DNA of 64,000 nucleotides from Bispira polyomma (GCA_965649765.1 OZ287757.1:31186001-31250000), one strand, 5' to 3'; positions 1 to 64,000 are shown, numbered from the stretch's first letter. The notes: a model not told the origin generated them from the letters alone. Program-made: numbers and translations.

Positions 1-830
1 CAGAAGTATGCAAGGCCATCATTAGGGAATATGAGACAGAAAACCTAGCCTGCCCAACCACCCCCGCAGACTGGCTGAAAATAGAAGAAGTCTACAGGAA
101 CAGGTGGAACATCCCTCATGCTGTTGGATCTATTGATGGAAAGCACGTGGCCATCAAGAAGCCTCCCAAGGCTGGGAGCAAATTTTACAACTACAAAGGT
201 TTCCAAACCATTGTCCTGTTTGCCCTGGTTGATGCATACTACAGATTTATTTGGGTGGACATTGGCTGTAGTGGTTCTTGTTCCGATGCCCAAATTTTTA
301 ACCACTCAGAGCTCAAGCAGAAGATAGAAGATGAATCCATTGGGCTGCCCTGACCTGCACCACTGTTTGAGGGGTCTCGACATGAAGTGGAATATTTTCT
401 GCTGGGAGGCAACGCCTTTGCCCTGCAAAACGTGGATGATGAAACCTTATTCGAGGAAGGAACTCACCCATGCACAGAGAATTTGTAACTACAGGATATC
501 CAGGGGAAGGCGGGCAGTGGAGAACGTTTTTGGGATTTTGGCCAGCCGTTTCTGCCTATTACTGATGACGATGCAACAGCACCCCTAGTGGCCTCAAATC
601 TGACATTGACATGTGTAATATTACATAACAAACTGAGAAGCCGGTGTGGAAACTCAGCACTAGAGCACCGCAACCCACAAGATGATCCACCTGAACCCAA
701 GGTGCAGTTGGTAGGAGATTGACCGACCACCCACAGAAACCCATCCAGGGCGGCCAAAGAACAGAGGGACGTGTTAATGGACTTTTTTATGAATGAGGGG
801 GCAGTCCCGTGGCAAGAGGAAAGAGTTTAA
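1..830 (+). pseudogene. Mirror copy of the 3' part of the Harbinger transposase
   Basis: Reverse complement of 5998..6827, with the same stops and frameshifts. Confidence 0.9.
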
Positions 831-3011
831 CCTGAGCCTGAGCCTAACTTCCTGAGCCAGATGAGAAGCCAAACCAGAGGTCTTGCAGTAGCAGAAAATT
901 TAAAAGGTCCTTTTCAGGACCACCCAAATATTTCAAAAACAATGTTTGAGCGGTTGTTACACCCCCACCCCAAACCCATTAGCAATAACAATCACTAAAT
1001 ATAATACCCAGGACCCCTACATACATACAACTTAACCAGTCCCCCCACAAAACATTGAAAATGTTAAAAGCCCTACACACACAGACATAATGAAAACCCT
1101 TGTTACCAGTTGTTTTGGGCAAAAAAGGGTTAAAATCAAAAAAAGTTGTGTGACCATATATTTATTTAGAGAAAATATTTCTTATCATGAACAGTCGACC
1201 TTTAAAATAAAACACTTGATGTCTCTAGAGTACATTTGAAAGAGAAACAAGTTTTAGGAAGTTTATTTGAAGAGTTTATATTTATCTACCCCTAAGTACA
1301 TTTAAAAGGAATTTCAGTTGTAATGGCTTTTTTGAGAGAAGAAAAACTGCCCCCTCCAGAGTACATTCAAAAGAGAACAAAAATGTAGGAAGTTTATTTG
1401 AAGTTTTTAATGACTTTAAGTACAGTTGCTATTGTAATATATTTGAAGAGAAGCTGTCCTATAAAAATTATGTGTAATGTTCACACATCACTTAATTGCA
1501 ATGAGCATCCTCACACTAAAATCTCAGTACAATGGGGTCTATTTCAAAGGGATTACCAATGGGTATGACTTAAAGAAGTAAAATACAAAATATTTTTTCA
1601 GTTAATAGAAGATATTTTAGATGAAATGAGCTAAGCACAGCATTCTGGGCTTTGTGCCCAGAGTTTATAATAAAGAGCCAGTTATATCAGGCCTCACAGA
1701 AAAGTACCATCAAGTTTTATTATGATACTACAACTGTTGTTTGTTAAATATTTTAAAGTTTGTTAAAAGAAAAAATAAAGTATGATGAAAAAGCTTACAA
1801 AAAAGACTATTATTACTTTGGACTCCAACTATTGTCAAGTGGTGGAACCCGCCGGAAACACACAACTACCACAAAGCCAAATTTACAGAAAAATCTGAAT
1901 AAAAGACACCCAACCACCATTTGACAGAATTTATAACGTCAGTGTAAGGCCTTGGGTTCGAATCTGTTTCAATAAGGGGTTTCTTTCATCAGTGTGTATG
2001 TTGGGGTAAAAAATTATTTTGTGTATTGTGGGAATCTACTGTGTTTATATGGTGGGGCCAAAAATATTATATGTATGGGTGCTGGGTTTGAACCTTGTGA
2101 AGTATGTTTTGTGAGATGTGATTGGGTAAGGGGTGAGGAAAATAATGCGCTATAGTGTTAAAGGTAGATGCATTTATTCCTGTTCCAAGGGATTTTATTG
2201 TGTGATCTACTTCACTCGGAGTAGAAGGGAACTGGAGTAGTCCAGATGGCGGCTAACAAGGGAGTTTGAGATCAGTGTTTTTGATTTACAAATATATAGC
2301 TGAAAGAAGTTAGATGAATCTATAAGATCAGTATAACGTCAGGAAATCGATATCATATTTGGTTACTGTGATGTAAGCATTTAATCAATAACCTGTATGG
2401 ACTGCTAAAACTAACAATTTTGGCTATGTAGTACAAGTTTAAGTCCTAGCCATATATTTGAATTAAAATTCGTACACTAATCACAAGTCCAAAGTACAAG
2501 TAAGAGCTTTCTAATCATACCAAAACGAACATTTCAGGTGAAGTTTTCAAATAAGTACACACAATTTAGGCGATTTAAAAAAAATAATTCTGTTTCCAGG
2601 GTGCCCAACGGATCTCCGAGGATTAAATTTGTATGCCATTTTCGAAAGTGAGGCTTATTTTCAAAAATACAATAAAGTTCTGAGTTTCAATAGTTCCATT
2701 ATCGAAATTAATCCAAAAACAAAACAGGAGCACAAGAGCCCAAACTCTAGACTCGTTTGCGAATTTCAGACCATAGCTCCATACCAGTTTCGAGATCTGC
2801 TTGTGGAGAGTTAAAGATCTCTGGCCCCACAATAAGAACCTTGCTCGCACATGCGCAACGAATGGTAAAAACGTAAAATGTTTATAGAGATACATGTACA
2901 TCTAAATAGAAGAAAAGTAGGTGAACTTATTTATTGGAAATAAACAGAGGGACACATGCTTTTATCTATGTTAACCAACCATACTGGGTTTAGAAATCCA
3001 TCATAAATTAC

Positions 3012-3089
3012 CTTTTCATTCAACATGGCCTCTATTTCCTCTCCTTTCAGGCCTCTTTCATGTAGAAATTTTAGCAAATCGTCATCCAT
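3012..3089 (-). pseudogene. Mirror copy of exon 1 of the SAM-HECT gene
   Basis: Reverse complement of 3739..3816. Confidence 0.75.
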
Positions 3090-3208
3090 TAGCAATTATT
3101 CTATTGATATCCAAGATAATATCTAGTTGGTATAAACAATTTTGACGTTTTCTGAAAGTACAGTGCCCTATTGTAATTATCTAAAGCATGTGACCTTTCT
3201 GCTCTCTT

Positions 3209-3622
3209 GTAATTACTAGATAGCTATCTTGTAGTAATAAGATAGCCTTATATAATAATTAAAAGATAGCCCTATCTTGTAATTACAAGATAGCCCTATC
3301 TAGTTATTACAAGATAGCCCTATCTAGTAATTACAAGATAGGGCTATCTAGTAATTACTAGATAGGGTATCTTGTAATTACTAGATAGGGCTATCTTGTA
3401 ATTAAAAGATAGCCCTATCTTGTAATTACAAGATAGCCCTATCTAGTTATTACAAGATAGCCCTATCTAGTAATTACAAGATAGGGCTATCTAGTAATTA
3501 CTAGATAGGGCTATCTTGTAATAACTAGATAGGGCTATCTTGTAATTACAAGATAGGGCTATCTTTTAATTATTATATAAGGCTATCTTATTACTACAAG
3601 ATAGCTATCTAGTAATTACAAG
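3209..3622. repeat. Array of ~24-bp self-complementary units (AGATAG-cc/gg-CTATCT + wGTAATTACw); left subterminal repeats of the IS3EU-like element
   Basis: Visible units such as agatagccctatct-tgtaattaca. The same motif recurs degenerately at 17360-17401. Confidence 0.9.
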
Positions 3623-5399
3623 AGAGCAGAAAGGTCACATGCTTTAGATAATTACAATAGGGCACTGTACTTTCAGAAAACGTCAAAATTGTTTATACCA
3701 ACTAGATATTATCTTGGATATCAATAGAATAATTGCTAATGGATGACGATTTGCTAAAATTTCTACATGAAAGAGGCCTGAAAGGAGAGGAAATAGAGGC
3801 CATGTTGAATGAAAAGGTAATTTATGATGGATTTCTAAACCCAGTATGGTTGGTTAACATAGATAAAAGCATGTGTCCCTCTGTTTATTTCCAATAAATA
3901 AGTTCACCTACTTTTCTTCTATTTAGATGTACATGTATCTCTATAAACATTTTACGTTTTTACCATTCGTTGCGCATGTGCGAGCAAGGTTCTTATTGTG
4001 GGGCCAGAGATCTTTAACTCTCCACAAGCAGATCTCGAAACTGGTATGGAGCTATGGTCTGAAATTCGCAAACGAGTCTAGAGTTTGGGCTCTTGTGCTC
4101 CTGTTTTGTTTTTGGATTAATTTCGATAATGGAACTATTGAAACTCAGAACTTTATTGTATTTTTGAAAATAAGCCTCACTTTCGAAAATGGCATACAAA
4201 TTTAATCCTCGGAGATCCGTTGGGCACCCTGGAAACAGAATTATTTTTTTTAAATCGCCTAAATTGTGTGTACTTATTTGAAAACTTCACCTGAAATGTT
4301 CGTTTTGGTATGATTAGAAAGCTCTTACTTGTACTTTGGACTTGTGATTAGTGTACGAATTTTAATTCAAATATATGGCTAGGACTTAAACTTGTACTAC
4401 ATAGCCAAAATTGTTAGTTTTAGCAGTCCATACAGGTTATTGATTAAATGCTTACATCACAGTAACCAAATATGATATCGATTTCCTGACGTTATACTGA
4501 TCTTATAGATTCATCTAACTTCTTTCAGCTATATATTTGTAAATCAAAAACACTGATCTCAAACTCCCTTGTTAGCCGCCATCTGGACTACTCCAGTTCC
4601 CTTCTACTCCGAGTGAAGTAGATCACACAATAAAATCCCTTGGAACAGGAATAAATGCATCTACCTTTAACACTATAGCGCATTATTTTCCTCACCCCTT
4701 ACCCAATCACATCTCACAAAACATACTTCACAAGGTTCAAACCCAGCACCCATACATATAATATTTTTGGCCCCACCATATAAACACAGTAGATTCCCAC
4801 AATACACAAAATAATTTTTTACCCCAACATACACACTGATGAAAGAAACCCCTTATTGAAACAGATTCGAACCCAAGGCCTTACACTGACGTTATAAATT
4901 CTGTCAAATGGTGGTTGGGTGTCTTTTATTCAGATTTTTCTGTAAATTTGGCTTTGTGGTAGTTGTGTGTTTCCGGCGGGTTCCACCACTTGACAATAGT
5001 TGGAGTCCAAAGTAATAATAGTCTTTTTTGTAAGCTTTTTCATCATACTTTATTTTTTCTTTTAACAAACTTTAAAATATTTAACAAACAACAGTTGTAG
5101 TATCATAATAAAACTTGATGGTACTTTTCTGTGAGGCCTGATATAACTGGCTCTTTATTATAAACTCTGGGCACAAAGCCCAGAATGCTGTGCTTAGCTC
5201 ATTTCATCTAAAATATCTTCTATTAACTGAAAAAATATTTTGTATTTTACTTCTTTAAGTCATACCCATTGGTAATCCCTTTGAAATAGACCCCATTGTA
5301 CTGAGATTTTAGTGTGAGGATGCTCATTGCAATTAAGTGATGTGTGAACATTACACATAATTTTTATAGGACAGCTTCTCTTCAAATATATTACAATAG

Positions 5400-7765
5400 C
5401 AACTGTACTTAAAGTCATTAAAAACTTCAAATAAACTTCCTACATTTTTGTTCTCTTTTGAATGTACTCTGGAGGGGGCAGTTTTTCTTCTCTCAAAAAA
5501 GCCATTACAACTGAAATTCCTTTTAAATGTACTTAGGGGTAGATAAATATAAACTCTTCAAATAAACTTCCTAAAACTTGTTTCTCTTTCAAATGTACTC
5601 TAGAGACATCAAGTGTTTTATTTTAAAGGTCGACTGTTCATGATAAGAAATATTTTCTCTAAATAAATATATGGTCACACAACTTTTTTTGATTTTAACC
5701 CTTTTTTGCCCAAAACAACTGGTAACAAGGGTTTTCATTATGTCTGTGTGTGTAGGGCTTTTAACATTTTCAATGTTTTGTGGGGGGACTGGTTAAGTTG
5801 TATGTATGTAGGGGTCCTGGGTATTATATTTAGTGATTGTTATTGCTAATGGGTTTGGGGTGGGGGTGTAACAACCGCTCAAACATTGTTTTTGAAATAT
5901 TTGGGTGGTCCTGAAAAGGACCTTTTAAATTTTCTGCTACTGCAAGACCTCTGGTTTGGCTTCTCATCTGGCTCAGGAAGTTAGGCTCAGGCTCAGGTTA
6001 AACTCTTTCCTCTTGCCACGGGACTGCCCCCTCATTCATAAAAAAGTCCATTAACACGTCCCTCTGTTCTTTGGCCGCCCTGGATGGGTTTCTGTGGGTG
6101 GTCGGTCAATCTCCTACCAACTGCACCTTGGGTTCAGGTGGATCATCTTGTGGGTTGCGGTGCTCTAGTGCTGAGTTTCCACACCGGCTTCTCAGTTTGT
6201 TATGTAATATTACACATGTCAATGTCAGATTTGAGGCCACTAGGGGTGCTGTTGCATCGTCATCAGTAATAGGCAGAAACGGCTGGCCAAAATCCCAAAA
6301 ACGTTCTCCACTGCCCGCCTTCCCCTGGATATCCTGTAGTTACAAATTCTCTGTGCATGGGTGAGTTCCTTCCTCGAATAAGGTTTCATCATCCACGTTT
6401 TGCAGGGCAAAGGCGTTGCCTCCCAGCAGAAAATATTCCACTTCATGTCGAGACCCCTCAAACAGTGGTGCAGGTCAGGGCAGCCCAATGGATTCATCTT
6501 CTATCTTCTGCTTGAGCTCTGAGTGGTTAAAAATTTGGGCATCGGAACAAGAACCACTACAGCCAATGTCCACCCAAATAAATCTGTAGTATGCATCAAC
6601 CAGGGCAAACAGGACAATGGTTTGGAAACCTTTGTAGTTGTAAAATTTGCTCCCAGCCTTGGGAGGCTTCTTGATGGCCACGTGCTTTCCATCAATAGAT
6701 CCAACAGCATGAGGGATGTTCCACCTGTTCCTGTAGACTTCTTCTATTTTCAGCCAGTCTGCGGGGGTGGTTGGGCAGGCTAGGTTTTCTGTCTCATATT
6801 CCCTAATGATGGCCTTGCATACTTCTGGTATAAACTTGGTGATAGATGATTTCCCCACCCTGAACTGGTAGAACAGGGACTTGTAGCTCCCCCCAGTGGC
6901 CAGGTGCCTCAAAGTTACAGCCAGTTTCAGTACAACATCCAAGAGCTTTCTGAACCAAGTTATTTCTTTTTTCACATGGGATGTTATCCTATCCTTGATT
7001 TTGTCAAATATATCAGGTGGGAGCCTGAAAAAATTCCTGTATGAGGCTGCATCCCCTTCCTGTAGCTCCGGCACTAAGTTTGTGTAGTAGCCTAGGGCCT
7101 CTCTCTGACAAATCCAAGGCTTGACCCAGCAGATGGGTGACATACATGGAAGTCTAATCTTCTCCGGGGGAGCCCAAGGGGGGCGTGGGGGTGTTGGGTT
7201 CAAATCTTCCTGAGCCTGAGCCTGAGCCTTGTCTTTCTCATGTTGTAATATAAGCATGAGGATACATATTTCAATCTCAAAAAAAAAACTAAAAATGTCT
7301 CTAGTCTCCTCAATAAATCTTCATCACTTCTTCCTGGAATTTTACTGAATTACTCAATCATTAATGACCTGATTACTGAGTTTTAGGGCTCAAAAAGAGG
7401 TACTTATAGGGTCTGGAAGCACTCCCGAATTCATTTTTCAGAAAGTTCGATCCTATTGGTCGGGATGACCAATACGTCAGATCCTATAGTCAATACGTTC
7501 GATCCTAAGCCAATACGTTCGATCCTATTGTCAATAAGTTCGATCCTATCAAGGTCGGGAAGGTCGGGGGTCAATGGAGTTCAAAGTCGTACGGCCTTTA
7601 CGTACGATCGGGGTCGCGGGCCCGTCAAAACCGTTCAATCGGGAAGGTCGGGGCACATTTTTATTTTCCCGCCCAAAAAGTGGATTTTATTGATTTTTTG
7701 GTCCCGACCTTCCCGATTTTAAAGTCGGGGTCTTTTTGCCAATCGAACTTGTATGTGGAACCCCC
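5400..7765 (-). mobile_element. Harbinger element remnant inside intron 1 of the SAM-HECT gene
   Basis: Transposase, subterminal repeats (aatacgttcgatcctat, tcgggaaggtcgggg; 7443-7730), and a plausible end gtggaaccccc|tta. The left boundary was not found and is approximate. Confidence 0.6.
5998..7257 (-). pseudogene. PIF/Harbinger (HARBI1-like, DDE_Tnp_4) transposase
   Basis: KLAVTLRHLATG, GSIDGKHVAIKKP, FYNYKGFQTIVLFALVDA, GSCSDAQIF, YRISRGRRAVENVFGILASRF. Has an internal TGA at ~6475, a frameshift, and GGNAF where GD-x-AF is expected. Confidence 0.92.
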
Positions 7766-9039
7766 TTAAGGTTAAAGTAATTGGTAGGGTTGAGTTATGA
7801 GAGTTTTGGGAATTTTTTGTAGTACAACAGAATTTTAGTATAACTTGTGTTATATAGAGTATAGAGACATTTAATTAGTACTGTAGAGGGAGTAAACCCC
7901 ATAATGGTGTTTAAATTGTAAAAGAATAATTTTAAGTTGGAAGTAATCTTGCTAGTGCTTATTAAATTAATATGATGTAGCATTTTTTTGTCAGACTCCT
8001 TTTACATGCAGACAATTAATATCACCAGAAACACCAACCATTGGCTCAGTATTACTTCCAGTCATATGTCTTTTGTTGTAAATTTCAGATTGATAGGGCA
8101 GTTATAGAAGCAGTGGATGACGAAACCCTGGCACGATTTATTTCAAAGCAAGGAGATAGAATTGCAATCAAGCAATTTTGCCAGACGCATTGTAGTTCCA
8201 ACCTTGGAGAGGCGAAAAAAAAGTCATTACTAACTGCTTTACGAAACAAGCTGCACGGAGCAAACACCAAGGACGATATGCCTTTAAAAAAACTAAGCAC
8301 ATGCAGGGCAATGCACATGCACTAAAAAAAAACAAGAAAAATTGAATTGGGGTGGCTGAATTTTGATCATTGTTACAAACAAGTGAAAAAGTCTAGTGGA
8401 GGGGGCACAAAAAAAGATTGATATCTCAAAGTCAGCTACAAAAATGGACATCCTAAAAGAGGCTAAGGCAATGTTTTTTCCAAATGGAATATCGAAGATG
8501 GTACCTATACATCAATTTGAAATTGAGTTGCATGACTTTTCTAAAGATATTCTAGTTAGAGAGGAAACCGTTGGAGTAATGTACGATAACAGGTATGAAT
8601 ATGCTGCAGTTCTATATATCGACGAAAAGCATTACATCAAAAACATCTTTCAGTACACCTCAGCCTAAAGGGAGACCAAATAGACCCTCAATTGTATTCC
8701 CTGACTTTGAAGATCTAAGCACACATGCATCCACTAACTCTAATTCTGCATCATCAGCAAAAACAGCAAAAACCATCCTAAACTTAAGGAGTGAGCAAAA
8801 CACTGAATCGCCCCCGTCAAGCCCTCTTTGTGACATTGGCCAATTCCTCCAGTCACCATTAAACTAGGAAGGGGCCTTTGAAAATACATGTGAAAATATT
8901 GGGGCTGAAATTGCAGTTGAAACTACACCAAATACTGTGCAAATAGAAAGTGTACACTATCAAGAGGATGACATTTCTTTCTACATACCATCATAAGTTT
9001 GGAAGGACAGCCCTATTGAAGTTTCCTCATCTGTTCTTC

Positions 9040-9390
9040 CTACCGTATCACACCCTTCCAGTGTATTGAACCCTCCCAGTGTATCGAACCCTTCCAGTGT
9101 ATCGAACCATTCCAATGTATCGAACCCTTCCTGTGTATCACACCCTTCCAGTGTATCAAACCCTCCCAGTGTATCAAACCCTCTCAGTGTATCGAACCCA
9201 TCCAGTGTATCGAACTTTCCCAGTGTATCACACCCTCCAATGTAACGAACTCTCACAGTTTATCACACCCTCCCAGTGTATCACACCCTCCCAGTGTGTC
9301 GGATTCCTACACTGAATCACACCCTCCCAGTGTGTCGGATTCCTACACTGTATCACACCCTCTCACTGTATCAGAAGGTCCCAGTGTTTC
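9040..9390 (+). repeat. 18-bp coding tandem repeat (agtgtatcgaaccctycc; SVSNPS/SVSHPP)
   Basis: Visible tandem units that make a Ser/Pro-rich linker before the HECT domain. Confidence 0.9.
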
Positions 9391-9564
9391 AAACCTTCAG
9401 ACCATGAATTACCCTTATACCCTGAATGTTTCCATTAAAAGGCATAATTTGATGAATGATATGATTGACACATTCAAAGACCCTGCAATCATTAATGCTC
9501 ATTTGGTAGTAAGTGTGCTGCTACCTAATGGAGCAAAAGAAAAAGGTGAAGGTGATGGTGTACT

Positions 9565-9764
9565 NNNNNNNNNNNNNNNNNNNNNNNNNNNNNNNNNNNN
9601 NNNNNNNNNNNNNNNNNNNNNNNNNNNNNNNNNNNNNNNNNNNNNNNNNNNNNNNNNNNNNNNNNNNNNNNNNNNNNNNNNNNNNNNNNNNNNNNNNNNN
9701 NNNNNNNNNNNNNNNNNNNNNNNNNNNNNNNNNNNNNNNNNNNNNNNNNNNNNNNNNNNNNNNN
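9565..9764. other. Assembly gap (200 N)
   Basis: N run; both flanks share 'tact'. Confidence 0.99.
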
Positions 9765-9874
9765 TACTTGCTGACTGCTTCACTGGTTTTTGGGATGAAT
9801 TTTATGAGGAATGTACCCTTGGTACTCAGGAGAAGGTACCTTGTTTGACCTGGATGGTAATCAGTCGCTTCTAT

Positions 9875-10000
9875 ATGTATAGGTCCCATCTTCGACATTC
9901 CATTTGGAAAAAACATTGCCTTAGCCTCTTTTAGGATGTCCATTTTTGCAGCTGACTTTGAGATATCAATCTTTTTTGTGCCCCCTCCACTAGACTTTTT
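9875..10000 (-). repeat. Inverted copy of 8386-8512 inside the HECT region
   Basis: Minus strand reads SSGGGTKKIDISKSAAKMDILKEAKAMFFPNGMSKMGPIH; a few substitutions relative to 8386-8512. Confidence 0.92.
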
Positions 10001-12007
10001 TGATCTAATATCTGAAATAGCACACAAGGAACTGCTACAGTTACCTATGTATATTTTGGACAATTGTAAGATTATTTTAGTCAAAGAGGGAAAGTCACTG
10101 ATTGATTTTGGCAAATTGCACCTCGTGTACAAAGAAGCCATACCAAAAGGAAGAACAGTTCTGAAGAGGCTTGTTTTTCCAGAAGACATGACCTTGTCTG
10201 AAAGCAGCACAGCTAAATATCTGCAACGCTATGTAAGAGAATTAGACTGCCGCATGCTTAAGCTACTTCTACGATTTTTCACTGGCTACAACATTTTGAC
10301 AAAAAAACAACAGGTTATACATGTCTTTTCAGCCATGACCGACTTTAGTAGAAGACCTATAGGACACACTTGTGGTAGAACACTTGAATTGTGTCAAGAA
10401 TATCCCACTTATCCAATGTTTCGATCAGAGATGAACATTGTGCTAGATAGTGGCATATGGAGTTTAGACATAATTTAGAAGAAATACAAATTTATGAGTT
10501 GGATATTCTTGACACAATTCAAGTGTTCTACGCCAAGTGTGTCACAGAACATTAGAAGTTTAGATAATGGAAGTTTCACTATATTTTGGAAAATATGTCT
10601 CAGGAAATGTGGTGGAGGTAATTTGAACATTGATTACAAGTTTCAACTTAAGTACTGTCTGTTAAAAGACTCAAAATTCTGTTTTTTCCTAATTAGTGGT
10701 GCTGGAATAGCATATAGTTTTCAGAAGTTTAGTACTTAAGAGGAAAATCGAAAATAAAAATAAATATTTCACACTTAGTATCCCAGAGGTAATTACAATG
10801 TACATATTTTATTTTAATATTGTCATAATTTGAATGCAATTGTTAATTACATTTTCTTTTAGACTTTGAAAAATGTAATTTCATATCTTAGTTGGTGGTA
10901 TATTGATATTAGTAACCTAAAGTTTGTTACAATTGGTGGATTGACATAATGATAAAGAAAAACTTAAAATTGAGTACCTTTTCATAATTTGGTCACTGTT
11001 ATGTCATAGAATTTTCATATTTTTAGTACTGCAGAATGTAAACATAGTTCATGTTCATCATTTCAGAGGTAATTGGAATTTTTTACATAATGTTTTAAAA
11101 TACATAAAAAAGTTCTTTTAATTGTATTTTTGTTATTGTATCCCCAGACGAAAGTGAAGGATACTTAGGATTTGGTTTAGTCATACCGCCACAGAGACCT
11201 GGACCTGATAGCTCTAAAAATATTTTAGCTACAGCTTTCATATTTTGACTGGGTTGATTTAGGCAATGACTTGGCCTATCAATTTGTGATAATAATTAAT
11301 TAATGCATTATTATTCTCTGATTTAAAACAATCTGATAATTATAATGACTGATTTGTTTCACATGATGAAGGCATAATTAGCTCTGCCTTCAAAGTCAAC
11401 ATTCATATCAAAAGATGGAAACTTTTGACTTCATCAATTGAGATAGTGATGTGACCTTGTGGCAATGGTGTCTAGGTCACTAGTGTTCGAGAAATAGTTC
11501 ATGTTGCACAGATCTCTGCATCCATCTGTTTGTCGTTACTACTTTGTGAAAATGTTTTTTGGTAGTTTTCTTTATGAGTAAAGTATTTGTGATATATTTG
11601 CTAATATATGGTACACTACAATTACATATTCCTTGTTTTCGTGTTGGTCCCCCTTCCGAAATTGAGTTCACCTAATTTTCTCCTATTTAGGAATAAGTTG
11701 TCATTGTAAAAGTTTATATCTTGTTTAAAGACAATTTACACTAGTCTGAGTTTGAATCATTTTACAAAGTCTTTTTTACGATAGAGTTCCTTGGAGTTTG
11801 TAGCATCTGTATCCGTCCATTACCCATATCTACAAATATTTTTGAATTTTCCCTCTCTTCCCTGTATAAAGAGCACTTTCTTTGATAATCTTTTTTAGAA
11901 CCACTGAAATGATCAGTCTGTAACTTTGCATACATAATTACATATAGCTTCATAGTTTTAGTTTTAAGGTTATGAATGTTCAGTTTCATAAAATGTCAAA
12001 TATTGGG

Positions 12008-13080
12008 CTTAGCACCCTAGGTAGCAAGGACCTTGAACGAGGGGCCCGAGGTCAAATCGGACCACATCAAAAGATTCCAAAGCCATGATTTTGTAAAAGT
12101 GGTTTTACATCCAAAACCTGTTTGACCAAAAATAAGCGAGATATAGGCACTTTAAAGTTTGGCCAAAATCTGTCACTTGGGGTACTTTGGCACTCCGTCG
12201 ATGACCTTGAATGAGGAGATTCAAAGTCTAATGTCTGCATGCTTATACAGGTCATATATATCCCTTAAACATATCACCCGTAAAGAGATACTACCGTCTA
12301 CTGCTGAGAAATAGTCACAGTTAACAGCCTGATTATTTTCAAATAACCACACGTGGTAACCATCTTGTTTTTCAAAATGAGGCCAAAATAACTGCCATGC
12401 AAGGTTTTGTAGAATATTTAGTGTAAATTTCAGGAGCCTAGGTGTAACAAAGCGTAATCCAATGTATCCACCACTTTTACACCCCGAGGGTTACCCAACC
12501 TTTAAGTAGGTCAAAGTTCAAATCCAAGAATAAAAAAAAAATACCCATGCCAGGTTAAGATAACTGTTAAAAATAATTTTGATGCAGATAATATTAAAGG
12601 AGATATTCAAGGAAGACCATGTGGTGACAAGATAACCAGTGTTGACACCAAATAAGGGCCTCTCATTCAAAATCAAACGTGGATAGCTAAACTTAAAAGT
12701 GCTTATAACTCGTTATTATTGGTCCTAGAGGTTTGAGGTGTGAAACCAACCTATAGGGATTCATGGACTGGGAGTCTTCTGATGTGTTCAGGTTTGAGCT
12801 TGGGCCCCTCCTACAAGGTCAAACGAGGATAGCCAAACTTAAAAGTGCTTATAACTTGCTTATTATTGGTCCTAGAGGTTTGCAATGTGAAACCAACTTA
12901 TAGGTAATCATGGGCTGGGAATCTTCTGATGTGGTTAGATTTGACCTTGGGCCCCTCCTTCAAGGTCAGACGAGGGTAGCCATAGTGTGGGTGGTAGCTA
13001 GGGTAGTTCCTACCTAGGGTGCTTTGTCTTTCTGGTGGATAAAAATATGCATCGGTTCTCCGATGTGGTAGGTCTAGTTT
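12008..13080 (+). mobile_element. Non-autonomous Helentron/HINE-like element with internal ~130-bp tandem repeats
   Basis: Subterminal inverted repeat agcaccctaggtag (~12011) / ctacctagggtgct (~13010), then a 3' hairpin catcgg-ttct-ccgatg and a ctagtt end. A partial second copy lies at 20093-20258. Confidence 0.55.
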
Positions 13081-14039
13081 ATTTTAAAAAACAATATTAT
13101 AGTATCTCACTCAGTAGAAACAAATTAAAAGCTACCTTATATTTACAACTTTTACTTTATTTTCAAATGTGTTTAGTATGGATAAACAAATTTAGGTGCT
13201 TTCTTATAAAGACCTTTGAATGTCATGTGTAGATATGAGACGATGTGTCATCTTCATACTAAGTTAAAATCTCGATAAACTACATTTCATAAGTTTTTAT
13301 GCAATGCTGTTCCTTCTGCTAAATCAATGGGATACCACCAGCTATTTTCATCCATATAAATGCGACAGAGCTCTGCAATATCTTCATCACATATGGTATC
13401 GCCCCAGAATTCACACTCTTCTGCACAAGCTGTAACATTGTGGTCACTAACTTCATGGAGATAAGTATGGGTTCCATATAGCCCAGAAACACAGTACATT
13501 ACCAAAGGACGTCCATGGCGACAATTTTAATTCTTGCTTGGTCTTATTTGATGTGTATTCCACACCTTTGCCATTTTATCAAGGTCTACCTGAAATGGAG
13601 AATAAAGAGAAATAAATTATGGAACGGTAGTAGCAAGAAATATGCACCTCAATTGAGCACTGCGTCAGCTGCTTTACAGCCAGTGATGATGATGGAACAT
13701 GCTTGGAACAATACATCTATCCTTTATAATGATCCAGAAAACTGAACTTCAAAAGTTTAAGCTTAATGTCATGGTCAATTAAATTAAAATTTCACGGTAA
13801 GTTAAGACGCTATAGTAGAGCACATGAGCACTTATCGTTTTACAGAATTTTTAAGGCACAAGAAGCTAGGATGGCTAGTAAAATTTAAAAAAAATAGTTT
13901 CTTGGAGAATTGTTTAAAATTACAAGACCCGATAACAGTAACATGTAATTGTGCAATTGCCAACATTTAAATAGCAGCCTAAGGGAGGTCTCCGGGCACA
14001 TTTGAATTGCTAATTGCTATCCGAGCCCATATTTTCCTA

Positions 14040-14600
14040 TCTTATCACATAGATTCGAAATATGTAGAACAAAAATTAAAAATTAATGTGACCCCAGTTT
14101 GACAATGAGCCATACGTCTCGTGGAGCAAACATTAGTGGCTCATTAGTCTCCCAGCACATGGTTAATTGTACCCTTATAATACAGGGAATTGAATTGATG
14201 ACCGTAGAGGTCTCGCCTTTCAGGGTTAGGAAAATGATCTTTAGACACAATAAGTGGCTAGTAATCAATTCAATTTTGTCTGGATTGAGTTTCAGCTTGA
14301 CACTTCCCATCTACTTTTGCACAGCCTCAAGGCATTTTGCCAACTCTGATATGCTTCAGACAAAATTTGTTGCATCTAGTACTAAGTATAGTTGTGTGTC
14401 GTCAGCATCAAGATGATGAGTGACGTTGAAGTGAGAGATTATATTACTGAGGGGAGTGGTGTACATGGTGAAGAGAAGAGGGCCCAATACAGATCCTTAT
14501 GGGACACCAAGAGGAAGTGAGAAAGCTTTGGAGAATTAATCACCAATTTGAATTTTTTTTGCTTTCTGCAATGCAAGTAGGACAGTATCCAACAAATCCA
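14040..14600 (-). mobile_element. L2/CR1-type LINE reverse transcriptase fragment in the transposase intron
   Basis: [19 protein letters not shown]...[22 protein letters not shown]. Confidence 0.85.
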
Positions 14601-14603
14601 AGG

Positions 14604-14830
14604 CAGGGGCCGCAGTCACCAAGTGGCTATAAGCATTTGTTTTAAAATCTCTGACCTCTAGGGATCAAATTCTTAACTCATGTAAAAATGTTTGTCAGAT
14701 TCTTGCCGTATTTGGGTGGTTTACAGTGCTTGAGGACTGGTTTCCCTCACCACTAATACTGGCTGTTGCAATATAACCAAAGTTGTTGTAAGCGACAAAA
14801 ATCTAAATAAATTCAAATAAATTTAAATTC
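14604..14830 (+). mobile_element. Degenerate tRNA-derived SINE
   Basis: ggggccgcagtcaccaagtgg A-box-like head, ggtttccctcacc...actggctg...aatataacc core and AT-rich tail. Confidence 0.5.
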
Positions 14831-17408
14831 CAACTAAGGACGGTGCATCAATTCCAAGTCAATCAGTCAAAACAAAAGATATGTTTTTATTTTTAAATAA
14901 TACATATTTTAGAAGATGAGATGCTTTTAATTTGCTCTGTCTTTTCATATGAAGGACACCAAGACTATCAGGTGTCTTATGTAATATTATTTTGTACTAA
15001 CCTGTAACAGCCGAAGAAAACAGAACTGGATTAGGCTTTTATCAACTAGATATCCATTGAACAACCCTTGGTCAGTTAAAGTACCTAATGTATCCATCCA
15101 TGACTGACAACAAAGTTTTCTGAGGATATTCCAGAACATTTCTATTCTCTGATTTGCGGTGCCTCTTCCAAAAATAAATGACTGTCTGTCAGTTAAAAAT
15201 TCTTGCATCTGTGCAACATGACCATTCTCTGTGCCTCTATCTCCTCTTATCAAAAATGGGCAACCTTTCTTTTCACGTATTGTTTCAATGTAGTAACCTG
15301 CAACAACTTTTGGATCAGTGTTTGTCTGGAAGGCATTTAGCCACATAATACATCTTGAAAATCCATCAGTACATCCATTTATGCAAAGTCCATAACACTT
15401 CAGCTTATCATAGGAATCAAAGTGCCACAAATAATAAGGTCCTTTTGCATAGTATGCTCGTCTCTTCAATCTTCGAGACAAACGTAACCTGACACCAACT
15501 GGATCAAGGATCTACATAAGTGTTTGTACAGTATCTCTTGGGATGTTAATACCACCATGGCGGCACTGAAGATGCATCCATCGGTAACCTTGCTGACCCC
15601 GTTTTACTTACTGTGTCTAAAATGAAAAGTGTAACTTCCAGTATGTCTGCATGGTTCTTTCTTCGGTACAAGTTGCTCTTTCTGAGTGTTCTTTTCAATG
15701 TGCTCAAACTTATAACAATAGAATGTACTTGAGCTAACATTGACAAAATATGAGTATAAGTTAGCCCTAAATCAAAGTAAAACTTGCACAGCCTTGTCCT
15801 CTCATCCATTTTCTGAAAAGAAAAATAGACAATTTTTATTCAATCAATACAGCAAATATGCTAGCACAGTTACTGTTACCTTATATGAACTTCATGATAA
15901 ATCCAGCGAGATATTGTACTGACCACCAATAAACTTCTCTGTTTTACTACTCTCGTCACCATGAACGATTTGTCCTGGTTGCACCACCGAACATCTTTCT
16001 GGACATCTAAAAGAAATTTCGCCACCATCTCAAAATATTGATTTTTGTGAGTTAACTAAGTTTGCCAAAATCGCAGCCCAAGATTTTTCTGGACCATAAA
16101 AATATGTTGCTGCCATCACTAAAATATTTTTCTACCATGTGAAAATAGTCCCCGCCATCGCCGTCACCTAAAGGTTTTCATCAGTAATCAAGCACTGTAT
16201 GTAAAGCACCGACCTATGGCAGGTGCATGATAAACTTTCCTACATGAAGGAATGAACAGGACTCCCATATTGGTGAGAGAATAGTGATTGTTAGCAAGCA
16301 ATTCTAACTACTAGGCCAATGTAGCCCTGTATAACAGGCATGGATGATACTAGTACAGGTAAACAGGTGTGAGTGATTATGTTTGTTTGCTGTATGTTTG
16401 GTTTGACCTTATTAAAGCGCTATAGTCACTTTGTGGCTCTCAACAAGATATAGAAAATCCATTAGTGAGAATGGTGCATGTAAACAAAGATAGTGCAGGG
16501 TTTTTAATTTCTTTGTAGCCAGGTAAGTCTTTCGAGGCAGCAAAATTTGTTGTTGACCAAGAAAATCTTTTATTTCAGTGATGCTGGCAAACTTTGTTGG
16601 TGGCAGGGAAAATAGCGAGGTTTCTGGGTGGCAGCAAAAATATTTTGTGGCGTAAAGGGTGCCGAACTTGTATAGTGAGTCCTGCCCATCCACCACATTA
16701 TTTGGGTGGGTGACATTTTTCCATGGGAATATATTTCGCAGGAGTTACCATGAAGTACAAACTCTTCAGTATAAGTAACTCTTAGTAGTCACATTGGGTT
16801 ATGTGTATTATTTTGTTATATTTGTAATAATAAAAGTACCTCTGAGGATAAAAGTCCAGGACAATGCATTGATGCACAAGAACCCAGAAAATTTGAGGAG
16901 TATAAAACCCCAGCACTTTTAAAAAGAAAACACAATATTATTACTTATCAAGTTGGGGCCACTGCTTAAAAATATTAGTACTTGATTATATTTGTTATTA
17001 TTAATGGCCAAGAGCCACTTAAAAGGGTTAAAATGGTCCGACTATACTTCATAACTTTAAGGTCCAACTGTCAATCAAATTTCGTTAAACCATATGTTTT
17101 TGATAATTATTTGGAAGGGCAAACAGACTGATAGGAAGAGGTACTTTGACCCCTTTCAAGTTTAGTTGAAGCTGACAGGTACAAATGATCAGAGACGTAA
17201 ATTTGTTGGAAAACATAGTTACATATTTGTTATAAAAGGTTACAATTTTACTCCAGACATTAGCAGATTTTATATAATCAATAATACTTACATGACTTTG
17301 ATACTCCAGACATAAAATAATGCACAATCTTGTTCGTCTGGTGACTGCAATGTAAAAAGAGCTATCTAGTAATTTTATTAGCCCTATCTTGTAATTACAA
17401 GGCTCATA

Positions 17409-18440
17409 AACCATCAAGAAAAAAAAGGGAAAAAAGAACCATAAGCAATGTTTAGGTAGATGGATTCGAATGAAGCAAAATTAGGAAGATTGATTTCAGT
17501 CACATTGAAAATCTTTTTCACAAAGACTCCAATGCCTCTCCTGTCTCTGCGAGGCTTTCGAAAAAAATTCTTTGCAGGGGGGGTCATACTATGTAGAAAA
17601 GGGTCTGTCATTTTTTCCAATCCATGTCCCAGTGATACCAACTACGTTAAGTTTGTTACTGAGTGTACTGTCAACAACTAAAGGTCCCTTGTTTCTGATG
17701 GACCTGGCATTAAAGTTGCCAATTTTCAAAGTATTTTTAGTAAGGCATTTGGGGCCAGGATTTACCTGGATGTCACCAGACAGGGACAGCAAAAGAATAG
17801 ACCACAACAGATAAACATGAGGAGCTCTGTTTGAGAAAAATTTATTTTTACTTTGGCAGAAAATAGCCACATGCACTTTATTAAGTGCAAAGATTATTGA
17901 GGGTTGGATACCAGGTTTATATGGTGACGGCAATTCATCTTTGGCTGATGCAGAGCTGATCCAGATGAGGACCACAGCACAAAAAACATGTAATGGATGC
18001 ATAGTTGAACCAGACGGACAAGAAGTGGTACAGCCCCAAAAAATTAAAAATCAAGTGACAACTCGACAGCACTGTATAGCTAATTTTCTATGTGTAGTTA
18101 ATTTACAGTGAACAATTCAAACACAACCCAGCACTCCTAACCAAACAGAGTGAAAGCCAATACAGGAAAAAATTCCAAGTAATGAAATTCAGGAAAAACA
18201 ACACAACAGCATTCCCAACCAAGAGGAGTGAGCAAAAAAAAGTAAAAAAATTCAGAGGAACTTTATTACAATTTGCAGCACAAGGGTACGTATATAAAAA
18301 TAGTAGGGTTTACAGTAGGGGATTCAACAATTTCAAGTAATATAAATCAGGAAAAACAACTCAACAGCACTCAACATGCCTAAGCGGAGTAAACAATAAT
18401 ATAGTAGTAACAGCACAAGGGTGCGTATATTGCACAGCAC
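17409..18440 (-). mobile_element. 5' part of an L2/CR1-type LINE (2A-like motif + APE endonuclease start), cut at 17408
   Basis: LLLSLSGDIQVNPGP...LKIGNFNARSIRNK...VVGITGTW...PRRDRRGIGVFVK...FESI. Confidence 0.85.
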
Positions 18441-18759
18441 GACCCAGCAGGGGTCTGATGGTTCAGTTGTCTCACTAAAGTTGTCATTACCTTAAACCCT
18501 GGAGGCAGAACTGACCAACATTCGTTCTGTCCACCCACATAATGCTGACCAATGAAATTGCTTCTTTACCAAGAGTTTTCCCTCCAAAATCTAGAGCTCC
18601 TCCATATTGGAATAAGATTCAGTGAAGAAACACGTACATTTTAAGTTTATGAAGGCATCACTGAATTTTTACATTTTTAGTATTTTAGTTTTTTTATACA
18701 TTTGTTTGTTTTTAATATTGCTACATTATTTTACGTGTGTGTCATATATAATTGTTGTT

Positions 18760-19560
18760 ATGGGGCGATCAGAGAAGCTTTGCTCTACTAAGAAAACACC
18801 AGCTACAGTAGAGGGAAAAACTAGGGCTCAGAAGAAGACATCAAAAACAAACGTACTAAACTCTAACATGGATGACAGTATTGTCACCGATCTGGGATTC
18901 GGAACCGTCTTATCTTCACAACTAGCGTCCCCGATTAACGTTCAGAACCAAGCTCTGGGCCTCGTCAACCGGCTGTAGCTCTTCCCCTTCAATATACACA
19001 GCACCAGCCTACTCCAGCAGACGTGAACCCTCCTCCATCGGGCCATGAATCCGAAATGCTCAGGATTCTTAGGAGGCTGGAGCAATCCAACGCAGAGCTG
19101 ACTCGGCGACTAGACAGGGTCGAGGCGAAAGAAACCACTAAGGCGGCAGTATCACAGCACTGTTCTCTCTACTCAACCCACCGTTTACACGGGTGCGACG
19201 ACGCTGGCTGCTACACAGCAGAAAGGACTCGGCGTCACGGGCGGATCTGACTATGCATCAGATGGCATAGTTCCACGACCGGACGTACTTAAGTCACTAC
19301 CGGATGTCCAGGCCCTGGTCAACCTGAAGTTAGCTGAGTACAACATGCAGGCACAAACAGCGTTCCAACAAGGTAAGGCTGTTCTCAGGCAGAAATCTGG
19401 CCGTTTTAACTGTACAGACATACCCAATAGTAACCCAAAATTAAGATGGCCCAACGAGGGATGCACTGGGGGATCTGCCAAGAAACGCCCTGCGTATGAC
19501 GACTTATCACTACCCCAGTGGGCTGCCGGGAAGCTACTGTAGTCTTAGATTCTAACATAC
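18760..19560 (+). mobile_element. Gag-like ORF1 remnant of a DIRS-order element
   Basis: Coiled coil (LRRLEQSNAELTRRLDRVE), then KSGRFNCTD...RWPNEG...YDDLSLPQWAAG, resembling ORF1 of tyrosine-recombinase retrotransposons. GC-richer than the flanks. Confidence 0.55.
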
Positions 19561-20092
19561 TGTTGCACCTGTGTGTGTAATTGGACAACTACATCTGGTG
19601 TATTTAGTTGCTGCCAGTGCCCATGGTTAGCCATGGTTGTCCTATATGACTAGGACCTTGGTGGCGGTATATAACAGGGTGTCGATAATGATAGGTTCAT
19701 CTCCTGGAGAACTTGTTTTTTATGGTGAGACCTCCAGGTCCATTGGAGTATTTTTAAATTATGTACCTTTTACATTACCCCTAAAATCAATTTAGATAAG
19801 CTGCCCAGTAATGTCTAATCAATTTTTTGTTACCCAGGGGAAAATATAGAACTGATTTTAAGTTACACATGTGATTTTATATTACCCTTTGTTCTGTTTA
19901 ACATTAATGTTTGTGTACATTACAAGGTTTTGATATGATTTGATTGAAATAGAATATGTTTAACCAGCAGATACACACTTTAATAAAACTGACTGAACAT
20001 AATCACAACATCATGTGAATAAAACAATGTTACTATGAGGGGTAACATAATATAGATTTTAGATTACCTCTGGGGTAATTTAAACTCAATTT

Positions 20093-20258
20093 TAAAGTAA
20101 TCATGGGCTGAGAATTTCTGATGTGGTCAGATTTGACCTTGGGCCCCTCCTTCAAGGTCAGACGAGGATAGCCATAGCTTGGGTGCTTCCTACCTAGGGT
20201 GCTCTGTCTTTCTGGTGGATACAAATATGCATTTGTTCTCCAATGCGCTAAGTCTAGT
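20093..20258 (+). mobile_element. 3' fragment of the Helentron-like family at 12008-13080
   Basis: Near-identical to ~12903-13080. Confidence 0.75.
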
Positions 20259-23200
20259 TGTTTTTAAGTTTGTTTTTTTAAGTAATGTGTACTTACTTAT
20301 TTTAGTAGTGTTGCAATTTGTACTAATTCCAAATTAGCCTTAATTGGCCTTGCTTAAAAATGTTGATAATCATAAAGTATTTTGTACATAGAAATCAGTA
20401 TCGTTTGTCTAGTTGTTGACACATATGAAATATACATTAGCTCATAAGTTATTATTATTATGGTATTGTATTAGTATTATTTGACATATACTAGAAGTTT
20501 TGCTCTCTTGTGTTGTTTCACTAGTTGGGGAAAACCATCACTTACTCAAAGTCAGTAGTTATAGCGGAAAATTGAATTCCTTCCTTTTATGTTTCCTATT
20601 TAAAACTTGTTTCTATATTCATATTTTACTTTATGATTTTGTTTATTGTTTGTTTATTTTCAAATTTTCAATTTTTACAATATTTTCAAATTAATTTTAA
20701 AATGTAAACAAAATTTTCTTAATTTTGAACTCTTTTTAATGACGTAAATTATGGAAGATATGGCCAAATTTTACCTAAGTGATGACAATTTTTTTTTAAA
20801 CAAATTTGATAAGAATGTTGAGGGCACTATGTGAAATAAATACCTTCAAATTTTTTAGTGCCGACTCCTTTAAAAATAAGGACTTTCCATTAGAACAGAG
20901 TAGGTATAATATAATAATAAAAAGACACTTAGTAGAATGCACTGACTGAAGAAAGTTTCTGGTGCTGCTATTTTAATATATACAGTCATATTTTAAACAA
21001 CCTCAACCTACAGCCAGAGATAGATGGAATTATCACTCGAGATTGTTATTCTTAAAACACAACATGGTTTCAATGTCTCCCCCCAGAAAAACAAATCCTC
21101 CCCCAAATAACATCAAGGCGATTTTCTTTGAATGAAATATTTGACTATTTTTGTTTGAAAGGAGATTTATTTCTAGGTATTAGCTCTTGAGTGCTATCCG
21201 GTTAACCTTCTTATTTTGACGGGAGAAAAAAATTTCCACGAAAAGAATCTGGTAAATTTATCATGTCTTATTATGTAATAAAACAATTTTATAGTGCGAA
21301 AATTGATGTTCACGCATCCTCTGCAGTGCACTATCCTTAGAGTTAACCAACAGCATAGTCCAGGTACACAGTGGCGGGTCGTAAGGTAAGTGTGTAGCGG
21401 GAGAAACAATTTAAGAGGATAACCCTACCTTTCGGGGGCAGTGTTATGGCATTGCTCTTGTCAGTCCTCTACGATCTTAACTCTATGAGGGTACCAGTCT
21501 GTTCCTAACACAGGTAAAAACTCAAGTCAATAAATAAACAAACTCCTTGTTGTTAAGTGAGAATGCAGGTAACTGAATCTGATTGAATGAGGCCCAAAGG
21601 ACAAGAGACTTATTAGTAAATAAGTTCAGTTTGAATTTGGCCACAGACAAGTGTTGCACAAACATTTCTGATTTCAAATTTTCTGTGATTGTTTTATATC
21701 TTACTTTACATGATTTTACAAACAGTGATTTACATTTATATGGAACAGTTGCAGGACTATTTTAATGTCTTACGTACATTCTGGAATCTTGACTGTGTCC
21801 TCACGACTCTACTCTGACAACCTCATGCTTGATTAGCCCTTGGGCGGGGTATAAAGGGACAAAAATCATTTCTAATTCTATTTAAAACATCATTCGTTAT
21901 AGGTGAGATATAATCAAGTCTTGGAGTTGTCAGAACGGAGCGCTGTGGGTTGTATTATTCTTGTTTCAGTGACTATATGCATCAAATTGCAAAATAACAC
22001 ATTAAAAGACTGGAAAATGCCACAATAAAAGGCACTATGTAAGAAATGCGGAAATCGAAACACATGCCCTCCACTTGGACAAAGTGTACTCATGGAAAAC
22101 ATATAGATATGAATACTGAAGTTGTGTCAGGAGAATCTCATGTAGTGGATGACACTCTTGTTAAAAAACACGGGCAACACACTCGGGATGGCAAGCGTTC
22201 AGTGGCGGACAAGGGCGATGATGACCACGACATCCAGAAGCTGATTCTGCAACAACTCCAGAGGGTAAATTCAAGGCTGGATGCACTGGAAGATCAAGTG
22301 GCTGAATCCAGGACAACACACAATAGGACTGGTGGAAAATTAAGTGGAATGCTTTTAAGTCAGAAACTTAAGTTAAATACAAGTGAAAGTATGTCAGATT
22401 CACTATCCTCAGATGAGGAGCAGGTTTTGTCAAAATTATCGAGTTCTGCTTCATTTCAGCTTCAGGTTGACAGTAGAATAAGAAAGTTGGAAAAGGAAAA
22501 TCATAATACAGGTATTGATAGTTCAAACTAAATTAAATTAAATACAGGTTATCATATGACCAATTATCTTTAACGCAATGGGTTAAAGGTTTTTTTTAAA
22601 ACATAATGGAAGAGGCAGACAGTGACAAGAAAGACAAAATGATAAATTACACGTTGGATTTCATGGAGGATGCGACCGATTTCACACAGCAAGGAGCCAA
22701 AGCAGCACACACTGTCTTGCTGTGAGTAATGGAACAGGGCACCCTTACATGGGATGATAGCACAAGAATAGACAGAATTAGGCGAGTTCATGTTCAAAAA
22801 CATACAAGCAATTCATTTGGAAACAGCAAAAATTGGGAGAGAAAGCAAGATCAAAACAATAAAAAAACCCTGGTTTTGTAAATTTTTTTAAACGGGATCA
22901 TGCCAGTACACTAAAGACCATGAGATTTGGGGAAAGTTGCATCAACATATCTGCGCTCACTGTCTGGCTACAGGTAGGGTATTATCACATCTGGAAAAGG
23001 AATGTCTGTTCGCCAAGAAAAATAGGAGCCAGCAGGCAAAAAACGAATAAGTAGCTGCTCTCTTAGTCTTAAACTAGAGGGCGGCAAGGGTAGTAAAAGT
23101 AACTCAATAAGTAGAGGTAGTAAGGACACAGGTGATGGTTTTAGTGAAAGCAAAAAACCAGTAAACGTGGTAAATGTATTCGTCCAGAGACTAATGATAA

Positions 23201-23949
23201 AACAGGTACAAGGTCAGATAAGTCTGTCAGGTTTTACCAGATTAAGTGTTGAATAGTCGAAAAGTTTTTAATGTACATCATGTAAAACGTGTTCAGAGTA
23301 CAATGAAATGTCAAGATAGGTTTTTTTACAGCAACGGTGTAAAGAAATAAGATGTAGAGAGTCTGCTAATACGTTCTTTAAAAGATGTTATGTGCACCTT
23401 CAGGGCAGTCAGTTCTGACGTCACGGCTTGGTCATATGCCAGCGTAGTTAAGGCCAAATCTAAAGTAGGCAGGGCACGACAAATGACGGGCACTGAAAAG
23501 GTAGCACAACATGACAGACATCTCAATTTTGTGTCACATAACAATAGTGACAAAAACACAAAGCACAAAGACAAAGTACAAAGAAATAACAAGGTCAAGG
23601 TGAGTGAGAGGGAAACCCCTTCTCTTAGACAAATAAAACAGGTCCATAATGACACAAGTGAAACACGTGAAACCAGACTGTTATTCAACATTAATGGCAT
23701 GGAGGATAAATTCATTAACTCCGTTCTATTAAACAACGAAGGTAAAGTGAAATCAAAACACACAGAGGTGAATTGTCAAACGTTTGATGAGTTTATAAAA
23801 CAAACAGAGTTTCAGTTTGGTTTCATTCCCCTGAGTGACCCCACACTACCTGACAGCACAGACAATGGCAATAGTAGTATTGATTGTCCTATCAAGTATA
23901 TACTACCAGGTTAAAAAGGGGGCGACACAATTTCCTGGGGCCTCGAATA

Positions 23950-25432
23950 CCCGTTGATTCCCAATTACATATAGATCAGTGGACAGACATGTTGAATGGG
24001 TACTAGGATAGGCAACTTCTCCAGTTACTTTTAAGTTCGGATTTCCTTTGGGTTTCAACAGAAAATGTAAACTTAGAAGCGATGTGGACAACCATAAGTC
24101 GGCTAATGAATATGCTAAAGATGTTAGCGTGTATATTAATAAGGAGAAAAATCATGGAGCCTTAATAGCTCCATTCGAAAAAAAATCCCATAAAAAATGG
24201 TCACCATTCTCCATTTATGACAAGGCATAAACCCAACTCTAAAAATAGACATGTGATAATAGACTTAAGTTGGCCCAAGGGATATTCAGTTAATGCTGGA
24301 GTGGACAAGGATAGTTACCTAGAGGCAGATTTTAAGCTGAATTTTCCAACAATGGATGATCTCACTAGGGAACTTGTTAGGTTGGGTAAAGGTGCTCACA
24401 TATACAAGCTTGACGTCAGTCGCGCTTTTTGTCATTTAAAAATATACCCCATGGATTACGACTTACTTGGGTTAAATTGGCAAGGTACTTATATTGACAC
24501 ATGTCTCCCCTATGGGAGTCATCATGATAGTCAATTCTTCCAATGCATCAGTGACCCAGTGCGTTACATAATGCGTCAACGCGGATTTAGTGTAAGAAAT
24601 TATATAGACAATTTTGGGGGTTACGGGACGCCCACAGTGGCAAAAGGCTCATTTGAATGTCAAGCACATAGGCTGTATGTCTGGGCATTTTGATTGACAC
24701 TGTAGCTATATCACAAGAAAAATTAACAGAAATAAAATCCACAGTTGATGAATGGCAAACAAAAAATGTGTGTCCCAAGAGGCAATTACAATCCTAGGGC
24801 AAGTGTGTGAAGCCAGCGAGGTGTTTCCTTAATCACATGCTGGAACTACTAAGGAGTACTGTAAACCCGAATAGAATTAAGTTAACTGAAGAGTTCAAAC
24901 GTGACCTGAGATGGTTTCATAAATTTTTACCCAGATATAATGGTGTGTAAATGTATGGACATAAGAGGACTGACCACACACTAGAACTGGACGCTTGTCT
25001 GCAGGGGCTAGGGGGTAGATAGAAAAAATTGGTGTATCACCTTCCCGTACCTTAACATTTCCAAAACTTAGAAATTGTTCATCTAGAGATGATAAACATC
25101 CAGGTGGCATTGAAATTATATCAAGCTTATTGGCAGGGACCAAAGTTTTGATAAAATGTGACAATCAATCGGTAGGTAGTTCATGTACTAAATTCAGGCA
25201 GGGCTAGAGACCCATACCTGGCAGCTTGTGCTAGGAACGTATGGTATCTGGCTGCCACTGTAGACATTGACTTACAATATATACATGTACCAGGTAAGGA
25301 CAATAGGACTGCAGACTTGCTTTCGAAATGGACACATTCAGTCAGTAACTGGACAGAATTGAATACATTAATGCACAATCCAGTGTGGCTAGAGACCTCC
25401 ATAGAATTAACAGAAATAGTCAATACATTATA
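23950..25432 (+). pseudogene. DIRS-type reverse transcriptase / RNase H
   Basis: ORFs 24048-24230 and 24217-24693 plus downstream motif fragments; many frameshifts. Confidence 0.88.
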
Positions 25433-25519
25433 ACATATTCACGGGCACATTGACAAATATTAAAAGTTAAATTAAGATAGATACTATGCTTGGTATTGTA
25501 GGAACAGAGGCACTGAAAG

Positions 25520-26392
25520 AATAACAAATGGGAGCTAACAACAGGCTTCATATGGCATTTAGACCAAAAACAAGGAAATATTACCAGAGTCTGTTCAGAA
25601 CTTTCATTGCATTCTGTTTGTCCACTGGGTTGGTATTACAAGGCCTGGAAATAAAAATGTTATGTCATTCTTAGAATACTTGGTAATAAATAAAGTGTCT
25701 CTCCATATGGTGGCAAACTATGTATCAGCCATAAAGGCCATGAGTATCGTGTATGATTTGCCATTTCAAATTAATTTTTGATCACCCAAAGGTGAAATAC
25801 TTTGTAAAGTCTTTGAAGATCAATAGAACACATGCAATAGTAAAACGAAATGTATTAGATCTAGACACACGAAGTTAATCAGGCAATATGAGCATATAAG
25901 CAATTCACAGGTTGTTAAAGCTATTTTCCTTATAGGGTTTTTTGGATTCTTTAGGCTTTCTAATTTGACTCCAGACTCGGTGAAAGATTTTGATTCTTCA
26001 CGTCATTTTACAGGTGGAGATGTGTTTTTTTGAGAAAAATGGTGTTAAACTCTTATTAAAATGGTCTAAAACTTTGTAAAATAGAGGTTCAAATAGTTAC
26101 TCTGTCTAGATTGAGATTCTCAGTATTGTGGCATTGAAAAACCTGTTAAAGCTATAGGGTAAGAAAAATTCTGGCATCACTTAATCAGAAATTGGGTTAT
26201 CAGGCAAATTTCTATAGATTTCACGCGTTCCGATGTTCAGGTGGCACGTTGGCTTTCCAAGCTCAGGTTCCAATACAACAAATTAAAGATCATGACACCT
26301 GGACGTCAGACTGCATTTGGACTTACATTCAAGCAAGTACAAATACTACAGAAGTGGCCACCACCTTCCAGAGATTGTTAAATGCCAGATAA
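25520..26392 (+). pseudogene. Tyrosine recombinase (phage-integrase-like)
   Basis: Catalytic R (FFRLSNL), HxxR (FHAFR) and Y (WTSDCIWTY) motifs. Confidence 0.85.
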
Positions 26393-26457
26393 TGTTTCTA
26401 CCCCAACTTGTTGGGCTTGAGGCTTTCTTCGCATATTCTATGTTAAAAATTCAAAAA

Positions 26458-28219
26458 CACTGTAAAAGTTAAGGTCAAATGTTTTAAATATGGGTAGCTT
26501 AAACTCAGAATCCACACTTGTGGATAGGTAACCTTAAACTGGCACAGTTTAAGTCAACTTGGGTGACCACTCAAGTTAGGGTCACCTAAAACTTCTTTCT
26601 GTAGGTGTTTCGGAATTAGTTTAAGAGCACCTTCAATGAATATTCAAAAATTGTCTTTAAGTCAAAACTTAAAGTGGAAATTAAGTTTAACCTTAAACTG
26701 GAAAAGTTTTACCTGACCTCAACTAAAGTATTAAAGAGTTTAATTTTTATTATTGTATACTTTATATCAAAATGTACATAGCCAGTAGTTCAGAACTTAT
26801 AGTTTAAACCATTTTACATATATATTTTAAAATAAAAATATATACACCCTCATAGATTTGTTGTCCTTGACTTGGTAGTGGTAGGGACTGAAAAGGTATG
26901 AGTTTAGGTTTTTCCTGAAAGCACTTAGACTTGTTTTGATTGTGGATAGCAGTAGGGAGCTTGTTGCTTACACTAATAATGACTACAAGCCTTCTTTAGG
27001 GAACAGTACTTTGAGACTAAAATCCTATTTTATATAGACAAGTTACCAGCCCTGATGAGTGAGACTAAAGTATATTATATATAAGCTGCATTTAACTTAC
27101 TCAAGAAAGCAATTTTCCTAGCAATACCAATGAGTATGAGGCTCAAACATAAATTCCCTAAAGATACCATGACCTTAATTCTAATTGACATTAAAATATG
27201 GACCTTTCTTCTAGTGCCTCCAAAACAAAATCGCAGAAAGTGAGCCTTAGTTTTTAACATTTTGTTTCAAGATAATTTGTATTAAAATAAGAAATCCTTT
27301 ACCATTGCTTGCCAATATATTTTACAAGTATCATTAAATTTTAGATTATTTTATTTTTTTTTTTGGGGGGGGGCTCTTTAATTATTGCATTACTTTAGTT
27401 TTAACTTTAAAAAATATTTTAATGCTCACATTTTACACTGTTAGTTAACATTTACTGCATCAATAGATTTATAACAAAGATTGGGCCATTCTCAAGATAC
27501 AAAAACAACATTGGACAAAGAATGAATAGTTACTTAAGAGCTACTACAAATATAGTTTTGGAATGGAGGAATATTATTTAGCAGTCATATAATAATATAT
27601 TTATACCTTTATAGAGATAGCAAGAGCTCATTCAGTTGTTGGCAATATTGAAATAATTTATGCAAATAAGACTCCCCTTCAAACCATTCTTTGTTTTTGT
27701 GATTCATAACTTTATTTTGGGATTCAATCCGTTTTCACAGTTTCTGTAATGAAATAGGTGAACAAAATGGTTGCTAAGATATAACTTGTCAACCAAATCA
27801 TATTTAAGGATTCTCGCTTGGGATATAATTAGCTCAAAATGGCATTGCCCTTCACTGTGATCCTGACATCGTGGTTAACACAGTATTTGAACGAAAATAG
27901 TTTGGGATATTGAATGTATTCTATGTTAATAGATCTACATTAAAGCAATAACTATATAAGGGGCACTACAGCTTGAATACCGAATTTAGAAGGAGGGAGC
28001 CTTAAGTTGAATTTTAAGTTAAGGCTACGATAAAATGATTTAAAATTTAGGTCAGCCTTAACTATGTTTGAGTAAAGTCTACAATAAATTACTAAAGGTT
28101 AGGCTTCACTATCTTTGAGTAAGGCTACCATGAAATAGATCTTAAGGTGACCTTAATTTTTGAAGTGAGGTTACCCAAGAGGAGAATTTTTTTGTTTTTG
28201 ATAACCTTAACTTTTTGTG
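26458..28219. mobile_element. Probable non-autonomous TIR element (CACTA/EnSpm-like) with aaggytaccttaact subterminal motifs
   Basis: Starts cactgtaaaagttaaggt and ends accttaactttttgtg, with repeated motifs near both ends. Related fragments at ~43140-43450 and ~51790-51960. Confidence 0.4.
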
Positions 28220-28344
28220 AGGTAATCGAAGAAAAAGTTTTGAATGTAAATATAAAGTGATGATAAAAGAAGAAAGCTAGGATGGCCCTAAGCGCTTGGG
28301 GTATAATAAGTTATAAATGGCACTACTGCAAAGGTGGAAGATTG

Positions 28345-29921
28345 TTACTAATAATGCTACAAACTATATCACAAAGATTTATACTAATAGTGCTACCACT
28401 ATATCACAAAGATTTATATTAATAGTGCTACAAACTATATCACAAAGATTTACACTAATAGTGCTACAAACTATATCACAAAGATTTGCACTAATAGTGC
28501 TACAAACTATATCACAGAAACTTATACTAATAGTGCTACCACTAAATCGCACAGACTTATACTAGTATTGCTACCACTATATCATATAGACTTATACTAA
28601 TAGTACTACTACTATATCACATAGACTTATACTAATAGTGTGAACACTATATCACATAGACTTATACTAATAGTACTACTACTATATCACATAGACTTAT
28701 AGTAATAGTGTGAACACTGTATCACATAGACTTATATTAATAGTGCTACCACTACATCACATAGACTTTTTTGTATATTTTTATTTCTTTTAATGTTCCC
28801 CTTTTTAACAATTGTTTTGCAGGCAAGTGCAGTAAAAGGGGATTAAAAAGCTCCACTGACCTGTTACAATTAACATGTAGTTTACTATCACATAGTATAT
28901 TTATAATAAAAAGTAACCACATTTATTACAACTTGTCAATATATGAAAAAAAAAACAAAAAAAAAAACACCTTAATACTATTATTAATCCATTAATATTT
29001 TCCATCTATCCCATATTTTACTGAAATGAGCAAAATTTGATTTTATCTTGGCAAGCATTTCCTGCTCTTTATATATACGTTTAATTACCCTTTGTATAAT
29101 ACTAAAATACATTTTTTTATTTAATTTAGCATATTGAAAGAGGTAGTATTTAGTCACTAATATTATTGTATTAACTGGTATAAAGTTTTGATCAAAATAG
29201 GGATAGCCCATTATAATAAAGTAGTCAGTAAAAGTGATTCTTATGTTCAAAACATTTAAAATCCAGCTTGTTATATGGTTCCATATTTCATTTGAAACAT
29301 TACATCTCGCAAACAAGTGGATGATTCTAAATTACATAGTCTACAATTTGCACTTGCCGAAATGTTGATCTGTTTCAGAAAACGTCTGACCCCTATACGG
29401 CGTGTTAGGATACGGTATTGCAGCCAAATTAAAGCATTATCTATCACAGTTTTAAAACAAATTTTGTATGCAAACTTCCAACTATCTATATCAATATTAA
29501 GATTTAAATCTGTATTCCATTTGTCATTACAGAACACTTTTTTTTTAAAATTAAAAACTTTATATAGAGCTCTACTGCCCTTATTATTGCATCACATAGA
29601 CTTATACTAATAGTGTGAACACTATATCAGATAGACTTATAGTAATAGTACTACCACTATATCACAGAGACTTATACTAATAGTGATACCACTACATCAT
29701 AAAGATTTATACTAATAGTGCTAGCACTATATCACATAGACTTATACTAATAGTGTAAACACTATATCACATAGACTTATACTAATAGTACTACCACTAT
29801 ATCACATAGACTTATAGTAATAGTACTACCACTATATCACAGAGACTTATACTAATAGTGATACCACTATATCATAAAGATTTATACTAATAGTGCCACC
29901 ACAATATCACATAGACTTATA
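28345..29921 (+). repeat. 35-36 bp minisatellite (actatatcacatagacttatactaatagtgctacc) split by a LINE insertion
   Basis: Tandem units at 28345-28768 and 29590-29921. Confidence 0.93.
28769..29589 (-). mobile_element. 5'-truncated Tx1/L1-type LINE 3' end with 14-bp TSD
   Basis: LIWLQYRILTRRI...CRLC...LFARC...IW zinc-knuckle region, A-rich tail, TSD catcacatagactt at 28755-28768 and 29590-29603. Confidence 0.88.
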
Positions 29922-30707
29922 GCTACGCTGAATACATCCGACAAGTGAAACATAAAAATCCCTTCCTATGATAAAATTTATGTCATCAATATTTGGCTCT
30001 TGTAGAGCAGTTTATGCATTAATACAAAACACTGTGGTTGTAACTCGTTTTTAATTTTTTATTGGAAAGCAACGATGCTCCTTCACAGGAAAACCAGATT
30101 TGAAAAAGCAGTTTTTTGGGGGTTTTTTTCATTTTACGTCATGCTCATAAACTGTGACAAAACTGCTGAATATTGAAGACTGAAATTAGTTGTATAGCTG
30201 AAAGGGATGGCTTCTTTTCTCAACCTACAATGGAGAAGTGAATGTTTTCACTAAGAATTAATCTATACTATTTTTTATATGAAATTAGGAAAATGACAGT
30301 TAAAATTGAATGAAAAATAAAGTGATATTGATATTTTACCTACAGACCTTGTGTTGCAATTAATCTAAATGTGTGTCTTTACGACAGTACTTCAATATGT
30401 ATTAGTCTTTACAACAGTACTTCAGTATTTAATAGACTTTACAACAGTACTTTAATACTTAATAGTTAATTGTTATAAGAACAGCTAACAGCAAACATGT
30501 TGGAACAGTAAAAATGTGTAACAAAGATGTTGACACTGCAGGACCTTTGTGTAGGTATGTGCTCTACTGAATGCCCTTCTGAATTATTCATGGTTTCTAA
30601 TAGCATCATAACACGATTGTAGGACTCATCTGCTTGTAAACAACTTTTTGGTTCGGTTTTACCACAGAGGAAGAGAAAGACTGTCTGAATAAATAACGAC
30701 AGCCACT

Positions 30708-30948
30708 TAAATTTGAATTTGGATATTTAACGTACACTCTAGTACCTTTTAGTAGGTTATATTGGGACGGGTAGTTGGAAACGCTGGAGGAAACACTGCA
30801 TACAGTTGGTCAAGGTTCTGCACTGAAACCAGCGGCCCACAGTAAGGAACTACCACCTTTCCCACATTCGAACTCACGCCGCCCAGAGGTGAGAGACCAG
30901 TGATTGTGAAGCGCAATGCTTGCTAACCACTAGGCCACTGCGACCCCC
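30708..30948 (-). mobile_element. tRNA-derived SINE with TSD
   Basis: A box tggcctagtgg, B box gagttcgaat, (caaatt)n tail, TSD ataacgacagcYact. Same family as 43863-44097. Confidence 0.85.
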
Positions 30949-31639
30949 ATAACGACAGCTACTGTCAAATTAATTATTTTATTCGAGACTGTAACAGTGT
31001 TTGTTCAAAATACAAAAACCTTCCTTGTTTAACGTATTGATCTTTTAAAATTACTTTTTGTATTCTGAGAAAAAAACTACAACCTAGGCCATATTTTTTG
31101 TTAGATTGATGGGTTTTTTTTCCTAATGTTCTTACATCCCAAGGGGCAGGTTACTTAGTGTAGGAAAGCAAAGCAGGTACTTGATCAAGATTTCTGAACT
31201 ATCAACCACCAGCCTTCAGCAAGCTTACTACCAACTTTCCCACATAGAAGCATTTATCAAATGATGATCTTAATTTAGGCATGTTTTGGACTTTGACCCT
31301 CTATAACTCAACCAGTTCCCAATGTATTTTTAATGTTAGCGGCTCAACTAATAGGTATGGCATTTATTTATCATCCCACCAAATATTATAAGCATGTTAT
31401 GTATAGAAATATTTAACATATTATTTTTCCTTCTGTCAAACTCTGATCCTATTTGTGGTCAAGTTGCAGTGTGAACTCTTCATTCATTCACTGCTTGCAT
31501 TTTAATACACTATGCCAAATATGGGCATTTTGTTTATGATAAGAACCAGCTCAACAGACATAACATCAAAAATCGTCACAAATCTGCTTACAGAAAGTTT
31601 CACTCTACAGAAAGTGCCCTTTTTTTGCACTGGACTGCA

Positions 31640-32170
31640 ACAAAACAGTGGCCCTCACCCTTTTAGGTCTTTCAGCAGCATTCGACACTATTGATCATGG
31701 CCTGCTCTGTGACACTGTCAAGCAGTGGTTTGAAATAAATGGCACTGTCCTTGATTGGATCAGATTCTACCTTACTCTTAGAGCACAAAGAATTAAATTA
31801 GATGATCACCTATCATTTCCATCTGACAAAACTGAATTCATTCTCATTAGAAAAAAGAAAAATAGTGAATTTCATTAAATCTTTGTTCCCCATTTCCCTT
31901 CTGGGAAAAGACATACTGCCTACAAAAAATGCAAAAAACCTGCGTCTCACTTTTGTTTCTGCCTTTCAGTTTGACACTCATATTGCCAACATCTGTTGCT
32001 CCTGCTATTACTACATCAAAATAATCTGAAACCACTCGTCAATGGACACTGCGATAACTGTGGCTAACCCTTGTTAGCTGCCGCCACTACAGCATCTCTC
32101 TTTTCTTCGGAGTAAACAAGTCACAGATGAAAAAGCTGCAGTCCATTCAAAACTACCTATGCAGGGTGAT
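31640..32170 (+). mobile_element. L2/CR1 LINE RT fragment
   Basis: LTLLGLSAAFDTIDH, DKTEFILI, AKNLRLTF, KKLQSIQN. Confidence 0.8.
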
Positions 32171-34086
32171 TAACTCATGTTTAAAGAAAGGTACTTTGTC
32201 TACAACCCATCAGCAGTGTATTATAGTCTCTCTGCCCAAAGGGAATAATGAAAGAAGTTTGATCAAGAGCTAGAGACCTATCTCATGGTTATCTGTGATA
32301 TATAAGCTTGCTTCTGGTGCAATAGCTGAGAGACTGAGAGAATATTGAATAATATTATATCGAATACACAGACCGGATTCCTATTAGGTAGATGTATAAG
32401 TAAATCCAAAGCTTGATTAGAGCCAATCAGAATTTTCACTACTAGGAATTGAATTCTCCACGGATTTAGATGCCATGCTAGATAACAATTATTCAGTTTC
32501 CCTAGAGAAAATTAGAACAGATATTAAAAAATGGAAAAATAGATTCTTGACCCCATTGGGCAAAATAACATCAATAAAAACAAAATTTTTATCAAAACTC
32601 ATTCACTTACTTACAGCTCCACCAACACCGAAGTGTTTCTTAAAAGAAATCAATGATGTAATGTATAAATTCCTATGGAGTGAAAAAATCTGATAAAGTT
32701 AACAGAAATATAATATGTGCTAAACACTTCGAAGGGGGTTTAAAAATGATAAATGTCTATCATTTTGTAAAGTCATTGAAAATAACTTGGCTGCAAAAAA
32801 AGTTGTTCGAAGAGTCATTATCGAGTACTATAAATGAAATTTATGGTAATTTTAACAAAAATTAGGAACACTAGAAGGTGAAATGTGTACCACAGCATCT
32901 AAAACTGGAACAAATGATTGATTGGTCCAAGTATTTCGATACTGGTCATATTTATATCAAATAAAACTGTTTCTTCAAATACAGAAATTTTTGATTCTTG
33001 TTTGTGGTACAATAGCCAAATTTTAAAAAAAATACCTTATTCTTTGCAAACTGGTATAAAAATGGAATAAATTTGGTAGGTCATGTAATAAAATGAATGA
33101 TCATTGGTCATGATGAAATAAATAGACTGTATAATACTACTGTCAATATTCTAGACTACTAGTCTAGAGTAAAGTAAAAACTTTCAAAAAAAAATTTTAA
33201 ATGATAGGAACTTCTCGTACTGTAGGCCCACCTTACCATTTCACCTAAATATACTATACAAATCTATTAAAGGCTGTAAAGAATTTTCTGCAGTCCTTGG
33301 CGAAATTGATAAACAACTTCCTCTGTGCAGATCAAAATGGTCAGGTAGGTTATATATTCCAATGAAGATAATGTATGGATGAATATTATCAAAGCCCTCC
33401 TTAAGACAATACAGGAAAACATGATTATTTGGTTTTAATATAAAATTATCTTTCAGATATTGGATACTAAAGAATATTTACAGAAAATAAAGGTTTATGA
33501 TGCAGATACTTGTAGTTTCTGTAAACAGGACCGAGAAAGTATTCCGCATTTGTCTAACCATTGCCCATATGTAACTGCTCACTGGGAAAATGTTCAACAG
33601 TGAAGTCGTAGTAAATTAGCCATAGATATAGAACTCAGCTACTGAACAAAAACTTAAGGGTATTATAAGCTTTTTGGCCTTTTAATTTTATACTTGTAAT
33701 AACAAGCTTTTATATACATTGATGTTCTAAAAAAACTTTTAGTTTAAACATATATTATCTTCAAAAGTTGATTGTGAGAACGTTTAAAAAACAGAAATAC
33801 CTATAAGAGTATGATTTTATGAATGGAAAATTTATGAAAACATGGGAAGTGTGGGAAAAGTTGTCTGAAAATGTTAAAATGATTTTAAATAAGTAAAAAA
33901 ATCCATATTATATATATACAGTTAACGTGTGTACCTTTGTCAAAGAAAATAGTGTAATTTTGATATGATATGATTAATATGTAAAAATTGTTGTCTCTAA
34001 GAGCCAATAATTATGTTCTTATGTATTGTGTATTGTATTGTGCATTCTACTTTTGTATTGTCAGTCAAACAAAACAAAAAGATAAA
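32171..34086 (+). mobile_element. Tx1/L1-type LINE ORF2 remnant with internal deletions
   Basis: LPKGNNERSLIKS*RPIS, QTGFLLGR, WKNRFLTPLGKITSIK, EGGLKMI, CSFC...ESIPHL...C and A-rich tail. Confidence 0.82.
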
Positions 34087-34850
34087 GTTAGGAGAGTCCG
34101 TTTTGGGTCCAATTCTATTTTCCTTATATACAGCATCTCTCTTGTCATCCACAAGTACAAATCAATCAAGTATCATTTCTATGCTGATGATACACAACTT
34201 TATGTTCATTTATCAAATAGAATTGCAACTTTTGCATTTAATAGCCTTAAAATCTGCCTTGACAATGTGCACAAGTGGAGGTTTGACAATAAGTTGAAAC
34301 GGATAAAACAGAATTTATTTTTTTTGGAACCAAGTCACAATGTGAGAGTTTGGCTGATAATTTCCCAGTCAGTATTCTGGTAAACTTGTTGCATGCTACT
34401 AATACTGCTAGAAACCTGGGTGTAACCTTTTACTCAGATTTCTCATTTGCTAAACATATTCAATCTGTCTGTAGGCCTTGTTTTATCCAGTTGAGAGATC
34501 TGAGACAAGTGAGACGGTACCTGTCTGCTTGCACTGCAACCATGTTGCCAAATGCCCTGGTCAGCAGTCGCCTTGATTACTGTACCTCTCTTTTCAGAGG
34601 TCTCGCTGGGACTAACCTGTGCAAGCTGCCTATTGAGTATAGAGCAATATTCAAAACTGCTACCTTAGTCTATAAATATCTCAATTTAGGTGTCCCTCGG
34701 TATTTCAGTCTTTACTTGTCTCCAGGCGTCTCCATGACCCCTGTACGTCCAATGGCTATATAAAGTTGTAAAAATGATTTTCTGTCTCATGCGCCTTAGA
34801 ACCTGCTAGTACAGAGATAAGTGCTATAAGAGTTAGATTAGATTAGAATA
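34087..34850 (+). mobile_element. L2-type LINE RT 3' fragment
   Basis: SVLGPILFSLY, HFYADDTQLY, ARNLGVTF, NALVSSRLDYC, (ttaga)n tail. Confidence 0.85.
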
Positions 34851-35095
34851 TAACAGGAGTAAATAATATTAACCGGATAGAAATATCATATGCCATAACT
34901 AACAAATTTACTCATAAATTTATTTACACTGTTATCTTACTTAAATATCAAAATTCACTTATTAAACTAAAATATAAAAAAAAAAATTGATTGGACATTT
35001 CACCAGGTGCATCAGAGGCAGCTGAAACTAAATTGCTAGAGAAAACGTTAAGTTGTGAAGCAGTTGTAGCAGAACAACTGGCCATAGTCAGTTTT

Positions 35096-36107
35096 GTCTT
35101 ATTCGTCAGACCTTCTAATGGAATATTAGGTAAAGGCCAGTGTTGGTAATACACTGCTTCACCTCCAGCCAGATATGCAGCCCACCAACTGTATGTGCCC
35201 ACTGACATAATGGTATGGTTACACCTAGACTGGATAGCCAGGTCCATCATGGCTGTATGATTTTCCGAGTAGATGGCATTTGGGAGATTAAGATGTGACT
35301 TTGTCCATGATATATACAATAACCCAGACAATAAGCTTTCCTCGAAATTTGTTCAGCATACAGTTTGTTGCATTTATAAAATAATCAGCTCCAGGGATAG
35401 TGTAACCATATTTTTGGTTACCTGGTGTCAGCATATCTCCCCTTCTTACATGGATTCCCACAAAAACTGTACTTTCATTGGGATCTATTGACACTGGTAT
35501 ATCCTGTGCTATTGTACTCTTTAACCTAGGCCAGAAATAAACATAGGATATGGGATAACCAATCATGCTGATATTCTTCAGTGGCAGCTGCAACATCTTT
35601 TTGAGAAATCGTACGCCAGTTACACCTACTCGAGTAAATGATATTTGCTGAAACAGCTTCTTGTTGACAGACTCACTTGATAAGTTGGCTCGGAAACAAT
35701 TAAATACGCTCTGAGGTTGATCATAGATTATTGATCTGTTGTTGTGAGCTGCAATCCCATTTAAGGTGGCATAGGTAAACAACACATTATCTAGTCCTCT
35801 TCCATCACCAAATACGTGGGTGATATAGGGTGACTTTTTGCTGTTGACATATGTTGCATCGCTTTTCAGTGCAGGGACATTGGTGATGTCTATACTCTCA
35901 GTATGGAAATGGTCATCACATCCCTTTTAAACTGATCGAAGATGAGACAAGGTTGGCATACCATACCAAAATAGTATGCTCACTGAGGAAGTCGAAAACA
36001 CAGTAATTTTATATCTGCATATGTTATATCTTCAACAATACATACAATTTTTCCAGTAAAGTCTTAGTACAGATCCATATATTATTTTCCTTCTTAACAT
36101 ATGCCAT
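35096..36107 (-). pseudogene. GT11 galactoside alpha-1,2-fucosyltransferase (FUT1/FUT2-like) pseudogene, older paralogue
   Basis: FVGIHVRRGDM and CNHTIMSVGTYSWWAAYLAGG. Early frameshift, an internal deletion after STIAQ, a further frameshift, and loss of the C-terminal EYFLPHW. Confidence 0.92.
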
Positions 36108-36189
36108 ATTTCTCAATGGCATAACTACACACAATAGTCAAACATATGTTTCGCCTTGTAAATATCTAAAACATTAAACATTAAAGCAT

Positions 36190-37680
36190 GATATTGTGTG
36201 TTGGGGTTTATTTTCTTTTGGAAACAGATTTTATCTCTTCAGCATCTGTGAAGGTTTTACAAAAACAACGGTGCAAAAACCACATTCACTGTTCAATGGC
36301 ACATCTGATAATTATTCACGATTTTCTTCTTTGTGGACTCTTAGTCTACTTCCACATGAATGCCTCATCTTTGGTGATTTTTACATAAAAGTATACATAA
36401 ATGAGGCCTGGAGTACCAATTTGAAAGCCATCTCAACGTTTTTTGGCTACATTCAGCACATTAAAACAGCTACCCACATCCGCAACCATATTCTAGATCT
36501 AGTAATAAGTCAATATGAGTCAACTCTGCTAAAAACCACAGGTGTCTCTGACGATATCTACTTTTGCAACTATTTCATTACACAAAGATATCAAAGGTAA
36601 AACCAAAGTCTTTAAAATTCGTAGATTAATAAAACCAACATACAAAAATTTAGAAATGACATATTGCCCTCTAACTTCAAATACCCATGTAAACAACATG
36701 AAAGTTCAGGCAACCAATACCACAATCCTCTTACCAAAATACTTGACACACAAGCACCAGTCACCAACAGAGCAGAACTGTTCCACTATCTCCTCCTTAT
36801 CAATACTCGACCATAGCCATTTCTGAGGACAAATGCTGTAAGCGTCAGCTTCAGAGAGTTTGGCATTAGACTTATTACCTCCTCCCCTCTCAAATCCCGT
36901 GACTTAGATCCCATTGCTGCTTCTGTTCTTTCGAAATGTCTTGCCATTCCTATTTCACCCATCACCAACATAGTTAACTTATCACTTTTCCTGCCTGTTT
37001 TAAAACCACTTTTGTTACCCCCCTACTCAAGAAATCCAGCCTTGATAAAACACACTTTAAAATATTAGGCCAGTTTCTATAGTTTTATTTCCAAAATGTT
37101 TGAAAAAGGCTGTTGCTAATCAGATTACGGAACATGTTCAAAAACAACAAGCAGCAAACCTACATCTGCCTACAGAAAACATCATTCCACTGAAAGCGTG
37201 CTCTTACACACATGTAATGACATCGGACTTGCTGTTGACAAAGGTGAAGTAACTTCTCTGACACTACTGGACCTGTAAGCAGCTTTTGATACCATCAACC
37301 ATAACATCTTTAAAGCCACTTTTAGAGCTTTGTTGACATTGAATGCCTCGTTTTGCATTATACCTTGCCAAAAAAAAGCCAAAGAATTAAAATTGATGTC
37401 CATCTTTCTATCTCTTTAAGCTTACCTTTTGAGTCCCCCAGGGATTCATCTTCGGGCTCCTACTGTTTATTACACCTTTCCTCTAAGTTATGTTATAAAC
37501 AAACTTAATATCAAACATAACACGATGACACCCAAGTCTTAAACTGAATCCTAACAAAACTGAATTAATGCTAATCGGCACTAAAAAGACAGGGATAAAC
37601 TTAAATAATTAACTAACTATTCGGCAATGATGTACTCCCAGCTGATGAAGTAAAGAATTTATGTGTCACTTTTGACTTTT
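36190..37680 (+). mobile_element. Degenerate L2/CR1 LINE (APE + RT)
   Basis: CLIFGDF, THIRNHILDLVI, VTPLLKKSSLD, SAYRKHHSTES, LLDL*AAFDTINH. Confidence 0.8.
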
Positions 37681-38024
37681 TTCAGTTAAAAGCTGTGAAT
37701 AACATTATGGTCTGTAAAGAAAATTGTCTCATCTTTTATATAACCTTTCATTCAGACTTGCTTTCAAGTCTTTACTGTTAGTGCAACACTGTATGCCTGC
37801 ATTTTACACAGTTCCCATTCTGTTCAAAAGGTGTCAGCACTAGCTTCTTTATTTAATCCCAAATGTAAACCAGAGGCCTGCAATTGCTGGCGTGAGGTCA
37901 AAATTTTACAACAGGAGTAGAGTGCATCTTTTCAATACTACTGCTTCAACAAGCTTACCTGTGTGTGTGTGGATTGTTAAAAAGGACTCCAGTAAAAACA
38001 CAAGTTTAAATTTCCCTTTCAGTT

Positions 38025-41000
38025 ATGTCCTTAGACATCTGTAAAAAAAGTTTAATATGTGAAAAAAACAGATGTCAAAACTTCATATAGATTGTTTGAA
38101 CCATCTCATTTAACAAGAAAGACTGAACTTTGTAACTTAGTTGAAAGCTTTATAGAATTTTCTCTTAATAGCAAAGTAAATTTCAAGCAATGTTGGTCAT
38201 GTGCAGCAAAAGTGCAAACTGTTTTGAGAAAGAAAGATGATTTAATAGCCACCTTCCATGCATAACAAGAAAGGCTTTGAGGAAAAGTTTAAGAGGGTGA
38301 AAATATTGCCAAAGGAAACTATAAATATGCCTTCTATGTAAAAGTTATTTGAACCAACAGCATCATTGGATAAAGATGAACTTGGGGTTCAGCCACTCAC
38401 AACGAAGAGGATCTTAAACATTGAAAACGTTTTGACCCCTTTTAAAGGTACAATAAGAGAGAAATCACCAACAGAAACAACAAAAACTTGACTTATTTCT
38501 TTGCTCCATTTCCAGATTTCCTAGCCTTATAAAGAATCTCCATCATAAATTCCTCGTCCAAAGAAGACATTTTCAGGCACATCTGTACAGAGTTTGAGAC
38601 ACTAGCTTCTCCGACCTCCCAAGCATGGGTAAATAATCTTTTATACTTTTAAAAACTACATCATCCAGTCTATATTGAAACTACACTTGTTTGTGTGTGA
38701 TTTTCCCCCCAATTGCAGTCCCAATTAGAATAACTAATGCGCTCTAAGCATCATATTGCCATATATTTGCCAATATAAACTGTTTTTGACTGTGGCCATC
38801 TTGTTTTTAGTAACGTCCCCAAAAGCAATCCCAAGCAAGCCATTTTATGATAAACCTATATATTTAATTGCTGAAGATATCTTGACTGGTTTTCTCTTGA
38901 ATCACCGGAAATAGTTCTACTCTGATGGCTGCAGTGGTTGTAGGACAAAAATCCCCTTGACATAAGCCCCCTGACATAACCCCCAACCCCTTGACATAAC
39001 CTCCCTTAGTTTTTAAGGCATAGGACAAGCCCCTCCTCCCTCTATCCTATAGTCTAATACACATGGTTAACAGTTTGTTGAAAATATTTAGTCTATCAAT
39101 TCTATGGGGGCGACATCCATAAAAATGCCGTGATAATATTTTTAGACTGATTTGTGTCATATTTTGAAGAATCATAAAAATTACATTTTAGAAGTTGATA
39201 ATGAAGAAAATCTTCACTTGTGGTGTATATAAAAAAAAATTATATGACTCCAGAAAATAAAACTTCTTGTAAAAACAGATTAATGGCTCAAAAATAACCT
39301 TTTTCAATAAAGACTAGATTTTTGAATAAAATATTGAGTCGGTATTATAAATGTGCACCCTCTGATTCACATCATGTTTACCTTTGATGTTGGGACTGTT
39401 TAATTTTGAATTTTTATTTTTTTCACCTAGAAGCCATGGTGGTACATTTTCTTTCATTTGTATGATAAATATTCTTCTCTGTAACTTAATTTGATCAATA
39501 AAACTTGTTATTTTTCTGTAAAATCTGTAGATGTTTAGTACAGTCTATATATAAAATATTCTAACCTGACACGGCAGTGCCGGCGATTCTGATTGGCCAA
39601 CAGCCTCGGTAAAATTATCCAAAAACCTATAAACGGAAATAGACAAAGTTTGCCTAAATTGTACTGGATCCCCAATAGATATAGTTCCTTCAAAACCATA
39701 ATTTTGCAGTAACAGCGGCTTGAATCAAAAATATAAATTTAATTTGTCATGTTAGAATAGGAATAACCAATTCTAAAGCACGGTATACTCTTGGAGCATA
39801 GAAACACTCAGGCTTCGCCTTCATGTTATTACATGGTATCGTGGTAAAAATGACCATATACCGAGCTTTGTCATTAGTTATTCCTATAATAATATTTTCC
39901 TTTGACAAAGTTCAATTATGATATGTCTGCTCCGAAACAGATCAACAGTATCATGGCAGAGAAGAATAGCCTCAAGAAAGTTGTGTTCATTAGACTGTGT
40001 GCAACATATAACACAATGTCATACACCACAACCAGCCAAACCAAGGAATCATTTTGCTGTGGAACATGACAGTGTGTTATTGGAATGGAAAGACTCGGTG
40101 GTAAAAAAAGCGTGAAGCTGTTGAATTAATACAAAATAGCATTCAGTCCATTGCCGAACACCTTCATGAAAATCCCCATGCAGAGATTCTTCAGAATACC
40201 TACAGCCAATTACAGCAAGAACTTAATGAACTGGATCAACAAATGCATCCAGGTAAGGAAATTTTGCTCGATGCTGATCAAAAATGTAAGCAGCACATTT
40301 GATCATCCACTCAAACTCTAAAAGGATCACTGAAACTAAAAATATCAGTCAATGTTTGAAATTTTTACTATGAATAAGTTATTTGTGCTGCTGATGCTGG
40401 ATTTTGAAAGATAATTTTAAGTGAAAATTTCTAGTTCTAATAATGGGCAATGTTAAAAATTATTTCCAGTGAATTACACATAAATTATAAGGTATTGAAT
40501 TTTGTTAAAGCTAAAATGTTTCCATACAATTTTAGTGTAGTAGTTCCTTGTTTTATGTAGAGCTTTGATATGTATTGAATGTTGAGTGAACAGTTTAAGT
40601 CTGAAATATGACAATCACTTTAAGGTGAAATTGGCTAATCTTTAAACATTGTTTATAAGGACCCTGGTGGTCTGGTGGTTAACAGTGTCTGTTTTAAAAT
40701 CACTGGCCTCCACAATGGAGCAAGTCGACCTGTATCTTGATGTGGGAAACCTTGTCAGAAAATGGCCATAGGGTAGTTTGCAGTAGATATATATAAATTT
40801 TATGATTGTAGTGAGGGGCTCGGTGTTGTAGTGGTTAATGCATTCGCCTCCCACCTCTGAGGCTGTGGGTTCAAATCCTTGTTGCAGCTTTATGTAAGAA
40901 AGTTTACTAGTATGCACTACTTTCTCACACCAGTAAAATTGCCCATCATGATATGACCTATACAATGTATTGAAAGCAATGTTAAACCTCAATCAATCAA

Positions 41001-42640
41001 TATGTGAGCGTAGTAATTTTCCACACCAATAAATCATATAGCAGATGATGTTAAAAGTGATCTAAAAGCCAAATAAACATACAACCTTTCACTTATGCTC
41101 CTTTTATCTATATTTATAGGATATGACATAGTTGGGGACAATGTGGACATCAAGGCTCATGTTAAATAACAGCGAAAGAACCACCACATGCTCAACCTAA
41201 TTGACTACAAAAATCGCAAATTGAACTTAATGACACTGCTTCACAGTATAAAAGTGAGGAATTTCCACTCCATAATTTTATACCAACCTGTGATGTAGTA
41301 CAGAAGTTTAGAGATCAGTGTGCGATTCTAATTGCTAAGACTTGGGTCGAACATCTTCCCACATTTGCTTGGATGAAGAGAATGTTACCAGCATACATCC
41401 CTCATGAACACATCACTTCACCAAACAAAAAACTGAAAGGGTGCACCTCGGATTGCTTTTTAAAAACGAAAACAACTTGGATGAGATGCAGGACATTGTG
41501 CAAGATATTCACAAATTTGTCCCTGGATCTGATTTTGAAAAGGAATAGTCTTTATCAAAACTTAAATGTGGTGGGGATTATCTGACATTTGAACACTATT
41601 AAAGAGTTCGAGAACTGAATTCTGATGGTAGAAACACCAGCAAATGACTAGAAGGGTTGATACCAAATATGGAGCTTTTCCATTTTCAGGCTGGATGGAA
41701 CGTAGTTATCTGGAAAGTTTTATTCAAAATCAGTTCCCAGAAAGATATTGGCACACTCTATGCTGCAAGATCAATGCCAGAAATAATGTAACCAAAGATC
41801 CGGGTAACAACTTTTATGCAGCTGAAGAGTTGTTAAATAAGTATACAGCAGCATATCTTGCAACAGTAGCAATTTATTTCATTGACATGGATAATGAAGA
41901 ATCATATCCAACAGTGAATATGATTGAACATGGATTCTGAACAAACTTTGAAAAATATTTCTGATACCATTTACAAGTCTGTGGATAAATCTTTTCAACA
42001 TGTCACACCTCCCGCATCTGATAAATCACCTATAACACTTCAACTTCCATGTCTGTTTTGTTGGAAGGCCTACAGAAAAGGGCCTGGTGTTTTGCGTCGA
42101 CATGAAAGACAATGCCACAGTCTTCCACATCAGATTGATGAAAGACTGGAAAAAGCTACTTCTGTAGATGAAGATAAAGTGTTAAACTACACTTAATGTG
42201 CCTTAACTTTGCTTTTGTTACACATGAACATAAATGATGCAATACAAATGGGTGATGGTGATTGAATATATAGAAATGTGGAGTTAATGTACTTTTATTT
42301 CAAAGTAATTGGCTGTTTTAAATATGCTCTCGAATGTTTGGAAACTTTGTCTCAAGTTAAATGCCTCTTATCACCCTGTTTGGCATACAGACTGAAATGG
42401 AACAGAACAGTAAATACAAAAGGAAAAGTAAACACCAATTATTCCAAAGATTTAGATGTAGAGCATCACAGCAATGTAGTTAAACAACATTTAAAAACAT
42501 CCAGTAGAATCAGTCGCAGTACTGACAGCACAAGCCAAATAGCAGGCCATATTGCTGAGATTACAGGGGACAGAAGACCTAGTGGAAAGCATAAAACAGC
42601 TAGTACCAAAGATGACATAGCATTATTCATCAACTAGTTT
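38025..42640 (+). pseudogene. Academ-like (DUF6589-type) transposase pseudogene, spliced
   Basis: HPG|YDIVGDNVD across intron 40253-41119, then VVGDYLTFE, NVTKDPGNNFYAAEELL, a C2H2-like CLFC...LRRHERQCH, DAIQMGDGD, KYALE and WNRTVNTKG...KDLDVEH. Many stops. Superfamily assigned from recalled motif pattern only. Confidence 0.65.
40815..41000 (+). mobile_element. tRNA-derived SINE (copies at ~45960-46145 and ~60613-60798)
   Basis: ggggctcggtgttgtagtgg A box, gggttcaaatcc B box, (caat)n tail. Confidence 0.7.
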
Positions 42641-43862
42641 CACAAAGCTGATTTATTATAAAACATTAGGGAATAATATCAAGAAACGTCATCATTTCAA
42701 TAATAATACTAACGTAAACAACATTAAATAGTGTACTAAAAGACTAAAAATACTATACATCGGTTATGTTCGACCTGGTATTTATCAATAAGTTTTTACT
42801 TGCTACAGTTATCACTTCACACACCTTCTTGGGGAGTGATGTACTTCACCCGTTGACCATTTCTCTGAGAACCACCACAGATGGCCCATATATCTACGTT
42901 TTTAACACACTACTTCAGTTTTGTTTAATGACTTAATTCTATTATAAAGATGAACATTTGAAATTCTGGCTTTTATGTGCCCAATCACTGGTTGATATTT
43001 CCATGTGATATCTATTTTCTTAATTTTACACCATGATGCCATTCTGATCATTCGGTGTATTAAATGTTCCCTTAATGTTTTAATCCTGACATCACAGGAT
43101 TAAATTCTTAAAAATTTACTAAAGATTCCTTATCTAGTAACATTGCCCTTTAATTGTGACCTTAGCATTATGGTAAACACGAAATATGAACGAGCATGTT
43201 TGGGATATTAATTTTATTTCTATGTTAAAGACTACACTTATTCAATAACTAGATGGGAGCCACCCGAGCTTGATAAGATTTAGAAAAAGGGAGCCTTGAA
43301 TTGCTTTGCAGTTTAATTGATTAAGTTTATGATTAGGCTAGTCAGATTTAAGTTTGACTAAGGCTACCCTAACTTGAAATAAATGTAAGGTCAGCCGTAA
43401 CTAAGTTTTTGGTAAGGCTACCATAAATTAATTGAGGTGGCCTTAATCTGAGTAAGTATGATTGTTGTTGAAAATCAGAACACAATAAAAAGATACTGTT
43501 TGGAGGTTTATTTCTGTACAAGTTAGTTTTCTATGTACAGTTTTGTATACATAATATTTAAAATAAATATAAAATTTTACATTATTCTCACACCTCTTTT
43601 ATTTAAGTTTGAAAACACTTGCCATTTATTATGCAGTGACTCTCATCAACAACTAGTAGTTTCACATTTGTAACAAATGAGGAAGAGTGGAAAATATCCG
43701 CATAAAATCCTTCTCCTGTCAAGGATTCGGGTGATCTAAAAATATCATTAAAATCCCTTGACAATATCTTATCCTTTATGATTGTGTCTATTTTCTGCTT
43801 TTAAGCAGAATATATTTTCCTCCATCAAAGCCTTTAGTGGCTGGATAACCACTACACATGAA

Positions 43863-44097
43863 TTTGAATTTGGATATTTAATGTCCACTCTAGTACCTTT
43901 TAGTAGGTTATATTGGGACGGGTAGTTGGAAATGCTGGCGGAAACACTGCATACAGTCGCTCAAGGTTCTGCACTGAAACCAGCGGCCCACAGTAAGGAA
44001 CTACCACCTTTTCCACATAGGCATCGACAGGATTCGAACTCACGCCACCCAGAGGTGAGAGACCAGTGATTGTAACAACTAGGCCACCGCGGCCCCC
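43863..44097 (-). mobile_element. tRNA-derived SINE with 14-bp TSD (copies at 49008-49242 and 57516-57750)
   Basis: A box tggcctagttg, B box gagttcgaatcc, TSD ccactacacatgaa at 43849-43862 and 44098-44111. Confidence 0.88.
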
Positions 44098-44645
44098 CCA
44101 CTACACATGAAACTATTGCCCCTATTTGTACATTATTATTTGATAAATAATCAAAACTAAAGGAGCAAGTTCATATATGATTGATTTCCCACTGCAAGTT
44201 GGGGACAGACAAAAAGTATTGTGCTTATCCACTAAATATTAAATTGCTCTAGTTTAAAAAGGTTCGAATTTAAACTTGTAATTCAAAAGTTTCATGGCAT
44301 CAATTATGGCATTCATGTTTACATCACTACTTGATTTTTTTTCTGACATGACTTTACTACCAAAACTTAAAACAGAGAACACACATGCTCACAAAGAGAT
44401 TACATCAACAGCAGATGGTTCAACATAATCACACAAGGTTAAGTGTTAAAGTCAGACACTTGGATATTGAGTAAAAATCATAATGCCCTCATGAAAAGAC
44501 CTTTCTCAAGGTCTAACGTTCATTGTATTTTGCTGTAACAATTAATTTTTCTAGCAGTTGGTAAGTTTTAGCACTCATTGTGTGATGATTCTGACAAGCA
44601 TTATATAGTTTCTGTCATTTCTGAAGACCACAAATTAGATCTCAG

Positions 44646-44845
44646 NNNNNNNNNNNNNNNNNNNNNNNNNNNNNNNNNNNNNNNNNNNNNNNNNNNNNNN
44701 NNNNNNNNNNNNNNNNNNNNNNNNNNNNNNNNNNNNNNNNNNNNNNNNNNNNNNNNNNNNNNNNNNNNNNNNNNNNNNNNNNNNNNNNNNNNNNNNNNNN
44801 NNNNNNNNNNNNNNNNNNNNNNNNNNNNNNNNNNNNNNNNNNNNN
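44646..44845. other. Assembly gap (200 N)
   Basis: N run. Confidence 0.99.
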
Positions 44846-45054
44846 AATTTTGCAGTAACAGCGGCTTGAATCAAAAATATAAATTTAATTTGTCATGTTA
44901 GAATAGGAATAACCAATTCTAAAGCACGGTATACTCTTGGAGCATAGAAACACTCAGGCTTCGCCTTCATGTTATTACATGGTATCGTGGTAAAAATGAC
45001 CATATACCGAGCTTTGTCATTAGTTATTCCTATAATAATATTTTCCTTTGACAA

Positions 45055-47785
45055 AGTTCAATTATGATATGTCTGCTCCGAAACAGATCAACAGTATCAT
45101 GGCAGAGAAGAATAGCCTCAAGAAAGTTGTGTTCATTAGACTGTGTGCAACATATAACACAATGTCATACACCACAACCAGCCAAACCAAGGAATCATTT
45201 TGCTGTGGAACATGACAGTGTGTTATTGGAATGGAAAGACTCGGTGGTAAAAAAGCGTGAAGCTGTTGAATTAATACAAAATAGCATTCAGTCCATTGCC
45301 GAACACCTTCATGAAAATCCCCATGCAGAGATTCTTCAGAATACCTACAGCCAATTACAGCAAGAACTTAATGAACTGGATCAACAAATGCATCCAGGTA
45401 AGGAAATTTTGCTCGATGCTGATCAAAAATGTAAGCAGCACATTTGATCATCCACTCAAACTCTAAAAGGATCACTGAAACTAAAAATATCAGTCAATGT
45501 TTGAAATTTTTACTATGAATAAGTTATTTGTGCTGCTGATGCTGGATTTTGAAAGATAATTTTAAGTGAAAATTTCTAGTTCTAATAATGGGCAATGTTA
45601 AAAATTATTTCCAGTGAATTACACATAAATTATAAGGTATTGAATTTTGTTAAAGCTAAAATGTTTCCATACAATTTTAGTGTAGTAGTTCCTTGTTTTA
45701 TGTAGAGCTTTGATATGTATTGAATGTTGAGTGAACAGTTTAAGTCTGAAATATGACAATCACTTTAAGGTGAAATTGGCTAATCTTTAAACATTGTTTA
45801 TAAGGACCCTGGTGGTCTGGTGGTTAACAGTGTCTGTTTTAAAATCACTGGCCTCCACAATGGAGCAAGTCGACCTGTATCTTGATGTGGGAAACCTTGT
45901 CAGAAAATGGCCATAGGGTAGTTTGCAGTAGATATATATAAATTTTATGATTGTAGTGAGGGGCTCGGTGTTGTAGTGGTTAATGCATTCGCCTCCCACC
46001 TCTGAGGCTGTGGGTTCAAATCCTTGTTGCAGCTTTATGTAAGAAAGTTTACTAGTATGCACTACTTTCTCACACCAGTAAAATTGCCCATCATGATATG
46101 ACCTATACAATGTATTGAAAGCAATGTTAAACCTCAATCAATCAATATGTGAGCGTAGTAATTTTCCACACCAATAAATCATATAGCAGATGATGTTAAA
46201 AGTGATCTAAAAGCCAAATAAACATACAACCTTTCACTTATGCTCCTTTTATCTATATTTATAGGATATGACATAGTTGGGGACAATGTGGACATCAAGG
46301 CTCATGTTAAATAACAGCGAAAGAACCACCACATGCTCAACCTAATTGACTACAAAAATCGCAAATTGAACTTAATGACACTGCTTCACAGTATAAAAGT
46401 GAGGAATTTCCACTCCATAATTTTATACCAACCTGTGATGTAGTACAGAAGTTTAGAGATCAGTGTGCGATTCTAATTGCTAAGACTTGGGTCGAACATC
46501 TTCCCACATTTGCTTGGATGAAGAGAATGTTACCAGCATACATCCCTCATGAACACATCACTTCACCAAACAAAAAACTGAAAGGGTGCACCTCGGATTG
46601 CTTTTTAAAAACGAAAACAACTTGGATGAGATGCAGGACATTGTGCAAGATATTCACAAATTTGTCCCTGGATCTGATTTTGAAAAGGAATAGTCTTTAT
46701 CAAAACTTAAATGTGGTGGGGATTATCTGACATTTGAACACTATTAAAGAGTTCGAGAACTGAATTCTGATGGTAGAAACACCAGCAAATGACTAGAAGG
46801 GTTGATACCAAATATGGAGCTTTTCCATTTTCAGGCTGGATGGAACGTAGTTATCTGGAAAGTTTTATTCAAAATCAGTTCCCAGAAAGATATTGGCACA
46901 CTCTATGCTGCAAGATCAATGCCAGAAATAATGTAACCAAAGATCCGGGTAACAACTTTTATGCAGCTGAAGAGTTGTTAAATAAGTATACAGCAGCATA
47001 TCTTGCAACAGTAGCAATTTATTTCATTGACATGGATAATGAAGAATCATATCCAACAGTGAATATGATTGAACATGGATTCTGAACAAACTTTGAAAAA
47101 TATTTCTGATACCATTTACAAGTCTGTGGATAAATCTTTTCAACATGTCACACCTCCCGCATCTGATAAATCACCTATAACACTTCAACTTCCATGTCTG
47201 TTTTGTTGGAAGGCCTACAGAAAAGGGCCTGGTGTTTTGCGTCGACATGAAAGACAATGCCACAGTCTTCCACATCAGATTGATGAAAGACTGGAAAAAG
47301 CTACTTCTGTAGATGAAGATAAAGTGTTAAACTACACTTAATGTGCCTTAACTTTGCTTTTGTTACACATGAACATAAATGATGCAATACAAATGGGTGA
47401 TGGTGATTGAATATATAGAAATGTGGAGTTAATGTACTTTTATTTCAAAGTAATTGGCTGTTTTAAATATGCTCTCGAATGTTTGGAAACTTTGTCTCAA
47501 GTTAAATGCCTCTTATCACCCTGTTTGGCATACAGACTGAAATGGAACAGAACAGTAAATACAAAAGGAAAAGTAAACACCAATTATTCCAAAGATTTAG
47601 ATGTAGAGCATCACAGCAATGTAGTTAAACAACATTTAAAAACATCCAGTAGAATCAGTCGCAGTACTGACAGCACAAGCCAAATAGCAGGCCATATTGC
47701 TGAGATTACAGGGGACAGAAGACCTAGTGGAAAGCATAAAACAGCTAGTACCAAAGATGACATAGCATTATTCATCAACTAGTTT
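45055..47785 (+). pseudogene. Duplicate partial copy of the Academ-like transposase pseudogene
   Basis: ORF set matches 39918-42637 except one homopolymer. Confidence 0.65.
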
Positions 47786-50700
47786 CACAAAGCTGATTTA
47801 TTATAAAACATTAGGGAATAATATCAAGAAACGTCATCATTTCAATAATAATACTAACGTAAACAACATTAAATAGTGTACTAAAAGACTAAAAATACTA
47901 TACATCGGTTATGTTCGACCTGGTATTTATCAATAAGTTTTTACTTGCTACAGTTATCACTTCACACACCTTCTTGGGGAGTGATGTACTTCACCCGTTG
48001 ACCATTTCTCTGAGAACCACCACAGATGGCCCATATATCTACGTTTTTAACACACTACTTCAGTTTTGTTTAATGACTTAATTCTATTATAAAGATGAAC
48101 ATTTGAAATTCTGGCTTTTATGTGCCCAATCACTGGTTGATATTTCCATGTGATATCTATTTTCTTAATTTTACACCATGATGCCATTCTGATCATTCGG
48201 TGTATTAAATGTTCCCTTAATGTTTTAATCCTGACATCACAGGATTAAATTCTTAAAAATTTACTAAAGATTCCTTATCTAGTAACATTGCCCTTTAATT
48301 GTGACCTTAGCATTATGGTAAACACGAAATATGAACGAGCATGTTTGGGATATTAATTTTATTTCTATGTTAAAGACTACACTTATTCAATAACTAGATG
48401 GGAGCCACCCGAGCTTGATAAGATTTAGAAAAAGGGAGCCTTGAATTGCTTTGCAGTTTAATTGATTAAGTTTATGATTAGGCTAGTCAGATTTAAGTTT
48501 GACTAAGGCTACCCTAACTTGAAATAAATGTAAGGTCAGCCGTAACTAAGTTTTTGGTAAGGCTACCATAAATTAATTGAGGTGGCCTTAATCTGAGTAA
48601 GTATGATTGTTGTTGAAAATCAGAACACAATAAAAAGATACTGTTTGGAGGTTTATTTCTGTACAAGTTAGTTTTCTATGTACAGTTTTGTATACATAAT
48701 ATTTAAAATAAATATAAAATTTTACATTATTCTCACACCTCTTTTATTTAAGTTTGAAAACACTTGCCATTTATTATGCAGTGACTCTCATCAACAACTA
48801 GTAGTTTCACATTTGTAACAAATGAGGAAGAGTGGAAAATATCCGCATAAAATCCTTCTCCTGTCAAGGATTCGGGTGATCTAAAAATATCATTAAAATC
48901 CCTTGACAATATCTTATCCTTTATGATTGTGTCTATTTTCTGCTTTTAAGCAGAATATATTTTCCTCCATCAAAGCCTTTAGTGGCTGGATAACCACTAC
49001 ACATGAATTTGAATTTGGATATTTAATGTCCACTCTAGTACCTTTTAGTAGGTTATATTGGGACGGGTAGTTGGAAATGCTGGCGGAAACACTGCATACA
49101 GTCGCTCAAGGTTCTGCACTGAAACCAGCGGCCCACAGTAAGGAACTACCACCTTTTCCACATAGGCATCGACAGGATTCGAACTCACGCCACCCAGAGG
49201 TGAGAGACCAGTGATTGTAACAACTAGGCCACCGCGGCCCCCCCACTACACATGAAACTATTGCCCCTATTTGTACATTATTATTTGATAAATAATCAAA
49301 ACTAAAGGAGCAAGTTCATATATGATTGATTTCCCACTGCAAGTTGGGGACAGACAAAAAGTATTGTGCTTATCCACTAAATATTAAATTGCTCTAGTTT
49401 AAAAAGGTTCGAATTTAAACTTGTAATTCAAAAGTTTCATGGCATCAATTATGGCATTCATGTTTACATCACTACTTGATTTTTTTTCTGACATGACTTT
49501 ACTACCAAAACTTAAAACAGAGAACACACATGCTCACAAAGAGATTACATCAACAGCAGATGGTTCAACATAATCACACAAGGTTAAGTGTTAAAGTCAG
49601 ACACTTGGATATTGAGTAAAAATCATAATGCCCTCATGAAAAGACCTTTCTCAAGGTCTAACGTTCATTGTATTTTGCTGTAACAATTAATTTTTCTAGC
49701 AGTTGGTAAGTTTTAGCACTCATTGTGTGATGATTCTGACAAGCATTATATAGTTTCTGTCATTTCTGAAGACCACAAATTAGATCTCAGAAGAGTTCCT
49801 GTAGTTGTGTCATGTTTACAGAACCAAAAATATATTAGCCACCTGCTCGGGTAAAAAGGTGTGTGTTTCTATGTGCGCAACTTGTGACGTTCCGTTGCAA
49901 ACTTGATTATCCAAGAAAAAGAGGAGCCGGGCTTTTGTATGTGAATGTGTTATAGGACTAACACCTGGCAAATTCTGATTCCAATCGATTTTTGTCACCC
50001 AAAATTGTAAGACAGTACATGTCTCATATTAGGGACCGTGGTTAGAAGTCTTTAGCTTCAGACTCCCTAAACCTCTTTACCAATGTGAGTTTCAATCATG
50101 TGTGTTCCTTCGTATCAGAAAATTTGCCAGATACATATGGTAGGCCGACAGTTTAGTGTTTCAGCACTGGGTTACCTTTCACTGGTTCATCGGGCATCAA
50201 GCAAGATATGACCTAATTTATAATTCATCTCTTCTTTCTTTGTCCTGTGACTGTGAACTTTTGGGAAAATGTAGAAGCATGGATCAAGATCAAAACAAAA
50301 TCTAAAGAACGGATCTTGTTGTAAAATGATGCCTAAACTTGAGGGCAGCAAATTCAATTTCAGAGAGGGGTGGTTGGTGATTGCTTATTGATATTTGTGC
50401 TGATGGACAGAAGAGAGAAAACGATTTTTTTTATTAGTGTTATTAGTGGGAGGGAGAACTGACACAGCAGGCCCCTAAAGTGGTCGTGTTAGTCAAATGT
50501 TGGGTCCAGTGGAACACATTTTAGGATATCTAAATACTGATAATAACTTACTTCTAATGAATATTATTATTTTAGTCACTAAAACTTGTATCTATTCTAA
50601 TTCAAGACACTCACCTCGCTTTCGTATTATGGAATTACAACAAAAAAGTTAAAACTATCTATGACAAACAAAAGCTAGTAGCTTAACTACATCTTAAGAA

Positions 50701-51385
50701 GGAATTATTCAGTGGAAATTGGCATTTATTAAAAATTGTGCTAATTTTTCCTTTTCTTCTGTGTATAAATTTTCTTTCTTGTTATGTACATGGCATTTAA
50801 AAAATGGTTTATTTTCCCTTACCAGTTCAAAAGATTTTCTTTTGGTCACAATTACAACGTTAATTTTTTGTGTTTTTTTAAGGTAAATCACCCTGCGAGG
50901 TGCAGGGTTTAGTAAAGTCCCTGTGAGAGCGTTGCAACCCCTCCCCTCTGCACAGGATGCGGAATAAACAAGATATATATATTAATATATATTAATATAT
51001 ATTAAAATATATTAATATACATTAACTGTAAGGCCTGTGGGTCAGCGCATGCAAAACCAATCAACAAAAAAATGTAAATCCGAAGACATTGATGTTGCAG
51101 ATATGTGTCTGGAGACAATGCCTGCTGAAGTTCGCAAACTGATACTAAAGTAACTAACAGAAACAAAAATTAACTTAAAACCTTACCTGTAACATAACAG
51201 AAATCTGTTACATATACTGTAAATGCTGATGTATCATCCACCAGATTTTCAACCGACTTAGAGTCAATCACTGGTGATCTCCTTGTTTCCCAAGGTCATA
51301 TGTTAAGGCAGTCTTACTATATCCAGACAGGCGTGGACTCCAGACTACATTAACTTACCCAAAATCCTGGTGGTTTCTTAGGCAA

Positions 51386-51655
51386 GAAAGCCAATTCTGA
51401 AAAAGGCAGGCCCTGTAGATGTATTCAGAAAGATACTTGTCCTCAAAAGACTATTTATCTGGTGGTCAATAGTAAAACCATATTTGTACCAATTGCTTCA
51501 TATTTGGAAAACGTTACAACCATCCCACTTAGGACTGTAGAAAAAATTCACAACATTCAAAAAGTAAATAGGGCACTGCAGGATTGCTGTCTGTTAAGGA
51601 CAAGTTTCCTTCTGAGAGAATCTACAGGGCCTGCCTTTTTTCAGAATTGGCTTTC
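51386..51655. repeat. MITE-like ~270 bp unit with ~35-bp inverted repeats (mirror at ~55103-55372)
   Basis: gaaagccaattctgaaaaaggcaggccctgtagat ... atctacagggcctgccttttttcagaattggctttc. Confidence 0.7.
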
Positions 51656-52246
51656 CTACTGTCCCCAAGTCTGAAATAAAGGTCTGTTCCCACCATAGAA
51701 TAGTTCATAGCAGGCTGGTTTAAGTTTTAAGTAGTGCCAACTGGGGAGCTGGATAGGCCAGATTTAAACATATCATAGGTCATACACCTAACAAGATAAA
51801 GTTAAGGTAGCCTGAAGCTATGACTTTGATCCTAACCTAAATTCATTTAGGTAGCCTTATTATGTAAACCTAGTTTGTTCATAATTGTAGTTTTAACACA
51901 GAATAAAATTTAATATCCCAACTGCTGCTTGTCTTTTACAAGATCATCTAAATCAATTCCTTTGTAGAGGGGCATTGAAAAGCATAATTGTACTTACAAC
52001 AAAAATTAAATCACCATAATATTACATTACTATTAACTGGATAAAATATATCACTTACAATAACTGACGAATTTACTCTTAAATTCATTATTACTGTAAT
52101 CTTTATATATATATATAGATATATCAAATTAATTAATTACATTTCACAATCCACATGCATCAGCAAAGGTAGTTAAAACTAAATGGCTAGAGAAAATTTT
52201 TAAGTTGAGAAACAATTATAACAGAACCACCAACCATGGTCAGTTT

Positions 52247-53361
52247 TTAACTGAGCGGTACCCAATGTGGTAAAAAGTATTCAGTCTTATTTGTCCGACC
52301 TTCTAATGGAGTATTAGGTAAAGGCCAGTGTTGGTAATACACTGCTTCACCTCCAGCGAGATATGCAGCCCACCAACTGTATGTGCCCACTGACATGATG
52401 GTATGATTACACCTAGACTGAATAGCCAGGTCCATCATGGCTGTTTGATTTTCTGAGTAGATGGCATTTGGAAGATTAAGATGCGATTTTGTCCAAGACA
52501 TACCATTTGAGGCGATAACCCAGACAATAGGCTTTCCGTGAAATCTTTTCAACATCCAGTTTGTTGCATTTATAAAATAATCAGCTCCAGGGATAGCGTA
52601 ACCATATTTTTGGTTACGTGGTGTCAGCATATCTCCCCTTCTTACATGGATACCTACAAAAACTGTACCTTCATTAGGATCTAGTGACACTGGTATGCCA
52701 TGCTTGTGGCATTCATCTCTGATATACTTATCTGCTCTTTCCACATAATCCTGGGTGAATGTAAACTCCTGTGCTATTGTACTCTTCAACCTAGGCCAGA
52801 AATAAACATAGGATATGGGATAACCGCTCAGGCTGATATTCTTCTGTGGCAGCTGGAACATCTTTTTAAGAAATCAGATACACCCACATTTGTGAATGAT
52901 ATTTGCTGAAACAGCTTCTTATTGACAGACTCTCTTAATAAGTTGGCTCTGAAACACTTGAATACACGTTGGGGTTGATCATAGATTATTGATCTGTTGT
53001 TGTGAGCTGCAATCCCAATTAAGGTGGCATAGGTAAACAACTCGTTATCTAGTCCTCTTCCATCACCAAATATGTGGGTGATATAGGGTGACTTCTTCCT
53101 GTTGACATATGTTGCATCACTTCTCAGTACAGGGACATTGATCATGTGTATACTTCCAGTATGGCAATGGTCATCACATCTATTTTGAACTGGTCGAAGA
53201 TGCGACAAGGCTGGCACACTATTCCAAAATAGTATGCCCACTAAGAACGCAGATAACACAGTAATTTTAAGTATGTATAGGTTCTTGAATAATATGTACA
53301 ATTTCTTCAGTAAAATCTCAGTACAGGTGCATGAATTATTTTGCTTATTAACATATGCCAT
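52247..53361 (-). pseudogene. GT11 alpha-1,2-fucosyltransferase (FUT1/FUT2-like), single coding exon, one frameshift
   Basis: Type II TM segment (ITVLSAFLVGILFW), GRGLDNELFTYA, VGIHVRRGD, TIMSVGTYSWWAAYLAGG, YFLPHWVPL. Split between ORFs 52828-53361 and 52247-52861. Confidence 0.92.
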
Positions 53362-53397
53362 ATTTCTTAAGGTTATAATTGTATAACCTTAAGAAAT

Positions 53398-54511
53398 ATG
53401 GCATATGTTAATAAGCAAAATAATTCATGCACCTGTACTGAGATTTTACTGAAGAAATTGTACATATTATTCAAGAACCTATACATACTTAAAATTACTG
53501 TGTTATCTGCGTTCTTAGTGGGCATACTATTTTGGAATAGTGTGCCAGCCTTGTCGCATCTTCGACAGTTCAAAATAGATGTGATGACCATTGCCATACT
53601 GGAAGTATACACATGATCAATGTCCCTGTACTGAGAAGTGATGCAACATATGTCAACAGGAAGAAGTCACCCTATATCACCCACATATTTGGTGATGGAA
53701 GAGGACTAGATAACGAGTTGTTTACCTATGCCACCTTAATTGGGATTGCAGCTCACAACAACAGATCAATAATCTATGATCAACCCCAACGTGTATTCAA
53801 GTGTTTCAGAGCCAACTTATTAAGAGAGTCTGTCAATAAGAAGCTGTTTCAGCAAATATCATTCACAAATGTGGGTGTATCTGATTTCTTAAAAAGATGT
53901 TCCAGCTGCCACAGAAGAATATCAGCCTGAGCGGTTATCCCATATCCTATGTTTATTTCTGGCCTAGGTTGAAGAGTACAATAGCACAGGAGTTTACATT
54001 CACCCAGGATTATGTGGAAAGAGCAGATAAGTATATCAGAGATGAATGCCACAAGCATGGCATACCAGTGTCACTAGATCCTAATGAAGGTACAGTTTTT
54101 GTAGGTATCCATGTAAGAAGGGGAGATATGCTGACACCACGTAACCAAAAATATGGTTACGCTATCCCTGGAGCTGATTATTTTATAAATGCAACAAACT
54201 GGATGTTGAAAAGATTTCACGGAAAGCCTATTGTCTGGGTTATCGCCTCAAATGGTATGTCTTGGACAAAATCGCATCTTAATCTTCCAAATGCCATCTA
54301 CTCAGAAAATCAAACAGCCATGATGGACCTGGCTATTCAGTCTAGGTGTAATCATACCATCATGTCAGTGGGCACATACAGTTGGTGGGCTGCATATCTC
54401 GCTGGAGGTGAAGCAGTGTATTACCAACACTGGCCTTTACCTAATACTCCATTAGAAGGTCGGACAAATAAGACTGAATACTTTTTACCACATTGGGTAC
54501 CGCTCAGTTAA
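53398..54511 (+). pseudogene. Mirror copy of the FUT-like gene with an extra 1-nt deletion
   Basis: Reverse complement of 52247-53361; cgacagtt instead of cgaccagtt at ~53566. Confidence 0.9.
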
Positions 54512-57500
54512 AAACTGACCATGGTTGGTGGTTCTGTTATAATTGTTTCTCAACTTAAAAATTTTCTCTAGCCATTTAGTTTTAACTACCTTTGCTGATG
54601 CATGTGGATTGTGAAATGTAATTAATTAATTTGATATATCTATATATATATATAAAGATTACAGTAATAATGAATTTAAGAGTAAATTCGTCAGTTATTG
54701 TAAGTGATATATTTTATCCAGTTAATAGTAATGTAATATTATGGTGATTTAATTTTTGTTGTAAGTACAATTATGCTTTTCAATGCCCCTCTACAAAGGA
54801 ATTGATTTAGATGATCTTGTAAAAGACAAGCAGCAGTTGGGATATTAAATTTTATTCTGTGTTAAAACTACAATTATGAACAAACTAGGTTTACATAATA
54901 AGGCTACCTAAATGAATTTAGGTTAGGATCAAAGTCATAGCTTCAGGCTACCTTAACTTTATCTTGTTAGGTGTATGACCAATGATATGTTTAAATCTGG
55001 CCTATCCAGCTCCCCAGTTGGCACTACTTAAAACTTAAACCAGCCTGCTATGAACTATTCTATGGTGGGAACAGACCTTTATTTCAGACTTGGGGACAGT
55101 AGGAAAGCCAATTCTGAAAAAAGGCAGGCCCTGTAGATTCTCTCAGAAGGAAACTTGTCCTTAACAGACAGCAATCCTGCAGTGCCCTATTTACTTTTTG
55201 AATGTTGTGAATTTTTTCTACAGTCCTAAGTGGGATGGTTGTAACGTTTTCCAAATATGAAGCAATTGGTACAAATATGGTTTTACTATTGACCACCAGA
55301 TAAATAGTCTTTTGAGGACAAGTATCTTTCTGAATACATCTACAGGGCCTGCCTTTTTCAGAATTGGCTTTCTTGCCTAAGAAACCACCAGGATTTTGGG
55401 TAAGTTAATGTAGTCTGGAGTCCACGCCTGTCTGGATATAGTAAGACTGCCTTAACATATGACCTTGGGAAACAAGGAGATCACCAGTGATTGACTCTAA
55501 GTCGGTTGAAAATCTGGTGGATGATACATCAGCATTTACAGTATATGTAACAGATTTCTGTTATGTTACAGGTAAGGTTTTAAGTTAATTTTTGTTTCTG
55601 TTAGTTACTTTAGTATCAGTTTGCGAACTTCAGCAGGCATTGTCTCCAGACACATATCTGCAACATCAATGTCTTCGGATTTACATTTTTTTGTTGATTG
55701 GTTTTGCATGCGCTGACCCACAGGCCTTACAGTTAATGTATATTAATATATTTTAATATATATTAATATATATTAATATATATATCTTGTTTATTCCGCA
55801 TCCTGTGCAGAGGGGAGGGGTTGCAACGCTCTCACAGGGACTTTACTAAACCCTGCACCTCGCAGGGTGATTTACCTTAAAAAAACACAAAAAATTAACG
55901 TTGTAATTGTGACCAAAAGAAAATCTTTTGAACTGGTAAGGGAAAATAAACCATTTTTTAAATGCCATGTACATAACAAGAAAGAAAATTTATACACAGA
56001 AGAAAAGGAAAAATTAGCACAATTTTTAATAAATGCCAATTTCCACTGAATAATTCCTTCTTAAGATGTAGTTAAGCTACTAGCTTTTGTTTGTCATAGA
56101 TAGTTTTAACTTTTTTGTTGTAATTCCATAATACGAAAGCGAGGTGAGTGTCTTGAATTAGAATAGATACAAGTTTTAGTGACTAAAATAATAATATTCA
56201 TTAGAAGTAAGTTATTATCAGTATTTAGATATCCTAAAATGTGTTCCACTGGACCCAACATTTGACTAACACGACCACTTTAGGGGCCTGCTGTGTCAGT
56301 TCTCCCTCCCACTAATAACACTAATAAAAAAAATCGTTTTCTCTCTTCTGTCCATCAGCACAAATATCAATAAGCAATCACCAACCACCCCTCTCTGAAA
56401 TTGAATTTGCTGCCCTCAAGTTTAGGCATCATTTTACAACAAGATCCGTTCTTTAGATTTTGTTTTGATCTTGATCCATGCTTCTACATTTTCCCAAAAG
56501 TTCACAGTCACAGGACAAAGAAAGAAGAGATGAATTATAAATTAGGTCATATCTTGCTTGATGCCCGATGAACCAGTGAAAGGTAACCCAGTGCTGAAAC
56601 ACTAAACTGTCGGCCTACCATATGTATCTGGCAAATTTTCTGATACGAAGGAACACACATGATTGAAACTCACATTGGTAAAGAGGTTTAGGGAGTCTGA
56701 AGCTAAAGACTTCTAACCACGGTCCCTAATATGAGACATGTACTGTCTTACAATTTTGGGTGACAAAAATCGATTGGAATCAGAATTTGCCAGGTGTTAG
56801 TCCTATAACACATTCACATACAAAAGCCCGGCTCCTCTTTTTCTTGGATAATCAAGTTTGCAACGGAACGTCACAAGTTGCGCACATAGAAACACACACC
56901 TTTTTACCCGAGCAGGTGGCTAATATATTTTTGGTTCTGTAAACATGACACAACTACAGGAACTCTTCTGAGATCTAATTTGTGGTCTTCAGAAATGACA
57001 GAAACTATATAATGCTTGTCAGAATCATCACACAATGATTGCTAAAACTTACCAACTGCTAGAAAAATTAATTGTTACAGCAAAATACAATGAACGTTAG
57101 ACCTTGAGAAAGGTCTTTTCATGAGGGCATTATGATTTTTACTCAATATCCAAGTGTCTGACTTTAACACTTAACCTTGTGTGATTATGTTGAACCATCT
57201 GCTGTTGATGTAATCTCTTTGTGAGCATGTGTGTTCTCTGTTTTAAGTTTTGGTAGTAAAGTCATGTCAGAAAAAAAATCAAGTAGTGATGTAAACATGA
57301 ATGCCATAATTGATGCCATGAAACTTTTGAATTACAAGTTTAAATTCGAACCTTTTTAAACTAGAGCAATTTAATATTTAGTGGATAAGCACAATACTTT
57401 TTGTCTGTCCCCAACTTGCAGTGGGAAATCAATCATATATGAACTTGCTCCTTTAGTTTTGATTATTTATCAAATAATAATGTACAAATAGGGGCAATAG

Positions 57501-58972
57501 TTTCATGTGTAGTGGGGGGGCCGCGGTGGCCTAGTTGTTACAATCACTGGTCTCTCACCTCTGGGTGGCGTGAGTTCGAATCCTGTCGATGCCTATGTGG
57601 AAAAGGTGGTAGTTCCTTACTGTGGGCCGCTGGTTTCAGTGCAGAACCTTGAGCGACTGTATGCAGTGTTTCCGCCAGCATTTCCAACTACCCGTCCCAA
57701 TATAACCTACTAAAAGGTACTAGAGTGGACATTAAATATCCAAATTCAAATTCATGTGTAGTGGTTATCCAGCCACTAAAGGCTTTGATGGAGGAAAATA
57801 TATTCTGCTTAAAAGCAGAAAATAGACACAATCATAAAGGATAAGATATTGTCAAGGGATTTTAATGATATTTTTAGATCACCCGAATCCTTGACAGGAG
57901 AAGGATTTTATGCGGATATTTTCCACTCTTCCTCATTTGTTACAAATGTGAAACTACTAGTTGTTGATGAGAGTCACTGCATAATAAATGGCAAGTGTTT
58001 TCAAACTTAAATAAAAGAGGTGTGAGAATAATGTAAAATTTTATATTTATTTTAAATATTATGTATACAAAACTGTACATAGAAAACTAACTTGTACAGA
58101 AATAAACCTCCAAACAGTATCTTTTTATTGTGTTCTGATTTTCAACAACAATCATACTTACTCAGATTAAGGCCACCTCAATTAATTTATGGTAGCCTTA
58201 CCAAAAACTTAGTTACGGCTGACCTTACATTTATTTCAAGTTAGGGTAGCCTTAGTCAAACTTAAATCTGACTAGCCTAATCATAAACTTAATCAATTAA
58301 ACTGCAAAGCAATTCAAGGCTCCCTTTTTCTAAATCTTATCAAGCTCGGGTGGCTCCCATCTAGTTATTGAATAAGTGTAGTCTTTAACATAGAAATAAA
58401 ATTAATATCCCAAACATGCTCGTTCATATTTCGTGTTTACCATAATGCTAAGGTCACAATTAAAGGGCAATGTTACTAGATAAGGAATCTTTAGTAAATT
58501 TTTAAGAATTTAATCCTGTGATGTCAGGATTAAAACATTAAGGGAACATTTAATACACCGAATGATCAGAATGGCATCATGGTGTAAAATTAAGAAAATA
58601 GATATCACATGGAAATATCAACCAGTGATTGGGCACATAAAAGCCAGAATTTCAAATGTTCATCTTTATAATAGAATTAAGTCATTAAACAAAACTGAAG
58701 TAGTGTGTTAAAAACGTAGATATATGGGCCATCTGTGGTGGTTCTCAGAGAAATGGTCAACGGGTGAAGTACATCACTCCCCAAGAAGGTGTGTGAAGTG
58801 ATAACTGTAGCAAGTAAAAACTTATTGATAAATACCAGGTCGAACATAACCGATGTATAGTATTTTTAGTCTTTTAGTACACTATTTAATGTTGTTTACG
58901 TTAGTATTATTATTGAAATGATGACGTTTCTTGATATTATTCCCTAATGTTTTATAATAAATCAGCTTTGTG

Positions 58973-61900
58973 AAACTAGTTGATGAATAATGCTATGTCA
59001 TCTTTGGTACTAGCTGTTTTATGCTTTCCACTAGGTCTTCTGTCCCCTGTAATCTCAGCAATATGGCCTGCTATTTGGCTTGTGCTGTCAGTACTGCGAC
59101 TGATTCTACTGGATGTTTTTAAATGTTGTTTAACTACATTGCTGTGATGCTCTACATCTAAATCTTTGGAATAATTGGTGTTTACTTTTCCTTTTGTATT
59201 TACTGTTCTGTTCCATTTCAGTCTGTATGCCAAACAGGGTGATAAGAGGCATTTAACTTGAGACAAAGTTTCCAAACATTCGAGAGCATATTTAAAACAG
59301 CCAATTACTTTGAAATAAAAGTACATTAACTCCACATTTCTATATATTCAATCACCATCACCCATTTGTATTGCATCATTTATGTTCATGTGTAACAAAA
59401 GCAAAGTTAAGGCACATTAAGTGTAGTTTAACACTTTATCTTCATCTACAGAAGTAGCTTTTTCCAGTCTTTCATCAATCTGATGTGGAAGACTGTGGCA
59501 TTGTCTTTCATGTCGACGCAAAACACCAGGCCCTTTTCTGTAGGCCTTCCAACAAAACAGACATGGAAGTTGAAGTGTTATAGGTGATTTATCAGATGCG
59601 GGAGGTGTGACATGTTGAAAAGATTTATCCACAGACTTGTAAATGGTATCAGAAATATTTTTCAAAGTTTGTTCAGAATCCATGTTCAATCATATTCACT
59701 GTTGGATATGATTCTTCATTATCCATGTCAATGAAATAAATTGCTACTGTTGCAAGATATGCTGCTGTATACTTATTTAACAACTCTTCAGCTGCATAAA
59801 AGTTGTTACCCGGATCTTTGGTTACATTATTTCTGGCATTGATCTTGCAGCATAGAGTGTGCCAATATCTTTCTGGGAACTGATTTTGAATAAAACTTTC
59901 CAGATAACTACGTTCCATCCAGCCTGAAAATGGAAAAGCTCCATATTTGGTATCAACCCTTCTAGTCATTTGCTGGTGTTTCTACCATCAGAATTCAGTT
60001 CTCGAACTCTTTAATAGTGTTCAAATGTCAGATAATCCCCACCACATTTAAGTTTTGATAAAGACTATTCCTTTTCAAAATCAGATCCAGGGACAAATTT
60101 GTGAATATCTTGCACAATGTCCTGCATCTCATCCAAGTTGTTTTCGTTTTTAAAAAGCAATCCGAGGTGCACCCTTTCAGTTTTTTGTTTGGTGAAGTGA
60201 TGTGTTCATGAGGGATGTATGCTGGTAACATTCTCTTCATCCAAGCAAATGTGGGAAGATGTTCGACCCAAGTCTTAGCAATTAGAATCGCACACTGATC
60301 TCTAAACTTTTGTACTACATCACAGGTTGGTATAAAATTATGGAGTGGAAATTCCTCACTTTTATACTGTGAAGCAGTGTCATTAAGTTCAATTTGCGAT
60401 TTTTGTAGTCAATTAGGTTGAGCATGTGGTGGTTCTTTCGCTGTTATTTAACGTGAGCCTTGATGTCCACATTGTCCCCAACTATGTCATATCCTATAAA
60501 TATAGATAAAAGGAGCATAAGTGAAAGGTTGTATGTTTATTTGGCTTTTAGATCACTTTTAACATCATCTGCTATATGATTTATTGGTGTGGAAAATTAC
60601 TACGCTCACATATTGATTGATTGAGGTTTAACATTGCTTTCAATACATTGTATAGGTCATATCATGATGGGCAATTTTACTGGTGTGAGAAAGTAGTGCA
60701 TACTAGTAAACTTTCTTACATAAAGCTGCAACAAGGATTTGAACCCACAGCCTCAGAGGTGGGAGGCGAATGCATTAACCACTACAACACCGAGCCCCTC
60801 ACTACAATCATAAAATTTATATATATCTACTGCAAACTACCCTATGGCCATTTTCTGACAAGGTTTCCCACATCAAGATACAGGTCGACTTGCTCCATTG
60901 TGGAGGCCAGTGATTTTAAAACAGACACTGTTAACCACCAGACCACCAGGGTCCTTATAAACAATGTTTAAAGATTAGCCAATTTCACCTTAAAGTGATT
61001 GTCATATTTCAGACTTAAACTGTTCACTCAACATTCAATACATATCAAAGCTCTACATAAAACAAGGAACTACTACACTAAAATTGTATGGAAACATTTT
61101 AGCTTTAACAAAATTCAATACCTTATAATTTATGTGTAATTCACTGGAAATAATTTTTAACATTGCCCATTATTAGAACTAGAAATTTTCACTTAAAATT
61201 ATCTTTCAAAATCCAGCATCAGCAGCACAAATAACTTATTCATAGTAAAAATTTCAAACATTGACTGATATTTTTAGTTTCAGTGATCCTTTTAGAGTTT
61301 GAGTGGATGATCAAATGTGCTGCTTACATTTTTGATCAGCATCGAGCAAAATTTCCTTACCTGGATGCATTTGTTGATCCAGTTCATTAAGTTCTTGCTG
61401 TAATTGGCTGTAGGTATTCTGAAGAATCTCTGCATGGGGATTTTCATGAAGGTGTTCGGCAATGGACTGAATGCTATTTTGTATTAATTCAACAGCTTCA
61501 CGCTTTTTTTACCACCGAGTCTTTCCATTCCAATAACACACTGTCATGTTCCACAGCAAAATGATTCCTTGGTTTGGCTGGTTGTGGTGTATGACATTGT
61601 GTTATATGTTGCACACAGTCTAATGAACACAACTTTCTTGAGGCTATTCTTCTCTGCCATGATACTGTTGATCTGTTTCGGAGCAGACATATCATAATTG
61701 AACTTTGTCAAAGGAAAATATTATTATAGGAATAACTAATGACAAAGCTCGGTATATGGTCATTTTTACCACGATACCATGTAATAACATGAAGGCGAAG
61801 CCTGAGTGTTTCTATGCTCCAAGAGTATACCGTGCTTTAGAATTGGTTATTCCTATTCTAACATGACAAATTAAATTTATATTTTTGATTCAAGCCGCTG

Positions 61901-63588
61901 TTACTGCAAAATTATGGTTTTGAAGGAACTATATCTATTGGGGATCCAGTACAATTTAGGCAAACTTTGTCTATTTCCGTTTATAGGTTTTTGGATAATT
62001 TTACCGAGGCTGTTGGCCAATCAGAATCGCCGGCACTGCCGTGTCAGGTTAGAATATTTTATATATAGACTGTACTAAACATCTACAGATTTTACAGAAA
62101 AATAACAAGTTTTATTGATCAAATTAAGTTACAGAGAAGAATATTTATCATACAAATGAAAGAAAATGTACCACCATGGCTTCTAGGTGAAAAAAATAAA
62201 AATTCAAAATTAAACAGTCCCAACATCAAAGGTAAACATGATGTGAATCAGAGGGTGCACATTTATAATACCGACTCAATATTTTATTCAAAAATCTAGT
62301 CTTTATTGAAAAAGGTTATTTTTGAGCCATTAATCTGTTTTTACAAGAAGTTTTATTTTCTGGAGTCATATAATTTTTTTTTATATACACCACAAGTGAA
62401 GATTTTCTTCATTATCAACTTCTAAAATGTAATTTTTATGATTCTTCAAAATATGACACAAATCAGTCTAAAAATATTATCACGGCATTTTTATGGATGT
62501 CGCCCCCATAGAATTGATAGACTAAATATTTTCAACAAACTGTTAACCATGTGTATTAGACTATAGGATAGAGGGAGGAGGGGCTTGTCCTATGCCTTAA
62601 AAACTAAGGGAGGTTATGTCAAGGGGTTGGGGGTTATGTCAGGGGGCTTATGTCAAGGGGATTTTTGTCCTACAACCACTGCAGCCATCAGAGTAGAACT
62701 ATTTCCGGTGATTCAAGAGAAAACCAGTCAAGATATCTTCAGCAATTAAATATATAGGTTTATCATAAAATGGCTTGCTTGGGATTGCTTTTGGGGACGT
62801 TACTAAAAACAAGATGGCCACAGTCAAAAACAGTTTATATTGGCAAATATATGGCAATATGATGCTTAGAGCGCATTAGTTATTCTAATTGGGACTGCAA
62901 TTGGGGGGAAAATCACACACAAACAAGTGTAGTTTCAATATAGACTGGATGATGTAGTTTTTAAAAGTATAAAAGATTATTTACCCATGCTTGGGAGGTC
63001 GGAGAAGCTAGTGTCTCAAACTCTGTACAGATGTGCCTGAAAATGTCTTCTTTGGACGAGGAATTTATGATGGAGATTCTTTATAAGGCTAGGAAATCTG
63101 GAAATGGAGCAAAGAAATAAGTCAAGTTTTTGTTGTTTCTGTTGGTGATTTCTCTCTTATTGTACCTTTAAAAGGGGTCAAAACGTTTTCAATGTTTAAG
63201 ATCCTCTTCGTTGTGAGTGGCTGAACCCCAAGTTCATCTTTATCCAATGATGCTGTTGGTTCAAATAACTTTTACATAGAAGGCATATTTATAGTTTCCT
63301 TTGGCAATATTTTCACCCTCTTAAACTTTTCCTCAAAGCCTTTCTTGTTATGCATGGAAGGTGGCTATTAAATCATCTTTCTTTCTCAAAACAGTTTGCA
63401 CTTTTGCTGCACATGACCAACATTGCTTGAAATTTACTTTGCTATTAAGAGAAAATTCTATAAAGCTTTCAACTAAGTTACAAAGTTCAGTCTTTCTTGT
63501 TAAATGAGATGGTTCAAACAATCTATATGAAGTTTTGACATCTGTTTTTTTCACATATTAAACTTTTTTTACAGATGTCTAAGGACAT
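58973..63588 (-). pseudogene. Mirror copy of the Academ-like transposase pseudogene
   Basis: Reverse complement of 38025-42640 (coordinate sum 101613). Confidence 0.65.
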
Positions 63589-64000
63589 AACTGAAAGGGA
63601 AATTTAAACTTGTGTTTTTACTGGAGTCCTTTTTAACAATCCACACACACACAGGTAAGCTTGTTGAAGCAGTAGTATTGAAAAGATGCACTCTACTCCT
63701 GTTGTAAAATTTTGACCTCACGCCAGCAATTGCAGGCCTCTGGTTTACATTTGGGATTAAATAAAGAAGCTAGTGCTGACACCTTTTGAACAGAATGGGA
63801 ACTGTGTAAAATGCAGGCATACAGTGTTGCACTAACAGTAAAGACTTGAAAGCAAGTCTGAATGAAAGGTTATATAAAAGATGAGACAATTTTCTTTACA
63901 GACCATAATGTTATTCACAGCTTTTAACTGAAAAAAGTCAAAAGTGACACATAAATTCTTTACTTCATCAGCTGGGAGTACATCATTGCCGAATAGTTAG

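Follow-up and report, generated by a model that had tools for sequence, protein, structure and literature searches.

The DNA transposon characterized here encodes exactly two convergent genes, an rva_4 transposase and a HECT ubiquitin ligase, and in its canonical form has TAYGG...CCRTA termini, terminal inverted repeats (TIRs) of about 50 bp or longer, short palindromes in subterminal arrays, and target site duplications (TSDs) of 6 bp. IS3EU is a recognised, barely studied transposon superfamily. The stretch at 3415–17401 (+ strand) of the window, that is, of the whole 64,000 nucleotides of Bispira polyomma DNA analysed, is in the best overall explanation very probably a dead copy (family A) of a cut-and-paste element of the IS3EU/GingerRoot superfamily, with both TIRs missing. 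From array to array it is collinear at about 95% with two TSD-flanked copies, C7 and C4, situated on other chromosomes.

Termini, subterminal arrays and the window copy

The full C7 and C4 copies end in TACGG...CCGTA and have TIRs of about 50 bp beginning TACGGAAGCC, 24-bp arrays just inside these and 6-bp TSDs, which next to the TACGGAAGCC termini read GAATAC at C7 and CACTTT at C4. A diverged family-B copy (C6) has TATGGAAGCC ends and the TSD GTTTAC, whilst a Mytilus trossulus element (L030, 6512–22670) has the TSD AAATGC and a cichlid element (L037, 9675–16321) the TSD AGTATC. The latter is 6.65 kb long and contains only the two genes, both open. In full copies the transposase and HECT genes are situated inside the termini, tail to tail, and in five independent cases (C4, C7, C6, Mytilus and cichlid) both genes were found within TSD-flanked TIR units. 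A TSD was not recognisable in the L033 and Danio elements and was imperfect in that of Ptychodera. IS3EU elements are described as having TA..TA termini, 6-bp TSDs and TIRs that range from tens to hundreds of bp (PMC6839031; PMC10045372), and those of fungi have TAYGG..CCRTA termini (Kojima 2025, PMC12730594). The TAY..RTA ends and 6-bp TSDs that a preliminary description of the window had given for the superfamily agree with this literature and with the full copies, the window copy itself having neither terminus.

The same description took a 24-bp palindromic repeat to mark the ends of the element, at 3414 and 17408. The repeat is real but its position is subterminal, inside the TIRs of full copies. 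The left array (3177–3630) comprises approximately 18 units (TRF period 24, 17.8 copies), each consisting of a 14-bp palindrome, CTWGTAATTACWAG, and a 10-bp spacer, whilst a remnant of two units forms the right array (17361–17401), the element stopping at 17402. The same 24-bp array is present just inside the left TIR of C7 and C4, and on their right side further array units are followed by a TIR ending CCGTA. These copies extend some 55–75 bp beyond the proposed ends to their TIRs, and position 3414 corresponds instead to the axis of a palindrome of about 32 kb. The sequence ggctCATA (17402–17409) was also considered as an RTA terminus and rejected because at 17402 the window copy stops short within the array, where C7 and C4 run on through more array units to CCGTA. 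Adjacent ORF fragments (17417–18050, − strand), previously read as an interrupted LINE, contain an AP-endonuclease-like N-terminal motif by eye only, and with no Pfam match to the ORF pieces the LINE assignment was not upheld.

The location of the window copy within a large palindromic duplication, together with ends that are not transposon termini, might suggest that the 13–14 kb unit is a segmental duplication in which an independent MITE or satellite, the 24-bp repeat, landed twice. The C4, C7 and C6 copies, however, lie in different flanking sequence, and each has matching TIRs and a perfect 6-bp TSD. Palindromic arrays are present directly inside both TIRs of every full copy, which speaks against a MITE inserted twice, and the Mytilus and Ptychodera elements have their own arrays at the same position. 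Within the window CTWGTAATTACWAG occurs 11 times, at 3206–3622 and 17388–17401 only (expected by chance, 0), so that the motif is confined to the two array sites. The chance that this explanation is correct is negligible.

Positions 1–3367 are the reverse complement of 3461–6827 and form the inner part of a mirror arm that extends approximately 12.7 kb upstream of the window, the left array being joined to its own mirror image with the axis at about 3414. The whole of 3461–19536 recurs in mirror image further upstream on its chromosome (C10) at 99.9–99.98% identity. Whether the palindrome is genuine or an assembly artefact, in the form of a fold-back or a chimeric contig end joined by scaffolding, is evenly balanced. 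An artefact would be consistent with the 99.98% identity of the arms, with a 200-N scaffold join with a 4-nt overlap within one arm, and with the presence in the same window of a second palindrome of 17 kb, which begins exactly at the other N gap, the 4.9 kb preceding that gap being repeated directly after it. Against this, the arms are imperfectly identical, differing by two substitutions and one 3-bp indel (array excluded), the sequences beyond their two outer junctions are unique and differ from each other, and an ORF interrupted at 19536 carries on in the mirror arm; an array of short palindromes is moreover the expected starting point of a real hairpin-primed inverted duplication.

The two genes and their linkage

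The convergent arrangement of two genes given in the preliminary description was confirmed in the window copy. They had further been described as spliced, whereas in intact relatives each mostly consists of one long ORF without heavy splicing. Window exons were searched singly; fold predictions and other searches relied on intact paralogues with a single ORF. On the − strand, the transposase comprises an N-terminal region (15594–15857) and a DDE core (15002–15592), together 15002–15857, followed by a C-terminal exon at 13278–13592 that was matched by tblastn with P0070 and P0033 (residues ~273–402). The ORF at 14990–15511 (−) matched Pfam rva_4 (7e-24), and its D, D and E residues are all visible, confirming the integrase-core triad. 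Since the transposase tblastn matches split into two frames, a frameshift is placed near 15592; the 15002–15857 stretch is one ORF in a further copy, C5.

On the + strand, the 5′ part of the HECT gene (8020–8665) corresponds to the second half of a SAM-like domain and a ubiquitin-like (UBL) domain. It was aligned to intact paralogues, and its fold was read from the homologous region; tblastn with cichlid, Mytilus and Ptychodera proteins matched 8119–8587, and Pfam gave no match on the window's short SAM/UBL exons. Tandem repeats of 18 bp (9045–9369, + strand, TRF) correspond to a disordered linker of the ligase. The start of the HECT N-lobe (9428–9868, +) is broken by an N gap at 9565–9764, with tblastn matches at 9428–9565 and 9767–9868 and flanks in frame and collinear relative to C7, C4 and the mirror arm. 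Both flanks read tact, in the letters before 9565 and again in those after 9764, and they align as one unbroken stretch in C7, C4 and the mirror arm with this 4-nt overlap; the gap thus appears to hide little or nothing. The HECT frame continues across it when the four overlapping nucleotides are counted once. The gap was left unfilled and no sequence was imported from other copies. Immediately downstream an inverted duplicate of 8396–8520 (9875–10000, −) replaces approximately 250 bp of the HECT N-lobe retained in C7 and C4, as seen by blastn against both copies, the inverted repeat 8410–8512/9875–9977 being 97% identical. The C-lobe exon (9978–10478, +) contains the catalytic cysteine in the sequence GHTCG and was assigned by alignment and by Pfam HECT (2.6e-4), although the score of its ORF (9978–10475, +), at 21.2 bits, is just under the cut-off of 23.9. 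A HECT C-lobe with a catalytic HTC, as previously described, is borne out by the HTCG present here and by intact paralogues exceeding that cut-off.

A 2.1-kb Harbinger/PIF transposon of a high-copy family is nested at 5672–7765 (−), between the supposed left end and the HECT gene; pieces of its transposase ORF (6243–7320) matched Pfam DDE_Tnp_4 at 1.8e-12 and 3e-6, and its limits are common to more than 40 genomic copies of 88–92% identity. Damage to the window copy therefore includes the lost TIRs, this insertion, the frameshifted transposase and the rearranged HECT N-lobe, and the view that the copy is dead holds.

Across this genome, 20 of the 22 HECT loci have an rva_4 transposase within 40 kb, compared with a chance expectation of about 0.2% per HECT locus, and 19 are convergent. 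The pairing spans three lineages mutually 35–50% identical; two HECT and seven transposase loci, mostly fragments, are unpaired. Searching other genomes from the HECT side gave pairing at 5/6 loci (Ptychodera, Mytilus, Paramisgurnus and GCA_977065575 paired; Colossoma unpaired, with no transposase within 10 kb of its HECT locus), and from the transposase side at 5/5 loci (Antedon, Holothuria, Saccostrea, Archocentrus and Danio aesculapii). Outside this genome 9/10 loci in ten species of hemichordates, echinoderms, bivalves and fishes were thus paired, or 10/11 loci with GCA_977065575. Tail-to-tail linkage, proposed earlier as a check, is accordingly almost constant in this genome, and the pair recurs in other genomes; the HECT gene is neither single-copy nor unlinked but multi-copy, at different sites and nearly always paired. 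With three lineages here and hemichordate, echinoderm, bivalve and fish genomes all represented, the pairing is evidently old. Between-copy distances of the two genes correlate (r = 0.97, Mantel p = 2e-4). The two gene trees took in the three lineages of this genome and three foreign loci; their deep branches lack resolution, so that the agreement falls short of strict co-phylogeny.

These observations bear on whether the HECT gene could be a host gene of the usual kind, or a passenger captured once, that merely adjoins IS3EU insertions in this genome. Transposons do capture host fragments, fungal IS3EU bear other cargo in the form of alpha-kinase and TET/JBP genes (PMC12730594) and one fish HECT locus has no transposase nearby. 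However, the five independent cases in which TSD-flanked TIR units enclose both genes, the pairing ratios in this genome and in those of hemichordate, echinoderm, mollusc and fish, and the existence of a compact 6.65-kb element made of just these two genes render such an origin highly improbable. The preliminary description of the ligase as an element gene rather than a host neighbour is in agreement with its position inside TIR/TSD units, its multiple copies and the recovery of the pair starting from either gene.

The ligase protein and its possible role

The transposase is approximately 350–400 residues in length and the ligase approximately 600–750. An intact transposase paralogue matched Pfam rva_4 at 5e-29, and two intact HECT paralogues scored 27.7 and 26.0 bits against the Pfam gathering cut-off of 23.9. 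In the predicted structures the ligase consists, in order, of a SAM-like bundle, a ubiquitin-like beta-grasp domain, a disordered linker (pLDDT below 50) and a bilobed HECT domain. The AlphaFold model of the HECT region (residues 312–630) has a pLDDT of ~90, and a Foldseek search with it returned HECT ligases throughout the top 50 (Rsp5, HUWE1, NEDD4, UBR5, E6AP; E about 1e-10), whilst a sequence search of solved structures gave weak C-lobe matches only (E 5e-4 to 9e-3). The N-terminal model contains a five-helix bundle (residues 8–67) and the beta-grasp domain, each modelled at a pLDDT above 90; the beta-grasp domain matched Atg8, SUMO and UBX at E about 3e-4, and UBL-domain matches filled the Foldseek list for this model. 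A Pfam SAM domain was not detected in any of the five proteins tested, and no Pfam zinc finger was found; SAM_1 is present in 24% of members of an Atlas cluster of molluscan relatives. The SAM-like N-terminus, HECT fold and rve-type core anticipated from the window are consistent with the models, with Pfam SAM itself undetected in the five proteins.

The catalytic cysteine is retained in 18/18 relatives that cover the site. Values of dN/dS, based on 7–30 substitutions per comparison, were 0.17–0.52 for HECT and 0.39–0.67 for the transposase within family B, and at the sequence level the ligase evolves as a gene under purifying selection. Young family-B copies (dS 0.014–0.06) have both ORFs open. 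It might be argued that the ligase is a domesticated host gene family standing beside decaying transposase relics and no longer serving the element, in that annotation treats many gene models as ordinary proteins and large protein clusters go under the names HECT domain-containing protein or G2/M phase-specific E3-like. Such domestication is very improbable, given that intact TIRs and TSDs bound the pair, that both ORFs are open in the young copies, that the transposase is similarly constrained and that copies are multiple and at different sites. The suggested connection to 'G2/M-specific E3-like' annotations is retained as a lead only (Atlas scores 0.77–0.87).

The ligase may act as an accessory transposition factor; counter-silencing and transposase regulation, suggested in the preliminary description, are candidate roles. 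The subterminal palindromes are probably bound by the helix-turn-helix N-terminal region of the transposase. In the mechanism that is preferred, which is possible and held with reserve, the SAM-UBL end would dock on the transposase and the HECT domain would attach ubiquitin either to the transposase or to proteins at the site of transposition, so governing how the post-integration complex is turned over or removed and how repair takes over. This proposal draws on domain content, conservation and a complex prediction between the transposase and the SAM-UBL part of the ligase, in which ipSAE was 0.43 (runs 0.39–0.45) against 0.00 for the best control, a result graded as weak support; such predictions fail more often than they succeed if the guess was not likely beforehand. 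At least 28% of contacts are shared between the runs, and partner pLDDT is at least 64. An alternative, only slightly less favoured, is that a host chromatin or silencing factor would be ubiquitinated, protecting the element.

A broader reading, tentative and somewhat short of an even chance, is that animal IS3EU have been two-gene elements with a catalytically competent SAM-UBL-HECT ligase since before the divergence of deuterostomes and molluscs, and that the ligase is needed for efficient transposition. If so, this would be the first transposon-encoded ubiquitin 'writer', and the divergent, multi-copy HECT proteins of aquatic animals that are termed 'G2E3-like' would be transposon genes and not host genes. 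The same would hold for hundreds of gene models annotated as 'HECT domain-containing' or 'uncharacterized' in fish, bivalves and echinoderms, and surveys of HECT family expansion would need to leave these out. Natural elements of ~6.6 kb with both frames open make the biochemistry accessible by ordinary assays.

Comparison with known systems

IS3EU elements are reported from fish, acorn worm and other aquatic animals (PMC6839031; PMC10045372), and relatives of the present transposase occur in taxa with reported IS3EU (Danio, acorn worm and other fish). The elements described here resemble IS3EU/GingerRoot in their integrase/IS3-type DDE core, termini, 6-bp TSDs and TIRs (PMC6839031; PMC10045372). 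They differ in that the papers found name no second gene in animal elements, whereas here the ligase is a constant partner. Our literature search found no paper joining HECT with IS3EU; Repbase/Dfam entries for IS3EU may already record the ligase ORF. Fungal IS3EU with cargo share the terminal motif and a second gene opposite to the transposase (Kojima 2025, PMC12730594). Their cargo is however an alpha-kinase or a TET/JBP dioxygenase, read as acting on host control of the element (PMC12730594), in place of a HECT ligase, and the TET genes pass from one superfamily to another, whereas the HECT gene seems to stay with the present lineage.

Like G2E3 and the 'G2E3-like Metazoa' class (Grau-Bove et al. 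2013, PMC3673628), the ligases have a very divergent HECT domain barely detected by Pfam. In G2E3 the N-terminal region bears PHD/RING-like zinc fingers, and the HECT domain of the mammalian protein is non-functional, whereas the ligases here have a SAM-like and UBL N-terminus and keep the catalytic cysteine; the two thus differ in domain content.

A mobile element that supplies its own ubiquitin-pathway enzyme has parallels in the OTU and Ulp1 protease domains of Ginger1 transposases, Ulp1 in Mutator-like elements and OTU in Helitrons, from which wide involvement of the ubiquitin pathway in transposition was already proposed (Bao et al. 2010, PMC2836005). Those enzymes are modifier-removing proteases fused to the transposase, whereas the enzyme here would be a modifier-adding ligase encoded by a separate gene with SAM and UBL domains of its own. 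The idea linking transposition to ubiquitin has so far been based on protease domains fused to other transposases (PMC2836005), and a second gene that encodes a HECT ligase, conserved and under selection, offers a concrete way into the use of ubiquitin by a cut-and-paste element.

Structure of the element and decay of the window copy

The element is a member of the known superfamily IS3EU, and its true structure is given by two copies on contigs C7 and C4 that are ~95% identical to the window copy (3415-17401). Both start TAC/TGGAAGCCTATACAGCTCA, carry TIRs of ~50 bp followed by 24-bp arrays and end CCGTA, with the transposase and HECT genes inside, tail to tail, and a TSD on both sides (CACTTT for the C4 copy, GAATAC for the C7 copy). 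These ends and TSDs are the published IS3EU signature of TA..TA termini and a 6-bp TSD (PMC6839031; PMC10045372), in fungi TAYGG..CCRTA (PMC12730594), and agree with the signature given in the preliminary description. The C7 copy has, at its left terminus (local 10460-10490), a 15-bp tandem duplication of the first TIR bases, TACAGAAGCCTATAC then TATGGAAGCCTATAC. A nested high-copy Harbinger of 2.1 kb (DDE_Tnp_4; 5672-7765 in the window) is shared by all three copies, being whole in C7 and mostly present in C4 with a ~1-kb internal deletion, indicating that the composite element moved after gaining it. Genome-wide, this ~2.1 kb Harbinger/PIF family gives thousands of first-look candidates at 88-92% identity.

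In the window, drawn from contig C10 (31,186,001-31,250,000) of a 1.035-Gb assembly of 75 contigs, the transposase integrase-core ORF lies at 14990-15511 (-) (Pfam rva_4, 7e-24) with its D, D and E residues visible. The HECT C-lobe ORF at 9978-10475 (+) has the catalytic HTCG at its end and scores slightly short of the Pfam cut-off (2.6e-4). A 24-bp tandem array of ~18 units occupies 3177-3630 and two further units occupy 17361-17401; the window holds 11 instances of the 14-bp palindromic core, all in these two array sites, against a chance expectation of 0. The genes, the D-D-E core and the repeat noted previously are thus real, and the copy is, as also noted, dead. It lacks both TIRs, its transposase is broken into two frames near 15592 (a single read-through ORF in the C5 copy), and past 9869 ~250 bp of the HECT N-lobe, kept in C7 and C4, is swapped for an inverted duplicate of 8396-8520. 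The right end assigned previously is not that of the transposon, since the window copy departs from the alignment at 17402, within the array, and the C7 and C4 copies reach CCGTA. Between the two genes a 147-bp tandem repeat (2.1 copies) was observed at 12673-12982. The gene ends are 4.5 kb apart in the window copy compared with 2.6 kb in a compact cichlid element, and this longer stretch probably holds other insertions.

Palindromes and N gaps in the assembly

Window 3461-6827 reappears, reverse-complemented, at 1-3367, and comparison with the upstream 20 kb revealed that the mirror covers all of 3461-19536; position 3414, proposed previously as the left transposon end, thus marks the axis of a palindrome of ~32 kb. 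This palindrome extends 2.1 kb beyond the element on the right and stops at 19536. An ORF without Pfam match (18616-19539, +) is cut at that outer edge and runs on in the mirror arm, which suggests that the ORF originally stood in the context of the upstream arm. A second palindrome at 44846-61913 is 99.9% self-reverse-complementary; at its axis, near 53380, perfect arms flank a loop of 4 nt. It begins exactly at the second N gap, and the 4.9 kb before that gap (39700-44645) is directly repeated after it (44846-49790), suggesting fold-back contig ends, in which case the palindromes would be assembly artefacts. Window 37613-44645 also mirrors 56968-64000, and the region 37613-64000 as a whole has the look of contig ends left unmerged or folded back. 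The arms of the ~32-kb palindrome, however, differ slightly (2 substitutions and one 3-bp indel outside the central array), its outer junctions are distinct, and an axis within an array of palindromes suits a real hairpin-primed duplication, so that artefact and real palindrome are about equally likely. Two identical 204 aa Glyco_transf_11 (fucosyltransferase) ORFs at 52247-52861 (-) and 53897-54511 (+) (Pfam 1.2e-33) are mirror copies inside the second palindrome.

At the N gap within the element (9565-9764), the letters 'tact' stand on either side, and the flanks align as one unbroken stretch with a 4-nt overlap in C7, C4 and the mirror arm. The HECT frame runs through when these 4 nt are counted once (…GDGVLADCFTGFWDEFY…), in agreement with intact paralogues. 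No sequence seems to be missing, the 200 N being a placeholder at a contig join; the gap was left unfilled and no letters were borrowed from other copies.

Pairing of the transposase and HECT genes

Six-frame searches of the Bispira polyomma genome identified 28 transposase and 22 HECT loci. A transposase lay within 40 kb of 20 of the 22 HECT loci, convergently in 19 cases, where chance would give ~0.2% per locus. Among the pairs at least three lineages can be told apart, A (the window copy), B (C6/C2/C9) and C (C9/C2), with just 35-50% protein identity between them. On C6, one family B copy is bounded by TIRs of its own (TATGGAAGCCC…), with GTTTAC as a perfect TSD. Long open frames persist in families B and C, where HECT proteins of 649 and 745 aa pass the Pfam cut-off and a transposase spans 346 aa. 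With both genes inside TIR/TSD units, these data bear out the earlier proposal that the HECT gene is element cargo rather than a host gene.

Tail-to-tail pairing was likewise observed in other animals. Of five loci looked up by their ligase, four had a convergent transposase 4.5-8 kb downstream (Ptychodera flava, Mytilus trossulus, whose neighbouring gene carries an rva_4 annotation, Paramisgurnus dabryanus and GCA_977065575); at the Colossoma HECT locus no transposase was found within 10 kb. Starting from five transposase matches chosen by taxon and contig size only, all (Antedon, Holothuria, Saccostrea, Archocentrus, Danio aesculapii) had a HECT gene in convergent orientation, 2-7 kb downstream. 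The Mytilus element spans 16.2 kb (TSD AAATGC), and the cichlid element spans 6.65 kb (TSD AGTATC) and contains solely the transposase and HECT genes, both open. The first ten terminus bases (TAYGGAAGC) and subterminal palindromic arrays are common to several phyla. These data support the HECT ligase as an IS3EU element gene whose pairing extends across phyla. The Ptychodera flava palindromes (7480-9750 and 19430-21680; CTCGTAATTACGAG) share the core GTAATTAC with those of family A (CTTGTAATTACAAG, window 3177-3630); the Mytilus palindrome differs (…TGTGCGCACA…). Public models from Colossoma macropomum and Acnodon fuse the HECT ORF to a piggyBac-derived transposase domain (PF13843) and are probably annotation chimeras spanning neighbouring elements. 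In Holothuria leucospilota (2260-7321) the transposase is preceded, 2.7 kb upstream, by a gene encoding an N6_N4_Mtase (DNA methyltransferase) domain.

HECT and transposase trees both recover families A, B and C with full support, although deep nodes leave the branching order unsettled. Pairwise distances for the two proteins are correlated (r = 0.97, Mantel p = 2e-4), mostly through within- versus between-family structure. Comparisons within family B gave dN/dS values of 0.17-0.52 (HECT) and 0.39-0.67 (transposase) at dS 0.014-0.06, from small counts.

The ligase, its possible role and related systems

The 649-aa paralogue, modelled with AlphaFold, shows a confident bilobed HECT domain, and its top 50 Foldseek matches are all HECT-containing ligases (best E ~1e-10); the catalytic Cys is kept in 18/18 relatives. 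In the Mytilus ligase (residues 1-242) a five-helix bundle (8-67) and a beta-grasp domain (127-228) are both modelled at pLDDT >90, the latter resembling Atg8, SUMO, ubiquitin-like and UBX structures. For the SAM-like N-terminus described previously, this bundle gives support in shape only: Pfam called no SAM in five proteins, although a molluscan Atlas cluster of relatives carries SAM_1/SAM_2.

The subterminal palindromic repeats are candidate transposase binding sites. In one proposal, the SAM-UBL end of the ligase would bind the transposase. Complex prediction with the cichlid proteins gave an ipSAE of 0.43 (three runs, 0.39-0.45; best of three controls 0.00), with at least 28% contact agreement between runs and partner pLDDT of at least 64. 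The tool grades this 'weak support', a level at which, by its own account, a pass is usually wrong when the guess had not been likely to begin with. With support of this weight, action of the ligase on the transposase or transposition site (through turnover, or by clearing the post-integration complex) is slightly favoured but less likely than not; action on a host chromatin or silencing factor is nearly as likely, and the remaining probability falls to some other role.

Repbase has listed IS3EU since 2012-13, and the description of GingerRoot dates from 2019 (PMC6839031); neither that paper nor later ones mention a second gene in animal elements. In no accessible paper do 'HECT' and 'IS3EU' occur together, and the conserved ligase partner appears undescribed in that literature, an earlier record of the ORF in Repbase or Dfam being possible. 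Very divergent proteins labelled 'G2E3-like Metazoa' are listed in a HECT survey, with no transposons noted (PMC3673628), and the ligase proteins match Atlas clusters named 'G2/M phase-specific E3-like' at scores of 0.77-0.87, a link that is a lead only. Fungal IS3EU elements carry an alpha-kinase gene opposite to the transposase, sometimes with a TET/JBP dioxygenase (PMC12730594). Ginger1 has OTU or Ulp1 protease domains in the transposase itself, and its authors proposed broad involvement of the ubiquitin pathway in transposition (PMC2836005).
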